Shown piece after piece: positions 1 through 64,000 of a stretch of DNA of 64,000 nucleotides; the first letter of the stretch is position 1, and every line of letters begins with the position of its first letter. This stretch comes from Epithemia pelagica (taxonomy: Eukaryota; Protista; Bacillariophyta): the NCBI GenBank assembly GCA_946965045.2, contig OX337235.1, positions 3,472,001-3,536,000 of the forward strand. The letters run 5' to 3'. The notes beneath the pieces were generated by a model. That model did no database searches. It was not told where the DNA came from and worked only from the letters and a program-made list of their open reading frames with translations. Made by a program: the position numbers and the translations under genes.

Positions 1-1278
1 AGACCTCCAAACGGACAAGGATTTGATTATAGCCTTGAGACGAGCAGCTGATTGTGGTGGACAACAAGAGAATTGGTGCGTTTGGACAACGATTTGAGTT
101 TGGAAGCCGTTTGAGAAGAGAGTTGATTGTTGTGTTGTTCGTTGTTGGACAAGAATCAGCCAATTGATTCGCAAATGCCCTTGTCGGAGCTCTTCCACGC
201 ATCGATCATCCACCTGAATCCCTTTATCTACCGGCATCCATCACAAGTCATGATGCTATCGAACATTGTTGTCTTTCTTACGGATGTTGTTGTTGCTTCG
301 TTCTTCGACCAAGTCGATTTGGTTGCTTCGAAATCCTCCAGTTGATTGCCGTGTGTCCTTGCCGTTGCTCTCCTACGCCTCATCCATCCATACCAAAGCA
401 TCCATTGTCGTCCCTCCCTGCAATCTTCGTTCGTTCCATCATAATCCATCTCCAATGACGATCATCTCGTCGCGACCTTCCACCCCCAAAGTGGAAGTCT
501 TTCCAAATGTTCTTGTAGGTCGATCAAACTCGCCAACTCAATACCGCCCTTTTCACCCATCACGGTACACTTGATTCTGAAGACTCCTTGATGGTCGGAG
601 GAATGCTAGGACCTTTCGTTGGAGGTGCACACCGGCTTGAGTGTGCCATTGTGGTGTTATGCAGTGCAAAATGACCGTAGTGGTCTTCCTACGAAAATAG
701 AATCACTATAGAGAAAACAGTGGAGGCCTTGAAAAGCACGGGCTACTGCTGTAACAATGTCAGTCCGGTGGAGCTCGTAAGTAGTATTGTGCCCACAATT
801 CGTTGCTGGTTGGGTTCATTATATAGTAGTGTACGGGGATCAAAAGTTTTCCCGAAAGTCTCTCAAAAAGCTATCCTAAAACTCCGAACGTCTCTCAAAA
901 AGCTATCCGAAAGTCTTTCATTTGACTTTTTCAGGCCTTTATAGCGAAATGAGAGACATTCGGGGAAACTTTCGTTTTTAGGGATAGGGTTAAACTTGGG
1001 AATGCAGTTGAAGTGGCACTGACAAGACAACTAGAGGGTCATTTTCTTTAAGAAGAGTCAATATGGAAGAGTAATGGAGACATCGACGGTCACTGGATGG
1101 TCTGTCCGAATGTCAGTCTAATTTTTGAAAGTTTCTCCGAACGTCTGTCATGAAAGTCCCTCATTTCACTCCTCTCTTTTCCCAGATGTTCCTAGGTATT
1201 CGTAAAGGGAAGATTGAGAAGAGGAGGATCCAGCAAAACGGCGGGTCGTGAGAAAGGCTCATTTTTTGGTCACAAGCC

Positions 1279-1451
1279 CGAAGAGACACTACGACAAACA
1301 TCCTTGGCACGTGCCGTTTCGGTCTGTCCGAGAGATCGCAGTCGGTTCTGTCACCGAAAACTTGGTCCGTTGAGATTTGTAAACAAGATTCTAAATCTAA
1401 ACGATAGACACATAGTTTTGCCGAAGGCCTCTGAAACCAAAAATGGCTCCA
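1279..1451 (-). repeat. Split direct repeat B2 (173 bp), 3' terminus of the YR element
   Basis: CGAAGAGACACTACG...AAATGGCTCCA matches 1721-1893 by eye (offset 442); flanks diverge on both sides. Confidence 0.92.
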
Positions 1452-1720
1452 GGGCGGGGAAGGGGAAATTTTAAGATTAGCTAACTAGAATCGTTGCGAT
1501 CTCGAACTCGTCTCGTAGTCGTTGCAAAGATGCTGAACCCAAGAAGAGTGAGCTCTTCTCACGCTCCAACGACTCTGCATCAGGGTCATCCTAAAACTTC
1601 CGATTGTGGGAATCAAATCGGATGCTCGCCTCGCGTCGAGGAGGCGGAGCAGTCGCACCTCTGTTGTCGGTCGCGGAGTCTGGCCAGCATCCGCCACGTC
1701 ACTCCACCCAGTACAGACAA

Positions 1721-1893
1721 CGAAGAGACACTACGACAAACATCCTTGGCACGTGCCGTTTCGGTCTGTCCGAGAGATCGCAGTCGGTTCTGTCACCGAA
1801 AACTTGGTCCGTTGAGATTTGTAAACAAGATTCTAAATCTAAACGATAGACACATAGTTTTGCCGAAGGCCTCTGAAACCAAAAATGGCTCCA
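1721..1893 (-). repeat. Split direct repeat B1 (173 bp); 1452-1720 is the presumed A2 segment
   Basis: Second copy of the 173-bp repeat, 44 bp beyond the YR stop codon. Fits the A1...B1-A2-B2 layout of Ngaro/PAT elements. Confidence 0.88.
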
Positions 1894-1937
1894 CTACCAT
1901 CAAACCCGATATTACAATCCAACGATGTCCAGCTGGG

Positions 1938-3302
1938 CTAGAAGTCGAGATGGAGAGTGTTGGGGAAGTGATGTTGGGGATCTTGGCCATTGAAGGTGTT
2001 AAAGAGGTTTTCATCCGGTGATTCGAGACCAGTTTCGCTGTTGGTTTGAAGCGCTGGATCAAGAAGGTTGTCGAGTCGATTCCGCAGGTTTTCCAAGGAG
2101 GCGACGCGGGAAGCTGCTGTGGAGTTATCGACATGGCGAAAGTCCGTTGTTGTAAGCATGAGTTGAGCCATGCTGGTTGTCCATTCGAGTACTTGGGGTC
2201 GAATGTATCTCATAAATGCTGTCGAACTCCATCGCCCCAAGATCATAATCTTGGTGACAGAACAATCAGCCAGGAAGAGAGCCATGGCTGCTCCTGATCG
2301 AAGGGAATGCGTCCCGATGTCCATTGGGTGGTAGCCGAAGGCGTTGAATCCGCCGCCCAATACACAGGTTTCTCGTAACAGGTTGCGAGTGTCTTCCTGT
2401 CGGACGAAACGGGGAGGAAGAGATGGGTTGGTTGGGTCATACCAGCAATTTACAGTGGTGGTTGGAGGGGCTTTTGGACGGTAGTGCAGGATTCTGCGAA
2501 TGACTCGGCCCCAGAGGAGGACAGGGTCGAGTACGGGATTGCTGGTCCGGCTTTGAGTCCGTGTTTCTGCTTTGTGGTTGTTCTTTTGGTCGCAAAAGGT
2601 AATGGATACATACTTCGCGAGATGGTGAAAGTTGGGGTGATTTGCGGCGATTGTTTCGTGTTTCTTTGCCGTGTAGAAGACTACATCTCCAATTGTAAGG
2701 AGCTTTGTTTTTCCTCGGTGGGGTACGGTTGTGAGTTCACAACTGCGACAGCCGAAGAAGAACCCACAGCCGGCAAGGTCGGCGACGACGGCCTTGAATG
2801 TGGAGAAGTCGTAGACTCTTGGTGGGTTGGTGAGTTTGTTTGGTCGACAGCAATGGAACCAGAGAAAGCGGAGGTGCTTTGCGGTGACTGCTTTTTCTCG
2901 TTTTTCGGGGGGATCCAGATTTGACCACGCGCGTTTGAGGGAAGTGACGAGGGGGTGGAGGTGATGGCTGTCTTGACTGTGGCAGGGGCTCGGCCGGTCG
3001 TGATGCCGGAAGCACGATGCCAAGTCTCCAATGGCTTGGCCAAGAGTGCTTGCTCGAAGAGTGTTCGAGCGGTCGCGATTGGGGGTGAATTCGGCATCGC
3101 GGAGGGATTGCAAGAAGGAGCATGCAATGCTGGCTCTGTGGTTGGTTGCTCGGATGGATTCAAGGAGCGGGTCGTGACCGAATCCGATCTTGTCAAGATG
3201 TTCTGTCCATCGCTCCCAGCATTTGTCGCGCTTTTGGTGCGACCCTTCGGTTTTGCCGAAGAAGATTCGGGACACGCTGGCACGATCGAGGGGATCCAAC
3301 AT
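1938..3302 (-). CDS. Tyrosine recombinase of the YR retrotransposon
   Basis: 454-aa ORF with catalytic motifs FGCRSCE (R), THSLRSGAA (HxxR) and LGRWSSTAFMRYIR (W, Y). Overlaps the RT/RH ORF in another frame over 2681-3302. Confidence 0.93.
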   Translation of the reverse strand: MLDPLDRASVSRIFFGKTEGSHQKRDKCWERWTEHLDKIGFGHDPLLESIRATNHRASIACSFLQSLRDAEFTPNRDRSNTLRASTLGQAIGDLASCFRHHDRPSPCHSQDSHHLHPLVTSLKRAWSNLDPPEKREKAVTAKHLRFLWFHCCRPNKLTNPPRVYDFSTFKAVVADLAGCGFFFGCRSCELTTVPHRGKTKLLTIGDVVFYTAKKHETIAANHPNFHHLAKYVSITFCDQKNNHKAETRTQSRTSNPVLDPVLLWGRVIRRILHYRPKAPPTTTVNCWYDPTNPSLPPRFVRQEDTRNLLRETCVLGGGFNAFGYHPMDIGTHSLRSGAAMALFLADCSVTKIMILGRWSSTAFMRYIRPQVLEWTTSMAQLMLTTTDFRHVDNSTAASRVASLENLRNRLDNLLDPALQTNSETGLESPDENLFNTFNGQDPQHHFPNTLHLDF

Positions 3303-6223
3303 AGTATTTCGTTGGGCAAGGGACTGATGTGAAAATTCTCTGGAATCTGCGACATAAAATTTTCATGAAGAAAAAGGGTAAGATCATTATCGTTAAGAGA
3401 CCAGTATCTTGACAGGATGTCTGACACGTCGTTCTTGCTCCCAGGGATGTGTTCTGCTTGAAGGGCAAACTTGTGGTGGAGAATCAAGTCGGTCAGTTTC
3501 TTCGAGACTTGGACGTGTAGTGGCTTATCGGAGCCGAAGGACGATTTGTACATCCAGCCGACGGCGGATGAGTTGTCGGAGAGACTCAGTACGGCCGAGT
3601 TTTCATCGATGTCATCGTACCAACAATCAACCCACATCGACACAACAATTGCGATGTACTCAAAAAGGTTATTGGTGCGTGTGTTGGTGGATGATGGGTC
3701 GAGTTGGGCAAGAGCTTCGAGTCTTGATTGGTCGATTTGGAATCGCCATGCTCTGCCGGATCGAACAGAGTAACCACCCATTCCTTCAGGGCATGAGTCT
3801 GCATGGAAGAGATGCGTGGGTACGCGACAAACTAGTCGGTTAAGTGAGATGCCGTCGTGGGAGTGTTGAAGGAGGGATGGCCACACTTGGAGGTCGTTGG
3901 CGATGGACTCAGGGATAGAGTACCGATAGAATGAAGGTGGTACATCTCTGTTCTGTTTTGGTCGTTTTGGATCCTTGTTGGTGTCGGGTGGTTTCGATTG
4001 CTGTTTTTGCCGAAACGCTCGTTCGATGAATGTTTGGTATTCGCGTAGACGTGACAACCAGAAGGACGCGTGTGGAATGCCTTTGGTGGCATGGAGCAAT
4101 TTTCCGATGAGACTGCGAAGGTTGTGGAAGGTTGTCCGTCGACTGGATAACATTTGAGTCACTTCGCGTGTCCAACCAATCAACTTGTCTTTTGGAAGGC
4201 GAAGGAGAAGTCGCCTTGTGTCAACAATCCACCCGAGAACTCGTTGCTCTTCGGCAGGAGCGCCTTCGGCTGCGAGTTTGTCCGCTTCTAACATGTCTTT
4301 TCTGGGGATCGGTTCGTTGTCGGCTACGGGCCTTGTCATGAGATGAACAACGAGTGGAACAATACTGGGACATCGGGCGAGATGTGGGTTGGTGGCGAGG
4401 AAGACTTGAATCATGTCATCCAGGTATGAATCATGAAATCCATGAGGACGAGTCGGGACAGAAACAGCCAATTCGCATGCTGGAGCTACGGGGATTTCTT
4501 CTGGTAGGTACTTGGGTCCTCCAATGCCTTCTTGGAGTGGTGATTGGCAATCGGTTGGTTGCCAATCGTCGAAGTCGGCGAGATCGTTGCAGAGGTCGGT
4601 TCCAATTTCGGAGACGATGGAAAATTCAGCTGGATTGGCTGAAGCTCCGAAAGTCAGGCGAAGGTTAAGGTGGGCAAAGGAATTGGAGGGATCAATGGTT
4701 ATGTTCCTTGCTGCAACGTCGCCGTCTCCGTGAACGCGACGATAAGCAGAGGACCAATCGAATTTGCTGATGACGATGCGATCATTTGGGAAGTGCCAGC
4801 GCAATGCGACAATTTGATGGATGACTCGATCTTAACAGTGGCCCATCACCAGGTCAATCAATTTGTTTTGATCGATCAAGTCGTTTGTCCAGGGGCAGAA
4901 TCCAAGGGAAAATGATTGATCGTGGGTCAGACGGTCTTTGGGAACAAGATCGCCATTGGCATCGATGCCCATTTGGTGGGCTACTCCCATTGGACTGATC
5001 CGGCTATGTTTGATCTCGGTTGCGCAGAGAAACGTGATGGGGAGGGAAAAACCCTTGGACGCGTCTTTTCGAAGGACTTTGGAAAGAGCGTCAGGGTTTT
5101 TCTTACCAGAGGCATGGTTGCCGTATTCGAGGATTGCCTCGTTCTCAGCGCGTCGGGCTGGCTCTTCTTCCTCAGCTGTGAGAGGGTATGAGACACCTTG
5201 CGTGATGTTGTGGTGGAACCGTGACCAGTATGGGTGGCCGGCTAGGAGCGGTTCCAAGATTTCCGCTGTGCGGAATTCGGATCCTGGGGTGATGACGGAA
5301 CCGGGGTGGCTGTCAATCAGTCGTTGCAGATCAAAGTCGAATCTTTCAATCAGCTGTGAGTTGAAAGTCGCATTTGATAGGACAACGTCATCGTCAATGG
5401 AGTGACGAAAGGGGGAGGGCTTGGGTGTTGGCGGTTTGTGATTGGCAATCTTGAGGATGGTGGAAAGGTCCAAAGGGTGGCACACATCTTGGAGTGGGGG
5501 AGGAGCGAGTCTTGATGGGAAAATCATGGAGATCTTGTTGGGGAGATAGCAGTGCTGGGAACTTGGGGGAACGGATTCCGTGTCGACATCATATATAGAC
5601 TCACCTAGTAATTTTAAATCCGCTTGTCGTGCTTGTTCCAATCTTTTGACGTTCCGCGCTAGGGGCTTACCCGAGAAATCGGATCCAATTATCGCTGAAG
5701 AGCTGCCTGGGAGGGTCTTCTCGATTTGTGAGGATAGATTTTCGGAATGAGAACTTGGGGGACTTGGGGGTCTTGTAGAGTTGCCAACGGTAAGAGATTC
5801 TCTTGGGAGATCCTTAGAAGTTGGTCGGGGGTGACTGGTGGCAGTCGTGGGAGTAGAGGACGGTGTATCAACGGACGACGAGATCTTGGGAATGGAATCA
5901 GACGTGATGACACATTGATTCTGAACGGATGAGATCAAGTCGGAGAGTTCTTGTTGACGGGTCTCGGGGTGTCTTGAATAATCTTGAGTGATATGATGCA
6001 CCAGAAAAGGGTTCGCAGTGCGTGGGATCTTAGGTTTGTGGTCAGATGATGGTATCGCCAAAGGTGGGAGAAAGGATGGGATGATGTTGGGTGAGGGTGG
6101 TGGGGATGGAGCAAGAGGCTTCGAAGGAAAAGAAGACTCCGCAACTATAGTATTATTATTAAGGGTGGGTTGAGAGTCGTCTTGCAACAAAGGAGAAGGA
6201 GTTGAGGATGAGGCAGCAATCAA
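2681..6223 (-). pseudogene. Reverse transcriptase/RNase H ORF with one in-frame stop (TAA at 4832-4834)
   Basis: ORFs 4832..6223 and 2681..4804 share a frame and read ...MGHC*DRVIHQIVALRWHFP. RT motifs: KFDWSSAYRR, SYLDD. RNase H motifs: ADSCPEGMGG, NLFEYIA, SDNSSAVGW, HIPGSKNDVSDILSR. Confidence 0.9.
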
Positions 6224-6235
6224 CCCGTCCTGGCG

Positions 6236-8910
6236 TCAATTGCGATTGACGTTGGCGTATGCCGACCGATAAAATTCATCCATGGCATCCTTCTTGTTGT
6301 GTTTGCTTGGGTCGTCGTGAAGAAACTTGCATTTCTTGCCTTTCTTGCAGATTCCTTTGGAGAAAAGAACGTTGCAGAAGTGTTTCTTTTTACCATTTTT
6401 CTCGATGAAGGGAATGTTGGTGAGGACCGTGGGGGGGAAGACTTGCATATAGTTCGAATCAGCCGGGAGACGCCAGTTTGATGGAGAGTCGAAAGTCGCT
6501 GCAGTCTTCTGTGGATTGGAATTGGAGGAGGAGGAGCTTTGTTGACGTTTGGAGCTTGGGGAACCGTCGTCAGAGCCTCCAGAACGTTTCTTCTGGGAGT
6601 TCTTCAATTGATTCGCTTGAAACTTAGCTTGGAGTGCCGGAGGGAGGGAGACTAAAGTCGAACCGGTCTTGACTGTGAACAAGATCCAATTTACACGCTC
6701 TTCAAAGTCCTTGAAACCCACGTCAGCAAGCAATGAAGCACTGGAAAGGGTGGAAACGAATTCTTGGACAGCCTCGTCGATGGCGAATAAGAATTGGCCG
6801 AAATAAAAATCGTTGCCCGAACTCAACTGTTTTGCCATGATTTTGGTCCTGAATTGGTGGTAGAAATTCAAGACTTTCAGAATTTGGTTGGCAATCATGG
6901 ATGATGCGCCACAAAGGCATTTGGCACAGGCCCAAAAGGATCGAAGTTGGGTTTCAAACTCGTCTGCCGTCCTCGGAAAGAAGAGATTGTGATCCGAGTA
7001 AAGTTGTTGCATTTCCTTCGATTGCTTCATGTCATTAAGATGACATAGTGAAGCATCGTGGATTTGCTGCCGAATGTTTTTGTCAAGTGTTTGGTTGGAA
7101 TCCAAGCCTGGAATGGCATAAGGATCGAAAGAAAAGGGGCTAAAGCCTCCAGGGCACGCTTCCGATTTCCAACGTAACCCAAGACGTTGGATCACTGTAC
7201 ATTGTCCGAAAAGGATGGTACAGGCATTGTCGGCTGGGTCAAAGACTTCGGCTAGGAAGGACTCGAAAAATGTGGCGGAGTTCTTCGATTTCCACACGAT
7301 CTTGATGGCTGGTAAAAGGTCTTCTGGGAGTGAAAGGGGTGAGGAGGAGATCGAACCGAGACGGAGTTGTTTTTGAGCATTCAAAGGCATGTCTCGAAAC
7401 ATGCTCTTTGACTCTGGGGCAGTGATGTCATCTTCGTTGCCATTTTTCTTCGAGGACATCTCTTTGATGCACTTCGAAAGCAGGAACATTTCTGGTGAGA
7501 CGAAATGAACGTTGCCTTCGTCATCGAGCATTCGCACACCACCACTATTCGAGGTATGAGGATTGGTCGGGGGAGATCCATATTGGGGAATCGAACAATC
7601 AACCGGCGGTTGTGACTGGAAACGAACGCTGTTGGACGAGGAACGACGCAAGGAAGGGCGTCGAGATGATGGTGGAGTCGTGTGGGTCTGGGGGGAGGAT
7701 TGGGAAAAAGGCGAGAGCGATGACTCAACAATGTGGATTTCGCCTTCAAGGGATCCTTGGGGATCGATGGAAAGACAATCTGCAACTTGGGGTTATCGCG
7801 ACGATGGAGGACGACCCAGAGAAAATGGATAATGGGTTCCTGAATCATGAGGAGGGGGTAATCCGTCGGCATTCCCTTTTGCTTGGTTTCCATAGAGCTA
7901 TCCAAAGAGGCTGTCCACCAATGGTGGAGGGCAACCTTATAAAGTCCACTGGCCAAGTCTTCAAACGGAATATTGACGTTATGATTCGATGCGTCGGTGT
8001 TATGGAGCATGAGTCCTGAGAGGCAAGGCGGCACGAGACATAGGCTTGAGCAAACAAATTCGCGATCTTTCTTCAATGAAGAGGAGGAGGCGGAAGCCAC
8101 TGAAAGATTCTTGAACTTGGATGAGTCGAAGGTCAGGTGAGGGACAGAGGACGACGGGGAGAAGTCGTCAACCTCCACAACACAATGCTCGAGGATCTCC
8201 GCAAAAGTGGGGACTTGGGAGAAAACATGGTCGCTCAAAAGTAGGGGGATGTCATCAGTGTCAAGTTGGAACGGGATGGACTCAAAAGAAATGCGATTGA
8301 GGCCATAAAATGGAATCTGGGGGTCGAAGAATGAACCACAATCCGCCGGGCAACAAAGATTGTGGAAGAGAAGGGGATTTCCGTTGCGAGACAAACCCAA
8401 CAATGCAAATGGATGATTCTTCGTCTTGGAGGTCAGCCAAACATGAAGATCGTCAGCGGAGGTGAGACGATTGAAGCTGGAGCAAACTTCCGACCAAAGG
8501 GATGGATCACGAGTCAGTGTAACGTGAAAAGGTTGGAAGAAAGAGTCGCACCAGTCGATCGGTTCGGTCTTCGCGAGTTCGGAGAAGATAAAGTCAAGGG
8601 ACTTGTCTTCAAGGGTGTGGAAGTCCTGGGTAAAGTAAAACTCGTGGCGGTAGGCGCCTGCACGAAAAGGAGAGGGGGAATTCCCTTTGGCAGGATCAGT
8701 ACCGATCGTTCCGTCGGCGAGGATAAACTCATCGTCACCATCAGCTGCGTCGGAGTCTTCAAGGAGAGAGTCGGAGCGTTTGGGAGCAGAGGGAGGCGGG
8801 GCCTGGAGTTTCTTGATCTTGTCGTTGAGGACAGAGATGGTCTTGGCTTCAGCAAAGAGTTTCTCTTGGGCTTCGGAATCAGACTCGACCGAGTAAGCAT
8901 CATCATCTTC
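6236..8910 (-). pseudogene. Gag-like ORF1 of the YR element with C-terminal CCCH zinc finger; frameshift near 7690
   Basis: C-x8-C-x5-C-x3-H (CNVLFSKGICKKGKKCKFLH) at 6317-6376. The frames of ORFs 7381..10443 and 6236..7651 are both open across a Pro/Ser-rich stretch containing a G6 run (7690-7695), so a 1-nt indel there would join them. Confidence 0.72.
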
Positions 8911-10497
8911 CTTTAGGTCAGTATCAAACTGTTCACGTTGTGCAGTAAACGACGGATCATGGGACTTTTCAACTGACAGGGGCCACACGGAAGTGCGATG
9001 GACAATCTTCCCTTTTCGTGTCAGTATTTTCGAACTCATTGCTTGACCAACCGATTTACTTGGTCCCAGCCACCTTCCGAGTTCCCTGTTCTCGAACCCG
9101 GGATTGGAATACCAGACCGGGTCATACCATCTGTGTTCAACTAGATGGGATATGTCTGGTGTATCACCGGTCAACATCTTTATAGGTGGGCCTTCATCAA
9201 ACGGTTCAGTCGCAGAAACTGTATGGGATCGTCTCTCAGCTACCAGTTGCAAACAATGATCCCATAATACAGCAGGGGCGTTTGTCCTTCTCATTTCCCT
9301 TCTATAAGCCCTCTTCAGTTCGCGGATGTTCGCTTCGGCTAGATTTTGGTTTGGTGTCCAAGCCTCTATGGGCTTAATACGACAACCAAACTTTTGGGCA
9401 GTCTTCTTGAATTTCCCACTCGTCAATTCTGGAGCATTATCTGGGACAACGCTATTGAAGATCCCGTAGTCGTTAAAGACCTTCTCTAGAGCCGTGTGAG
9501 CATCCTTCTTGCGTTCCAACGGATAAAATTGAACCCAGCCAAACTCGGTCGCAAAAATTTGACCACAAGTATTTTGGCTCAAAGATTTTGTATCCGAAAA
9601 CAGAGTATCTGTGTATACATCTGCTCGAAGCCTTCTATGCTTAAGCTGGTAAGCCGTATGCTTGAGCCTTTTACTTCCGACGCCTTGGGAAAAATCTCTT
9701 ACTCCAAGTTGCGTTGTTGCCTTGAAAGTCCTTTCCGCAACCGACAAACCGATTCCCCATCTCGAAGCTAATCCAATGGGATCTATTGTCCCCTTTCTCT
9801 TATGGCTCGTTTCGGCTACGGTTCTTGAGTTTACTCTCACCATCTTGGTCATTCTGTTGCTCAACGACCTCGAACCTTTTGTTCTGACCATGTCTTGACG
9901 AACGTCCTGTCTGAGCCTTCTCTCATCGACATCTTCTTCAGTCGAGTCATTCGGGGCCCATTCTGGATTATCGTTGGTCATCTCAATCCTGTTCGCAGGG
10001 TCAATATTCGCTATCTCCTCCCAAGACGGTTTCCTTACAGTGAAGCCACTGATTACTCCTTTCAACTCCAGAGGGATTGTCAGTGTATTTCCATTGTCGT
10101 CGTTAATGGGAACAACCAATGAATGTGGTTCACTTGTCCTTTGCTCTTGCTTGATAAACTTGAGGGGCACATCATTGACGATGATACCAGCCTCTCTCAT
10201 CTGATTTGGATTCAATAGGCTCTTCTCCATCATCGGAAGATGGAGCGCTTGGTGAAAGTACAACAGGTAAGTCTCTCCTGTCTCGGGTTCATCATATGCC
10301 AACACGCCTGTGATTACGGGAGTTTCCTTTATTTTCCCAAGCTGTGTTGAAAACCCACTCACTTCTGCCTTGTCTGTCTCATATAAAACGAGGCAATCCT
10401 TACCGAGACAACAAGTGTCAGCGTGACTGTCTAATTCGCACATAGACGTCCTAACGCTAATGTCCCTGGAGAGGACATCTATCTCGCGGACATCTCG
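8911..10497 (-). pseudogene. Copia protease + integrase, truncated and fused in frame to the YR-element gag
   Basis: N-terminal half of the 1020-aa ORF 7381..10443: DSHADT protease, LASRWGIGL pre-integrase segment, rve core, GRWLGPSKSVGQAM. Confidence 0.85.
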
Positions 10498-11990
10498 TCA
10501 CACGGTTTCTCTCCTGCCTTTCTTTCTCTGGCTCATTATGGCGCCAATACCGAGTTCCTTGTCGTTCTCACTGGAATCGCCAGTTGTCTCTGAACTCTCA
10601 TCGGTAGTTGTCGTCGTGCTTCCATCAACACCTTTTCTCTTGTTCTTACCGTTCTTAAAAAGAACAGCAGCAGCAGACCTTTTCTTTGTACTGCTGTTAA
10701 CAGCGTCCCTTGCTTCTCGGACCATTTGCTGTTGTTCCTTTGTGAGTTTTATCCACTTTCTAAAGGGATAATATTTGTTGGGGTCAAAACCGTTTGATTG
10801 GTTACTCCCATTCTTCTTGTTTCCATCTTTTCCATTCTTGTTATGCGGATAGATGAGATTCGGGCCTTCCTAGTTGAAGCACTGCACGAGACCTTGCTGT
10901 CAACAATCTCTGCCAAATAATTGGAAGCGACTTCAAAGTTTGCCCTGAGTGAAGGTGTAGCGAGTATGGTGTTCTTCGCGCTTTCAAGCCTTGGATCAGA
11001 TACACCCAACAATAAAACTCTAACCTTCCTTTCATTACTGACCATCTCGCCAGTTGATTCGAGGTCCATAAAGGCCCTCTGGAGCGATTCAATGTACCTC
11101 TCATATGTGTAGTTTCGTTTTGACCCGTCATAATAGGCCGATTCCAACACTTGGTCTGCTTTTGCCCTCAGTCTTGTTTGAAAGGCGTCACCAAGGTAAT
11201 GACTCTTTAAGGCAATATAAGCACCTCTTCCGTCTCGACTGCGGCTAAAGGCTTGAACCCAGCCCCATCCAGGACCATCATGGGTTATGTGGCGTATGAC
11301 ATCCCAAACTGCCTCTTTGTCAGCCACCGCGGTTGCTCCAGTTAGCGGCGCACGCCTGATTAGTTCTCTCAAGTACGTTGGTGCTCCGATTCCTGGGTCC
11401 AAGTTAACCGGAGGAGGAGTTGGCATCGAGCGGGTATACGCTGCCAAAGGGATCATAGTAACTCCTCTTTTCCTCTCAAGGTAGTTGTCTAAATCTTCGA
11501 GAACGACTCGTATGTTCTCAACATTTGTGAGTTTCTCGGGAAGTTCAATCTCATTATCATACTCATCATCCGCTTCTTTAAGACGGTAGAGTCCTTGGAT
11601 TTGAGCCAATGTTGCCGTTGCCGCACTAAACTCGCGATCGACCTTATTGAGATACTGGACGTAGTACCCAAGCATCTTCAAGCGCTTTTCCAAAACATGC
11701 CCGACCAATACTCCAGGGTTCGTAATGGTAATTGGGACTCCAGGAACTGGATTAGCAGCGTCATAGTCCGGATTAGGAACAGTTCCACCGGGTTTCCTGG
11801 CATTAGCGCAAATTTCAGCGATATCGTCTTCCTTTAGACCATTAAAATCGCCAATCGAAACAAGGCCTTGTGCATTGAGAGCGTTACGCACTTCTTGTTG
11901 ACCAATGAGAGGGGTATTCTCAAGGTAGCCATTAAGCTGAGTGAGCAGTTCTTGAGCGGTTGGAGGAGCGGGAGCGACGGGTTCGGCCAT
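10498..11990 (-). pseudogene. Copia gag with frameshift
   Basis: The 413-aa ORF has gag-like motifs (DGRGAYIALKSHYLG, AYYDGSKRNYTYERY). After about 10843 the coherent reading (NKNGKDGNKK...KWIKLTKEQQQMVREAR) continues in the frame of ORF 10498..10725. Confidence 0.8.
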
Positions 11991-13039
11991 GGTTTACTTC
12001 TTTTATCTGCGTGTAGACGGATCAATTGGGACTTTCTTGTACTCGGAAGTGAGCATTCTCTTTCAGTCACACGGTCCGGTTCTTCACTCATTTCGGGCGA
12101 TTCAAAAGGTAGAAAGCGTGCACAGCTGCATCGTCGGCTCATGTTTCATTTATGAAATAATCATGACCGCATAGCAGGCTTTGTCTTGTCAACGGCCAAG
12201 ACCGGCGCGTCCGCCATTGCCCCAGATGTGCGCACTCGCAGACCACATCTGTTAGCTAGTCCGGTCCAAACCCCGTTGCAGGCCGGATATTCAACGAGAC
12301 TAGCTGTACGACTTCATTAGTCGACCTTTGGGCGGATCTATATCATCGATCCAGATATTTCTCGACCTTCCCAGGCCATTGTGCCATAGCTTTTACCATA
12401 ATCGCAGAGTTTCTTGGGTCTGATAAACCAAAATACGCGTAGGGGTGTGACTCGAAAATATAAAATTGTGACTATCTCATGCCTCAAGCTTAGAGGCCTT
12501 ACTATCGCTAATTTCGCTCAATAGGCTAGCCATATTTTGGGATGGTGGATGTGGATTGTGGATTGCCGTTGCAAGTTGCAAGTATTGTAGATGTAGATAG
12601 TACAGGATCATCTTTTCTCGGAAGGATTAGCGACTAATGAGCGTCTAGAATTTGACCGCGTTTTTGAGATCGCTAGCAGGCATAGGTCACTTGTACTAGC
12701 TTCACTGCAAAAGGCAGGCGAAATACAAAAGGTACGATCCGACCAAGAAAGAAAGGACATCAGAATCGACAGGAACCCAACATTGGGTTGACAATCCATC
12801 CGAGAAGGATGGACGGATCGACAGGAAAGACGGAATGCTACGAGAGAGTCAATAAGTGTGATTGTACATACTATCGACTGTGTTGTATGCAAGTTGAGAG
12901 AAACCACAAACAATTCTGATTCAATCAATCCAAAGAAGTATAAAGTAGGCGTCCTATTCCCCAAAGCATTGCTGAACGTTGTTATCTGGTTGTTGTTACT
13001 ACTCACAGGTCGATGTTCTTTTAGGCCGCTCAGCACTCG

Positions 13040-14971
13040 TCAAACGTTGTGTATCGTGTAGTCATCCAACACTCTCATGGCAAAGACTTCACCATCGACA
13101 AAATCTTTCATCTCTAGCACCATGTCACTGGGTGTCAACATGGATTTGATGGTACCATTTTGGTTGTACTGTGTCGACGACTTGAATTCATAGGATCGAT
13201 AATCACCGTCGCGCGGGGAGGGTGCCGGTTCGGGTTGATGGGGACCACTGGGTTGTAAGGCGGGTTCTCCCACAACCATGTAATGGAACACATTGGCCAA
13301 CTCAATCACTACCTTTCGAGACGCATGGGCCACGACCTTACCCATGGCATTGTTCAACTTGTCCTTGGTGTTGCGGGCATCGATCTCTTTTTTGAGTTTT
13401 TCAAAGTCTTGGTCCATTTCCAAGTCTCCGTATGTTCTGACTTTCGATTTCGTGGTCGACGGCGTGGTCGTTGAAGACGCCTTTCGTGGTGGCACAGACT
13501 TGACGGTTGCTACTTTTCCATTGGAACCCAAATCTCGTTGAGATGCTTTGGGTTGAGGGACACCCTTGGAGGGAGCAGTCTTGTTGTTGCCGTTGGAGCT
13601 ATTCACCGGCGAAGCCTTTTGCGGCTGCTGAGGTTTCTTTTGTTGCTGTGGTTCAGCTTGTGGCGCTTGTTGCTGACCGTTTTCTTGCTTGGTCTTGAGA
13701 GGAGTCTTTTCTTCCTTCTTGGCGTTGGAGGTCTCTTCCTTTTTGGTTCCAGCTGTTGGCGAAGATGCTTTAGTCGCTTGTTGCTGTTTTGCTTGACTTT
13801 TTCGTGCTGGTGGTGATGGCGGTTGCGCCTTGCGGGTGGGTGGTACAAAGGATTTGTTGCTAGATCGTTTGAGAGATTCTCCCAGAGTCATGGGAGCGTT
13901 CTTATCGGTCGATGTAGAAACTCTCTTGTCGGGGTTGACATCTCCTACGGATTTGCTTTTGGACATGGTGGGCTTTTTCTCGGGGCTGGCATCTCTGGCA
14001 GGTCGTGGACCTTTTCCTTCGGGACTTGCCGCACGTCCGCGAGTCGCTGTGGTCGTTGTACTCTTTGCATTCTTCGAACTGTCCTTGGTGTTGTTGTCGG
14101 GACCTCCTCGTCGGGACGGTGCTTGCGATTTCTTGGTGTTTGTCTTGGTGTTACTTTTGTCCTTGGAAATCTTTTTGCTCTTGAGATCCGTCAAGACAAA
14201 GACACCATCACTGGATTCTGCAGCTTCTTGTTCTTCTTTGATGTTCTCTTGTGGTTCCTTGGTAGTGACAGCCGCAGCTTCACGTGTTTCAGTTTCTTCA
14301 TGGGGTGCCTGCCTCTTATTGGTCGCTGCGGTCTTGACGGCCGTTGATTCCTGCTGTCGTGTCGTTTCTTCGGGTTGTCGTTCTTGAGGTTTGGAGGAAG
14401 AAGGTTGGTTGGTCGCCATGCCCGAATTGCTATTGCTGCTGCTCGTCGTGGTTGTTCGAGGATTGCTATTGCTGCTGCTCGTAGTGGTCGTTCGAGGATT
14501 GCCTTTCCGTTTGGTGGGTGTAGCCTCACTCGCAGACGAGTTTCGGCCCACACTCCGCTTGGACTTGGTACTTCGTTTACTGCTAGCAATCGATCCCGAC
14601 AAGACGGTGACACCACTTTCAAATTCACTCCTCGCCACAGATGCCATGCTGGACGGGGGTGGTGCCTTGTTGTTGGACTTGCGTGAAGTAGTGGTCACGG
14701 GAGGAGGATTGCGATTGTTTCGTTTGGACAATGATTTACTTGGTGTTGTTGTGGTCACTGGTTGTTTTCGTTTCGTTGTGGAATCAAAGAGTTGCAAGGC
14801 GGCTGAACTCCTTGAACTCGACGACAAGGCAGAAGAGGCGTGAGAGTCATCGCCAATTACTTCCACGTGAATCGTTTTTCGTCGTGGCGATTTGCTCCGG
14901 GTATTTCGCAGTTGCGTGTTGGTTCGGTTCGAGTTTCTCATTGTTGAGAACTGATCGAGAGACAAGTTCAA
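13040..14971 (-). CDS. Hypothetical K/S/T/Q-rich disordered protein; may extend to about 12750 via a GT-AG intron
   Basis: 643-aa low-complexity ORF. After the TGA at 13040-13042 the frame continues (RVLSGLKEHRP), followed by a GTGAGT...CTCGTAG intron-like segment and HSVFPVDPSILLGWIVNP. No domain recognised. Confidence 0.6.
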   Translation of the reverse strand: MNLSLDQFSTMRNSNRTNTQLRNTRSKSPRRKTIHVEVIGDDSHASSALSSSSRSSAALQLFDSTTKRKQPVTTTTPSKSLSKRNNRNPPPVTTTSRKSNNKAPPPSSMASVARSEFESGVTVLSGSIASSKRSTKSKRSVGRNSSASEATPTKRKGNPRTTTTSSSNSNPRTTTTSSSNSNSGMATNQPSSSKPQERQPEETTRQQESTAVKTAATNKRQAPHEETETREAAAVTTKEPQENIKEEQEAAESSDGVFVLTDLKSKKISKDKSNTKTNTKKSQAPSRRGGPDNNTKDSSKNAKSTTTTATRGRAASPEGKGPRPARDASPEKKPTMSKSKSVGDVNPDKRVSTSTDKNAPMTLGESLKRSSNKSFVPPTRKAQPPSPPARKSQAKQQQATKASSPTAGTKKEETSNAKKEEKTPLKTKQENGQQQAPQAEPQQQKKPQQPQKASPVNSSNGNNKTAPSKGVPQPKASQRDLGSNGKVATVKSVPPRKASSTTTPSTTKSKVRTYGDLEMDQDFEKLKKEIDARNTKDKLNNAMGKVVAHASRKVVIELANVFHYMVVGEPALQPSGPHQPEPAPSPRDGDYRSYEFKSSTQYNQNGTIKSMLTPSDMVLEMKDFVDGEVFAMRVLDDYTIHNV

Positions 14972-15813
14972 TGCCTCTCTGTGGTTAAGTTCGACGTTTC
15001 TGGGATTGCAGTTGTTGTTGTTTCGGTATCCCTAGTTTGATTTCTTTCTTGCGTCCGTTCGATTTGATACCGTCCTTGCGCTCTCTGCAAGGAAGGAAAA
15101 AACTGTGCATGTGTCTAGCTCATCGCATATCCGCCCCAAGAGTGCACCACAACATGTTTTTTCGAGAGGCGAAGCCCAGTCAACGGTTGCAAGGGCTCGT
15201 ATCTGGCGTGGATGGTGCACCTCCCGACAGGGGCTTCAAAGCCGCATCCGGCAAGTGCAGGCCGGAACTATGTGAGCAAAGTGCACCTCATGGACTACCA
15301 GGCACTCGACAGGCGCTGATTACTATGGCCCTGGCCCAGTAAGCTTTGCAGACTTAGAGGTGCGTCGTCGCTTATTCTATGCGATAACGGACGGCGCGCT
15401 GGAAAATCTGGCGTGCAGAACTGCGTGTAGCACCGAGTGCCGAGTAGAAAGTATACTTGGTTTTCAGTTGACACGGATGATCGGATTGGGTATGTAGGAC
15501 CCTATGCCCTTATTTACTCGTTTCTATAAGTGGTAGTTAAGGCCATTATTCTTTCGCACGTGCTGTAAGCCTTTCCAGAAAGTTATTTACGGGAAGAGTT
15601 CAATTACATAAAGGTTCTCCGAATTCTGTGAGTCATACTCAGTCGCATGTAAGTCCTTTTATTCGAAGAACATAGACATCGTCCACTATGTGATCTGTTG
15701 TTCCTCTAGGACTACGTAGATTTATTTCATTGATCTATTGCGCAGTGAAGCAAAGCACACCCTATTACACCACAATTACTCTTTACAATATGCCTCCCTT
15801 AGAAGTAGATGTT

Positions 15814-18800
15814 TCATCGGTACCTCGTTTTCCTCCTACGAACGCCAGCGGACTGATTCCGTCGAAACAAGAGGTCGTCCATATTGCGACAGAGTCCCGT
15901 TTCCGTGGACATGACGGTCGATGCTGCGGAGCCACCTGCCATGGAAAAGTTATCCGCCTGTGCGTCATGTCCAGTCAGCGAGAGGAGGGTGCGATCAATA
16001 TAGGCGGTCAATGGGTCCACCTTCTCATGACCCTCCGAGGCGAGAAAGGATCGACTTTCGTTTTGCGTTTCGTCCTCACTATGACTCACGTTGTACAGTG
16101 ATATGCCTTCCGTATCGTCTCGGTCATCCCGCATAGAATCATTGTGGTCTCGGATAATAATCTTTGGTCCTCTCGCTTCCTTTGCACTGTCAGATTCTAC
16201 CTCTCTTGGGAGTTCGTCTCGGTCATGACCTCGTTGTGAATACCTTGACCTGTCACGATCTCTATTGGAACCACGCTGCTGAGATACTGGATAGTCGTAC
16301 TCATTCACTCTTGGGTCGTGAGGACCCGAAGAACCATAATAGGGACTACCATATCCCATGCCGTCACCATGATACCCCCAATACGAGTATTTGTGCATAG
16401 GAGGGTGATCCACCCAATGGTCTGGAGGCGGAAAACTTTCTCGTCTGTCATGAGGACGACTACTCTGTTGCTGGCGCCACGAATCGCTGTCGTAAGGACC
16501 GATGTATCCATTCATATTCCGGTATGAATGGTACTGTGGTGGTGCGACATCTCGAGGACCGTGTACATGCCATGGATCGATTACACTTGCGGTTGGAATA
16601 GAGGAATCAAAGGATGCATTTTTGTAGGGTCCCGAGTGGATTTCTTCATGACCTCGTCGGTCCCCATTTCTGTGATAATAACCATTCATTCCAGGATAGG
16701 GATGGTAGCCGTTCATCCACGGAGGTGGTTGCTGGCCATTCATCATGTGAGTATCATGAACCACGTCACGTGAGCCCGTTGAACCTCGGCGACGAGCTGG
16801 GACACCGTATGCACTCGGATGCACGACATGGTCTGGAACCCTTCGTGAGTAATTGTGCCCATCGTGAAGATCTGTGTACGAGGTCATGGACGAAGTGAAA
16901 CTTGCAGGGAAATGGCGGCTCCCCGAAAACGTTGTCCTTTCGTGTAGGGAGGTTGCTGGCATCAATTCCTCGTACTCAGGCTTGGCTCTTGCTCTGGGCG
17001 TGTAGATGTAGACAGAATCCATTTTGTGACAACCACTTGGAGGTTTACCAGACTTGTCCTTGACAATTTGATTGGGAATAGGCGCTGGGGATGTGTTCCT
17101 TCTCATGGTCGGGGACGGCGATCGTGGTTTAGGTGGAGACGTACGCTTTGTCGGAAGCTTCTTTGTAGCCTTTGGAGTCAACATTGCTAGTGCTATTGGA
17201 CTGTCCGTTCTCTTGTGATTATCTGCCGAACTCTTGTGTTTCTCTGTTGATTTGCCTTGGGCCGCATTCCTTTTTCGGGAGGAGAGTTGTCTTGTGCTGG
17301 ATTTGCTTGGTTTCAGAGAGGCTTTTCGTTTTGTGTTTCCAGTTGGTGGTAGCTTGTTCTTGTTTCGACCCTCCTTAACTTCTTCTGGAGTTTCCATATT
17401 TGTCAGTTCATTTCTATTCTTTGAGTTGGCGTCCATTTCACTGACTCTGTTATGCGACGATGGTATGTCCTTTTGCGGTTCTGTTTGGACCTTTGCAATG
17501 CTCACTGAAGTGTCTTCCGTTTCCACAAGCATGAGAGGGTCAGTAGAATCGTGAGAGTTTGGAACTGTCCGTGCCTCGTTGATCGGTTCCTTACGAGCCT
17601 TGCCCGATGCTGCCGCTCTTGCTGAAGGTCCAAACCAACGAGCGAGTCTCGATATGGATGCATATGACGATTCCGTCTTGCTATCGTTCTCCTTTTTTTC
17701 ATCGTGAGAACTTCTGGGTGGCGGCGGGTCCTCCAGGTTGACTTCTTCGGACCCTACTTCGTGAAGCGTTGGTTCGGACAGGGGCTCTGCGACTGCTGCA
17801 CTGGTCTCGGTGCTTGCCACACGAGAAACACCAGACAACTCTGTGGGAATCTCTCTTGTTTTCTCTGTTGTCTCTTTTTCCGTGTGAAGTAAGATGGACC
17901 CACCGGTATCAGTGTTCTTTGTCGATGTTTCTGTGGTTGGTTCATCTTGTAGATTTGCCGCAAATCTCACGACTGGCTTGGTGGTCACAGGTCCTTCGTA
18001 ATTCTCCCCCACATAGGCGATGTCCTTTTCCGTATTTTCATCTGGTCCCTTTTCTTCTTGTTCCTCTTCAACGGGTTCCTTTTCTCCTTCTTGCTGCATA
18101 TGGTCCGCTTCTTCTGTGGCTTTCTCCTCATTCGATTCTTGCGTCTTGGTTGATGTTTTACCTTTCGTCAAGGCCGCCATGAGTCCAAAGAAACTGATCG
18201 AGGATGTGGGAGGAAACATACTTGTTCCATTCCCAGTTTCCTGCGGAGAAGATGAGGCCTCTCCATCAGCAGCAGCTTTGGGATTCTTCTGTTTGTCACT
18301 GGATACTTCTTTGTCCTCTCCACCTTCGTCCAAAGCCTCTGCACTCGAGCCCTCTGCGCTAGATTCCTTTGTTTCTTGTGGTTGTTTCGTTCCAGGAGCT
18401 TTTTCCAGTTGGCTTTCATCGGAGGTTGACAGTTCTGTAGCTGTGGGGATATCTTTCTCGCTTTCTTCTTGTTGTTCCTGAATGGTGGGGAACAACGAGT
18501 TCATCATGGTGGACAAGGAGGGTGTGGCGACAGTGGTGGCAGCAGCAGCAGCCGCAGCAGCGGCCGCGGCAGTCGTAGTCGCTGGCAACCACCAGGAACT
18601 TCTGTCGTTCCTTGGTGACTGACCAAGATAATCCCGTCGAAAGACGGTACTGACATCTTCGGAAGCCACCGACACATCCAAATCCACGGCGGTCGATGGA
18701 TAGGCTTGCTTTTTTTCCTCCATGAGAGTCAACATTCGTTGCAGGGTGGCCGTTTCGGTTGCTGCTTTTGGTTCCTCTGTTTCGGGTATGATTGGATCTG

Positions 18801-19215
18801 TATTTTGGTTGGTTTCATCCTCGGAATTAGCATTGTTGTTCGGATTGTTGTCATTGAGCGTTGCTTCATACCCGGTTTCGGTGCAAATGGTGGTGGTAGG
18901 AAATCGACTGGCACCATTCTTGGCATTCCGCGATCTCCACAATCGACTTCCCACCATTGATGAAGCAGTACTGGTAGTAGACTTGGTCCTTCGTGGAGCT
19001 TTGCCGATGCGCGATGGTGGTTTGGAGTTGTGTTCCACGACTTCTACGACTTGTGCCGTTTGAAGAGCCTTCTGAAGTTGCTCTTGTGATGGTTGTTGCT
19101 GTTGTTCGGGTGGTTCGGATTGTAATCGACTCATTTCGGGAGTCAAGGAAGCATTCTTTCCAATTTGGATATTGGAAGACTTGCGACGAAACATGCTATC
19201 ACCAAATCTACACAA
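15814..19215 (-). CDS. Hypothetical disordered protein (1133 aa; acidic N-half, P/G/Y/H-rich C-part)
   Basis: Long uninterrupted ORF with biased composition typical of host genes; no domain recognised. Confidence 0.72.
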   Translation of the reverse strand: MCRFGDSMFRRKSSNIQIGKNASLTPEMSRLQSEPPEQQQQPSQEQLQKALQTAQVVEVVEHNSKPPSRIGKAPRRTKSTTSTASSMVGSRLWRSRNAKNGASRFPTTTICTETGYEATLNDNNPNNNANSEDETNQNTDPIIPETEEPKAATETATLQRMLTLMEEKKQAYPSTAVDLDVSVASEDVSTVFRRDYLGQSPRNDRSSWWLPATTTAAAAAAAAAAATTVATPSLSTMMNSLFPTIQEQQEESEKDIPTATELSTSDESQLEKAPGTKQPQETKESSAEGSSAEALDEGGEDKEVSSDKQKNPKAAADGEASSSPQETGNGTSMFPPTSSISFFGLMAALTKGKTSTKTQESNEEKATEEADHMQQEGEKEPVEEEQEEKGPDENTEKDIAYVGENYEGPVTTKPVVRFAANLQDEPTTETSTKNTDTGGSILLHTEKETTEKTREIPTELSGVSRVASTETSAAVAEPLSEPTLHEVGSEEVNLEDPPPPRSSHDEKKENDSKTESSYASISRLARWFGPSARAAASGKARKEPINEARTVPNSHDSTDPLMLVETEDTSVSIAKVQTEPQKDIPSSHNRVSEMDANSKNRNELTNMETPEEVKEGRNKNKLPPTGNTKRKASLKPSKSSTRQLSSRKRNAAQGKSTEKHKSSADNHKRTDSPIALAMLTPKATKKLPTKRTSPPKPRSPSPTMRRNTSPAPIPNQIVKDKSGKPPSGCHKMDSVYIYTPRARAKPEYEELMPATSLHERTTFSGSRHFPASFTSSMTSYTDLHDGHNYSRRVPDHVVHPSAYGVPARRRGSTGSRDVVHDTHMMNGQQPPPWMNGYHPYPGMNGYYHRNGDRRGHEEIHSGPYKNASFDSSIPTASVIDPWHVHGPRDVAPPQYHSYRNMNGYIGPYDSDSWRQQQSSRPHDRRESFPPPDHWVDHPPMHKYSYWGYHGDGMGYGSPYYGSSGPHDPRVNEYDYPVSQQRGSNRDRDRSRYSQRGHDRDELPREVESDSAKEARGPKIIIRDHNDSMRDDRDDTEGISLYNVSHSEDETQNESRSFLASEGHEKVDPLTAYIDRTLLSLTGHDAQADNFSMAGGSAASTVMSTETGLCRNMDDLLFRRNQSAGVRRRKTRYR

Positions 19216-20227
19216 CTGGTGCGAGCCAAGCTGCTAGTTTCAGAGTGTGTGCATGACGATGAGTGGAACCTTTGAGGATTGGATAGTTTCTCGAACCGCC
19301 TTGTCGCTTCCCTTTTGATTGAAAAGACGCTAGTGTTGGTGTTGTTGTTGTTTTAGAGATTTGGTTGCGACCTTTCTTGACAGAAAAGTATCCAAAAGGA
19401 AATGAAGAAGGGGACGTTTGTGTGTGGTTCTGCCCAAATGTCCTCAACCTCCGTTTTCAACTGCCTCCTATAACTACACTAGTGTTTCAAATCCGTTGCA
19501 AGAACGTCTTGTTGACGGTCGACGGAGATATCACGCTAAAAAGTTTGGGTTACGCTAGGTAGATTCTACTAGAGAGGCGACAGGGTGCACGGGAGAGTTT
19601 CGGCTTCATCGGTTGAATCCTTGCATCGCTAATGAATGCGTACTACTACTAGCTCAAGGTTTGGTTCGCTTCGTGCTGCTGCCGAAGATACGTGTGAAGT
19701 GTTTACAATGTGCTCTGCCATGTCGAAAGGATCGGCGTGGAGGTACGACGATGTCTCCGTTGTCTCATGGATTCATTTATAGAGTCGTCTTGTGTTTGTC
19801 AAGATGGTACAAGGTTTGCAAAAAAATTAATGTGAGGAAAGCCGTTGTGCTTCCTTGCAAGGGTAGTCTTGATTGTATTATTTACGATTGACAACCGTTG
19901 TAGCCTCTCAATAAACTCTAAGTACTCTAGGTCTCGTCCGTTAAAAACGGTCGCAACGGATAGAAGCACGCTTTGGTATGTGACGACTGACGACATGCAG
20001 ACTGCAGAGCACTCCCTCTATTCAATCGGGGCTCACGAGAATTGCCTACCCCCAAGCCGGGGTGAGTCAGTCACGCGTGATTGGATGCACGATGTGCATC
20101 CGTATACTCACCCCCTTGGCTCGACCTGGTCGCTCTCGACATTGATACAAATCTCTAAAAGCCACATTCTACCTCCATACATCTATCACGGTGGTGGAGG
20201 TGCAGTGGTATCCAAACGACCTACAAC

Positions 20228-21043
20228 ATGTCTTCTTCTTCCCATAAACGTCAGAAGCTTTCTCAGAAGCAAGTCCGAGAAGCCTATGAAGGTCAACTGG
20301 CATCAAGCCAGTCGGTGGCATCTGCAAGAGAAGATTTTGATGCTGGCATCGCCGAAACCAACAACACTCCTGCATCCCAGCAGACCCATTCCTCCTCAAC
20401 CCCCGGTATCGCGTCGTTTCGCCCTCATTCCTCCGTTGCCGCTGGTGGTATTGACGCCATTGGTGCAAATGTCCCATACGAAACTCCTTTGGCAAACCGA
20501 CAGGCACAACAACCACAATCAAGAAATCTCATCAGGTCTGAACCATCTACATTTCTCGACAGCGCTGCGGCCAGCTCTTTATCCACTCTTCCCTCCGATC
20601 GCACTCAACCCACTCGTCGCGTCCAAATGGTTACCTTTCCTCCGTTGTCGTCCCATGACCCATGCCGTCTTCCATCCTCAACCAATGAAGTAGATGGAGA
20701 ACCACAGATTCAAAACCAAGCTCCAAGGGGTGTATCATCTGCTTCATTCAATCTGTGGCATCGACGAGATTCTTTCGGCCACATTGAATTTGGGACTCAA
20801 TCCTCCCCTCCCAAGCCTCTCTCCAATCTACGAATGTCAGTTGATTCAACCACCAATGAAGAACCACAGGGAAGCAACAACCCAACAACAGCCTCCTCCA
20901 GGACACAGTACACTGTTCCTACTGCTGTTGCTCCACCGGACTCAAATTTCCCTTCTGCTCCTGCTACAGACGACCCCTCTCCCAACCAAGTTCAGGAGCC
21001 GATAACCACCAGCAAGTTGCTTGCCAAGCTGGATCGTTGGTGA
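20228..21043 (+). pseudogene. 5' remnant of the left-hand ORF of the TIR element (possible transposase N-terminus)
   Basis: Starts MSSSSHKRQKLSQK. A homologous start MSSSSHKRRRTSQK occurs at the same distance from the left end of the 49334 element. Rest is low complexity and no catalytic motif is visible. Confidence 0.5.
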
Positions 21044-21650
21044 TTTTTTGAGCAGAGGTAAATATAAAGATTCTTCTCTTTGCTGGGTCGTTGTTACGCA
21101 ATTTCTCCAAGTGGTTGCGAAGAATGTTGTTGAGTCTCGCAGAGCGAAGAACATCAAGGTTGAAAACTTGGAGTCGGTTGGATAGGTGGTTTGTCAGCGA
21201 GGTATGCTTTAACTTGGAGGTTTGGTCAGCTGCCAAACTCAACAAAGGGACTATTGTAATGGTAATCCCTCCACACAAAATACTGCTAATGTCACGGACT
21301 GCCGATTTACCACCACCGGTGGAACGAACAAGAAGCAGGGGGCGTAGGATGGACGGTGTCGTTGAAGGGCCAGTGTGGCGTGGGAGAACTTCTTTACTGG
21401 CATCAATCTGCCATAAACAGGCGGTCTTGCCATGCCAATCTGTAAAGATGGCCTCAATGGCCTGTTGTAGAAGGTCAGGACCATGGGCGGGATGCTTGGT
21501 ATGGTGGCGGTGAGAATGAGACGACGGAAGGGATGTACTAGAGCTGGTTGCGGATGCAGTCGATGAAGCTTCACCTTCCTTGTTACTGTCCCGAAATGTG
21601 GTGTCTTGCTGGTTGTCCATGCCTGTGAATGGGCAAAATGGAGGCAACAC
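20964..21650 (-). pseudogene. RecQ-like SF2 helicase N-terminal fragment
   Basis: Walker A LLVRSTGGGKS (codons about 21303-21320), motif Ia TIVPLLSLAADQ, FIFTSAQKI resembling the RecQ YvsPEkl segment. Stops before the DEAH box at the inferred deletion junction (~21000-21015). Confidence 0.82.
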
Positions 21651-22497
21651 TGAGTACGCAGAAGTGTCCTAGGTAGTATGGGACAGCTTACAATGGCTTG
21701 GGTGCAGTTGGAGAACCTTCAGGGCGGATGCAATCGACCTCACTTGTTTGGCACCGTGGTGGATGCGTTGAGGTAAAATGCGATTTGTATCAATGTCGGA
21801 AAATCGCCAATTTTAGGTGGTCGAGCCAAGGGGGTGAGTATACGGATGTACCTTTAGGTACGACCTATGTGCGACCTGGACTCACCCCTGCTTGGGGGTA
21901 GAGAATTGCCCCGGGGTCACGAATCAGTGTGTCTATCGAAGCTATGCCTTTCCATGTGATCGGATGAAACTGGAGTCTATCGTACTCCTAAGTCCTAAGG
22001 CTGTTCCTTTAGCTTTCCGAAACGAAAACTGAATCGTGACGTCACATCATATTCTTGTTTTGGCGCGAAATGCCGTCCTTGCGCTCAACGAAACCAAAGT
22101 ATGCTGAAACAATGCAAACGGACAGAGGACGCACCGACCGTTGGAGTTGAACGCCTGCATGCCATGACGAACGCCTGTCTGACTGATTCGAAACTGTAGG
22201 CAAATGGTACACTAGCTAGCAATGGGAACTAATATCCCTAATGTGATTTCAACTTTCGTAAGAGCACTAAGGTTTACGAAAGTTGGTACCAACTTTCGGG
22301 GCAATTAGAGATACTTGAAGCAGTGGCGGGCGATATTCAAAAAAGATAGGGTTGGGGATATGTCTGGCCGCCTCACCAATATGGAGGGGAAATAATGGCG
22401 AATAACGATGTTAGTCTAAGCGTATCCGTTCATACACTACCATCCTGGTGTGTACAGATTGGTTCGACGCTCGGTCCGCGTCGCACGTCGCACTGGG

Positions 22498-22865
22498 ACT
22501 AACTCCATACCAGACTGTGAAGGTAGTTCGTCTCACATTTTTATACTACAGTAGGAATTTTTTGTACGACCGGGAAGGAGTCGCGCGGGTTCCCTCTCGT
22601 GTGTGACACTTGTGCGACACTTGTGTGACACTTTCTGACATGGCTTCTAGGAATTTCTCACTACCTACACAGCTTGATAGGGAGTAAGTTTACTACTTCC
22701 CTGTGTCTGGCCGTCGGGCGCGCCCGGATTGTCGGGAGAATGACTCGACGGGCAATTGTCTTTTCGGGCGTGCGCCCTCCTCGACCATTGCCCTCCTCGT
22801 CATTCTACCCTCCGCGCCGGGCGGTCCCTCCTTGAAAGGACTCGACACCGGGAAGTATTAATACT
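22498..22865 (+). repeat. Unclassified ~375-bp interspersed repeat, copy A (two small internal deletions)
   Basis: ACTAACTCCATACCAGACTGTG...CCGGGAAGTATTAATACT, matching the copies at 30924, 31299 and 59767. Confidence 0.9.
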
Positions 22866-23073
22866 GATGTAGTACTACATCCGTTTCATTACCGCTACGT
22901 TAGTGGGCTGTCGAGGACGACGCCTTCAACTTCAACGACTATGTCCTATCGAGCCTCTATGAGACCTAGCTTGAGGATTTCGTCTACCTAGGAGTAGGGG
23001 TATATTAGGACGATCATATCCTCTATATCATTATAACAAGCCATTCGATGGAATCTCCCCATGACAAGTATTC

Positions 23074-25074
23074 TTATGAATTTTGAAATCCAGACAATCG
23101 GGAAAGGTAGCGTAACCCTTCCATGGGGGAAACAAGGTCCTGTTGGTGACTGTAATAGAGTTGCGAGAAATCACGTTCCCATCGAAGTCCATACGGAGCC
23201 GACACGAGGGTTCCGTCCTCATCGTCATCCCTGTCGGTTCGTGCCTTGTGAGGCGTAGGGATCAAGGACAAGGCCGTGGCTTCATCGCTGGTATCACCAC
23301 AAGTAAATCGTTCACCCCGTATCAGGCGGCTGCTGTTGCTGCCGGGTCCACAGGACGACAAGTCCAAGATTCGTTTGGCTTCTGGATGAGACAACGATGA
23401 CGACAAGAGTGAATGGGAGGATGGCGGTCCACAGGACAGATCCATAATGTCACTGGTATCTTCGTAGTCTGGATTTCCCAGGATCATGGTGGTGGGTGGG
23501 GCGCACGACGATAGATTCATCATGTCGTTAGTCTTGCCTGAATGACTCATGGGGGCACAGGACAGATCCATGACTTGTTGAACGACTCCACTCGCGGATT
23601 CGGGAAAGGTTCGAGTGCTTCGTTTGGTTCTTCTACTTTGTTTCGATCGATCGTACGTATTCACGTCCGTTTCTTCATCGTCGTCATAGTCATCCTCGGT
23701 AATATCATCATCCTCGTCATCGTCCTCTGTGGCATCATCGGTTGCGTCATCAGCGGTATCATCGTCATCCTCGTCTTCGTCGTCGTCCTCCTCCTCATCG
23801 TCATCATCCGCTTTCCAGGAGGTATTGTCTGACGAATCCACCGTTGTCAAGAGGGTGTTGCAGCTAGCCATGGCAAAGGGATTGGAGCAATCTTGCAAGA
23901 ACGTTCCTCCTGCTCCTCCCCAAAAGGATGTTTGTCGATTCGATGGACGCTTCTTGTCGTTTCGGACCAGCCGTTTCTTCAAGTCTTGATACAATTCTTG
24001 CTGGGTCCGCCACCCGACCGGGCGTTGTTGTGGAGGTTTCACCTTGGAAAAGGCCGAGCGTCCCGATCGTGGGGGACTGGCATCTTGTCGTCGTTGTTCC
24101 ATGGCGGTATCTCCTGGTCGGTCCAAATCTGGGTATCGAGGACTTGGTGTCGCTGTCACAACCGCTGACGATTGTTGTGCGTTGGCATGTCCCTCCTTGT
24201 TGGCGGTGCTAGGAACATCGTCTCGACAATCTTGTGGTGCTTGTTGCTGCTCCTGCTGCGATTGGGGAGAGGATTGCTGCTGTTTCGGAGACTGTTGTTT
24301 TCGGCCAAAATACGAAAAGATGGAATCGCGTTTTTTTCGTAGAAGAGCCGCCTTTTCGGCGGTTGCAGCGACGGCCGGAGTCGTTCCAACTGGTTTGGCG
24401 GTGGATGGACCATTGTTGGTGGCAGTGGTGGTCTCGGTGGATGCACTTTCCTTCTTGCTGCTGTGCGAGGCTTTGGTCAATGGTGACATTACAGTGTTAA
24501 TATTGGAGGAAGATGCCTCATTTGTACCTGTCGTTGTTTTTTCAGAAGTGGTTGGTGCGGCAACAGCAGGTTCTCGAGGAGGTAGGGAAGGAACGCGTGG
24601 CATGAAAATGCTCAATCCCAGAGAAGACAAGTCATCCAATGGCTCTTTTTCATCCGTTTGCATAAACCATTGTTCTTTGTTGGGCAGAGATCGTATCTTT
24701 TTGGGCAACTGTGGTGGTAGCTGTTGTGGGACTACCGTCGTCGTAGTAGTGGTGGGAGGAGGATTCGTAGTATTGGTGGGAGTACTCTTGGAGGGGAAGG
24801 AGGATTTTCGTCCTTTGCGAAGGCTCAAAGCCGCCGTCCAATGAGGAGTCGTATTGCTGTTTGCGTTGTTGTTGCCGTTTGATGTAGACAAGGCTGTTGT
24901 TGTCGTTGCTGTAGTGGCTACTGCGGGAACTTCTTGATTGGGAATGGGAATAAACTGTTGTTCCTGGACAGGATATTCTGGTGTTTTGGATGCACCAGTA
25001 GTCGTGGCTATCGTTTCGTTGTTGGGCTGCTTCCTGCCGGCTCCGGCGGAAGCTTTTCGTTGTCCTGATGGCAT
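23074..25074 (-). CDS. Hypothetical disordered protein with T/Q-rich and D/E-rich tracts
   Basis: Part of the 714-aa ORF 23074..25218; the ATG at 25074 (MPSGQRK) is my preferred start. Poly-D/E tract near 23690-23810. Confidence 0.68.
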   Translation of the reverse strand: MPSGQRKASAGAGRKQPNNETIATTTGASKTPEYPVQEQQFIPIPNQEVPAVATTATTTTALSTSNGNNNANSNTTPHWTAALSLRKGRKSSFPSKSTPTNTTNPPPTTTTTTVVPQQLPPQLPKKIRSLPNKEQWFMQTDEKEPLDDLSSLGLSIFMPRVPSLPPREPAVAAPTTSEKTTTGTNEASSSNINTVMSPLTKASHSSKKESASTETTTATNNGPSTAKPVGTTPAVAATAEKAALLRKKRDSIFSYFGRKQQSPKQQQSSPQSQQEQQQAPQDCRDDVPSTANKEGHANAQQSSAVVTATPSPRYPDLDRPGDTAMEQRRQDASPPRSGRSAFSKVKPPQQRPVGWRTQQELYQDLKKRLVRNDKKRPSNRQTSFWGGAGGTFLQDCSNPFAMASCNTLLTTVDSSDNTSWKADDDDEEEDDDEDEDDDDTADDATDDATEDDDEDDDITEDDYDDDEETDVNTYDRSKQSRRTKRSTRTFPESASGVVQQVMDLSCAPMSHSGKTNDMMNLSSCAPPTTMILGNPDYEDTSDIMDLSCGPPSSHSLLSSSLSHPEAKRILDLSSCGPGSNSSRLIRGERFTCGDTSDEATALSLIPTPHKARTDRDDDEDGTLVSAPYGLRWERDFSQLYYSHQQDLVSPMEGLRYLSRLSGFQNS

Positions 25075-26028
25075 GGTGACCTTGTTTAATCCAAAATATG
25101 CGTTTCCTCCTCCTGTATGACTCCTTCGTTGAAAGATACGAACTATTTCTTGCTCTCTCGCTCTCCCTTCGACTGATGACCTCGTGTAGAAAACACAGTT
25201 GTGGAAACGATGAAACAAAACACTGTTCTACGAGCCGATAACAAGAGCTGTTCGGGTGACTTGCGCATTTTGTCTGGGGAGGAAGGGTTATTCACATGGC
25301 GCTGCTCCATGAAAAACCTAGTCATTGTTTGTTCTAGAGTCTGTGAGTGTGTTCGAATGGTATTATTGGGCCTGGGTACTGAAAAAAGAGTGGAACTTGC
25401 GCCATGCGCACCTTCCATGGAGAGAAATGTTTGGATTTTGGAAAAAGTGGGCGAGAGAAGTCTTTCGTCTGCCGTTGTACGAGAACCCCCAATAATAGCC
25501 CCATCCGTTGTTCGCGGCGCGTTGTCTGTCTTTGACGTTTTTCTGTAGAAATCTTAGTACTCTTTCATCGAATCTGGCACGCAAGAATTTGAAGTGCCCC
25601 GTGTCACATCACGTAAGTGCGTCGTACGTCGTACGTGCGTATACTTGCTTTCCCTCACAATTTCGTTCAGCTCTGGATCCAAACTCTCGACAAAATTATT
25701 TTCCTCTACAATTCGGAATAGACTTCAAGTGTTCTGTATATCTTAGACTGCTCGCCATTCGACAACAAGAGATAGGCCACACCAGTTTGTTGAAACGTTT
25801 CTCTCCACTAAGGTTATAGCTAGGAGTCTCACACACTACATGCAATACTGATAGAATAAGGCGCATCGCATACAAAGATTTTAGGACATGGCCTTCTATG
25901 AACAAATAAAGAATCATTATCATTCGTACTGCCGAATGGTGCTTGTAGTTTCGTCCGAGATTGATGTCTGCTCTCGTCGTACATGTTCGATCCTGTGCTG
26001 GATCACATTCTTGGTATAGTGTATACCA

Positions 26029-29000
26029 CTACCGAGAAGATTTTGAATTCAGTTTTTTTAACTTGGAGGAATGCTTGGCCAATTTGGCCCGTTTCGTTAC
26101 CTTGGAGCCTGATGCTGGTGAGGCCGAAGAAGAAGCAGTCGAAGGACTCGAGGGTATCGAGGAGGGTGTGGATGAGGATGGCGTCGTTGGTGTAGACGAA
26201 GCACTATCCGTGTCGAGGCCTTCGGAGCCTAGTAATTTGGCTCGATCCAAAGGAGCCATTCGAAGAATGGTGTTCTTGTGAGCGATAATGTCGCGTCGAC
26301 TGGAAGGAATGTTACTGGTAAAGGTTTCCAAGCTATCCATGGAAATGGCTGTGGTGGCCGATTCGGCAGCCGAGAGTTCATCAAGATCCGCCACTGTCGC
26401 AGGAACAAGAGAAGGTCCAAACAGACCGGCAAAGGGGGATGCAAAGTAACTCGAAAGACTGTTGGAGGGATCTTGGTATGGATCGTACCGACGACGAGGC
26501 GCCAGATTGACCGGTGGGCGTGATGGTTCTTGTTTCTCCTCGTCCTCCTCCTTTTGCTCTGTGACGTTGGGCGACCCCGAACGGGCTCGCTCCGGTGTAA
26601 TGGATCGTTCTTCGACATCCAAGGAAATCTTGACGGAACGACGGGAATCCACGGTTGCTTCATCGTGATCTCTGGCTCGGAAACGATTCTTTCGAGATAA
26701 TTTCTTTGAGGTGATGGTAGGTTTCTTGAGAATGCCTTGCGGCTTTTCCACGACAGGCTTGATCGGGGGGTCCTTTGAGGTATCCTTTTCATTACCTTCT
26801 GGTAAAGACTCGTCAACGGGTGGAACTTGAGTTAAGACTCTTGTCTTCTTCCTTCGACCTAGAGAAGATGTTTCGCTTGAACTAGACTTGTCTGCATCCT
26901 TTTCGTCCTCCACTGGGTTTTGCTTTTCTGCCTTCAGCTCGAAGTCTGTGTCAACGTTGGTTTTGTTTCTTTCGGTACTTGTCGTTGACTGTTCTTCGTT
27001 GGATTCTGGTACAACGTCCGATGTCCCTACATCCTTTTGTTTTACGGTGTTTTCACTTGCCTTGGCCTTTGTGTTCTTTCGATCTTTTTCTGGAGACGGG
27101 CGTCTAGCATTCTTCCTTCCACTCAGACGCGATTCCCTGAAGCGATTCACTAATCTGGAACCAGGTTTCGTCTTTGTGTTTGGTTGCCCTCTTCGTCCAG
27201 TGTCATTGTTGATGCTGGACTGCCCTTCAGCCTCAGTCTCACCATTGACTACTGTCATGGAAGAAGTTTCCTTGTTGTTGGACTCTCCGCCTGCATCGGC
27301 TTCATCCGGGATCAATGCCTTCGGTACAGTTTGCTCAACAACAGTTTCTCCAGTGTTTTCCACTGTTGTGCCAGAATCGTTGGAAGTCTCCTTGTTCGAC
27401 AAACTTGATTCTTTTGGTTCAGCTTCCTTGCCATTTTCTTGCGGCGAATCGACGACGACGTCCCGTTCCTTCTTTCTTTGTGTCCTGGACTTTGTGGACT
27501 TCAGTCGCGGTGAAAAGAAACTTGAGAAAAAGCCCCTATCTTCATTTTCTGTTGTTTGCAGGTTTGATAAGAAACCGGAGAACAAGGAATCTTCCACCGT
27601 TTGTTCTTTCCTGTTGTCACTATTTCCCGTCATCTCTTGTGTTTCGGATTCGTCTGAAATTTCTTTGTGGTCCGAGGATGGTTTCAGAGGTTCCTTTGTT
27701 TCTTTGTCCATGTCAGGGGACAAACACTCTTCCTCCGTATCTTGTTTGCTTTCACTTTGATCTGAACTGGACTCTTGTCTTTTTCTAACCTCTGAATCGT
27801 TCGTCTCGGTGTTCTTTGAGTTGTCCCGTTGTGGCCGAAACAAACCGGAAAACATTGTTTCTTCGACATGGCGACTTTCTTCTGATTCTTCAGGATTACT
27901 CTCTGAGTTGTCTTGGCCCATGTGTAACTCGGCTGAGGTGGAATTTGTTGGAACGGCTGCAGTTGAGGTCTCCTGGGCATCACCGATCTGCGATACTGAA
28001 GAATCACCAGCATTGTCAGCCAGACTGCCATTTTCAGCAGGAACCTTGTGTTCATCCAAACTGGCCTTTGGCTCTTTTCCGACGTCCGAACTTGACGGCT
28101 GCTCCTCTTTCGCAGTCTCTTCTGGTACTTCGTTCGATATTGATGATGGTGTACTTCCTCCTTCCGACTCGGGAGTCGTTCCTTTGTCAGTCGCCTCGGC
28201 TATTGCCTTGGAAGGTTCTTTCTTTTCTGCCTGTGCACGGCGTCGGGATATTCGATTCCACCAACGTCCCGACTTTCTGGACTTTGGTCGACTCGTTTTC
28301 TCATCTGCTACTGAGTCAGTCTCCAGTTGCTGATCATTGGTATCCTCGCTAACGCCCGCGGCGGATTTATTGTCCTTTTCTTCCTGAGAGGCTTCTTGTG
28401 CATTTTCTTGCTGTTGCTTCGTCTCTGTATCATCCAGTACAGTGCCACTTGTCTCTCGTTGTTTCTCCGATATTTGACTCTCATCAATTGTTTCTTGGGA
28501 AAGCGATGTAGAAGTATCGCCAGCAATGGTCTCCTTTGCATCCGTTACAATGCCACACAAGGCTGGATGGAAGAATTGGTCCACGTGGGATTCCATGGAT
28601 CCACACACATCACCAATACCATCAAATGATGCATATCGATTCGTTTTGGATACCGTACTAAGTGCTGTGATCGACGTATAAGAGTCAACACGCACACCCT
28701 CGCCTTGTTCTTCTGCTGGTGAAGATACTTCTTCCAACTCTTGCATCTTTTCGGATGGTTCGAAGCCAGCAGTTTCTTCAGTGGGAGGGAGCCTCTCAAT
28801 GTCCTCTTCCTTCTTGTCCGCCGTCTTCGTTCCTTTCGAAACAGAATCTTTGGAAGACGACCCGGATCCTTCTCGTACTAGTGGTTCTCTGGTTTCGGGG
28901 GAATCTTCTCTGGTTTCTTGTGGGTTCTCAATTTCTCCGCGTCCTTCGTACTCCATTTGCGTTGAAAGATGCTGTGTCACAATCGAAACGCAACCAAAGG

Positions 29001-30356
29001 TATCGTCGCAATCAGCTACGGCAAAGCTGGAAGGACCAAAGAGTGCACCCGGTTCTCGAAAGTAGGGATCCGTGCTCAGCGTACTGTCATCGCTGCGTCG
29101 ACCACTTCGACCACCGCGCTTTTTGCGGCGTTCCGATGATGGCAACGAAAATCCTCCACTTTGATTGTCCTCTGGAATTGTTCCGTCGGTAACATCGTTG
29201 GTCGTGTCTAAATCGCCTCGATTGGAGATTCCAAAAAAGTTGGAAAAGGTTGAAGTTGTTGGTTTTCCGGCACCCGTCGCTGCATCGTGTTTGCTCTTCT
29301 TCTTCTTCTTCTTCTTTTTCGTCCCCTGTTCGGCCGTGCCTTGTTTTGTTTTGGGAGGACTGCTCTTATGTCTTCGACTGGGAGACCGACTTTTCTTGTT
29401 GGATAGAATAGGGTCTACAGCTTCCGGCTGCTGCTGCTGCTGCTGAACTTTTCTGGATCCAGATTTAGAAGAAGATTGCGACTCTGTTGTCGCCTTTGCT
29501 CTTCTCAATGCCGTTGTGGGGGAGGATCGTCTCGGGGGAGAGTTACGAGAGTGTTTCCTGTGGTCTCGTTCTTTGCTGAGTCGACGTGGCGACCGACGTC
29601 GGGAAGTGGAGGAGGAATCGGGGGAACTTCGACTGGATCTCCCTCGACGACTGGGCGATGGACTGGAACCATGCGAGGCAGACGATCGTGCACTACCCAC
29701 ACTGGCACTGCTTTTTCTGGATTTTCGTTTCAAATACTCATCATCCAAAACGGCAAAGTTTCCAGGCACGGAAGGATCGTAAATCACCATGCGACCCGGC
29801 GAACGACTGCGTCGTCGATAACCACCACGAACTTTACTGCTGCCATACTGCTCGTGTCTCCGTCTTTACTATAAGTACTGGCCGTGGACGGTCGTCGCGT
29901 ACGACGGGGTGAATTCTTTTTGGGAGGGTACACCACGGTACGAATGTTGGAGGATGGAGAATTGCTTCGACTGCGACTGGGACTCCGACTGCGTTGTCGT
30001 CCCCGACTGCGGCCTCGTGATCGCATGGGACTGCTACTGGAACTCCGAATGCTTTTGCGACTGTCACGACTGGCAATGGAGGATGCGTCCGTGACCGATC
30101 GTCCCGATGTGCTCGTGTTGCTGCTGCTGGATAATTTCCCTTGACGCAAGGCAGAGGGCAAGGGTGGACGACGACCTCTCGTGGTCGTTTCGTTGTTGTG
30201 CGGCTGGTGAGAGTCTGAATGAGGACTGGCTTGCTCTTCATTCTCCACCTCCTTGTTTACGTCTCTTTCTCCAGCCGGAGGCTTGATAACGGTGGTAGAA
30301 ATCGTGGTAGCCGTATCGGCAAAGTTTACTTTCGGTGTCCGAGTTTCCGTTCGCAT
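26029..30356 (-). CDS. Large disordered S/K/E/R-rich protein; ORFs 29784..30356 and 26029..29790 joined by a 1-nt frameshift near 29845
   Basis: The upstream frame reads ...KDGDTSS and the downstream frame is open from EQYGSSKVRGGYRRRSRSPGRMVIY. Both have the same RS-rich style. No domain recognised. Confidence 0.62.
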
Positions 30357-30923
30357 AGTGCTGGTTTGCTTGTTGGTGGATGCAGCTCAGGACTACGAAT
30401 GGTGGTGATTATTGACCAACAAAGGAACTCCAGCGGAACGACAAGAAGGGAGCTTGGCAATCACACAAGAGGCGCTTTGTTGTTATTGTTGGAGTGGTTG
30501 CTGCTGATGAGAAGAGTCACAACCAACCAAATGGAACAAGCATGCGAAAAAAGGAAAATCTCTCTTGCTGTTGTTGCTATGGCAATACAGAATGAACAGG
30601 ATGCGTTGTCCGTTGATATGTTCCTAGAGGAAGTCTGCCATGGCTCTCCTCCCTCTTCGTGTCTATGTATTTGAAACCAAACGGACGCTGAGCTAGCCAG
30701 GTTGCCGTTGGATAGAAGTGCTACGTCGTTGGCATTTCAAGATCATAGAACCAAGTTCTCTAGAAATTCTTGCCTTTTTACCGTCCCAGGTGCGCCAAGA
30801 GAGAGAAGGAAGGCCAAGCCGTTGAGCGCTCCAGGTCTGCTGCCCAGCATTATGTGTGTTTCTTAAATTATGAGAGCAGCCTCTTCGCCACTCGTGCAAT
30901 CACATTCCTATGATATTAATACT

Positions 30924-31298
30924 AACTCCATACCAGACTGTGTAGGTAGTTCGTCTCACATTTTTATACTACAGTAGGAATTTTTTGTACGACCGGGAAG
31001 TAGTTTCGTGCGAGTCGCGCGGTTTCCCTCTCGTGTGTGACACTTGTGTGACACTTTGTGACATGGCTTCCAGGAATTTCTCACTACCTACACAGCTTGA
31101 TAGGGAGTAAGTTTACTACTTCCCTGTGTCTGGCCGTCCTCTCGCGTCGGGCGCGCCCGGCTTGTCGGGAGAATGACTCAACGGGCAATTGTCTTGTCGG
31201 GCGTGCGCCCTCCTCGACCATTGCCCTCCTCGTCATTCTACCCTCCGCGCCGGGCGGTCCCTCCTTGAAAGGACTCGACACCGGGAAGTATTAATACT
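30924..31298 (+). repeat. 375-bp repeat copy B (first unit of head-to-tail dimer)
   Basis: Unit AACTCCATACC...GAAGTATTAATACT; preceded by TATTAATACT at 30914-30923. Confidence 0.93.
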
Positions 31299-31673
31299 AA
31301 CTCCATACCAGACTGTGTAGGTAGTTCGTCTCACATTTTTCTACTACAGTAAGAATTTATTGTACCTCCGGGAAGTAGTTTCGTGCGAGTCGCGCGGTTT
31401 CCCTCTCGTGTCTGACACTTGTGTGACACTTTGTGACATGGCTTCCAGGAAATTCTCACTACCTACACAGCTTGATAGGGAGTAAGTTTACTACTTCCCT
31501 GTGTCTGGCCGTCCTCTCGCGTCGGGCGCGCCCGGCTTGTCGGGAGAATGACTCAACGGGCAATTGTCTTGTCGGGCGTGCGCCCTCCTCGACCATTGCC
31601 CTCCTCGTCATTCTACCTTCCGCGCCGGGCGGTCCCTCCTTGAAAGGACTCGACACCGGGAAGTATTAATACT
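31299..31673 (+). repeat. 375-bp repeat copy C (second unit of dimer)
   Basis: Near-identical to copy B with a handful of substitutions; joined without spacer. Confidence 0.93.
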
Positions 31674-32154
31674 ACTTAGGCCATGAAATTCCGATAATGG
31701 TTGGGTGTAGTCGATACCAGTATAGTAATTAACATCATGACGGTTAATGGATCTTCTCAACGGCTCCCCGGATATGGTGTGACCGCATGCTGAATGAGAA
31801 GGATTACTTAGAGGAAATTTTGCCAATTGGCTGGTCCGGCTCGAAACCACGCATGCCAAGTTTCCTCGCTCCTCCCCCAGAGCAGCTACCTGTGCTTTAA
31901 TACAACTACCCCAACTACTGGGTAAATCCGTCTCCACTAGCTAGGACAAGAGTCCCAAAGATGGAGAATAATCGAAGTAGCAAACTTCGGGATAGAGTCG
32001 CCATGTCGGAACACACAAGATCCATTAATATAGTCCGTAATGGACTGTCATTCACATGTTCACGAGCACCGATTTTCTTCCCACCAATACAATCTGGACC
32101 GCGTGAACTCAAGGGGACCTGGGTAGAGCGAATTCAATCACTATATCAAGTGTC

Positions 32155-32460
32155 TCACGGCCAGCCGGTGTTCAAGGCAAAGTCATGATCCATCAACTGT
32201 GCAAAGGCCCACATCATATCGGACAGTGCCACATTGGCTTTGTCGATGAAGTCATCTGATGGAGCAAAGATGAGATTGCTGATAGCTCGAGGCGAGAGCC
32301 CATCAACTGGCTGGTCTCCATCATCTTTGTAGTCAGCCTTTCCGAGTCGGAGCAAGCGAGCTTCTGCCATTGCCAAAGGATGGTGGATTCCATCAATGGG
32401 ACCGAAATTGGAGGTCGCCTTGAGAATTGAGTTCTCGTACTCGTAGAGGTATTCTCGTAC
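32155..32460 (-). pseudogene. Truncated heme peroxidase paralogue (N-terminal part of catalytic domain)
   Basis: LLRLGKADYKDD...SPRAISNLIF...SDMMWAFAQLMDHDFAL parallels MLRIGEADYADG...NPRMISNLIF...SDMVWAFGQLLDHDFAL of the neighbouring gene, then stops. Confidence 0.82.
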
Positions 32461-32976
32461 TTTTACGACTTCATACAATGCGGGTCCCCATCCCCCACAG
32501 CGCCTGTCGAGACTCAGCCCTGTTCCGACCACAATTCTTAGTGAGGGACGTCCTCTTCAATGAGGTACTTGGAAGGTCTGGGACAGGGACAACAGGGACA
32601 AGGGACGCGTTAGAACAAGAAGCAGAAGAAGAATCCAAGGACTGGAATATCCAACGTAGGGAGTGGATCTGAACTCTTCCTCCTCATTCAATAGGGATCT
32701 TGTTTCATCTCGTTCATTCCTACCATAAACCGATTTATGTAAGCACCGATCGAAAATGCGGGTTTGGTGTACTACTATGTGTATTCTTTCTCAGAACTGT
32801 AAGCGAGCTGTTACTGATAGAGAGATCATGCCGTTCAATCAATATTTCGGATCATGTGCGCTTCTTCGTAGTGACGACAAAAAAAAGGATTATTCATTCT
32901 GATTAAAATACATTGGATTGCATGGATTTAGTCTAACAAGGTGATGATACGCTGGTTTCAGTCTTTTTGTTTGGGT

Positions 32977-35170
32977 TCATCTTTTCATCTTGAACACATT
33001 GTCGCGAATCATGTTCCTCTCAATATCTGTGTTGTCCGCAATCAAGTCGGCCATTGTCCACTCATTCCAATTCAAGATACCATCGGTGATCATTTTCAAC
33101 TCCTCGGCAACTTCCTTTCTTTTGTAGAAATGTTTGTCACCATCTCGAAGGACCTCAAATTGTTTCAACAGAATAGAACCCAACAGCTCGCCCACATTGG
33201 AACCCTTTTGAGACTTTTCGGCCAAACACCCTACCCATAGGTCCACGTCATTTGTGCTATTGTAGGCCTGACTCAATGCCTTTTGGAGACGTCGATTGCT
33301 TGTCATGTCGGAAAATCTATTGTTTGGATTGAGACCCATTGTCTTTCGCATTTCATTGTATCGCGGCAGACCATGGTCACGTCCTCTCTGAATGTTCATT
33401 GCCCCCAGATCCAATCCGTTTGCTTGGCCTTCGGGTCTATCGCCAAACAGGACCATACGAACTTCGTCCACCATCATGTGGTCGATTTTTTCGGCATGAT
33501 GGTCCACAAAGCCCATAATCAGGGCATCGATATAATGAGGTTTATCTCTCAGTAGGATCGGATCGAAAAAAGCATCGGAGAGTGACATAAATTCATACTT
33601 CATCATAATGTCCGTACTTTCGATTCCATACAACATTAAATCTCCCGACAACATGGAATGGCCAAATCGGTACGCGGCAGTGGCAAATTCGGTCATCATA
33701 CCCGGAACCACGTCGGGATTATACCCCTTGTAGCTCTTTCGGTCCACACGGGGTGCATGCTTTTTTCCCATGACGGCGGGTAAGAATTCTTCGTAGGTAA
33801 TTTTTTGAATCTGGGCTCCCACAATTTTGCGGGCCATTTGGTACAACAGCTCGTCGTCGTTTGTGTCGAATTTTTCTTGTAGCAATCCAGCCAATCGATT
33901 GTGTTCGCGGACAAAGAGTGTGTGCATGGCGGTCAGGCCCACGTGTTCATTGACTCGTTCATCACCGGCCATGAACATGGTAGGCTTTTCCGTGATGGGA
34001 TCTATGAAGGCCGGATCGGGGGGCAACAAGTCTCCTCCTGCCATTGTCGTGACGGCGAGACGCCCGCCTTCCATACTGCGCAGATGTTTCGCCATTTCGT
34101 CGGTTGATCCGTACACACAGGATCCATCAATAAAGGCCGTAATGCCATTGATCTGACTCCGAGCAACGGTGCTTATTTTTCCAGTGTCTTTGGAGACACT
34201 GGACCGCGTGAAATGAAGGCCGGGGTAGAGCGAATCGTCTTCATCCTCAATCAGAATATCAAAGGACTCCGGGTCGGTCATGGGTTGCGGCGTCAAGGCA
34301 AAGTCGTGGTCCAGCAATTGTCCAAAGGCCCACACCATATCGGAGAGTTTTGCTTTTCCGGGACTCAGCAATTTGTTTTGACGAAAAATGAGGTTGCTAA
34401 TCATGCGAGGATTGGGTCCCTCCCTTGGATCACCCCAACCATCGGCATAGTCCGCTTCTCCGATTCGGAGCATGGCAGCTCCGGTCATGGCCGCTTCATG
34501 CTCATTTCCATTAATGGATCGAAAGGTGAGCTGACTCAGATCCACCGACATTGGGTCGGGGTCTTCTTCTTCCTCCTCCTCCTCTTCTTCCTCTTCTTCT
34601 TCCTCTTCTTCTTCCTCCTCCTCTTCTTCCTCTTCTTCTTCCTCTTCTTCTTCTTCCTCCTCTTCTTCTTCTTCCTCTCCTTTTTTCTCTTTTTTCTCTT
34701 TTTTCTCTTTTTTCTCTTTTTTCTCTTTTTTCTCTTTTTTCTCTTTTTTCTCCTTTTTTCGACGTCCTGTTCGCAAATGTCGGTGGCGCATCACGTTGGT
34801 GCCACCATCTGCATGCCGTATCACAACAACGATACAGGAACCCCAAACCAAACACACCAAGAGAGAAACCAAAAAGTTGTTTGATGGAATGAGATATACG
34901 ACAACACCGGAGAGAGGCTCTTTTATTTATTAAAACACAAAAACACAACGTACCACCTGGTCGACGAATACGATGAGGGTTCAATTGCGTCACATTTTGC
35001 CCAGCTTGACGAGCCATTTGGGCATACATGCATCCTGCGTGACAGAGTAATGATGGCTGGTTTCCAAGGGTCGCCAAGACAAGTACCAGCACGGAAACGG
35101 ACGACCACCCAAGACGTTGTTGTAGTTGTGGTATGCGTCGTGTGGTTTGCAGGGACCCAGACTGTTTCAT
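32977..35170 (-). CDS. Secreted heme peroxidase of the peroxidase-cyclooxygenase (animal-type) family; exons 35170-34954 and 34808-32977
   Basis: Motifs GQLLDHD (distal Q/H), FIDGSCVYGS, AGDERVNE, REHNRLA, AAYRFGHS (proximal H), NIQRGRDHG, DLWVGCLAE. A 145-nt GTACG...GCAG intron joins exon 1 (MKQSG...SVLVLVLATLG, hydrophobic) in frame (PG-D-GG). Confidence 0.9.
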
Positions 35171-36853
35171 TGTGAAGGAACAGTGGTGTGTCTTTCTTGG
35201 AAAACTGAAAATTATGAACTCGAGATTGTGTGGAACCTGGAAAGGGCAACTTCTCATTCGAGAGAAGCAAGTTGATGGTTGGTTCGCAATATGTTGTTGT
35301 TGGTTGCCTATGATCTTTAAGGAGACTTCTTTGACATGCGCAAGAACAGGAGAGGAGACAACAAGTAATAGCAGTACGTAGTAATGAGGATGAGCTTTGG
35401 TCACGAATAGAAGGCAAGGACAACCTTGCTTCAAAATATGGGATGCTCTGATTTCCACGTCGGGAAAATAGGTGTTTTTCAAAAGATTGTAGGGATACCA
35501 TCCATGGATTTGTTACTGAGGGCAATTGTAGTTTATTTGTGGATCATTCAGACGCTGTCGGACGTGTCACCCACTGCAAATGGGTGATAACGGGGTGACT
35601 TCATCGACAAAAAGGGGCTATGCATCAAAATACACTTACCAATAGAGTAGTTTTATATACTCTCCCTCAACTTTATTAATAATAAGGGGGAAATGATTCC
35701 ACTTTTGGGGGTGATTTCGTGGGTTGAGAAGGGGATTCCCATCGGACTGCGTGGGACCTTTGGTTGGGTGCAGAAATGGCATTGAATCACGAATATCCGC
35801 TGAGTGAATCATTCGTGACTCAGTGTCGCAATATGCAGACCGACACGCTTTTGGGATATGTCCAAAGCCCTTGCTCCGAACAGCTGGCGATGAACCATGA
35901 TTCCAAACGGTGATTGAAGTTATCAGGTAAGAGTATTAGTTCCAATTTCCAATATTTGCCTGGAACCGCTCCAATGATCGACAGAGAGAAGGCAATACTT
36001 CCAAGCTGGACTCAATCCTGAAGGGCTATACTTCATTCTCGGACGATACGTGACTGATAAGGACAATGCACTTACGCGCACGGCGAGATCACATTGTTGG
36101 GTTTTCAAAAAGCCCTCATAACCTCGCTGAGGAATGTCGATCGTTCTTCTGTCGACACATGAGACGATCCCGCAGACACAAGACCCGGCTACAGACAGTT
36201 ACACTCAAGGCTATGGGGTAAAGAATGGAGGGGTAGACTGCCTGCAGCAGTCTTTTGTTGTGTGATTTTTGATGCACGAGTGGTGGCACAGCGAGTGTCG
36301 ACATTGTTATCCGTTATCGAAGTGGACCGAATCGCAAGTTGGAATGAAAAGCAGACAGCTGACTAGGTAGGTAGTCTTGATGGCTGTTGGAGATGCCAGT
36401 TTCTCTAGGTAGGTTCCATGATAGACGAACGCAATGGGGCCTTTCTTACACCTCAGTGTGACTAATAATGACCTACCCAAACTCTCTAGGTTCCGTGATA
36501 CGAAAGGAATGATCCTGGGTATGCCTTAGGGTGTCTAAGAATTCCCTACACAAACACAATGTGTTGCGACTACTACTTGTCTGAACTACATGTAGTCTTG
36601 TGTCTCTTCAAAGAATTCGATCCATTGTCATGGCGTCTGTTCACACAACAACTGACACACGGATTGACTCAGAAACACACAAAAAGTCCCGTAGCAACAG
36701 TTTAGTTTCCATTTTTCTGGAACGCCCCATGGAACCGTCGACTCGCGCATGAATTGCACCCCAAGGATAGCAGTAGAACTGGTAGTGTCGTGTCATTGTG
36801 GTTGTGTCCACCGTCTCTGGTACACTCGTGAAATCATGATTCTTCTTTTTTTT

Positions 36854-38500
36854 CTAAATCATGCCCAAATCCTGGAGAATGGTATATGCTCGTTCTCCGA
36901 GATTTGGAATGGCGGCATATTTCGCCGCCAACCGTGCTTCTTCCTCGGGGGATTTGGGTTGTCGTCGACGTTCCTCGACCAACTCGTCTCGGGTGGGAAC
37001 GGAATCGTCCTCTTCTTCGTCTTTGTCTGGTTGGACTGGTAAATCGGGTGTCGTGGATTCCACAATGGGTTCCTTCTTGTCGTCGTTATCGTCGACGACG
37101 ACAGGAACGGCCTCGGTGCTGGATTCGACCACCCGTGATGGTTCCGTCATTCTTGCCACCGCATCGCCCTCGCGATCCTTCTCCTCAAATGTTTCCTTTT
37201 CCGAGACCAACTCAGACTCGGGTTCTTGTTGGGATACTTGTGGTGTTTTCATTGTGGAATCCTCGTCTTGTTCTTGTTCTTCCAAGAGTCTCAAGACGGC
37301 CCGTCGCAATTCACGGGCCGTCGTGGCAATGGCCGGCAAGGCCAGGGGCACCGACACGGTGGTGGTAACCGGAGGAATGATGTCGTCCGTGTTGGTGTCC
37401 TTGTCATAAGTGTCGTTGGTGTCGTTGTTAGTCTCGTTGTTGTTGTCGTCTAGCAACGCTCCGCGCACCACCAGGCCGGCCGGTCCCACAGCCACCACCA
37501 TGGCCATGGCGACGCTTGTGGTGGTATTGGGAGAGGACAGGGATTGCTGGACCCATCGACACCGTTCGGTTAGAAACTCGTCGTCATTCAACAAGCGCAA
37601 GAGGGTTTGACATTCCTCTTGCACTTCAACATTCGTGGCAGTGGCCGGAATCCACCAGTCGGGCAACAATTCGTCGGCCGACCGGGAGGTTGATTCCAAG
37701 AGCAATTGCTGTCCGAGCACGGCTTGTTGCTGTCGCCGGGCCCTTGTTTGCAACACGTCTTGGGCCTGACGTTCCAATTGTTGCAAATTGTTCCAGAGTC
37801 CATTCCATGCCACGTCAAAGACAGTAGTAGTAGTATTGCTATGGTCGTCATTATTGTGGTCCTCCACGGCCAGCGGTTCTGGCAAGGTGAGGGGTACCAC
37901 GACTTGGGCCATTTGTTGTTGTGATTGTGGTTCTGGTTGCGGCGCATCGCGATTCGACGTGGCCACCGATATGACCAAGTCGAGGTGGGTGGCCGTGACG
38001 CGTTGCACCATGGGTACCTCCAAGATTGCTTTGGGCGAAACGATCAAGGCGGCATTGTGCGGTGGCGGACAATAGGCTTGGACCAAGGTGACCAACACGT
38101 GGGGTGGCACGTGTTGTTGGACGGCGGCTTGCAAGGCTTGTTGGACAGACGGTGAGGAGAGGCAAGAAGAGGAAGAGTCGTCGTCGTCGAGGGACGAACC
38201 CAGATTGGTTGGTGGGTTCTCGTCTTGGTCATCGGTATTGATGCGAGTTCCGTCGGGGCCATAAATCAAGGCCGATAGAATCACTTTTTGCTGTCGTTGC
38301 TGTCGTTGTGGTTGTGAATGGTGGAGGACTAGTGAAAACATGGGAGTCGTCGTCGTCGTGGTGGTCCATGCCCGAATACAAGGAACCAGACACCCCCAAC
38401 ACCAAACCAGTAGTAGGAATGGGAGAACCCAACGACTCCATCCACCACGGACCGTATTCGGACGACGACACGACCTCGTTTTGGGTGGTCCAACTCTCAT
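36854..38500 (-). CDS. Hypothetical protein, probably plastid-targeted
   Basis: 548 aa. Hydrophobic stretch VLPFLLLVWCWGCLVPCIRA followed by W and a T-rich transit-like segment (an ASAFAP-type cleavage context with W at +1). C-terminal AKYAAIPNLGERAYTILQDLGMI. Confidence 0.7.
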   Translation of the reverse strand: MRVGPPKTRSCRRPNTVRGGWSRWVLPFLLLVWCWGCLVPCIRAWTTTTTTTPMFSLVLHHSQPQRQQRQQKVILSALIYGPDGTRINTDDQDENPPTNLGSSLDDDDSSSSCLSSPSVQQALQAAVQQHVPPHVLVTLVQAYCPPPHNAALIVSPKAILEVPMVQRVTATHLDLVISVATSNRDAPQPEPQSQQQMAQVVVPLTLPEPLAVEDHNNDDHSNTTTTVFDVAWNGLWNNLQQLERQAQDVLQTRARRQQQAVLGQQLLLESTSRSADELLPDWWIPATATNVEVQEECQTLLRLLNDDEFLTERCRWVQQSLSSPNTTTSVAMAMVVAVGPAGLVVRGALLDDNNNETNNDTNDTYDKDTNTDDIIPPVTTTVSVPLALPAIATTARELRRAVLRLLEEQEQDEDSTMKTPQVSQQEPESELVSEKETFEEKDREGDAVARMTEPSRVVESSTEAVPVVVDDNDDKKEPIVESTTPDLPVQPDKDEEEDDSVPTRDELVEERRRQPKSPEEEARLAAKYAAIPNLGERAYTILQDLGMI

Positions 38501-39729
38501 CCTCCTTGGTGTGATCGATCTACGATCTATACATACACAAGACAGGGCTTTTCTCCTTCTTCTTCTATCCGCTATGTACTGGTCAGAAGATTTTGTGGAT
38601 CTACGTCTATCCTACGTAGCCCAGTACCAGAAGCCTGGTCATTTCTGGTCAATTTGGTCATTCCTGGTCAATTTTAGACGAGGCATGGCGTGCGCGGGCA
38701 CGGACACTCAGGCATGAAAGTGACTGTCGCACGACAACGTGAGCCGATCAGACCATCTCGCCGAGCCCCACCCCATAAACAAGAACCCAAAATGCTATCT
38801 CTATCTCTCGATTCTCAATTGTCTCATTTTTTCCGAAGAACAAAGAAAGCGAACCCTGGGGATGGATCCAATACATGCAACAATCAAACAAAGCTGTCAA
38901 CACTACTTTATGAGGTAGAAAATGAGGACATCCTGTTACAAAGGATCCTGCATCCTGCATGGAAAAGCGAAAACTCTTGACCATCTATTCTACTTGGGAT
39001 TGTAGCCTCTCGGCTTGGCTACCTACAAAAGATGGGCTTAGGTAGATCGTCACAGTTCATGCAATAAAATATGGATCCATCCATGTCCACAACAAGCTGG
39101 AATGTGTGAATTGGAAACTGGTAGCTTTTCCGTTTCCAGTTTCCAATCAATAGATATACTCCTAGCTAATGCTACTGGTCGTCTCTAGCTAGGAGTACCT
39201 AGCTAGCTTATCCTTTACCTAGCTAGATGAGCCTAGTATAGGTAGCGATCCTGAGTCCCGTATCGTAGTACGGGAGTATACATACTCGTACTCGTAGGGT
39301 TCAGTCAGAGTCAGAATGGTTGGGACGGGATCCCAATCCCATCGGGCGTGGGGTGGGGGGTGCTGATTTTAGATCGGCTTAAATAAAATCCCACCTACGC
39401 GGAAAATGTCGGCGCGCTCTATAATGGCCTCTCCGACTCTAACCTAAAAAGTACAAAAAATTGACCAGAATTGACCAGCGCCAGAATAGGATCTTCTTTC
39501 TGCACAACCAGGGCGACTCGTGTGCGTCCACAACTAATACAAGGAGCGTAACCAGACAGAGGGAACTGCAAAAGTCTTCTTTGGTTGAAGAACATTTTTT
39601 TTTCGCCCTGTTTTTGATCTTACGTCATGGTCGGTGGACATGGAACGGACGACGCAAAGACGTAATGGAGTCGTGGTTACGACAGCGCCCGCGTGCACCG
39701 TGAGCTTTGCCTTTGCAGGAATCTCGATG

Positions 39730-39834
39730 TACCCCCCAAGCAGTGGTGAGTGAGTCCGGCGTGATGCGCTTGTATTCCGATACAAACAGTGTATTCTATC
39801 ACTAATCCTCATGACTCACCCCCGCTGGGGGATA
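39730..39834. mobile_element. 105-bp miniature (MITE-like) member of the AcademH-like family
   Basis: TACCCCCCAAGCAGTGGTGAGT ... ACTCACCCCCGCTGGGGGATA. 10-bp TSD AATCTCGATG at 39720-39729 and 39835-39844. Shares TCACTAATCCTCATGACTCACCCCCGCT with the right end of the 49334-59530 element. Confidence 0.85.
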
Positions 39835-39890
39835 AATCTCGATGCTCCGTACTTTATTATCAAAACCTGGTGAATGAATCGTCTAATAGC

Positions 39891-39958
39891 ATGACACTGC
39901 AAGAACAAGCGCGACAATCGGGCCTTGTCCTTTGTTGAACGATACAGCGCAGTGGAAT
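39891..39958 (+). pseudogene. Aborted 5' fragment of a Kelch gene
   Basis: ATGACACTGCAAGAACAAGCGCGACAATCGGGCCTTGTCC matches the start of the full copies, then frameshifts and diverges. Confidence 0.7.
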
Positions 39959-40155
39959 TTCGCGTGGGTTTCTTCCTTTACGCGGTCACAATTATTTGTC
40001 TCGCGACGAAAGCTACCGATCGCTCGTGTTTCGATCCATTCCTTTCGTAACGCCGGCAGTCGAGTTTCCAGTCCACACCCATCCGAGGCGCGCACGAACC
40101 TCTCACAATAATACAGTGTCGATTCTCTTTCAGTCGGCAGTCACGGTTTGGAACC

Positions 40156-41298
40156 ATGAGCATGACACTGAAGGAACAAGCATCGCAGTCGGGCCTTGTC
40201 CTTTTGGACGAGACAGCCGAATGGAATGGAAACGATTGGCCTCTTCTTGAGGGAGGATGGCGTTACGATCATGCATCGGTCGTACTGGATCATCTCGGTA
40301 AGGACAAGGATTACAAGAATAACCAGGAACAAACTGTCGTCGTGTTCGGAGGATATCAAACAGGTCAAGGCTGTGTCAACTCCGTTCTGTTATTGAATAT
40401 CGCAAACACAGACAAGCAATGGCGAGAAGGACCAGCCATGAACAAGAGTCGTTGTGCACATGCCGCTGTTGTGTGCAACGGAGAGGTCTACGTAGTGGGA
40501 GGTCGCAATAGAGAACGTTTGGACTGCATCGAACAAATTGATGCCAATGATCTGCTACAATCATCGTTAGCCACAAGCAGCGCACATGAGAATCATTGGA
40601 GGAGATTGAGATGTCGATTATCAACGCGAAGGGATGGATGTTGTGCTGTTGCGGTTCACAACCGATACATCGTTGTAATGGGTGGCTACAGCAATCGTTA
40701 TTTGTCGTCGGTGGATATAATTGATACCAGTAACCACAGTGTCACTGTGGGACCATGCCTTAACGTTCCACGAGGATGGTGTGCCAGTGTGGTCATTAGC
40801 CACCGCATCTTTGTCGTTGGAGGGCATAACAAGCATGCCAATCTTGACTCGGTGGAGTATTTGGACTATGCAACTACAACACCCTATGACAGTGATGATA
40901 TAAAAAAGGAGACTGGTTCAACAGTCATTTCCTTCTCGTCCACCTGGATCACTCATTGTGAGTTGGTGCTTTCCAATCGACGAAGTTCTTGTGCAGGGGT
41001 TGCCGTGGGATCTTGTCTGGTGGTGGCGGGAGGATGCACTCCAACCGTGGAAGTCTTGGATACGAACCGAAACCGCGTGTGGAATCTTCCACGTCTCGAA
41101 AATCCCGATGAAGGCTGCAGTATGGTGACTGTTGCCAATCAAATTGCCGTGATTGGTGGATTTCGTAATGCTTCCTGTGCGACATTACCTCTACTGGACA
41201 AGAATACGTGGTGTTTTCGTCGACTCTGTGAGCAACCTCGGAACGACTGGTTGGGTATCCGATATGTCAATAGAACATCCGGCACTACCTCGACATAA
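40156..41298 (+). CDS. Kelch-repeat (beta-propeller) protein, copy 1
   Basis: Repeated GG/Y/W Kelch motifs (VVFGGY, WREGPAMNKSRCAHAAVV, VYVVGG, IVVMGGY, IFVVGGH). The TAA lies about 20 codons earlier than in paralogue 45196. Confidence 0.9.
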   Translation: MSMTLKEQASQSGLVLLDETAEWNGNDWPLLEGGWRYDHASVVLDHLGKDKDYKNNQEQTVVVFGGYQTGQGCVNSVLLLNIANTDKQWREGPAMNKSRCAHAAVVCNGEVYVVGGRNRERLDCIEQIDANDLLQSSLATSSAHENHWRRLRCRLSTRRDGCCAVAVHNRYIVVMGGYSNRYLSSVDIIDTSNHSVTVGPCLNVPRGWCASVVISHRIFVVGGHNKHANLDSVEYLDYATTTPYDSDDIKKETGSTVISFSSTWITHCELVLSNRRSSCAGVAVGSCLVVAGGCTPTVEVLDTNRNRVWNLPRLENPDEGCSMVTVANQIAVIGGFRNASCATLPLLDKNTWCFRRLCEQPRNDWLGIRYVNRTSGTTST

Positions 41299-41974
41299 TA
41301 TCGTAAACGAATGAGGACCAAGACATGCCATGGTGGTGGTAAAGAAAAGGATTGCACCTGAGATGTGCAACAGATTGCATGTTTCGTGAAAGACGGAGGA
41401 AGCAATATCATGGATCATACTGTCAAACAGTTGTTCTGTGTACGTTGCAAGATTTTCAGCTGATCATGTCACTTCTTAGCTACGTTGTGAATCCTTTTCG
41501 TAAATAAAAAGATGCTGCAACTCATTCTTTACAGGAGTGGCTTGCTGTGTCGAAAAGACGACATTACAAACGGACTGGGATCCAAGAGCAACTCGTTGTA
41601 GCATGTTTGGAAGGCAAAGGATGAATTTCTTTGGAATGTCATGGCGTTTGTGGCAGTCGGATATGCCTAGTATGATGCCAGATTCCTCCTGGTCGTCCTA
41701 GCGCCATTGTCGTGATGCATGCATCCGCCTGCAGCATACTGGAAGACTTGTGTGTGTAGTTGTATTAGCTGGAGGCTTTTCTCAAGAGCGGGGGTGTCTC
41801 TGTCGTCGCTGGTCGCTGGGCTCGTCTCTTTTTTATTAGCGCTCGGTTTCAGACAGAAAATCGAATCTATTACCTACCTAGAGTTCGTGATATTCGTGAC
41901 TCGTTTTTCACCCTACCTGTAGTACGAACCACTTGGTGTGTTTCAAAGGATCCATCATAAATCAACACCAAATT

Positions 41975-42190
41975 TTGTCGTGATTGTTGTTGTTGTTGTG
42001 GTTGTGAATGGTGGAGGACTCGTGAAAAGCTATTGTAGGAGTCGTGGTGGTGGTCCATGCCACGATAAAAGGCACCAGACACGCCCAAAAAAACAGAACC
42101 AACCTCGATTTGGATTGTGCGACTCTCATCATTATCCTTGGTGTGATCTATCTATACTGTGAAAAAGAGGGTCTTCTCCTCCTTCTTTGT
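41975..42190 (-). pseudogene. Duplicated 5' fragment of the 36854..38500 gene
   Basis: Similar to about 38290-38565, e.g. GTGGTTGTGAATGGTGGAGGACT; translation VLHHSQPQ in both. Confidence 0.72.
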
Positions 42191-42493
42191 TTGCGCCATC
42201 CAAGACTCGTGAGTATCCCACTGTAATAAGGAGAAACTCGCAAAAGGTCTTTGGAGGGCTGCAATTGTATGGACATGACAAAACTCTCGGTGACACCATA
42301 TTGCTTTGTCATTTTCTACTACAAGGATTTTCACATGTTATCTCAATAGGCGACGCTGCCATGTAGAAAACCATTCCATGGATCGAGAACAGAATGATTC
42401 GAGTTTTGCCATTGTAGGACATACCTGCAACAAGATGCTCCTTTCTTCTAGTTTCATCCTTCCCTGTTTCACCGCGTCGCGTGGAAATGGTCC

Positions 42494-43624
42494 TCAGGCG
42501 TTTCCTATTAATGTCGAGGTACTGCAGGATGTTCCATGGACATGTCGGATCCCTACTCCTTCCCGAACATGGCACCGCCATTCATGGGGCTGCTGCTCAC
42601 AGAGTCGGCCAAAACAGCAGGTATACTTGTCCATGAGTGGCAATGTCGCACAGGTAAAATCTCCACGCCCACCAATTGTGGCAATGTGGTTGGCAACCCT
42701 CACCATACTAAAGCCATTCTGATTCATTCCACTGGATGCGAGATTCCACACGCAGTTGCGGTTCGTATCCATGACTTGCACGGTTGGATTGTCTCGTCCT
42801 CCCGCCACAACGAGACAGGATCCCACGGGAACCGCGGTGTAAAAGTATCGACATTCCGAAAGCACCAATTTCGAATAAGTGGTCCAAGTGGACGACAATG
42901 AAAGGACTGTAGTAGCCGTGTTCTCCCTTGTCTCCTCATTGTCAATTGCAACGTCCAAATATTCGACCGAGCGTTCTGCGCAGCCACCAACGACAAAGAT
43001 GCGGTGACCAATGACCGCGCTGCCACACCATGATCGAGGAACAGTCATGGATGGCCCCTCCATGACAGTATGGTTGCTGGTATCAATAATATCTACCGAT
43101 GACAAGTCTTTCCAGATGCACCATCCACCCATTACAACAATCAATCGGTTGTGAACCGCAACAGCAGCACATCCCATTCGCGTCGTCGACAATCGACAAT
43201 TTAATGTCGTCCAAGGGCTCTTATATGTGCTGCTTGGCGTGAAAGATGATTGCAGCAAATCTTTGGAATCAATTCGTTCCAAACAATCCAAACTTGACAT
43301 GGAACCTGCAGTGTCTGTTCCTCCTATAACGTAGATGCCTCCATTGCAGACAACAGCGGCATGTTGACAACGTTTCTTGTTCATGGGTGGCCCTTCTCGC
43401 CACTGTTTGTTTGGTTCTGCTAAATTCAGTACAAGAACGGAATTGGTGGCACCTACTTGTTTCACTCCTCCCAACACGACGACCGTATGATCAAGTACGA
43501 CCGTAGCATGACGCTCTCGCCACCCACCCTCAAGAGGAGGCCAGTCATCCTCATTCCATCTTGGTGTCTCGTCCAGCAGGACAAGGCCCGACTGCCATGC
43601 TTGTTCTTTCAGTGTCATGGTCAT
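42494..43624 (-). CDS. Kelch-repeat protein, copy 2 (C-terminal tail frameshifted relative to copy 4)
   Basis: Kelch motifs; very similar to 61343..62548. ACATTAATAGG versus ACATGCAATAGG gives a 1-nt deletion and an early stop. Confidence 0.9.
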   Translation of the reverse strand: MTMTLKEQAWQSGLVLLDETPRWNEDDWPPLEGGWRERHATVVLDHTVVVLGGVKQVGATNSVLVLNLAEPNKQWREGPPMNKKRCQHAAVVCNGGIYVIGGTDTAGSMSSLDCLERIDSKDLLQSSFTPSSTYKSPWTTLNCRLSTTRMGCAAVAVHNRLIVVMGGWCIWKDLSSVDIIDTSNHTVMEGPSMTVPRSWCGSAVIGHRIFVVGGCAERSVEYLDVAIDNEETRENTATTVLSLSSTWTTYSKLVLSECRYFYTAVPVGSCLVVAGGRDNPTVQVMDTNRNCVWNLASSGMNQNGFSMVRVANHIATIGGRGDFTCATLPLMDKYTCCFGRLCEQQPHEWRCHVREGVGIRHVHGTSCSTSTLIGNA

Positions 43625-43834
43625 GGCTCCAAACGATGACTGCTGAATTTATGAGGATCGAGACACTGTATTGTGAGAGGTTCTTGGGTTTGCTGCTGCT
43701 TTCTGCTGCTCTGATGGGTGCGGACTGAAAGCACGACTGACTTGACGAAATGGATGGATCGATGGGTAGCTTCGTCGCGAGACATATGGACCGCAATAGT
43801 CACACAAAACGACCTCCAAATCATTCGAAATACC

Positions 43835-44065
43835 GATCTGTCCGTCTTGTCGATATCCACCCAACACAACGACGGTTGGTCCCCTGTTGTTGTTGTTGTT
43901 CTTGTTCTTGTTGTCCTTCGTATTATTGGGATGATGGAGAACAACCGAAGCATGATCGTAACGCCATCCACCCTCGAGAGGCGGCCAGGCATTTCGATTC
44001 CATTGTGCTGTCTCGTCCAAAAGGACAAGGCCCAACTGCCATGCTTGTTCTTGCAGGGGTGTCAT
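43835..44065 (-). pseudogene. 5'-only Kelch fragment
   Basis: MTPLQEQAWQLGLVLLDETAQWNRNAWPPLEGGWRYDHASVV...VVVLGGY, then unrelated sequence. Confidence 0.82.
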
Positions 44066-44218
44066 TTAGTCTGAGCGTGGGAGGAGGAAACGTTGAAGTT
44101 TTGGGAAAAAAGGGAATTGTCTATTCTTCCAGCTGCCGCGCCTCCCCGCTATCTAGCTAGAGGGTCCGGTCGACCAACTACAACTACAGTAATCCAGTAT
44201 GCTGCTGGCGGAGGCATT

Positions 44219-44800
44219 CAAGGTTGCTACTACGTCACGTCACGGGCCACAACCGTGACGTGACGCCGTCAAATAGTGACGGGAATATGTTCCCGTCAGG
44301 TTTTTCCCGTCACTTTCGTCAATTTTGGGATATTGATAAGACAAAAGGGATGTATGATAGAAATATGATGTTTTGACTGTATGTATCATGATTAATGGTC
44401 TCTGATGTCTGCAAATGGTGCCTGAAGTGGACGGAAGCTCCACTTCGTCTCCTTTTCCAAGGATGAATCCCCAAAGTTTGTCCTTGTCCCGTCACAGTAG
44501 TGGTTCTGACATCCAACCACGGTAAGTCAACATCGATCATACACACATAATAGTTATGACCATGCATGATCATCAATGGTTGATTGTTGCTCATTCCTTG
44601 GATCACTTTGGATGCCATTTTTGTGCGTTTCTCGACGTATTTGTTTGCCTACAAAAGATCCACAAAAGATTTTTTTGTTTCCCGTCACTTTTTTCATTCC
44701 CGTCATTCGTCACAGCCTGATGGCCTGACGTGACGTCGTCAATTTTACGTCACGTCACGTGACGTGCGTCAATTGTGACGTCGTCACAGTAGCATCCTTG
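44219..44800. mobile_element. hAT-type MITE (582 bp)
   Basis: TIR CAAGG(T/A)TGCTACT; dense subterminal GTCAC/TGACG repeats; 8-bp TSD GAGGCATT/GAGGCATG (44211-44218, 44801-44808). The inverted paralogous region near 41720-41730 has a single copy of the site. Confidence 0.82.
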
Positions 44801-45195
44801 GAGGCATGCATCCTGACAATGACACTAGGACGACCAGGAGGAATCTGGTATCCTACTAGGCATATCCGACTGCCACAAACGGCATGCATTCGAAGGAAAT
44901 TCCTGTGCGCTCCTATATGTGCAATGATACAAACTGGATGCCTTCGAAACATGCTACAACGAGTTGCTCTTGGACGATCTCAGTCCGTTTGTCAGGTCTT
45001 TTTCGACACAGCCAGCCACTCCTGTAAAGTGTGAGTTGCACCCTTTCATTTACTACTAGGATTCACAACGTAGCTAAGAAGAGACAGGATCAGCTGAAAA
45101 TCTTGGAACGTACACAAAAGAACTGTTTGACAGTACGATCCATGATAGTGCTTCCTCAGTGTTTCACGTAGTAACATGGAATCTGTTGCACAGAA

Positions 45196-46431
45196 TCAGA
45201 TGCAATCCTTCTCTTTACCACCACCACCATGGCATGTCTTGGCCCTCATTCGTTTACAATTTGATGTCGAGGTAGTGCAGGATGTTCTATTGACATAATA
45301 TCGGATACCCATTCCTTCCCGAAACTGCTGGTACCAGTCGTTCCGAGGTTGCTCACAGAGTTTACGGAAACACCACGTATTCTTGTCCATTAGTGGCAAT
45401 GTCGCACAGGAAGTGTTGCGAAATGCACCAATCACGGCAATTTGATTGTCAACAGTCACTAGACTGCAGCTATGGCGGTCATTTTCCAAGAGCGGGAGAT
45501 TCCACACGCGGTTGCGGTGTGTATCCAAGGCTTCCACAGTTGAACCCCATCCTCCCGCCACCACCAGACAAGATCCCAGGGCCCCCACTGCACAAGGACT
45601 TCGTCCACTGGAAAGCACCAACTCAGAATGAGTGGTCCAACTGGACGAGAATGAAATAACCATACCAACAGTCTGCTCCTTTGACTCTTGATTGTCGCAT
45701 GGCATTGTTGTAAAGTCTACATACTCCACAGAGTTAAGTTCGCCGCCCTCGTTATAACCTCCAACGACAAAGATGCGGTGACCAATGACCACACAGCCAC
45801 ACAATCGTCGTGGAACATTCATGGATGGTCCCGCAGTGACAGTGTGCTGGTTCCTGCTGGTATCAATAATATCCACCGACGACAAAAAACGATCGTGGTA
45901 GCCACCCATTGCCACAAGGAATCGATTGTGAACCGCAACCGCACGACATGATCTTCGTCCCGTGGATAAGCGACAATTCAATGTCACCCAATGGATCTTC
46001 TGCTGTGAACTTGTTGAAGTCGAAGATGCTTGCAGCAAATCATTGGCACCGATTCGTTCAATGCAATCCAAATTTGGTCCATTGTTTCCTCCCATAACGT
46101 AGATACCTCCATTGCACACAACAGCGGCGTGTCCAAAACGTGTCTTGTTCATGGGCGGTCCTTCTCGCCATTGTTTGTCTGTTGTGTTTGCGAGATTCAA
46201 TAACAGAACGGAGTTGACAAAGCCTTGACCATTTTGATATCCTCCCAACACAACGACGGTTTGTTCCTGGCTATTCTTGTCCGTACCGAGATGATGATCC
46301 AGTACGACCGAAGCATGTTCGTCACGCCATCGACCCACAAGAGGAGGCCAGTCGTTTTTATCCCATTCTGCTGCCTCGTTCAAAAGGACAAGGCCCGATT
46401 GTCGCGCTTGTTCTTGCGGTGTCATTGTCAT
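45196..46431 (-). CDS. Kelch-repeat protein, copy 3
   Basis: Kelch motifs; closest to copy 1 and inverted relative to it. Start taken at MTMTPQEQ by analogy with the paralogues. Confidence 0.9.
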   Translation of the reverse strand: MTMTPQEQARQSGLVLLNEAAEWDKNDWPPLVGRWRDEHASVVLDHHLGTDKNSQEQTVVVLGGYQNGQGFVNSVLLLNLANTTDKQWREGPPMNKTRFGHAAVVCNGGIYVMGGNNGPNLDCIERIGANDLLQASSTSTSSQQKIHWVTLNCRLSTGRRSCRAVAVHNRFLVAMGGYHDRFLSSVDIIDTSRNQHTVTAGPSMNVPRRLCGCVVIGHRIFVVGGYNEGGELNSVEYVDFTTMPCDNQESKEQTVGMVISFSSSWTTHSELVLSSGRSPCAVGALGSCLVVAGGWGSTVEALDTHRNRVWNLPLLENDRHSCSLVTVDNQIAVIGAFRNTSCATLPLMDKNTWCFRKLCEQPRNDWYQQFREGMGIRYYVNRTSCTTSTSNCKRMRAKTCHGGGGKEKDCI

Positions 46432-47442
46432 GCTACAGAACAGACCACGTTTTGATAAGAGCGGGGGTGTCTGTCGTCGCTCGTCGTTCGGTTTGCTGCG
46501 ATGGAAAATCGGATCGTGATTCGTGATTCGTGACTCGTTTTTCACCCTCGATAGTACGAACCACTTCTTGTGGTTTCAAATGATGTCCATATTATATAAC
46601 CAATAAAGTGTCCGAAGGAGTGTTATTGCTCACATGGTCTATGGGGATGATGGTCACGGACTCTGGATCCAATGGTTCTGTCATTATCAAGGTTACTCTC
46701 CAAAAATACTAGAGATTCGAGATAGACATAGACGTTGCGCGTTTCAATTGCCCAAGGATACACCCCACATAGCACAGATAGCAAGACGATCACATGATGT
46801 TGGCATAGGTGGCACAACAACAACAACAACAACAACGAGGACCACCATTGCTTCTTCCCATGGAATCTTGAGAGACTATCAAACAATAGAAACCGTCCTT
46901 ATTCTTATGATTTGTATCATTCTCTCGGCTCTCCTCCTCTCAACCACCTACCTCCATATAAGGAAGTTACTAAATAGCAAGCTGTGGATCTATCAAACGT
47001 GTCGCGCACGCATTCCAACCTTCGGACATGGATACGGATACCATACCCAACGACGACAATGAGCACGGGTGTCTCGTGACGACGACGACGACAAGTCTCC
47101 AAACCCATCGCATGGAGAGACTGTGTACCAAGAAAATGTCGTCGTGGTGAATCATGGATTGCAGACTATGGTTTCGCGGTTGCTCCGGATCGTTTCGTTG
47201 GTAGGGTGGTGGTTGTGTGTGATACAAGGACATTTTATGACAAGAAGAGAAACAGTCCTGCTGCGGCAACACACCCCACACGCTACAGTGTTCTGGACTC
47301 ACTCCTCATCCACTCGACACTTGGACTCGTACATGGGTATCTGTGTGTGCCACCCAGAATACCCTGCTCTATAGATGCGGCTGTCGCCATGGTGTTGTGT
47401 GCGGGAAAGGTGTTTTGGTTCTTGAGCTAGTCGCCGTGGTCA

Positions 47443-48750
47443 TCATGACTCCGTGGTTTTGTTGTTGTGGTTGTCGTCTTTGGTGTCGTCCTGGTCTTTT
47501 GTTTCGTCGAGTCGTCCCAAATAGGCCAGACAGGCGACTTGATGCACAATGTGCGCCGTCAACCCCCAAATGCGATAGGGTTCCGCCTTGTTGTCGTTGT
47601 CTTTCTTGTTTTGGTTGTCCTTGTCGTCCTTGGGATACAAATAGGTTCGCACCCAAAAGGTTTGACCGCCCGTCCATTCCACGGCATACTTTTCCTCGGA
47701 TAAATGACCCTGCGATTCCAAAAAATACGACAGGGGTACCGAAAAGACAGCCTCGACTTCGTCGGGAGAGGCCGTCACCCAGTTCTTCCAGTCATGACGA
47801 CCATTGGTGACAGTTGGTGGCGTTGGAGTAATGGTGGTTGTCTTGGTCTGGACATTCGGGTCTGCTGCGGCTGATTCTGGTGATTTTTGTTGTCGTTCGT
47901 GTGCTTGTCGATTCCAATCGATGACTCCGACCATGGGTGTGACACAGAGGCCATGTTTGGATTCGACGGCCGGCAATCGACACAGTGGCGTAACGGCGCG
48001 AGCGTGCAATCCCACTTCTTCCCAGGCTTCCCGTACGGCTGTGGTCCAATCATTGCCGTCATCTTGGGCATCTTGTCGACCTCCCGGACAACAGACTTCG
48101 CCGGGATGCGAATTGAGATGCCAAGGACGTTGCGTCAACAAAACGTGGAGTTCGGGTTGTGCTGGTGGTGGTGGAGATGCCGTACTGTCCTTGTTGTCGT
48201 CCTTGTCTTGGGACGTCTCGGGAGTGGGCCATAAAAACAAGGGGACCAACACACTGGCTCGTTTTCGATGGCGCAACAAGACATGTTCCTTGGCTTGCAT
48301 CCCCACGGTTTGCAATAGATGCTTCCAATCTTCCTTGTCAGTCTCGACACGAGTAGTGATAGGGACAGCAGGTGGTGTGCTAGTGCTCGTCGTCGTCATG
48401 GCCGCAGAGACAACGTGTGGAACACGACGATTCCTCCAAGTCGACAAGACTCCAAACCACCCCGATAGCAGCCACACCAAGAAGAAAAATGACCCGCGTC
48501 GAACCTTGAAAGAATGGTTCTTGTGGTGGTGCTGGTATGAGCTCCTCAAGGACAACGAGGACGACGACAACGACGACACACACAAGAATCGACACACAAG
48601 AATCGTCTCGAGCATGCAACAGCAACAGCACCAACACCCAAAAAACAGCAGGAGCAGTGGTTGTGTGGTGGTGGTTGTGTGTTCGCTTGTTGTGTGGTTT
48701 GTAAAAGCTGCTCGTTGGCAATTTGCAACGCGCGCAACTCCCATACTCAC
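47443..48750 (-). CDS. Nudix hydrolase, NUDT7/NUDT8 (CoA pyrophosphatase)-like; start codon uncertain
   Basis: RASVLVPL...LLTQRPWHLNSHPGEVCCPGG (NuCoA-like motif), Nudix box GGRQDAQDDGNDWTTAVREAWEEVGL, then SPDEVEAVFSVPL and IWGLTA. Confidence 0.88.
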   Translation of the reverse strand: MSMGVARVANCQRAAFTNHTTSEHTTTTTQPLLLLFFGCWCCCCCMLETILVCRFLCVSSLSSSSLSLRSSYQHHHKNHSFKVRRGSFFFLVWLLSGWFGVLSTWRNRRVPHVVSAAMTTTSTSTPPAVPITTRVETDKEDWKHLLQTVGMQAKEHVLLRHRKRASVLVPLFLWPTPETSQDKDDNKDSTASPPPPAQPELHVLLTQRPWHLNSHPGEVCCPGGRQDAQDDGNDWTTAVREAWEEVGLHARAVTPLCRLPAVESKHGLCVTPMVGVIDWNRQAHERQQKSPESAAADPNVQTKTTTITPTPPTVTNGRHDWKNWVTASPDEVEAVFSVPLSYFLESQGHLSEEKYAVEWTGGQTFWVRTYLYPKDDKDNQNKKDNDNKAEPYRIWGLTAHIVHQVACLAYLGRLDETKDQDDTKDDNHNNKTTES

Positions 48751-50050
48751 ACTCGCGTTGGACGGTTGTCGCCGGTGTAGAGTGTAGATCTCTTTTCTCT
48801 TTGTTGGTTGGAGCTTGGAGTTCTATTTGTCTATAGTACCTCCGGCTGAGCGGTTGTGTTGTGGTCGATTCTGGGAGAACGCGCCCTTGTCGCTTGTCTG
48901 GCTAGCTAGCCACCTCTGTTGCGTGCAGGGTGTGGAAGTCAATGCACAGGACCTGCCAACTTAACTTTACCCCTTAAAGTCAAGTCACAAAAGTTGACTG
49001 ACTTAACTTCATCCACCAAAATCACGGCCAACCATCAGGCAACTTGACTTTATACATAAAGTCATCCAACCAGATCCTCATGACTTGACTTCTAGAGTTA
49101 AAGTCAGAGACTCAAATACACTGACTTGACTTTAAGTATAGTTGACTTGACTTAAAGTCAATGACTTCATGACTTAAAGTCAACTTCACCCCATACTACG
49201 CACAGAAACATTGGTATTTGTTACTGCGGACACGGAGATATACGAGGGAAGTTGTGAAGTCACTGTCATATAGAAGTTGACTTGACTTGGGACATAAAGT
49301 CACTAGCAGTAATATGGTTGACTTGACTTTAAGTACCCCCCAGCGGGGGTGAGTAGTCGGGTCGCATATGTGTCGTGCTTTTGGTGTGCAAACTCTTACT
49401 CACCCCCAAGGCGCGACCTCTGCGCTCCCAGTACTGACACAAACCTCCAAACGACCACCTGCATTCATCGCGGCAATGGAGATATGGAGCCGTGCTTACG
49501 GACCCTACAATGTCTTCTTCGTCACACAAACGCCGTCGCACTTCCCAGAAATCCATTAGAAAGCTACATGCTTCCCGCGGCGTGGCCATTCCTCCTGCAT
49601 CCGAAGCAAAAGGAGAATCAAGCGTCCTCATCACAGAACCCACCACAAACGCGTTGGAGGGAGATGAGGGCGGGATGAGGGCGAGATGAGACAATGGACT
49701 TTCACCATGTCGAAGAGTCATGGTGGATGAGGTATAGTGCTTTCTATATGGGGCTGGATTTTTGCATTACACGACAGGTGACAATACGGTTCCTAACGAT
49801 CAATCGTGTTCTCATGTCTTTTCCATCTGATTCTTGATCGGATGAAGCCTTGTTCAGTGTTCTCATGATCCGATTGAAAACAAGAGAGGAACTGGAAAAG
49901 GAGGAGGTAGAAAATTCGACGGATTATGAAGCTCATTTGGTCAATCGGATGCCGATGGCATGTCTCAGAGAGAACGACGTGGGCTCGAGGCATAATGAAA
50001 CAAGAACGACATGCAGTTCCACAACAGCAACAACGACCTCGGGAGGAAGG

Positions 50051-50833
50051 TGTTAGAATTCTCACCGTCTATGGTGGTTAGATTCTACATCTCATCGATT
50101 CCCCATGTCACATAGCCTCGTGCTATCGCATCATGCCCTCTAGCTTCGAGCTATGTTTCCTAGCTTCGCGCTATATCGACCTATATTTCTTCGCAAATCA
50201 TGAAAAGTGAGAATAGATTGACGAACTCACTCTCAAGACTAAACTGGGTCGTGCGGTATTACAACGGACATAAATTTGGCCGTTGCTCGGACATTATACT
50301 AACGCCCTAAGCGTACGCGCCCGAAATCATCGAGCGCGCCCAAGCGACATCCGAGCGCTATCGGCATCTATCCGATCCAACGGTCTAAGTATCCCAAGCA
50401 CGACACACGATCACGCGAGACCATATTTCCATTCCCACAATCTCCAAATTGTCAACAAGCTGCGCGCCATGAAAACAACTATGCCAACCCAAAGCAAGAG
50501 CTGTTGACCCTGTATATGTTATCCGCCCACATATACATGTCATATACATCACATGAATCAACTCCAACTATTCCAAACCTGTTGCCGCCAAGAACCTATG
50601 ACACATGACCCTTGGCAGGACCGAACATTTCACGTAGACCTATCGTAGTAATCAACACACAATCTAACAATATCACCATTTATCACATCCTCTTTTGTGT
50701 CCCGACTATCCTTCTGATAGACTTCGACTTGCTTGCTTCTCTGACCCTGAGAAGCTTGTATCGGTTGGTGACCTACCTGATTGTCTGCTCTACCGAGCAT
50801 CAATGTCCCTACGATTCAGAAAGAATTGTAACA
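50051..50833 (+). repeat. 5' LTR
   Basis: TGTTAGAATTC...GAATTGTAACA; no difference from 57652-58434 seen by eye. Confidence 0.96.
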
Positions 50834-50851
50834 GATTAACAGTCTCAAAGC
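50834..50851 (+). promoter_or_regulatory. Putative primer-binding site complementary to the anticodon arm of tRNA-Asn(GTT)
   Basis: GATTAACAGTCTCAAAGC directly follows the LTR. Its reverse complement contains GA-CTGTTAA-TC, an Asn anticodon loop with flanking stem bases. Confidence 0.5.
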
Positions 50852-50869
50852 TTATTTCCTTGTGGTTTC

Positions 50870-51649
50870 ATGGATACTAACGAGATTATCACTCCTGTAC
50901 GACAGATCTATCGAGCCAACCTGCATCCCGGGCAGCCCGATACCCTGGTGCAGCAGGAACTGGTGCCGACGCCGAAGGCAGCCAACACATCGGTCAACAT
51001 CTCCGTCGACAGTTCCAACAGCAACCCATTCGAGACTCCAACCCAGCCTCACGCTCCAATCCCTGCGCCGTTGCTTCGGCCCCCGAGTCCGCCTCGTCGG
51101 CTCGTCCCTTCTCGATCCCGTCGTACCACCCGGTTGATTGCTGACCATATCAAGTACTTCCGCCAACCAACTTGTTCGACCTTCGATCCCGAGATCATCC
51201 GTGGGGAGACCCAGATCGAACGCCAGTTCCAATCGGTGACCCACATCGTCGACCAAGAAGACATTGACCGTCTGAACGACCAACTTCATCGTTCTCCGAG
51301 GCGTCGCCTCATCTTTGCCGCCCTCTCGGGCAACCCCATCCGTACTGTCCACCTCCGCTTCCTAACCTTCGAGCGCCCAACTGGATACTACAATACCATC
51401 CACGTCGTGAACGCGACGACTTGCCCTCTGCCTCCTAACGTTGTACGCCTAGATAACTACGTTGCCTACATCCACGAGGTCCATACCATCGAGGACCATC
51501 GTGCAACTATCTACCCTTTGCGTGCCGAGGTCGAGAACCACCTGGCTGAAGGTGATTCCCCTTCTTCTGTTGCTTGTGCTGCCCCATCTGAGCCTGGAAG
51601 CGACTCTGATCATTCGGAAGAGGGTGAGGATTCGGAGACCGAAGCTTAA
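50870..51649 (+). CDS. Extra ORF (259 aa) between the 5' LTR and gag-pol; function unknown
   Basis: Intact ATG-initiated sense ORF inside the element; P/R-rich N-part, acidic C-tail. Confidence 0.7.
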   Translation: MDTNEIITPVRQIYRANLHPGQPDTLVQQELVPTPKAANTSVNISVDSSNSNPFETPTQPHAPIPAPLLRPPSPPRRLVPSRSRRTTRLIADHIKYFRQPTCSTFDPEIIRGETQIERQFQSVTHIVDQEDIDRLNDQLHRSPRRRLIFAALSGNPIRTVHLRFLTFERPTGYYNTIHVVNATTCPLPPNVVRLDNYVAYIHEVHTIEDHRATIYPLRAEVENHLAEGDSPSSVACAAPSEPGSDSDHSEEGEDSETEA

Positions 51650-51969
51650 TTACTCATAGTTAACTCCCGTCCTCTCAAAACCTTTCCAAGACTTAAACTC
51701 AACGCACATCCGGGTACCCTTGGTCGCACAACACGCCACACATTCCCGTCAAATCGCGAAAATTCGGCGAAAATTTGTTGAAACTCGGCGAAAATTTGTC
51801 GAAATCAACGGAAATTTCCAGGAGTCGCACATCACAACACACATCCGGGTATCACATACGTGGTACATACGTGGCACACGTGGTACATCCGGGTTCACAT
51901 CACATCACACATTAAATAAACCACATCACACCGCACATTAAATAAACATCGAACCAACCAAATAACACC

Positions 51970-54900
51970 ATGGATCCTCAATCACCCAAGACACCTACGA
52001 CTCCTAAGGGAGAAGATAACCAAGACAATGTCTCGGACACAGACCTATTCGACCACATCATATTTACTGTCTGCCAATTCTTCACCAAAGAAAGGGCCGA
52101 CTACTTAATGAAGTGGATGAAATACCATGGTTTTGAGAACATTACCCATGTTATCTCGTATATGCAAACTAATACCGAGGAATCCATGAAGGAACTGACA
52201 CAATACAAGGTCAACAAACAGACACATGATCTACAAGGCCCCACAAGACAGCAGATCAAGCTCTTGGCTTATTGGGCCACATACAAGACCAATGAAATTC
52301 AAGACGAGCTATCCAATAGCGACTGGATGAACCTAACGAGGAAAGAGTTCAACACTTGGAGGATCAACACAGATTTCTCTAAGGGACCACCTAGTCAAGT
52401 CCCAGTCTCGCCAATGAAGTCACCGTCATCTGTGAAATCTGTCAGCACAGTTACTGCCGCATCCCAATCTCAACAAGACCTTACAGCATTCAGAAAGGGA
52501 ACTAAGCGCGACGCAACTGCATACGAGGTATTCAAGGATGAACGATACTACGATTCATTCTGGCGTGTATTCAAGACTACAGCTAAGGCTCAAGGCCTAT
52601 CCAACGTCCTGAATTTCAAATACACACCACCCCATGATGATGAGTATGCCGAAGAACTTTTTCAAGAGCAACAAGTATTTCTTTACTCCGTTCTTGTCCG
52701 TATCATTCAGACTGACCAAGGTCGAGCCTATGTACGTGAACATGAACATGATGAAGATGCGCGTGCCGTATTGCAGAAGTTACGCTCTTTGCATACCGAA
52801 TCCGACCTAGCAAAGCGAGAAGTCCTCCGCTTAACCAACTACATTTCCAATCTACGTCTTGACGACACATGGCGCGGAACAACACGTCAATTTCTTCTAC
52901 ACTTTCAAGAGCAGCTACGTTTGCTAGACAATTTAGTGACATTGTCTGATCGCATCCCTGATCATACCAGGATGACCTTCCTCATGCAAGCTGTAGAAAA
53001 GGTACCTGATCTCCGCCGAGTCAAGATCTTGGATAATGTGGTGAACACCAAATCCGGTGCAAAATCCCTTTGCTATCAATCATACTTCCGTCTCCTTCTA
53101 GACGCAGCTTATGACCATGATCAAGCAACCCAGTCATCTGTTCATAGTCGCCGTCGACATGTCAAACAACATGAATCACTATATGGCCAAGATACAGATG
53201 CTGACATAACCTCACAAGATGATATGGAGTATCATGTCCACAACACCAAAGCGACATCTGAATCTCCATCCTCTTCGTCCAAGGTTAGTCTACCGCGTGA
53301 CCTATGGTTCAAACTTTCTGAAGAAGATCGCAAGTTGATCATTGAGTATAACAAGATGATTCAAGCACCTTCATCAACAACACCGAGGACAGTGCAAACA
53401 CATGCCCTCGACATTGATCCGGAACCTGATCCTGACCCCAACCAAGTTGCATCTGATGACGACTCACCTGGCGTAGTCCCTGAGCATTCAGATGATTCAG
53501 ATCCGGTTACACAATTTATCAACCAAGCCATGACGACTGATATCAATCACCCGGCAACTGACCTGACTAGTGTTCTTTCTAACGCCAAGTCCAAGACAAG
53601 CAAGAAGGTTACTTTCAAAGCCAACATGCATAAACAAGCAGGACATGTCCCACGCTATCTGTTTTCCAGGAAATCTACTTTACCAGGGAATCAATTGATT
53701 GACCGTGGTGCTAATGGAGGACTTGCTGGTTCTGACATGCGCATCCTTTCTAAGACTGGCCGTCATATCACTATTGTGGGTATTGATAACCATGAACTTA
53801 CTGGGCTTCCTGTCGTCACATGTGCCGCAAAGTTTGAGACCAATGATGGACCTATTGTCGGCATCTTCAATGAATATGCTTATTATGGGAAGGGCTTATC
53901 TATCCATGCTCCCGGTCAATTCGAGCATTTCGGACTTGCTGTTGATGAACGATCTGTTAAAGTTGATGGTAAACAACGCATCACTACACTTGATGGTCGT
54001 GCCATACCCCTTCACATCAAGGATGGGTTAGCCTACATCCACTCCTTGGGTATCCCCAGCGACGATGACATGGATACCTTACCTCAGATCATCTTCACGT
54101 CACCCGACACATGGGATCCTGGTGTTCTGGACCATTCGTATTCTCCCACACCCTCTGACAATGATCCTGATTGGAAACACGTCAAGACTGATGGTAGTAT
54201 GTCGAACCATCCATATGACAACTATGGGGAGTACACTGATCGTGTTGTTTGTAACCTCAATCTCCTTTTGGATCTCCCATATGATCATGGACCTGACGAC
54301 GCACCCTTCTTTTCTATCTATGCTGACGCAGAAGGTAATGATCCTACACTTCATGCCTCTGTCCACCGTCGTTACCAGGAAGCGTATGACTGGAAGAAGT
54401 TTCGTCCATTCTTTGGTTGGCAATCTGAAGATGTTATTGCCGATACGTTCAAGCACACTACACGTAATGGTAGCATTACTTTTGACCACGACACCCTCAA
54501 GAAACATTTCAAGGCTCGCAATCCGGTCCTTAATATACCTCGACGTCATGAACCCGTTGCTACTGACTCGGTTTTCTCCGACACCCCTGCTGTTGACCAT
54601 GGCGGTAAAGTCGCACAAATCTTTGTTGGTCGAGATACTCTGGTTACTGATATCTATGGGATCAAGTCGACCAAACAGTTTGTCAATACTCTCCAGGATA
54701 ACATCCGGTTTCGTGGTGCCATGGAGACCCTTATCAGTGATGGTGGTTCATCTCTCATCTCTCAAAAGGTCAAAGACATTCTTCGCACTTTGCTTATTGG
54801 GGAGTATCGATCTGAACCTTATCATCAACACCAGAATAAGGCTGAAAACCGTTATCAGACCGTTAAACGTATGACCAACGCTCTCATGAATGCCACTGGT

Positions 54901-57657
54901 TGCCCTGCCAACACCTGGCTTCTTTGCCTTGAGTATGTCTGTGACTTATTGAACCATACGTCATCACCCACCCACTCCGGTCGCACTCCTCTTGAGGCTC
55001 TCTCCGGTCGCCCACCCGACATTACTCCTCTCTTGTTCTTTCCTTTCTGGGATGAGGTTTACTACCGTGTCGACCCCGCTGAACCCAATTCCGGTTCATA
55101 TCCATCTTCTTCTGATGAGAAACTTGGCCACTGGGTTGGTTTTGCTCACAACGTTGGTGATTCTTTTACTTGGAAAATTCTCACCCAGGATAACCAGATA
55201 ATCTATCGTTCTGCCGTTCGCCGTGTTGAATCCACTACACCTAACCTACGTGTGGATCGACCTTCAGGGGAGGATTCGTCTGAGAAGGATGACAATGATA
55301 AGCAAGCTGACACTGTCTTCATTCGCAGTGATAGTGAAGATCCATCCAAACCAATGCCCACGATCGATTTTGACGACATGATAGGACGCACATTCCTATG
55401 CGACACAGAAGAAAATGGGGAGCGACACCGTGCACGTGTCATCAAACGAGTCATTGATCTTAATGAAGAAGCAACGAAACAGGAAGAACGTGTCAAGTAC
55501 ATTTACCGAAAGACAAATTCTGATGTTGATGAGATGATATCCTATAATCAACTCATGGAGTATATCGAACGAGATAACCAAGCTCAAACCTCTGGAGATA
55601 ATCTTTTCAGGTTCAGGGATGTCATTGCCCATCAAGGCCCACTGAACACAACTGATCCAGATTACAAGGGGAGCAAATATAATTTGCTTGTTGATTGGGA
55701 AACTGGGGAGACTACCTATGAACCTTTATCACTCATCGCCAATGATGATCCGATCACTGTAGCAATTTATGGAAAGAAACATGGTTTACTCAACGAACCT
55801 GGATGGAAGCATTTGAAACGTTATGTCAAAACAAGCAAACGTCTCATTCGAGCAGCCAAACAGTCAAGGATTAAACAAGTTCACCATTCCGTCAAGTATA
55901 AGTTTGGATTTCAAGTACCACGCAATTATGAGGAAGCTGTTGCTCTTGATAAACAACATGGCAACACAAAGTGGCAGGATGCAACAGAATTAGAATTGTC
56001 ACAGATCCAGTCCTACAAGACATTCAAGGATTTTGGGAAAGCCATCTTCATTAAAGGGAAAGTATCCAATGCACCTGAAGGATATCATAAGATACGTGTG
56101 CATCTTGTCTTTGACGTAAAACATGATGGACGACATAAAGCAAGACTTGTCGCAGATGGACATCTCACAAAAGAACCTGTTGAGACAATCTATTCAGGTG
56201 TTGTTTCCATTCGCAACCTCCGCATTGCCTTATTCCTGGGTACTTTGAATGACTTGGAAATATGGGGAGCAGATATTGGAAATGCATATCTGGAAGCCTT
56301 GACAGGGGAGAAAATTTTCATTGTCGCAGGACCTGAATTCAAGGAATTAGAAGGTCACATCCTGATTATATACAAGGCACTTTATGGATTGAAGTCATCA
56401 GGCGCACGCTGGCATGATGTCTTATTCGATGTTTTGACAGACATGGGCTTTTCACCAAGCAAAGCAGATCCGGATATCTGGATGAGGAAAGCACCTGGAG
56501 AAGACTGTTACGAATACATTGCCGTATACGTTGATGACTTAGCCATTATTTCTACTGATCCTGGGAATATCTGCAAGATCCTGAAGGAGAAATACAACTT
56601 CAAACTCAAAGGAGATGGACCTATTGATTTCCATTTGGGATGTTGTTACACCAAGGATTCTGATGGAACATTCGTAGCAGATCCAAGACGCTACATTGGT
56701 AAGATGATGGACACTTTCGAACGAATCTTCAAGGAGAAACCCAAGAAAGCCAAAACACCTCTTATTGGTGGAGACCATCCTGAATTGGATGATTCTGAGC
56801 TCCTTGATGAAGAAGGTACTAGCCATTTCCAAACTCTGATTGGACAACTCCAATGGGTGATCACTATTGGTCGTTTCGACGTCTTCACCGCTACAATGAC
56901 GCTATCACGCTTTCGTGCTGCTCCGAGGAAAGGACATCTTGATAGAGCCAAGCGTATCTATGGATACCTTGCACATCTCCCAGAAGGCGCAATCAGATTT
57001 AGGATTGGAGAGCCTGATTATTCAAGTCTTCCTACCCAAGAATTTGATTGGACTCGCACTGTCTATTCGAATGCAAGTGAACGTATTCCTGAAGACTGCC
57101 CAACACCTCTTGGCCGCTATGTTACCACAACTCATTATGTTGATGCCAATCTCATGCATGACATAGTCACTGGTAAATCCGTCACTGCTGTTCTACATTT
57201 GTTGAACGGAACACCTATTGACTGGTACAGCAAGAGACAGAGCACGGTGGAAACTGCTACCTATGGATCCGAGTTTGTGGCTGCAAGGACAGCAATAGAT
57301 CAGATTACAGAATTACGACATTCTCTCCGCTACCTTGGAGTACCTATCCGAGAGCGAAGTTACTTGTACGGAGATAACAGATCTGTTGTGCTCAATGCAA
57401 CCGTTCCTCACTCCATACTATCCAAGAGACACCATCTTCTGTCATACCACCGAGTTCGTGAAGCCATCGCAGCAAAGTATGTTGCATTCTACTGGAAAGA
57501 TGGAAAGACCAACCCTGCCGATATCCTTAGCAAACATTGGGATTTCGTATCTATTTGGCCCATGCTCAAGCCATTGTTGTTTTGGAAAGGAGAAGTTCAA
57601 GATCTCAACAAATCCAATGATGACAAGGCTGAAACGACGAGTTGTGGGGAGTGTTAG
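51970..57657 (+). CDS. Gag-Pol polyprotein (gag, protease, integrase, RT, RNase H), 1895 aa
   Basis: Protease LIDRGANGG; integrase TDSVFSD/ISDGG/NKAENRY; RT KARLVADG, ADIGNAYL, ALYGLKSSG, YVDD; RNase H YVDAN, TYGSEF, GDNRSV, NPADILSK. Copia domain order. Confidence 0.97.
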   Translation: MDPQSPKTPTTPKGEDNQDNVSDTDLFDHIIFTVCQFFTKERADYLMKWMKYHGFENITHVISYMQTNTEESMKELTQYKVNKQTHDLQGPTRQQIKLLAYWATYKTNEIQDELSNSDWMNLTRKEFNTWRINTDFSKGPPSQVPVSPMKSPSSVKSVSTVTAASQSQQDLTAFRKGTKRDATAYEVFKDERYYDSFWRVFKTTAKAQGLSNVLNFKYTPPHDDEYAEELFQEQQVFLYSVLVRIIQTDQGRAYVREHEHDEDARAVLQKLRSLHTESDLAKREVLRLTNYISNLRLDDTWRGTTRQFLLHFQEQLRLLDNLVTLSDRIPDHTRMTFLMQAVEKVPDLRRVKILDNVVNTKSGAKSLCYQSYFRLLLDAAYDHDQATQSSVHSRRRHVKQHESLYGQDTDADITSQDDMEYHVHNTKATSESPSSSSKVSLPRDLWFKLSEEDRKLIIEYNKMIQAPSSTTPRTVQTHALDIDPEPDPDPNQVASDDDSPGVVPEHSDDSDPVTQFINQAMTTDINHPATDLTSVLSNAKSKTSKKVTFKANMHKQAGHVPRYLFSRKSTLPGNQLIDRGANGGLAGSDMRILSKTGRHITIVGIDNHELTGLPVVTCAAKFETNDGPIVGIFNEYAYYGKGLSIHAPGQFEHFGLAVDERSVKVDGKQRITTLDGRAIPLHIKDGLAYIHSLGIPSDDDMDTLPQIIFTSPDTWDPGVLDHSYSPTPSDNDPDWKHVKTDGSMSNHPYDNYGEYTDRVVCNLNLLLDLPYDHGPDDAPFFSIYADAEGNDPTLHASVHRRYQEAYDWKKFRPFFGWQSEDVIADTFKHTTRNGSITFDHDTLKKHFKARNPVLNIPRRHEPVATDSVFSDTPAVDHGGKVAQIFVGRDTLVTDIYGIKSTKQFVNTLQDNIRFRGAMETLISDGGSSLISQKVKDILRTLLIGEYRSEPYHQHQNKAENRYQTVKRMTNALMNATGCPANTWLLCLEYVCDLLNHTSSPTHSGRTPLEALSGRPPDITPLLFFPFWDEVYYRVDPAEPNSGSYPSSSDEKLGHWVGFAHNVGDSFTWKILTQDNQIIYRSAVRRVESTTPNLRVDRPSGEDSSEKDDNDKQADTVFIRSDSEDPSKPMPTIDFDDMIGRTFLCDTEENGERHRARVIKRVIDLNEEATKQEERVKYIYRKTNSDVDEMISYNQLMEYIERDNQAQTSGDNLFRFRDVIAHQGPLNTTDPDYKGSKYNLLVDWETGETTYEPLSLIANDDPITVAIYGKKHGLLNEPGWKHLKRYVKTSKRLIRAAKQSRIKQVHHSVKYKFGFQVPRNYEEAVALDKQHGNTKWQDATELELSQIQSYKTFKDFGKAIFIKGKVSNAPEGYHKIRVHLVFDVKHDGRHKARLVADGHLTKEPVETIYSGVVSIRNLRIALFLGTLNDLEIWGADIGNAYLEALTGEKIFIVAGPEFKELEGHILIIYKALYGLKSSGARWHDVLFDVLTDMGFSPSKADPDIWMRKAPGEDCYEYIAVYVDDLAIISTDPGNICKILKEKYNFKLKGDGPIDFHLGCCYTKDSDGTFVADPRRYIGKMMDTFERIFKEKPKKAKTPLIGGDHPELDDSELLDEEGTSHFQTLIGQLQWVITIGRFDVFTATMTLSRFRAAPRKGHLDRAKRIYGYLAHLPEGAIRFRIGEPDYSSLPTQEFDWTRTVYSNASERIPEDCPTPLGRYVTTTHYVDANLMHDIVTGKSVTAVLHLLNGTPIDWYSKRQSTVETATYGSEFVAARTAIDQITELRHSLRYLGVPIRERSYLYGDNRSVVLNATVPHSILSKRHHLLSYHRVREAIAAKYVAFYWKDGKTNPADILSKHWDFVSIWPMLKPLLFWKGEVQDLNKSNDDKAETTSCGEC

Positions 57658-58434
57658 AATTCTCACCGTCTATGGTGGTTAGATTCTACATCTCATCGAT
57701 TCCCCATGTCACATAGCCTCGTGCTATCGCATCATGCCCTCTAGCTTCGAGCTATGTTTCCTAGCTTCGCGCTATATCGACCTATATTTCTTCGCAAATC
57801 ATGAAAAGTGAGAATAGATTGACGAACTCACTCTCAAGACTAAACTGGGTCGTGCGGTATTACAACGGACATAAATTTGGCCGTTGCTCGGACATTATAC
57901 TAACGCCCTAAGCGTACGCGCCCGAAATCATCGAGCGCGCCCAAGCGACATCCGAGCGCTATCGGCATCTATCCGATCCAACGGTCTAAGTATCCCAAGC
58001 ACGACACACGATCACGCGAGACCATATTTCCATTCCCACAATCTCCAAATTGTCAACAAGCTGCGCGCCATGAAAACAACTATGCCAACCCAAAGCAAGA
58101 GCTGTTGACCCTGTATATGTTATCCGCCCACATATACATGTCATATACATCACATGAATCAACTCCAACTATTCCAAACCTGTTGCCGCCAAGAACCTAT
58201 GACACATGACCCTTGGCAGGACCGAACATTTCACGTAGACCTATCGTAGTAATCAACACACAATCTAACAATATCACCATTTATCACATCCTCTTTTGTG
58301 TCCCGACTATCCTTCTGATAGACTTCGACTTGCTTGCTTCTCTGACCCTGAGAAGCTTGTATCGGTTGGTGACCTACCTGATTGTCTGCTCTACCGAGCA
58401 TCAATGTCCCTACGATTCAGAAAGAATTGTAACA
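57652..58434 (+). repeat. 3' LTR
   Basis: 783-bp direct repeat of 50051-50833; the gag-pol stop lies 4-6 nt inside it. Confidence 0.96.
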
Positions 58435-59766
58435 GAAGGACAAGAAGATGTGGATGAGGATCAGCATATTGTGCTCACAACATCAACGCAGCTGCGTTTT
58501 GGTTCCCCCTGGTCTTAGCGTTTCGCAACAACACATCAGCCTGTGACGGTAACTTTAAGTCGTCCAACTTTATAATAGACTCTAGCCTTTTTGTTGAAAA
58601 GGACGCTATGTCGAAAGTAGACTATCATTTCTCAAGAGGATTTCAATAACATTAAGCGAATGTGAGAGTGGCTTTCGAAAATTGCTTTTGTCGTTGAAAC
58701 AGTAAGCACTTAGTCGTCCATTGCCATTTCTTCGTGCTTTACTTGTTCCTTGCGTAAATCCACCAGTCAACTTTGTAACGATTGGACACGGGTACCATTG
58801 CTGACATTGAGATCATGTGCTTCATCCATCACTTGTTCATTAATCGATTGCGGTTCCATTTCCATGAGGACACAGTCATCTTCTTGCACCTTGGTTGTCT
58901 GCAGGACATCAGACGTCCGAATCAAATCCACAATCCACTGTTCTGCGTCCGCTGAATCCATGGCCACAAACTTGAAACCCAGTGCCTTGAGATCAATCTT
59001 GTGGTGAATATAATAGTGATTCTCAAACAAAAACACGCGTGCCTCCTCCATAAAAAGCTGTGTTTGAAGACAAAGGAAAATATCGGTATTGACGACATCT
59101 TGACATTCAGCCAAATTGTTCTGGGCAATGAAGGGGGGATCCAGCAACACTTCCGGAGCTTTCGAACGACGCCATAACGTTGTTTCAAGGATCAATCGGG
59201 TCCTTTGTGTGTTGGTTTCGTAAGCAGGGTGGTGGTACTTGGTGTGTTACTGGGGACTCTTGTAGGGCTTTCCGCCGCAACTGCCGTCGTCGTAGATTCT
59301 TGAGAGGGAAGAGGAATGGTGTGGACGTCTTGGAAGGAGGTGCAAAGGTGCTTGGGTAACGATATGACGACAACCAGATTTGCTCCGTAGTGTGTGTGTG
59401 GTGGTTGTTTGGTGTTTGTGTCAGGACTGGGAAATCGCCAATTTTTGAAGGTCGCGCCTTGGGGGTGAGATAGAGAATGCTCACCAGATCTGGTTCACTA
59501 ATCCTCATGACTCACCCCCGCTAGGGGGTAGACTTTAAGGTTCAAGTCAATTAGCTGTGGATTAATGACTTGACTTTATCGTTAAAGTCAACTACCTGTG
59601 GACGAATGACTTGACTTTAAGTGATAAAGTCAACGTTAAGTTAGGATTAAAGTCATGAAGTCAGACATGTCTAAAGTTTGACTTCCACACCCTGGTTGCG
59701 TGCTCCCTCAACCGTCCTCGGCTTGTCGTAGAAAGGCTAGTAGTGTAGCTTTGCGTTGGGCGAAAT

Positions 59767-60147
59767 AGTATTAATACTTCCCGGTGTCGAGTCCTTTCAA
59801 GGAGAGACCGCCCGGCGCGGAGGGTAGAATGACGAGGAGGGCAATGGTCGAGGAGGGCGCACGCCCGACAAGACAATTGCCCGTCGAGTCATTCTCCCGA
59901 CAAGCCGGGCGCGCCCGACGCGAGAGGACGGCCAGACACAGGGAAGTAGTAAACTTACTCCCTATCAAGCTGTGTAGGTAGTGAGAAATTCCTAGAAGCC
60001 ATGTCACAAAGTGTCACACAAGTGTCTCACAAGTGTCACACACGAAAGGGAAACCGTGCGACTCGCACGAAACTACTTCCCGGTCGTACAAAAAATTCTT
60101 ACTGTAGTATAAAAATGTGAGACGAACTACCTACACAGTCTGGTATG
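59767..60147 (-). repeat. 375-bp repeat copy D (inverted; 5' end about 8 bp shorter, one extra 11-bp internal unit)
   Basis: Reverse complement of copies A-C, from AGTATTAATACT to CAGTCTGGTATG. Confidence 0.9.
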
Positions 60148-61342
60148 CTAAGAGCCCAAGCTTGCTACCGCACTAGCGGAAAGCCCGGGCGGGTAGGGCG
60201 GGTTAACCCTCCGATTGCGGGGGTACCTCCCGTCTGCTGTCCATACGGTTATTCTCAAATTTTCCTAAAAAATGTCATAAAATTATTTCTGTCAAATTTC
60301 TTTCGATTTAGCACATTATTATAACGTCCAAGCCAACTGTAATAACTGGCTTCGCCCTATTGTGTAGCCGCTTGCGCTCATGCATGACCGTGAGCCGTGA
60401 GACTTGACGAGACATGGACAAAGAAATCTACAAGTACTCAATAGTCTACTGTTTCAGAAGCGAGTACTCTTTACGCAGTAGTGGATCTAGCTTCACGGAA
60501 TCATCACACACACAAACACCAAACCATGAAATACACACACATGGTGCAATGCACCTCTAGAGGAGTATCAAAACAAGCTCCTGGCACTTTGTCTATGGGA
60601 AAGATAAAAGCATAGTCCACAACAAGTTTAGGCTTCCTGCTTCCTGGGCTTACATACCCCATGATGACGCTGTCAACCAGTGCACTGGTTGATTGTTCAT
60701 TGCACTGGTTGATTGTCATGTTTCATGTTGTCATCCTTCCTTTGATGCATTCCACCTTCACTTGTGATCTAGGTGGATGGTTTTGACCATAAAGTTGTCA
60801 CTTTGGTCGTTCGTCCGGCTGGGTGGTTTTCTTTTGGTTTTTGGTGTTCTCAGTGCTCATGGTCGTCTTTTGTGGTGTTGCTCGAAAAGTGAGACGATTC
60901 TTGGCCCATGTGCCAGCAATACAAGGCGTGACCGGCGCGTCGATTTCGAACGATCGAAGGGAGGCTGGCGATATCACCCGGCTGGCGCTTTAGGAAAAAT
61001 ACGAGACAATTTTTTCCATTCGGATGACGGACGAACAAAGGTACCCCCCCAATCGCACCCCTATTCCGAACGGTCTCTCGTGACGGCAAGAAAAAGAATG
61101 CGAGACTTGGCTCTGTGTGATGGGCGTGACACCCGGGTTGCATGACGGCGGCGGGCACGCGCGTCGTCCGTCAATCGTACGCACGCAACAACAAGCGTAC
61201 GTGTTGCGGTCCCCATCCGCTGTGACCGGTGGTCGCTTTTGGATCAAAACTCAGTCGTGGAAATCACGAAATGCACTTCCACGTTTCCTTCTCCCTCATC
61301 TATTACCTGATTTATTATGTTCACCGAAAAGACGGTATAAGA

Positions 61343-62548
61343 ATGACATCCCTGCAAGAACAAGCATGGCAATCAGGCCTTGTCCTTTTGGACGAGACAG
61401 CACAATGGAATCGAAATGACTGGCCGCCTCTCGAGGGAGGATGGCGTTACGATCATGCTACGGTCGTACTGAATCATGCTGATCAGGACAACACCAGGGG
61501 ACAAACCGTCGTTGTGTTGGGTGGATATCAACAAAACCAAGGGACTACCAATTCCGTTCTGGTTCTAAATTTAGCAGAACCAAACAAGCAGTGGCGAGAA
61601 GGGCCACTCTTGAACAAGAAACGATATGCGCATGCCGCTGTTGTCTGCAATGGAGGCATTTACGTTATAGCAGGAGCAGACACTCCAGGTTCTTCAAGTT
61701 TGGATTGTTTGGAACGAATTGATTCCAATGATTTGCTGCAATCATCTTCAACAACAAGCACTTCAAAAAAGAGTCATTGGGCAACATTGACTATTCGGTT
61801 ATCAACGAAACGATGGGGATGCTGTGCTGTTGCGGTTCACAATCGATACATTGTTGCAATGGGTGGATGGAACAGGTTGGAAACCTTATCGTCGGTAGAT
61901 ATTATTGATACCAGCAACCATACTGTCACTGCAGGGCCATCCATGACTGTTCCTCGATCATGGTGTGGCAGTGCGGTCATTGGTCACCGTATCTTTGTCG
62001 TTGGTGGCGGCACAGAACGCTCGGTGGAATATTTGGACTTTGTAATTGACAATGAGGAGACAAAAGAGAACACGACTACTAGGGTCCTTTCATTCTCGTC
62101 CACTTGGACCACTCATTCGAAATTGGTGCTTTCGGAATGTCGATACTTTTACACCGCGGTTCCCGTGGGATCCTGTCTCGTTGTGGCGGGAGGACGAGAC
62201 AATCCAACCGTGGAACTCTTGGATACGCACCGCAACTGCGTGTGGAATCTCCCCTCCATTGGAAGGAATCAGGATGGCTTTAGTATGGTGACGGTTGCCA
62301 ACCAAATTGCTACAATTGGTGGGCTTGGAGATCCTACCTGTGCGACGTTGCCACTCATGGACAAGTATACATGGTGTTTTTGCCGACTCTGTGAGCAGCA
62401 GCAGCCCCATGGATGGCGGCAACATGTTCGGGAAGGAATGGGGATCCGACATGTCAATGGAACATCCTGCAGTACCTCGACATGCAATAGGAAACGCGTG
62501 AGGACCAATTCCACGCGACGGGGTGAAAACGAAACGAATGAAACTTAA
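61343..62548 (+). CDS. Kelch-repeat protein, copy 4
   Basis: Kelch motifs; closest to copy 2. Start taken at MTSLQEQ. The 3' flank (62550-62760) is also an inverted match to about 42230-42450. Confidence 0.9.
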   Translation: MTSLQEQAWQSGLVLLDETAQWNRNDWPPLEGGWRYDHATVVLNHADQDNTRGQTVVVLGGYQQNQGTTNSVLVLNLAEPNKQWREGPLLNKKRYAHAAVVCNGGIYVIAGADTPGSSSLDCLERIDSNDLLQSSSTTSTSKKSHWATLTIRLSTKRWGCCAVAVHNRYIVAMGGWNRLETLSSVDIIDTSNHTVTAGPSMTVPRSWCGSAVIGHRIFVVGGGTERSVEYLDFVIDNEETKENTTTRVLSFSSTWTTHSKLVLSECRYFYTAVPVGSCLVVAGGRDNPTVELLDTHRNCVWNLPSIGRNQDGFSMVTVANQIATIGGLGDPTCATLPLMDKYTWCFCRLCEQQQPHGWRQHVREGMGIRHVNGTSCSTSTCNRKRVRTNSTRRGENETNET

Positions 62549-62997
62549 AAGAAATGATCAGCAACCTGTTGCAGGTATGTCCTACAATGGCAAAACTCGA
62601 ATCATTCTGTTCTCGGTTCATGGAATGATTTTCTACATGGTAGTGTGGCCTATTGAGATAACATGTGAAAATCCTTGTAGTACAAAATGAAAAAGCAATA
62701 TGTGGTGTCACCGAGAGTTTGTCATGTCCATACAATTGCAGCAGTGCAATGGCGATTGTTGTGATTGCCATGGATGTCAGATCGCATTGTTGTTGTTGTG
62801 GTTGGTCTTGTGTTGTTGTGCCCCGCCGTGGTTGGCTCCTCTTGGTGGAGTAGGAGTACTAAACCAGTATTCTAGCACGACCAGAAACTCCTTGGAGTCG
62901 ACGAGTATACTCCTAGAAATGTTGATGCTTGCTTGAGGTGAACTCCCTGCACCTCTCTTTCCTGTCCCGAACGAACGTTCCGCCTGTGTCCTTCTTT

Positions 62998-63051
62998 GGT
63001 TCCGATCGATGGCACGCCCGTATGGGTTCCGATCGATGGCACGCCCGTATG
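62998..63051 (+). repeat. 27-bp perfect tandem duplication upstream of the PB1 gene
   Basis: GGTTCCGATCGATGGCACGCCCGTATG x2. Confidence 0.9.
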
Positions 63052-63174
63052 CACGCCTCTCCGAGTGTGTGACTGCGACACCAACACCATAAAAAACAAC
63101 GACGGACCTTTTCATCTTATACCGACCATCACACTACAATACGATATTCCTCTCCTTTTCGCCGCAAACCACCC

Positions 63175-64000
63175 ATGGACCCGTTTGTCGAACTCTCGTC
63201 GTCGGGTGGACCGAACGACGAGAACTACAACCACAGCAACAATGACGACGACAAGGACAAGAACCAACACCTTCCTGCTGCCACGACCACTACCACGACG
63301 ACTGCGGCACCGGCTCCTCCTCACACCAACACCAACAACCACAAGCATACCCAATTATCGACACTCTATGTTCCCACCGTCAAGGTCATTCTTCCCCTGT
63401 TCCTGATGGAGGACGCGGAAACTGCCACCACAGGGATGATGTCCCACACGCATGCGTGGTGTTCGTCGACTCCTCCTCCTCATCACCAACACTCTGGAGC
63501 AGGACACGAACCATCACGACGGCCCCATGTCACCCGTCCACTCCAACGCCAACCAGCCACAGCTAGTACCAACAGGACAATCGTCCGCCACATCCTTTCT
63601 GTGGCCTACCATCTTTCTCAATTTCGGGATTCCTATCATGCCAGTCCACGACTGGTGGATTTGCAACAAGTGATTGTCGGTACCATGGTCGATTGGTTCC
63701 AGCACGCAGGAGGTCCATTCGTTACCTCCACACCAACATTGATGACACCCTGGACGACATGTGCTGCGAGTGGTAGTACAAGGCTCACGGTTTGGTACAT
63801 CGATGCTGAAGGTGATTGTGTCCTCCTGACCAGCGATTTCGACTTGCAACGAGTCTTGCGGGTGGGTGCTACCAGCACGAATAGCAGCAACAGCAGTCCT
63901 TGTTCCAAGAACAGTGTCACCTTGCATGTGGCACTGTGGACGACAACGATACCGCCGCCATCAGCCCACGACGACCATTTCCCATACCCTCGTCGTGCAG
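63175..64000 (+). CDS. PB1-domain protein, partial (runs off the window end)
   Basis: I translated an open frame from ATG 63175 (MDPFVELS...) to the end of the window; it is absent from the ORF track because it has no stop. It contains the OPCA-type motif LTVWYIDAEGDCVLLTSDFDLQRVL. Confidence 0.72.
   Translation, partial: MDPFVELSSSGGPNDENYNHSNNDDDKDKNQHLPAATTTTTTTAAPAPPHTNTNNHKHTQLSTLYVPTVKVILPLFLMEDAETATTGMMSHTHAWCSSTPPPHHQHSGAGHEPSRRPHVTRPLQRQPATASTNRTIVRHILSVAYHLSQFRDSYHASPRLVDLQQVIVGTMVDWFQHAGGPFVTSTPTLMTPWTTCAASGSTRLTVWYIDAEGDCVLLTSDFDLQRVLRVGATSTNSSNSSPCSKNSVTLHVALWTTTIPPPSAHDDHFPYPRRA

Follow-up and report, generated by a model that had tools for sequence, protein, structure and literature searches.

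The window, by which we mean the whole stretch of 64,000 nucleotides analysed here, contains a transposable element of ~1.85 kb, element A, which is bounded by terminal inverted repeats (TIRs) and a perfect target site duplication (TSD) and carries the remnants of two convergent genes, one for a transposase and one for a RecQ-like helicase. Its features are as follows.

20037–20046: left TSD copy of element A, 10 bp, GAGAATTGCC
20047–21900: body of element A, ~1.85 kb between the TSD copies
20047–20153, forward strand: left terminal region, with a 22-bp TIR starting TA (20047–20068) and two more inverted blocks
20228–21010, forward strand: transposase gene remnant, codons 1–261, starting MSSSSHKRQK
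21011–21014: internal deletion junction, lying between the ends of homology to full-length copies L004 and L005
21015–21620, reverse strand: RecQ-like helicase gene remnant, codons 1–202, with motifs 0, I, Ia and Ib
21782–21900, reverse strand: right terminal region, with the TIR (21879–21900) and two more inverted blocks
21901–21910: right TSD copy, 10 bp, GAGAATTGCC, a perfect match to the left copy
20040–20068 and 21879–21907: inverted block 1
20094–20126 and 21819–21851: inverted block 2, 97% complementary
20137–20153 and 21782–21798: inverted block 3, 100% complementary

The two TIRs, 20047–20068 read forward and 21879–21900 read in reverse, differ at one of 22 bases, and the three inverted blocks cover ~107 bp at each end. 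A G/C hairpin motif marks the left end, where GGGGTGAGT also occurs as an inverted internal copy, and as single-stranded DNA the end of element A folds better than all of 200 shuffled versions (200/200, z −3.75). An Rfam scan of the whole window returned no matches. Likewise, a search of Logan contigs from public runs for the empty-site joint or an excision footprint of element A (20046/21911) returned neither, nor a contig spanning the site.

The two open reading frames (ORFs) inside element A run from 20228 to 21043 on the forward strand (271 aa) and from 20964 to 21650 on the reverse strand (228 aa). The first is 63% identical to residues 1–242 of P0154, the 1732-aa transposase of L004/L005 (a match also obtained using blastx), and past 21010 it is out of frame and reaches a stop at 21043. 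The limits of the second were set mechanically and the ATG at 21620 is probably the true helicase start, with the remnant from this position being 79% identical to residues 1–202 of the 698-aa helicase of L004. When the right-hand ORF was compared with the PDB, all 23 rows with E ≤0.06 were RecQ-family helicases, with E. coli RecQ the best match (E 2.6e-5), to which the stretches GGGKS and PL.SL..DQ were aligned. At the DNA level, element A and L004 are 77% identical over the left 793 bp and 83% over the right 885 bp, with ~6.1 kb absent between them. Homology ends at 21010 on the transposase side and 21015 on the helicase side, and ~6 kb of the parent is missing, taking with it the transposase from about residue 243 and the helicase from about residue 203.

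Element A is therefore a non-autonomous derivative, formed by internal deletion, of a two-gene TIR element that is intact in the same assembly. It lacks the entire catalytic core of the transposase, as the 261 retained codons lie upstream of this region. These results bear out what a sequence-only reading of the locus had proposed: the TA-terminated inverted ends, three inverted blocks and perfect 10-bp TSD were all re-found, as were two ORF remnants converging near 21000–21015 and RecQ motifs I and Ia in the right-hand one, while the lack of visible transposase catalytic residues and the non-autonomous status that it had noted are those of a deletion derivative.

Two further members of the family lie in the window, one of them split by an unrelated retrotransposon.

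39720–39729 and 39835–39844: TSD of member C, 10 bp (AATCTCGATG)
39730–39834, forward strand: member C, a 105-bp miniature consisting of the two termini only
49325–49333 and 59531–59539: TSD of member B, 9 bp (GACTTTAAG)
49334–59530, forward strand: member B, non-autonomous, ~1.8 kb, in the segments 49334–50050 and 58440–59530
50051–58434, forward strand: Ty1/copia LTR retrotransposon nested in B and splitting it, outside the family

At its right end, member C matches the corresponding end of L007, one of the full-length copies, with 96% identity over 55 bp. Member B retains ~24 transposase codons and shares with element A only ~200 bp on the left and ~150 bp on the right, with unrelated interiors. 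In the nested retrotransposon the two LTRs, each of 783 bp, show 100% identity, the TSD is 5 bp long (GAAGG), and the gag-pol ORF of 1895 aa (51970–57657) is intact.

In ENA assembly ERZ21939226 the window is contig ctg1303l, and a single contig carries the ORF of element A. The assembly yielded seven intact two-gene copies of 7.5–7.8 kb with termini as in element A and TSDs of 9 or 10 bp. Copies of 7.8 kb lie in ctg1227l and ctg1351l, where an apparent exchange of flanks may not be real.

L001: 9821–17650 of its locus
L003: 5822–13626 of its locus
L004 and L005: 5829–13637 of each locus
L006: 5047–12862 of its locus
L007: 5858–13383 of its locus
L008: 5240–13071 of its locus

In all seven, a transposase gene encoding 1.5–1.75 thousand residues is convergent with a gene for a RecQ-like helicase of 590–730 aa, both inside the TIRs, with the helicase gene of L006 being in two pieces. 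TIRs of 21–22 bp starting TA were present in 11 of 11 copies, and the TIR of L004/L005 is identical to the right TIR of element A. Across these eleven copies we tallied ten duplicated sites. Those of A, C, L001, L006 and L008 are 10 bp long and those of B, L003 and L007 are 9 bp, as are the two belonging to the L004/L005 pair. The 7809-bp elements L004 and L005 are 100% identical, have intact ORFs and occupy different loci, and two such copies indicate that the family has been mobile in this genome recently. It is also diversified in its host into at least six subfamilies.

Pfam analysis of the full-length transposases gave DUF6589 only, and these matches were marginal, scoring 24–31 bits against a gathering score of 27, with some copies falling under that score and some having no match at all. 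No MULE (PF10551), hAT, KDZ or other transposase domain was found in the six full-length transposases scanned. An initial AlphaFold model built from eight diatom sequences was unusable (pLDDT 42), and it was replaced by one of the transposase core built from a 32-sequence alignment (pLDDT 82, pTM 0.80). Against AFDB this model matched DUF6589 proteins at E 4e-13 to 1e-8, and the animal and fungal models among them were 9–14% identical to the element transposases when aligned by structure, while Foldseek comparison with the PDB gave nothing significant (best E 0.2). Using VIA-align, the best solved matches were Hermes (hAT; Z 8.8) and the P-element transposase (Z 8.6), with 295–358 residues aligned, scores that are barely above the level which the tool calls common for unrelated models. 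DDE transposases and retroviral integrases made up most of the 50 solved matches listed, nearly all of which contain an RNase-H-like core; the nearest bacterial folds were the IS66, ISKra4 and ISL3 transposases. The transposase is thereby predicted to be a DUF6589-type enzyme with an RNase-H-like (DDE) core, in which D121, D318 or D364, and E466 or E618 (core numbering) are candidate catalytic residues.

The element helicases contain motifs 0, I, Ia, II (DECH) and VI and a Cys-rich stretch after the helicase core. RecQ is their nearest family, although they score 61–72 bits against the TIGR00614 RecQ cut-off of 219.8 bits. Pairwise identities of helicase and transposase are correlated, with r 0.99 over all pairs and 0.72 within the diatom copies. 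Because it is found in every full-length copy, diverges together with the transposase and scores far below the RecQ cut-off, the helicase is, as judged from these comparisons, a constant gene of the element and not a captured host fragment. The 20 helicase relatives that we sampled came from metagenomes, metatranscriptomes or protist transcriptomes, one being from the diatom Attheya sp. CCMP212, which speaks indirectly for a diatom host, and none of the 20 was a fungal or animal genome record.

More distant relatives, at 24–29% transposase identity, also have transposase and helicase paired on metagenome contigs of 6–9 kb; the genes are convergent in L009, L010 and L012 and in tandem in L011. 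L009 and L010 retain a terminal motif of the CCCCCAGCGGGG type, beside which no TSD was legible; L011 and L012 showed no clear termini. Since the pairing is kept at this distance, the transposase-helicase module is, on this measure of divergence, an old one.

Several other explanations of the locus were weighed. Since short repeats can arise randomly, the two short ORFs of element A might be unrelated and flanked by chance with inverted ends and a direct repeat of 10 bp; nothing beyond this general caution favours such a reading. This is so improbable as to be negligible and is refuted by recurrence of the ends, as the terminal 22-mer has five matches in the window at ≤3 mismatches, compared with none in 100 shuffles, and ten more copies share the same ends and 9–10-bp duplications. 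We also considered whether element A could be a Mutator-like (Pack-MULE-type) or other known DDE element with a captured host RecQ fragment, an outcome that the sequence-only reading had named as one that would refute it. MULEs likewise make 9–10-bp TSDs, the interiors of A and B are unrelated, and a MULE transposase gene does lie in locus L001, beyond the element. However, DUF6589 was the sole Pfam domain of the full-length transposases, with no match to MULE, hAT, KDZ or any other transposase family. Nor is the helicase a one-off captured host RecQ, as each of the seven full-length copies has it between the TIRs, and it diverges in step with the transposase and is far from cellular RecQ (70 versus 219.8 bits), and the piece in element A begins at its own start codon and is 79% identical to the element helicase. 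We therefore reject host capture by a MULE, which the missing MULE domain and the constant, co-diverging helicase make very unlikely indeed.

The remaining question is where the intact family belongs. Passages of PMC10045372 that cite Kojima 2020 give TSDs of 9 or 10 bp for AcademH and 3–4 bp for AcademX, and state that AcademH encodes its own helicase. AcademH is one of the lineages that make up the Academ superfamily (Kojima 2020, Mob DNA 11:15, as described in PMC10045372 and PMC10799480), and the hosts given for it in PMC10799480 are animals together with Basidiomycota, Ascomycota and Mucoromycota. The features of AcademH recur in our family, with an SF2 helicase beside the transposase in 7/7 full-length copies, a 9- or 10-bp TSD at the ten duplicated sites, TIRs in 11/11 copies and an RNase-H-like (DDE) fold in the AlphaFold model, where the acidic triad consists of candidates. 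Furthermore, the phyla in which clusters of DUF6589 are most frequent are Basidiomycota, Mucoromycota, Cnidaria and Chordata. As architecture, TSD length and host range all match, DUF6589 would be the Academ transposase. The original AcademH-like call, made from the TSD, termini and helicase, has therefore held up, and is joined by a DDE-fold transposase family whose hosts match those of AcademH. We consider it likely that element A is a deleted non-autonomous copy from a family that is AcademH-type by architecture, TSD length and transposase family, and the family is best filed there on its likeness to the published architecture, TSD length and host range of AcademH rather than to reference Academ sequences.

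That same basis of comparison, drawn from descriptions and not from reference sequences, leaves some room for a separate helicase-carrying TIR superfamily, whose DUF6589 transposase would have a remote relationship to Academ, or none, and for which AcademH would be a look-alike label. The marginal Pfam DUF6589 matches could be read in the same way, as could a 2017 survey in which the RNase H-like domain of Academ had no Pfam match (PMC5751038). This survey predates DUF6589, which explains why a link between DUF6589 and Academ was documented in no paper that we found. AcademX offered another route for tying DUF6589 to Academ and this failed because no XPG fusion appeared, with no XPG domain in the Pfam families given for matches and clusters, which for the structural matches were AFDB names and Atlas cluster families. 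Against a separate superfamily, the combination of an own helicase with 9–10-bp TSDs is given only for AcademH in the portions of the literature that our search returned, DUF6589 has the same host range as AcademH does in the published sources consulted, and 'Academ-H' has been annotated in a sea anemone genome paper, Cnidaria being a phylum where DUF6589 clusters are common. We regard a separate superfamily as unlikely and retain the AcademH-type assignment.

For element A itself, we propose that a single ~6-kb deletion, of a kind typical of abortive gap repair after excision, removed everything but the two ends, in each of which inverted motifs, terminal and subterminal, extend over ~110 bp, the promoter-proximal transposase codons 1–261 and the start of the helicase gene. 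Element A would be immobile alone but could be mobilised by transposase from its intact relatives. This enzyme would recognise the conserved termini through their G/C hairpin-type motif and cut the target with a 9- or 10-bp stagger. The helicase would act as the fixed partner of the transposase, with a putative role in unwinding or remodelling the structured ends or a repair intermediate.

In itself element A is an ordinary non-autonomous copy. To our knowledge, AcademH is among the least studied groups of DNA transposons, with animals and fungi as its only described hosts. Its presence in a probable diatom, as an active and diversified family that has relatives in marine metagenomes, would take it into a further eukaryotic supergroup and would argue for either great age or horizontal spread. 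We lean slightly towards the diatom and marine-metagenome copies forming a deep, undescribed protist branch of helicase-carrying Academ-type transposons, the first in stramenopiles, with G/C-hairpin termini conserved between lineages whose transposases are ~24% identical, co-evolution of helicase and transposase throughout, and transposition taking place now. If this branch is real, it would provide a native transposon tool for diatoms and a test system for a transposon-borne RecQ-like helicase. Intact identical copies occur in one genome alongside the 105-bp miniature and deletion derivatives, element A among them; together these give the cis-requirements (~50 bp per end) and make a natural donor/helper pair for asking what a helicase adds to cut-and-paste transposition.

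Among known systems, the family most resembles AcademH, as a TIR cut-and-paste element with an SF2 helicase, a large DDE transposase and 9- or 10-bp TSDs, and its DUF6589 transposase family occurs in the fungal and animal phyla where AcademH has been reported. It differs in host, with a probable diatom (stramenopile) and marine metagenomes here and animals and fungi among described hosts, and its termini have a conserved G/C hairpin motif. AcademX presumably belongs to the same transposase superfamily, but fuses an XPG nuclease and makes 3–4-bp TSDs according to the passages on it in PMC10045372, whereas our family has a helicase, 9–10-bp TSDs and no XPG domain in the domain searches. MULE/MuDR elements, Pack-MULEs included, share the 9–10-bp TSDs, the TIRs and the frequent deleted or cargo-bearing non-autonomous copies, while the MULE domain PF10551 is missing from this family's transposase, and we know of no helicase partner in MULEs. 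KDZ/Zisupton elements, which have a KDZ transposase domain and an 8-bp TSD, were rejected on the lack of a KDZ Pfam match and TSDs of 9–10 bp, and Helitrons, which encode a Rep/HUH-Pif1 helicase protein and have neither TIRs nor TSD, were rejected because TIRs and TSDs are present here and the helicase is RecQ-like, not Pif1-like. TSDs are 8 bp in hAT elements and 7–8 bp in P elements, and unlike our family neither is known to carry a helicase. Their transposases share with ours an RNase-H-like core with a large helical insertion, although there is no match at the sequence level. In the element transposase, one core strand is followed by a D-x-H / H-x3-H stretch that recalls the C/DxxH signature (PMC9587614), in a paper that names both Academ and diatoms without connecting them. 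Finally, cellular RecQ proteins (E. coli RecQ, RECQ1 and BLM) share motifs 0, I, Ia, II (DECH) and VI and the Cys-rich stretch with the element helicase, and its significant PDB matches are all from the RecQ family; it differs from them in scoring ~70 bits against 219.8, in being transposon-encoded and in diverging together with its transposase.

Using a repeat finder, an ORF scan and shuffled controls we recovered the structure that the sequence-only reading had described for element A, the internally deleted transposon at 20047-21900, namely inverted ends in three blocks, a 10-bp target-site duplication (TSD) and two convergent ORFs. The blocks pair its first ~107 bp with its last ~107 bp, and its terminal sequence (22 bp, starting with TA) occurs five times in the window with ≤3 mismatches, compared with 0 in 100 shuffles. 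A shorter terminal pattern found six ends, which form three elements (A, B and C). The features are as follows.

20037-20046 and 21901-21910: TSD of A, GAGAATTGCC, direct repeat of 10 bp (repeat finder)
20040-20068/21879-21907: inverted block 1 of A (repeat finder)
20094-20126/21819-21851: inverted block 2 of A (repeat finder)
20137-20153/21782-21798: inverted block 3 of A (repeat finder)
20228-21043, + strand: left ORF of A, converging with the right ORF
20964-21650, - strand: right ORF of A, converging with the left ORF
39730-39834: element C, a miniature of 105 bp with a 10-bp TSD
49334-59530: element B, non-autonomous, ~1.8 kb, with a 9-bp TSD, split by a Ty1/copia retrotransposon
50051-58434: young Ty1/copia LTR retrotransposon nested in B, with LTRs of 783 bp (100% identical) and TSD GAAGG

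Pfam gave a weak DEAD match for the right ORF of A, and among solved structures RecQ-family helicases made up all 23 rows at E ≤0.06, in alignments that take in Walker A and motif Ia, which confirms the RecQ motifs I and Ia previously read in this remnant. B was ruled out as a full-length copy, as its span is inflated by the nested retrotransposon, which carries an intact gag-pol ORF of 1895 aa with RVT_2. A and B share only their left ~200 bp, in which the MSSSSHKR ORF starts, and their right ~150 bp; their interiors are unrelated, so that from the window alone the helicase could still have been a captured fragment.

The helicase remnant of A, used as query in an exhaustive HMMER search, returned 311 relatives, including a 725-aa protein at 57% identity that is encoded on a 451-kb contig of ENA assembly ERZ21939226, the same assembly in which the window is ctg1303l. 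Around the gene for this protein we found an element of 7830 bp (L001) with termini as in A and a perfect 10-bp TSD, in which the helicase gene runs inward from one end and a large gene, starting MSSKKSSSSHKR and with a main ORF of 1476 aa, runs inward from the other. The large protein as query gave 14 clusters with 52 member sequences, all from ENA, and all six member contigs examined were in ERZ21939226 and yielded six more full-length copies. These are 7526-7832 bp with TA-started ends, and in each of them a transposase candidate (1488-1746 aa) converges with a helicase (588-729 aa) that in L006 is in two pieces. The surroundings of L001 and L005 are transposon-rich: a 1875-aa RVT_2 ORF resembling the copia ORF in B lies just upstream of the L001 element (L001 3449-9076), a MULE transposase gene is present from L001 22027 onward, and a piggyBac-type transposase gene (PF13843, 785 aa; L005 3141-5498) directly adjoins the L005 element.

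The helicase is a gene of the element itself. Every full-length copy has it within the inverted ends, and the helicase identity matrix parallels that of the transposase, with the same closest pairs in both (L001-L006, L004-L008 and L001-L007) and pairwise identities correlated at r 0.99 when all pairs are taken and 0.72 within the diatom copies, although the pairs are non-independent and r is a description, not a test. A one-off captured fragment of a host RecQ gene is thereby ruled out. The full-length helicases retain motifs II (DECH) and VI and, following the core, a Cys-rich stretch; their nearest family in PDB and NCBIfam is RecQ, with scores of 61-73 bits against cut-offs of 219.8-640. 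Relatives also occur as an MMETSP transcript and in the transcriptome of a diatom, Attheya sp. CCMP212, which points to expression of such helicases in marine protists.

As the sequence-only reading had proposed, A is a non-autonomous copy, and an ordinary one. In its left ORF, 261 residues align to residues 1-242 of the 1732-aa L004/L005 protein (63% identity), and its right ORF, from codon 11 over 202 residues, corresponds to residues 1-202 of the L004 helicase (79%). Homology stops at window positions 21010 on the transposase side and 21015 on the helicase side, DNA alignment to L004/L005 gives 77% over the left 793 bp and 83% over the right 885 bp, and ~6.1 kb between the matching parts is missing from A, which thus derives by internal deletion from a related subfamily. 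Missing with that segment are the entire catalytic part of the transposase and the helicase from ~residue 203 on, motif II and all of the C-terminal helicase domain among it. Since the remnant ORF of A is on one contig only, and contig depth in the interior of A is near flank level with termini 10-100x deeper, A is a derivative present once or in low copy number, whereas the genome has many ends of its family.

In run X4 the inside of A (20474-21679) was covered at low depth, including a 465-nt contig across the deletion junction with zero differences, with the immediate flanks uncovered; the remnant would be transcribed should X4 prove to be an RNA run. Separately, 22350-22885 is an unrelated, very high-copy repeat, with a summed Logan contig depth of 8,000-120,000 compared with ~140 for neighbouring unique sequence, and no Rfam match.

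The full-length transposases matched no known transposase family in Pfam, their sole match being DUF6589 at 24-31 bits (gathering score 27); by Pfam these copies thus do not encode a MULE or other recognised DDE family, which the sequence-only reading had named as a refutation. A second clade, drawn from metagenomes and 24-29% identical, emerged from a profile search. An AlphaFold model from a 32-sequence alignment (pLDDT 82, pTM 0.80) matched AFDB cluster representatives named DUF6589 (E 4e-13 to 1e-8) and ESM Atlas clusters from Cnidaria and Mucoromycota (TM 0.57-0.62), with nothing significant by Foldseek against PDB; the nearest bacterial folds were IS66 and ISKra4 transposases, with ISL3 and MULE also found. 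VIA-align placed Hermes and P-element transposases on top (Z 8.8 and 8.6, modest by the tool's own note), followed among the matches listed by retroviral integrases, Tn5, ISCth4, Sleeping Beauty, RAG1, Mos1, IstA and TnsB. This consistent list supports a predicted RNase-H-like core with a large helical insertion. Both clades keep the acidic residues D121 (in FDN, on a strand), D318-E319, D364 (in GDGLS, following a strand), E466 and D614/E618 (core numbering), and the candidates for the catalytic triad would be among these.

The diatom copies form at least six subfamilies with transposase identities of 51-59%, a divergence that suggests long residence in the diatom, not a single recent arrival. 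In distant relatives on 6-9-kb metagenome contigs transposase and helicase are still paired. The two genes converge in L009, L010 and L012 but are in tandem in L011, with the helicase gene second and both on one strand (1419-6598; marine metagenome by record name). A CCCCCAGCGGGG-type motif occurs near both ends of L009 and L010, against 0.01 expected by chance, and a palindrome of type CAGCCCTGAGCAGGGC at L011 56-111 resembles these termini. In single-strand folding, both ends of A, like the left one of L004, folded better than every shuffle; the B and L001 ends form a short terminal G/C hairpin only.

L004 and L005, at two loci (both 5829-13637; ctg1227l and ctg1351l), hold 7809-bp elements that are 100% identical and have intact genes, which speaks for recent activity of the family. 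Their 9-bp TSDs are exchanged between the loci, with the L004 left flank AATGGAGCG matching the L005 right flank and the L005 left flank AGTGACCGG matching the L004 right flank; this reflects either ectopic recombination (translocation or inversion) of young copies or an assembler path switch inside the repeat.

Across copies, TSDs are 10 bp in five cases (A, C, L001, L006 and L008) and 9 bp in five (B, L003, L007 and the two sites of the L004/L005 pair), in agreement with the 9-10 bp claimed earlier for AcademH, the helicase-carrying lineage of the Academ superfamily. In PMC10045372, AcademH is described as encoding a helicase and making 9- or 10-bp TSDs, and AcademX a nuclease with 3-4-bp TSDs. 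Hosts named for AcademH in PMC10799480 are animals, Basidiomycota, Ascomycota and Mucoromycota; Academ is most abundant in Pucciniomycotina (PMC5751038), and one sea anemone genome carries an 'Academ-H' annotation. DUF6589 clusters occur most often in Basidiomycota, Mucoromycota, Cnidaria and Chordata. The evidence from architecture, from TSD length and from phyletic pattern therefore agrees in favouring AcademH, as the sequence-only reading had suggested, and with AcademH compared by its description we consider membership probable, the main rival being a separate helicase-carrying lineage. The family would bring a known kind of transposon to a new host group and is of moderate interest to transposon specialists, and its likeness to AcademH lies in its own helicase, its 9-10-bp TSDs and the phyletic pattern of DUF6589, each matched by the published description.
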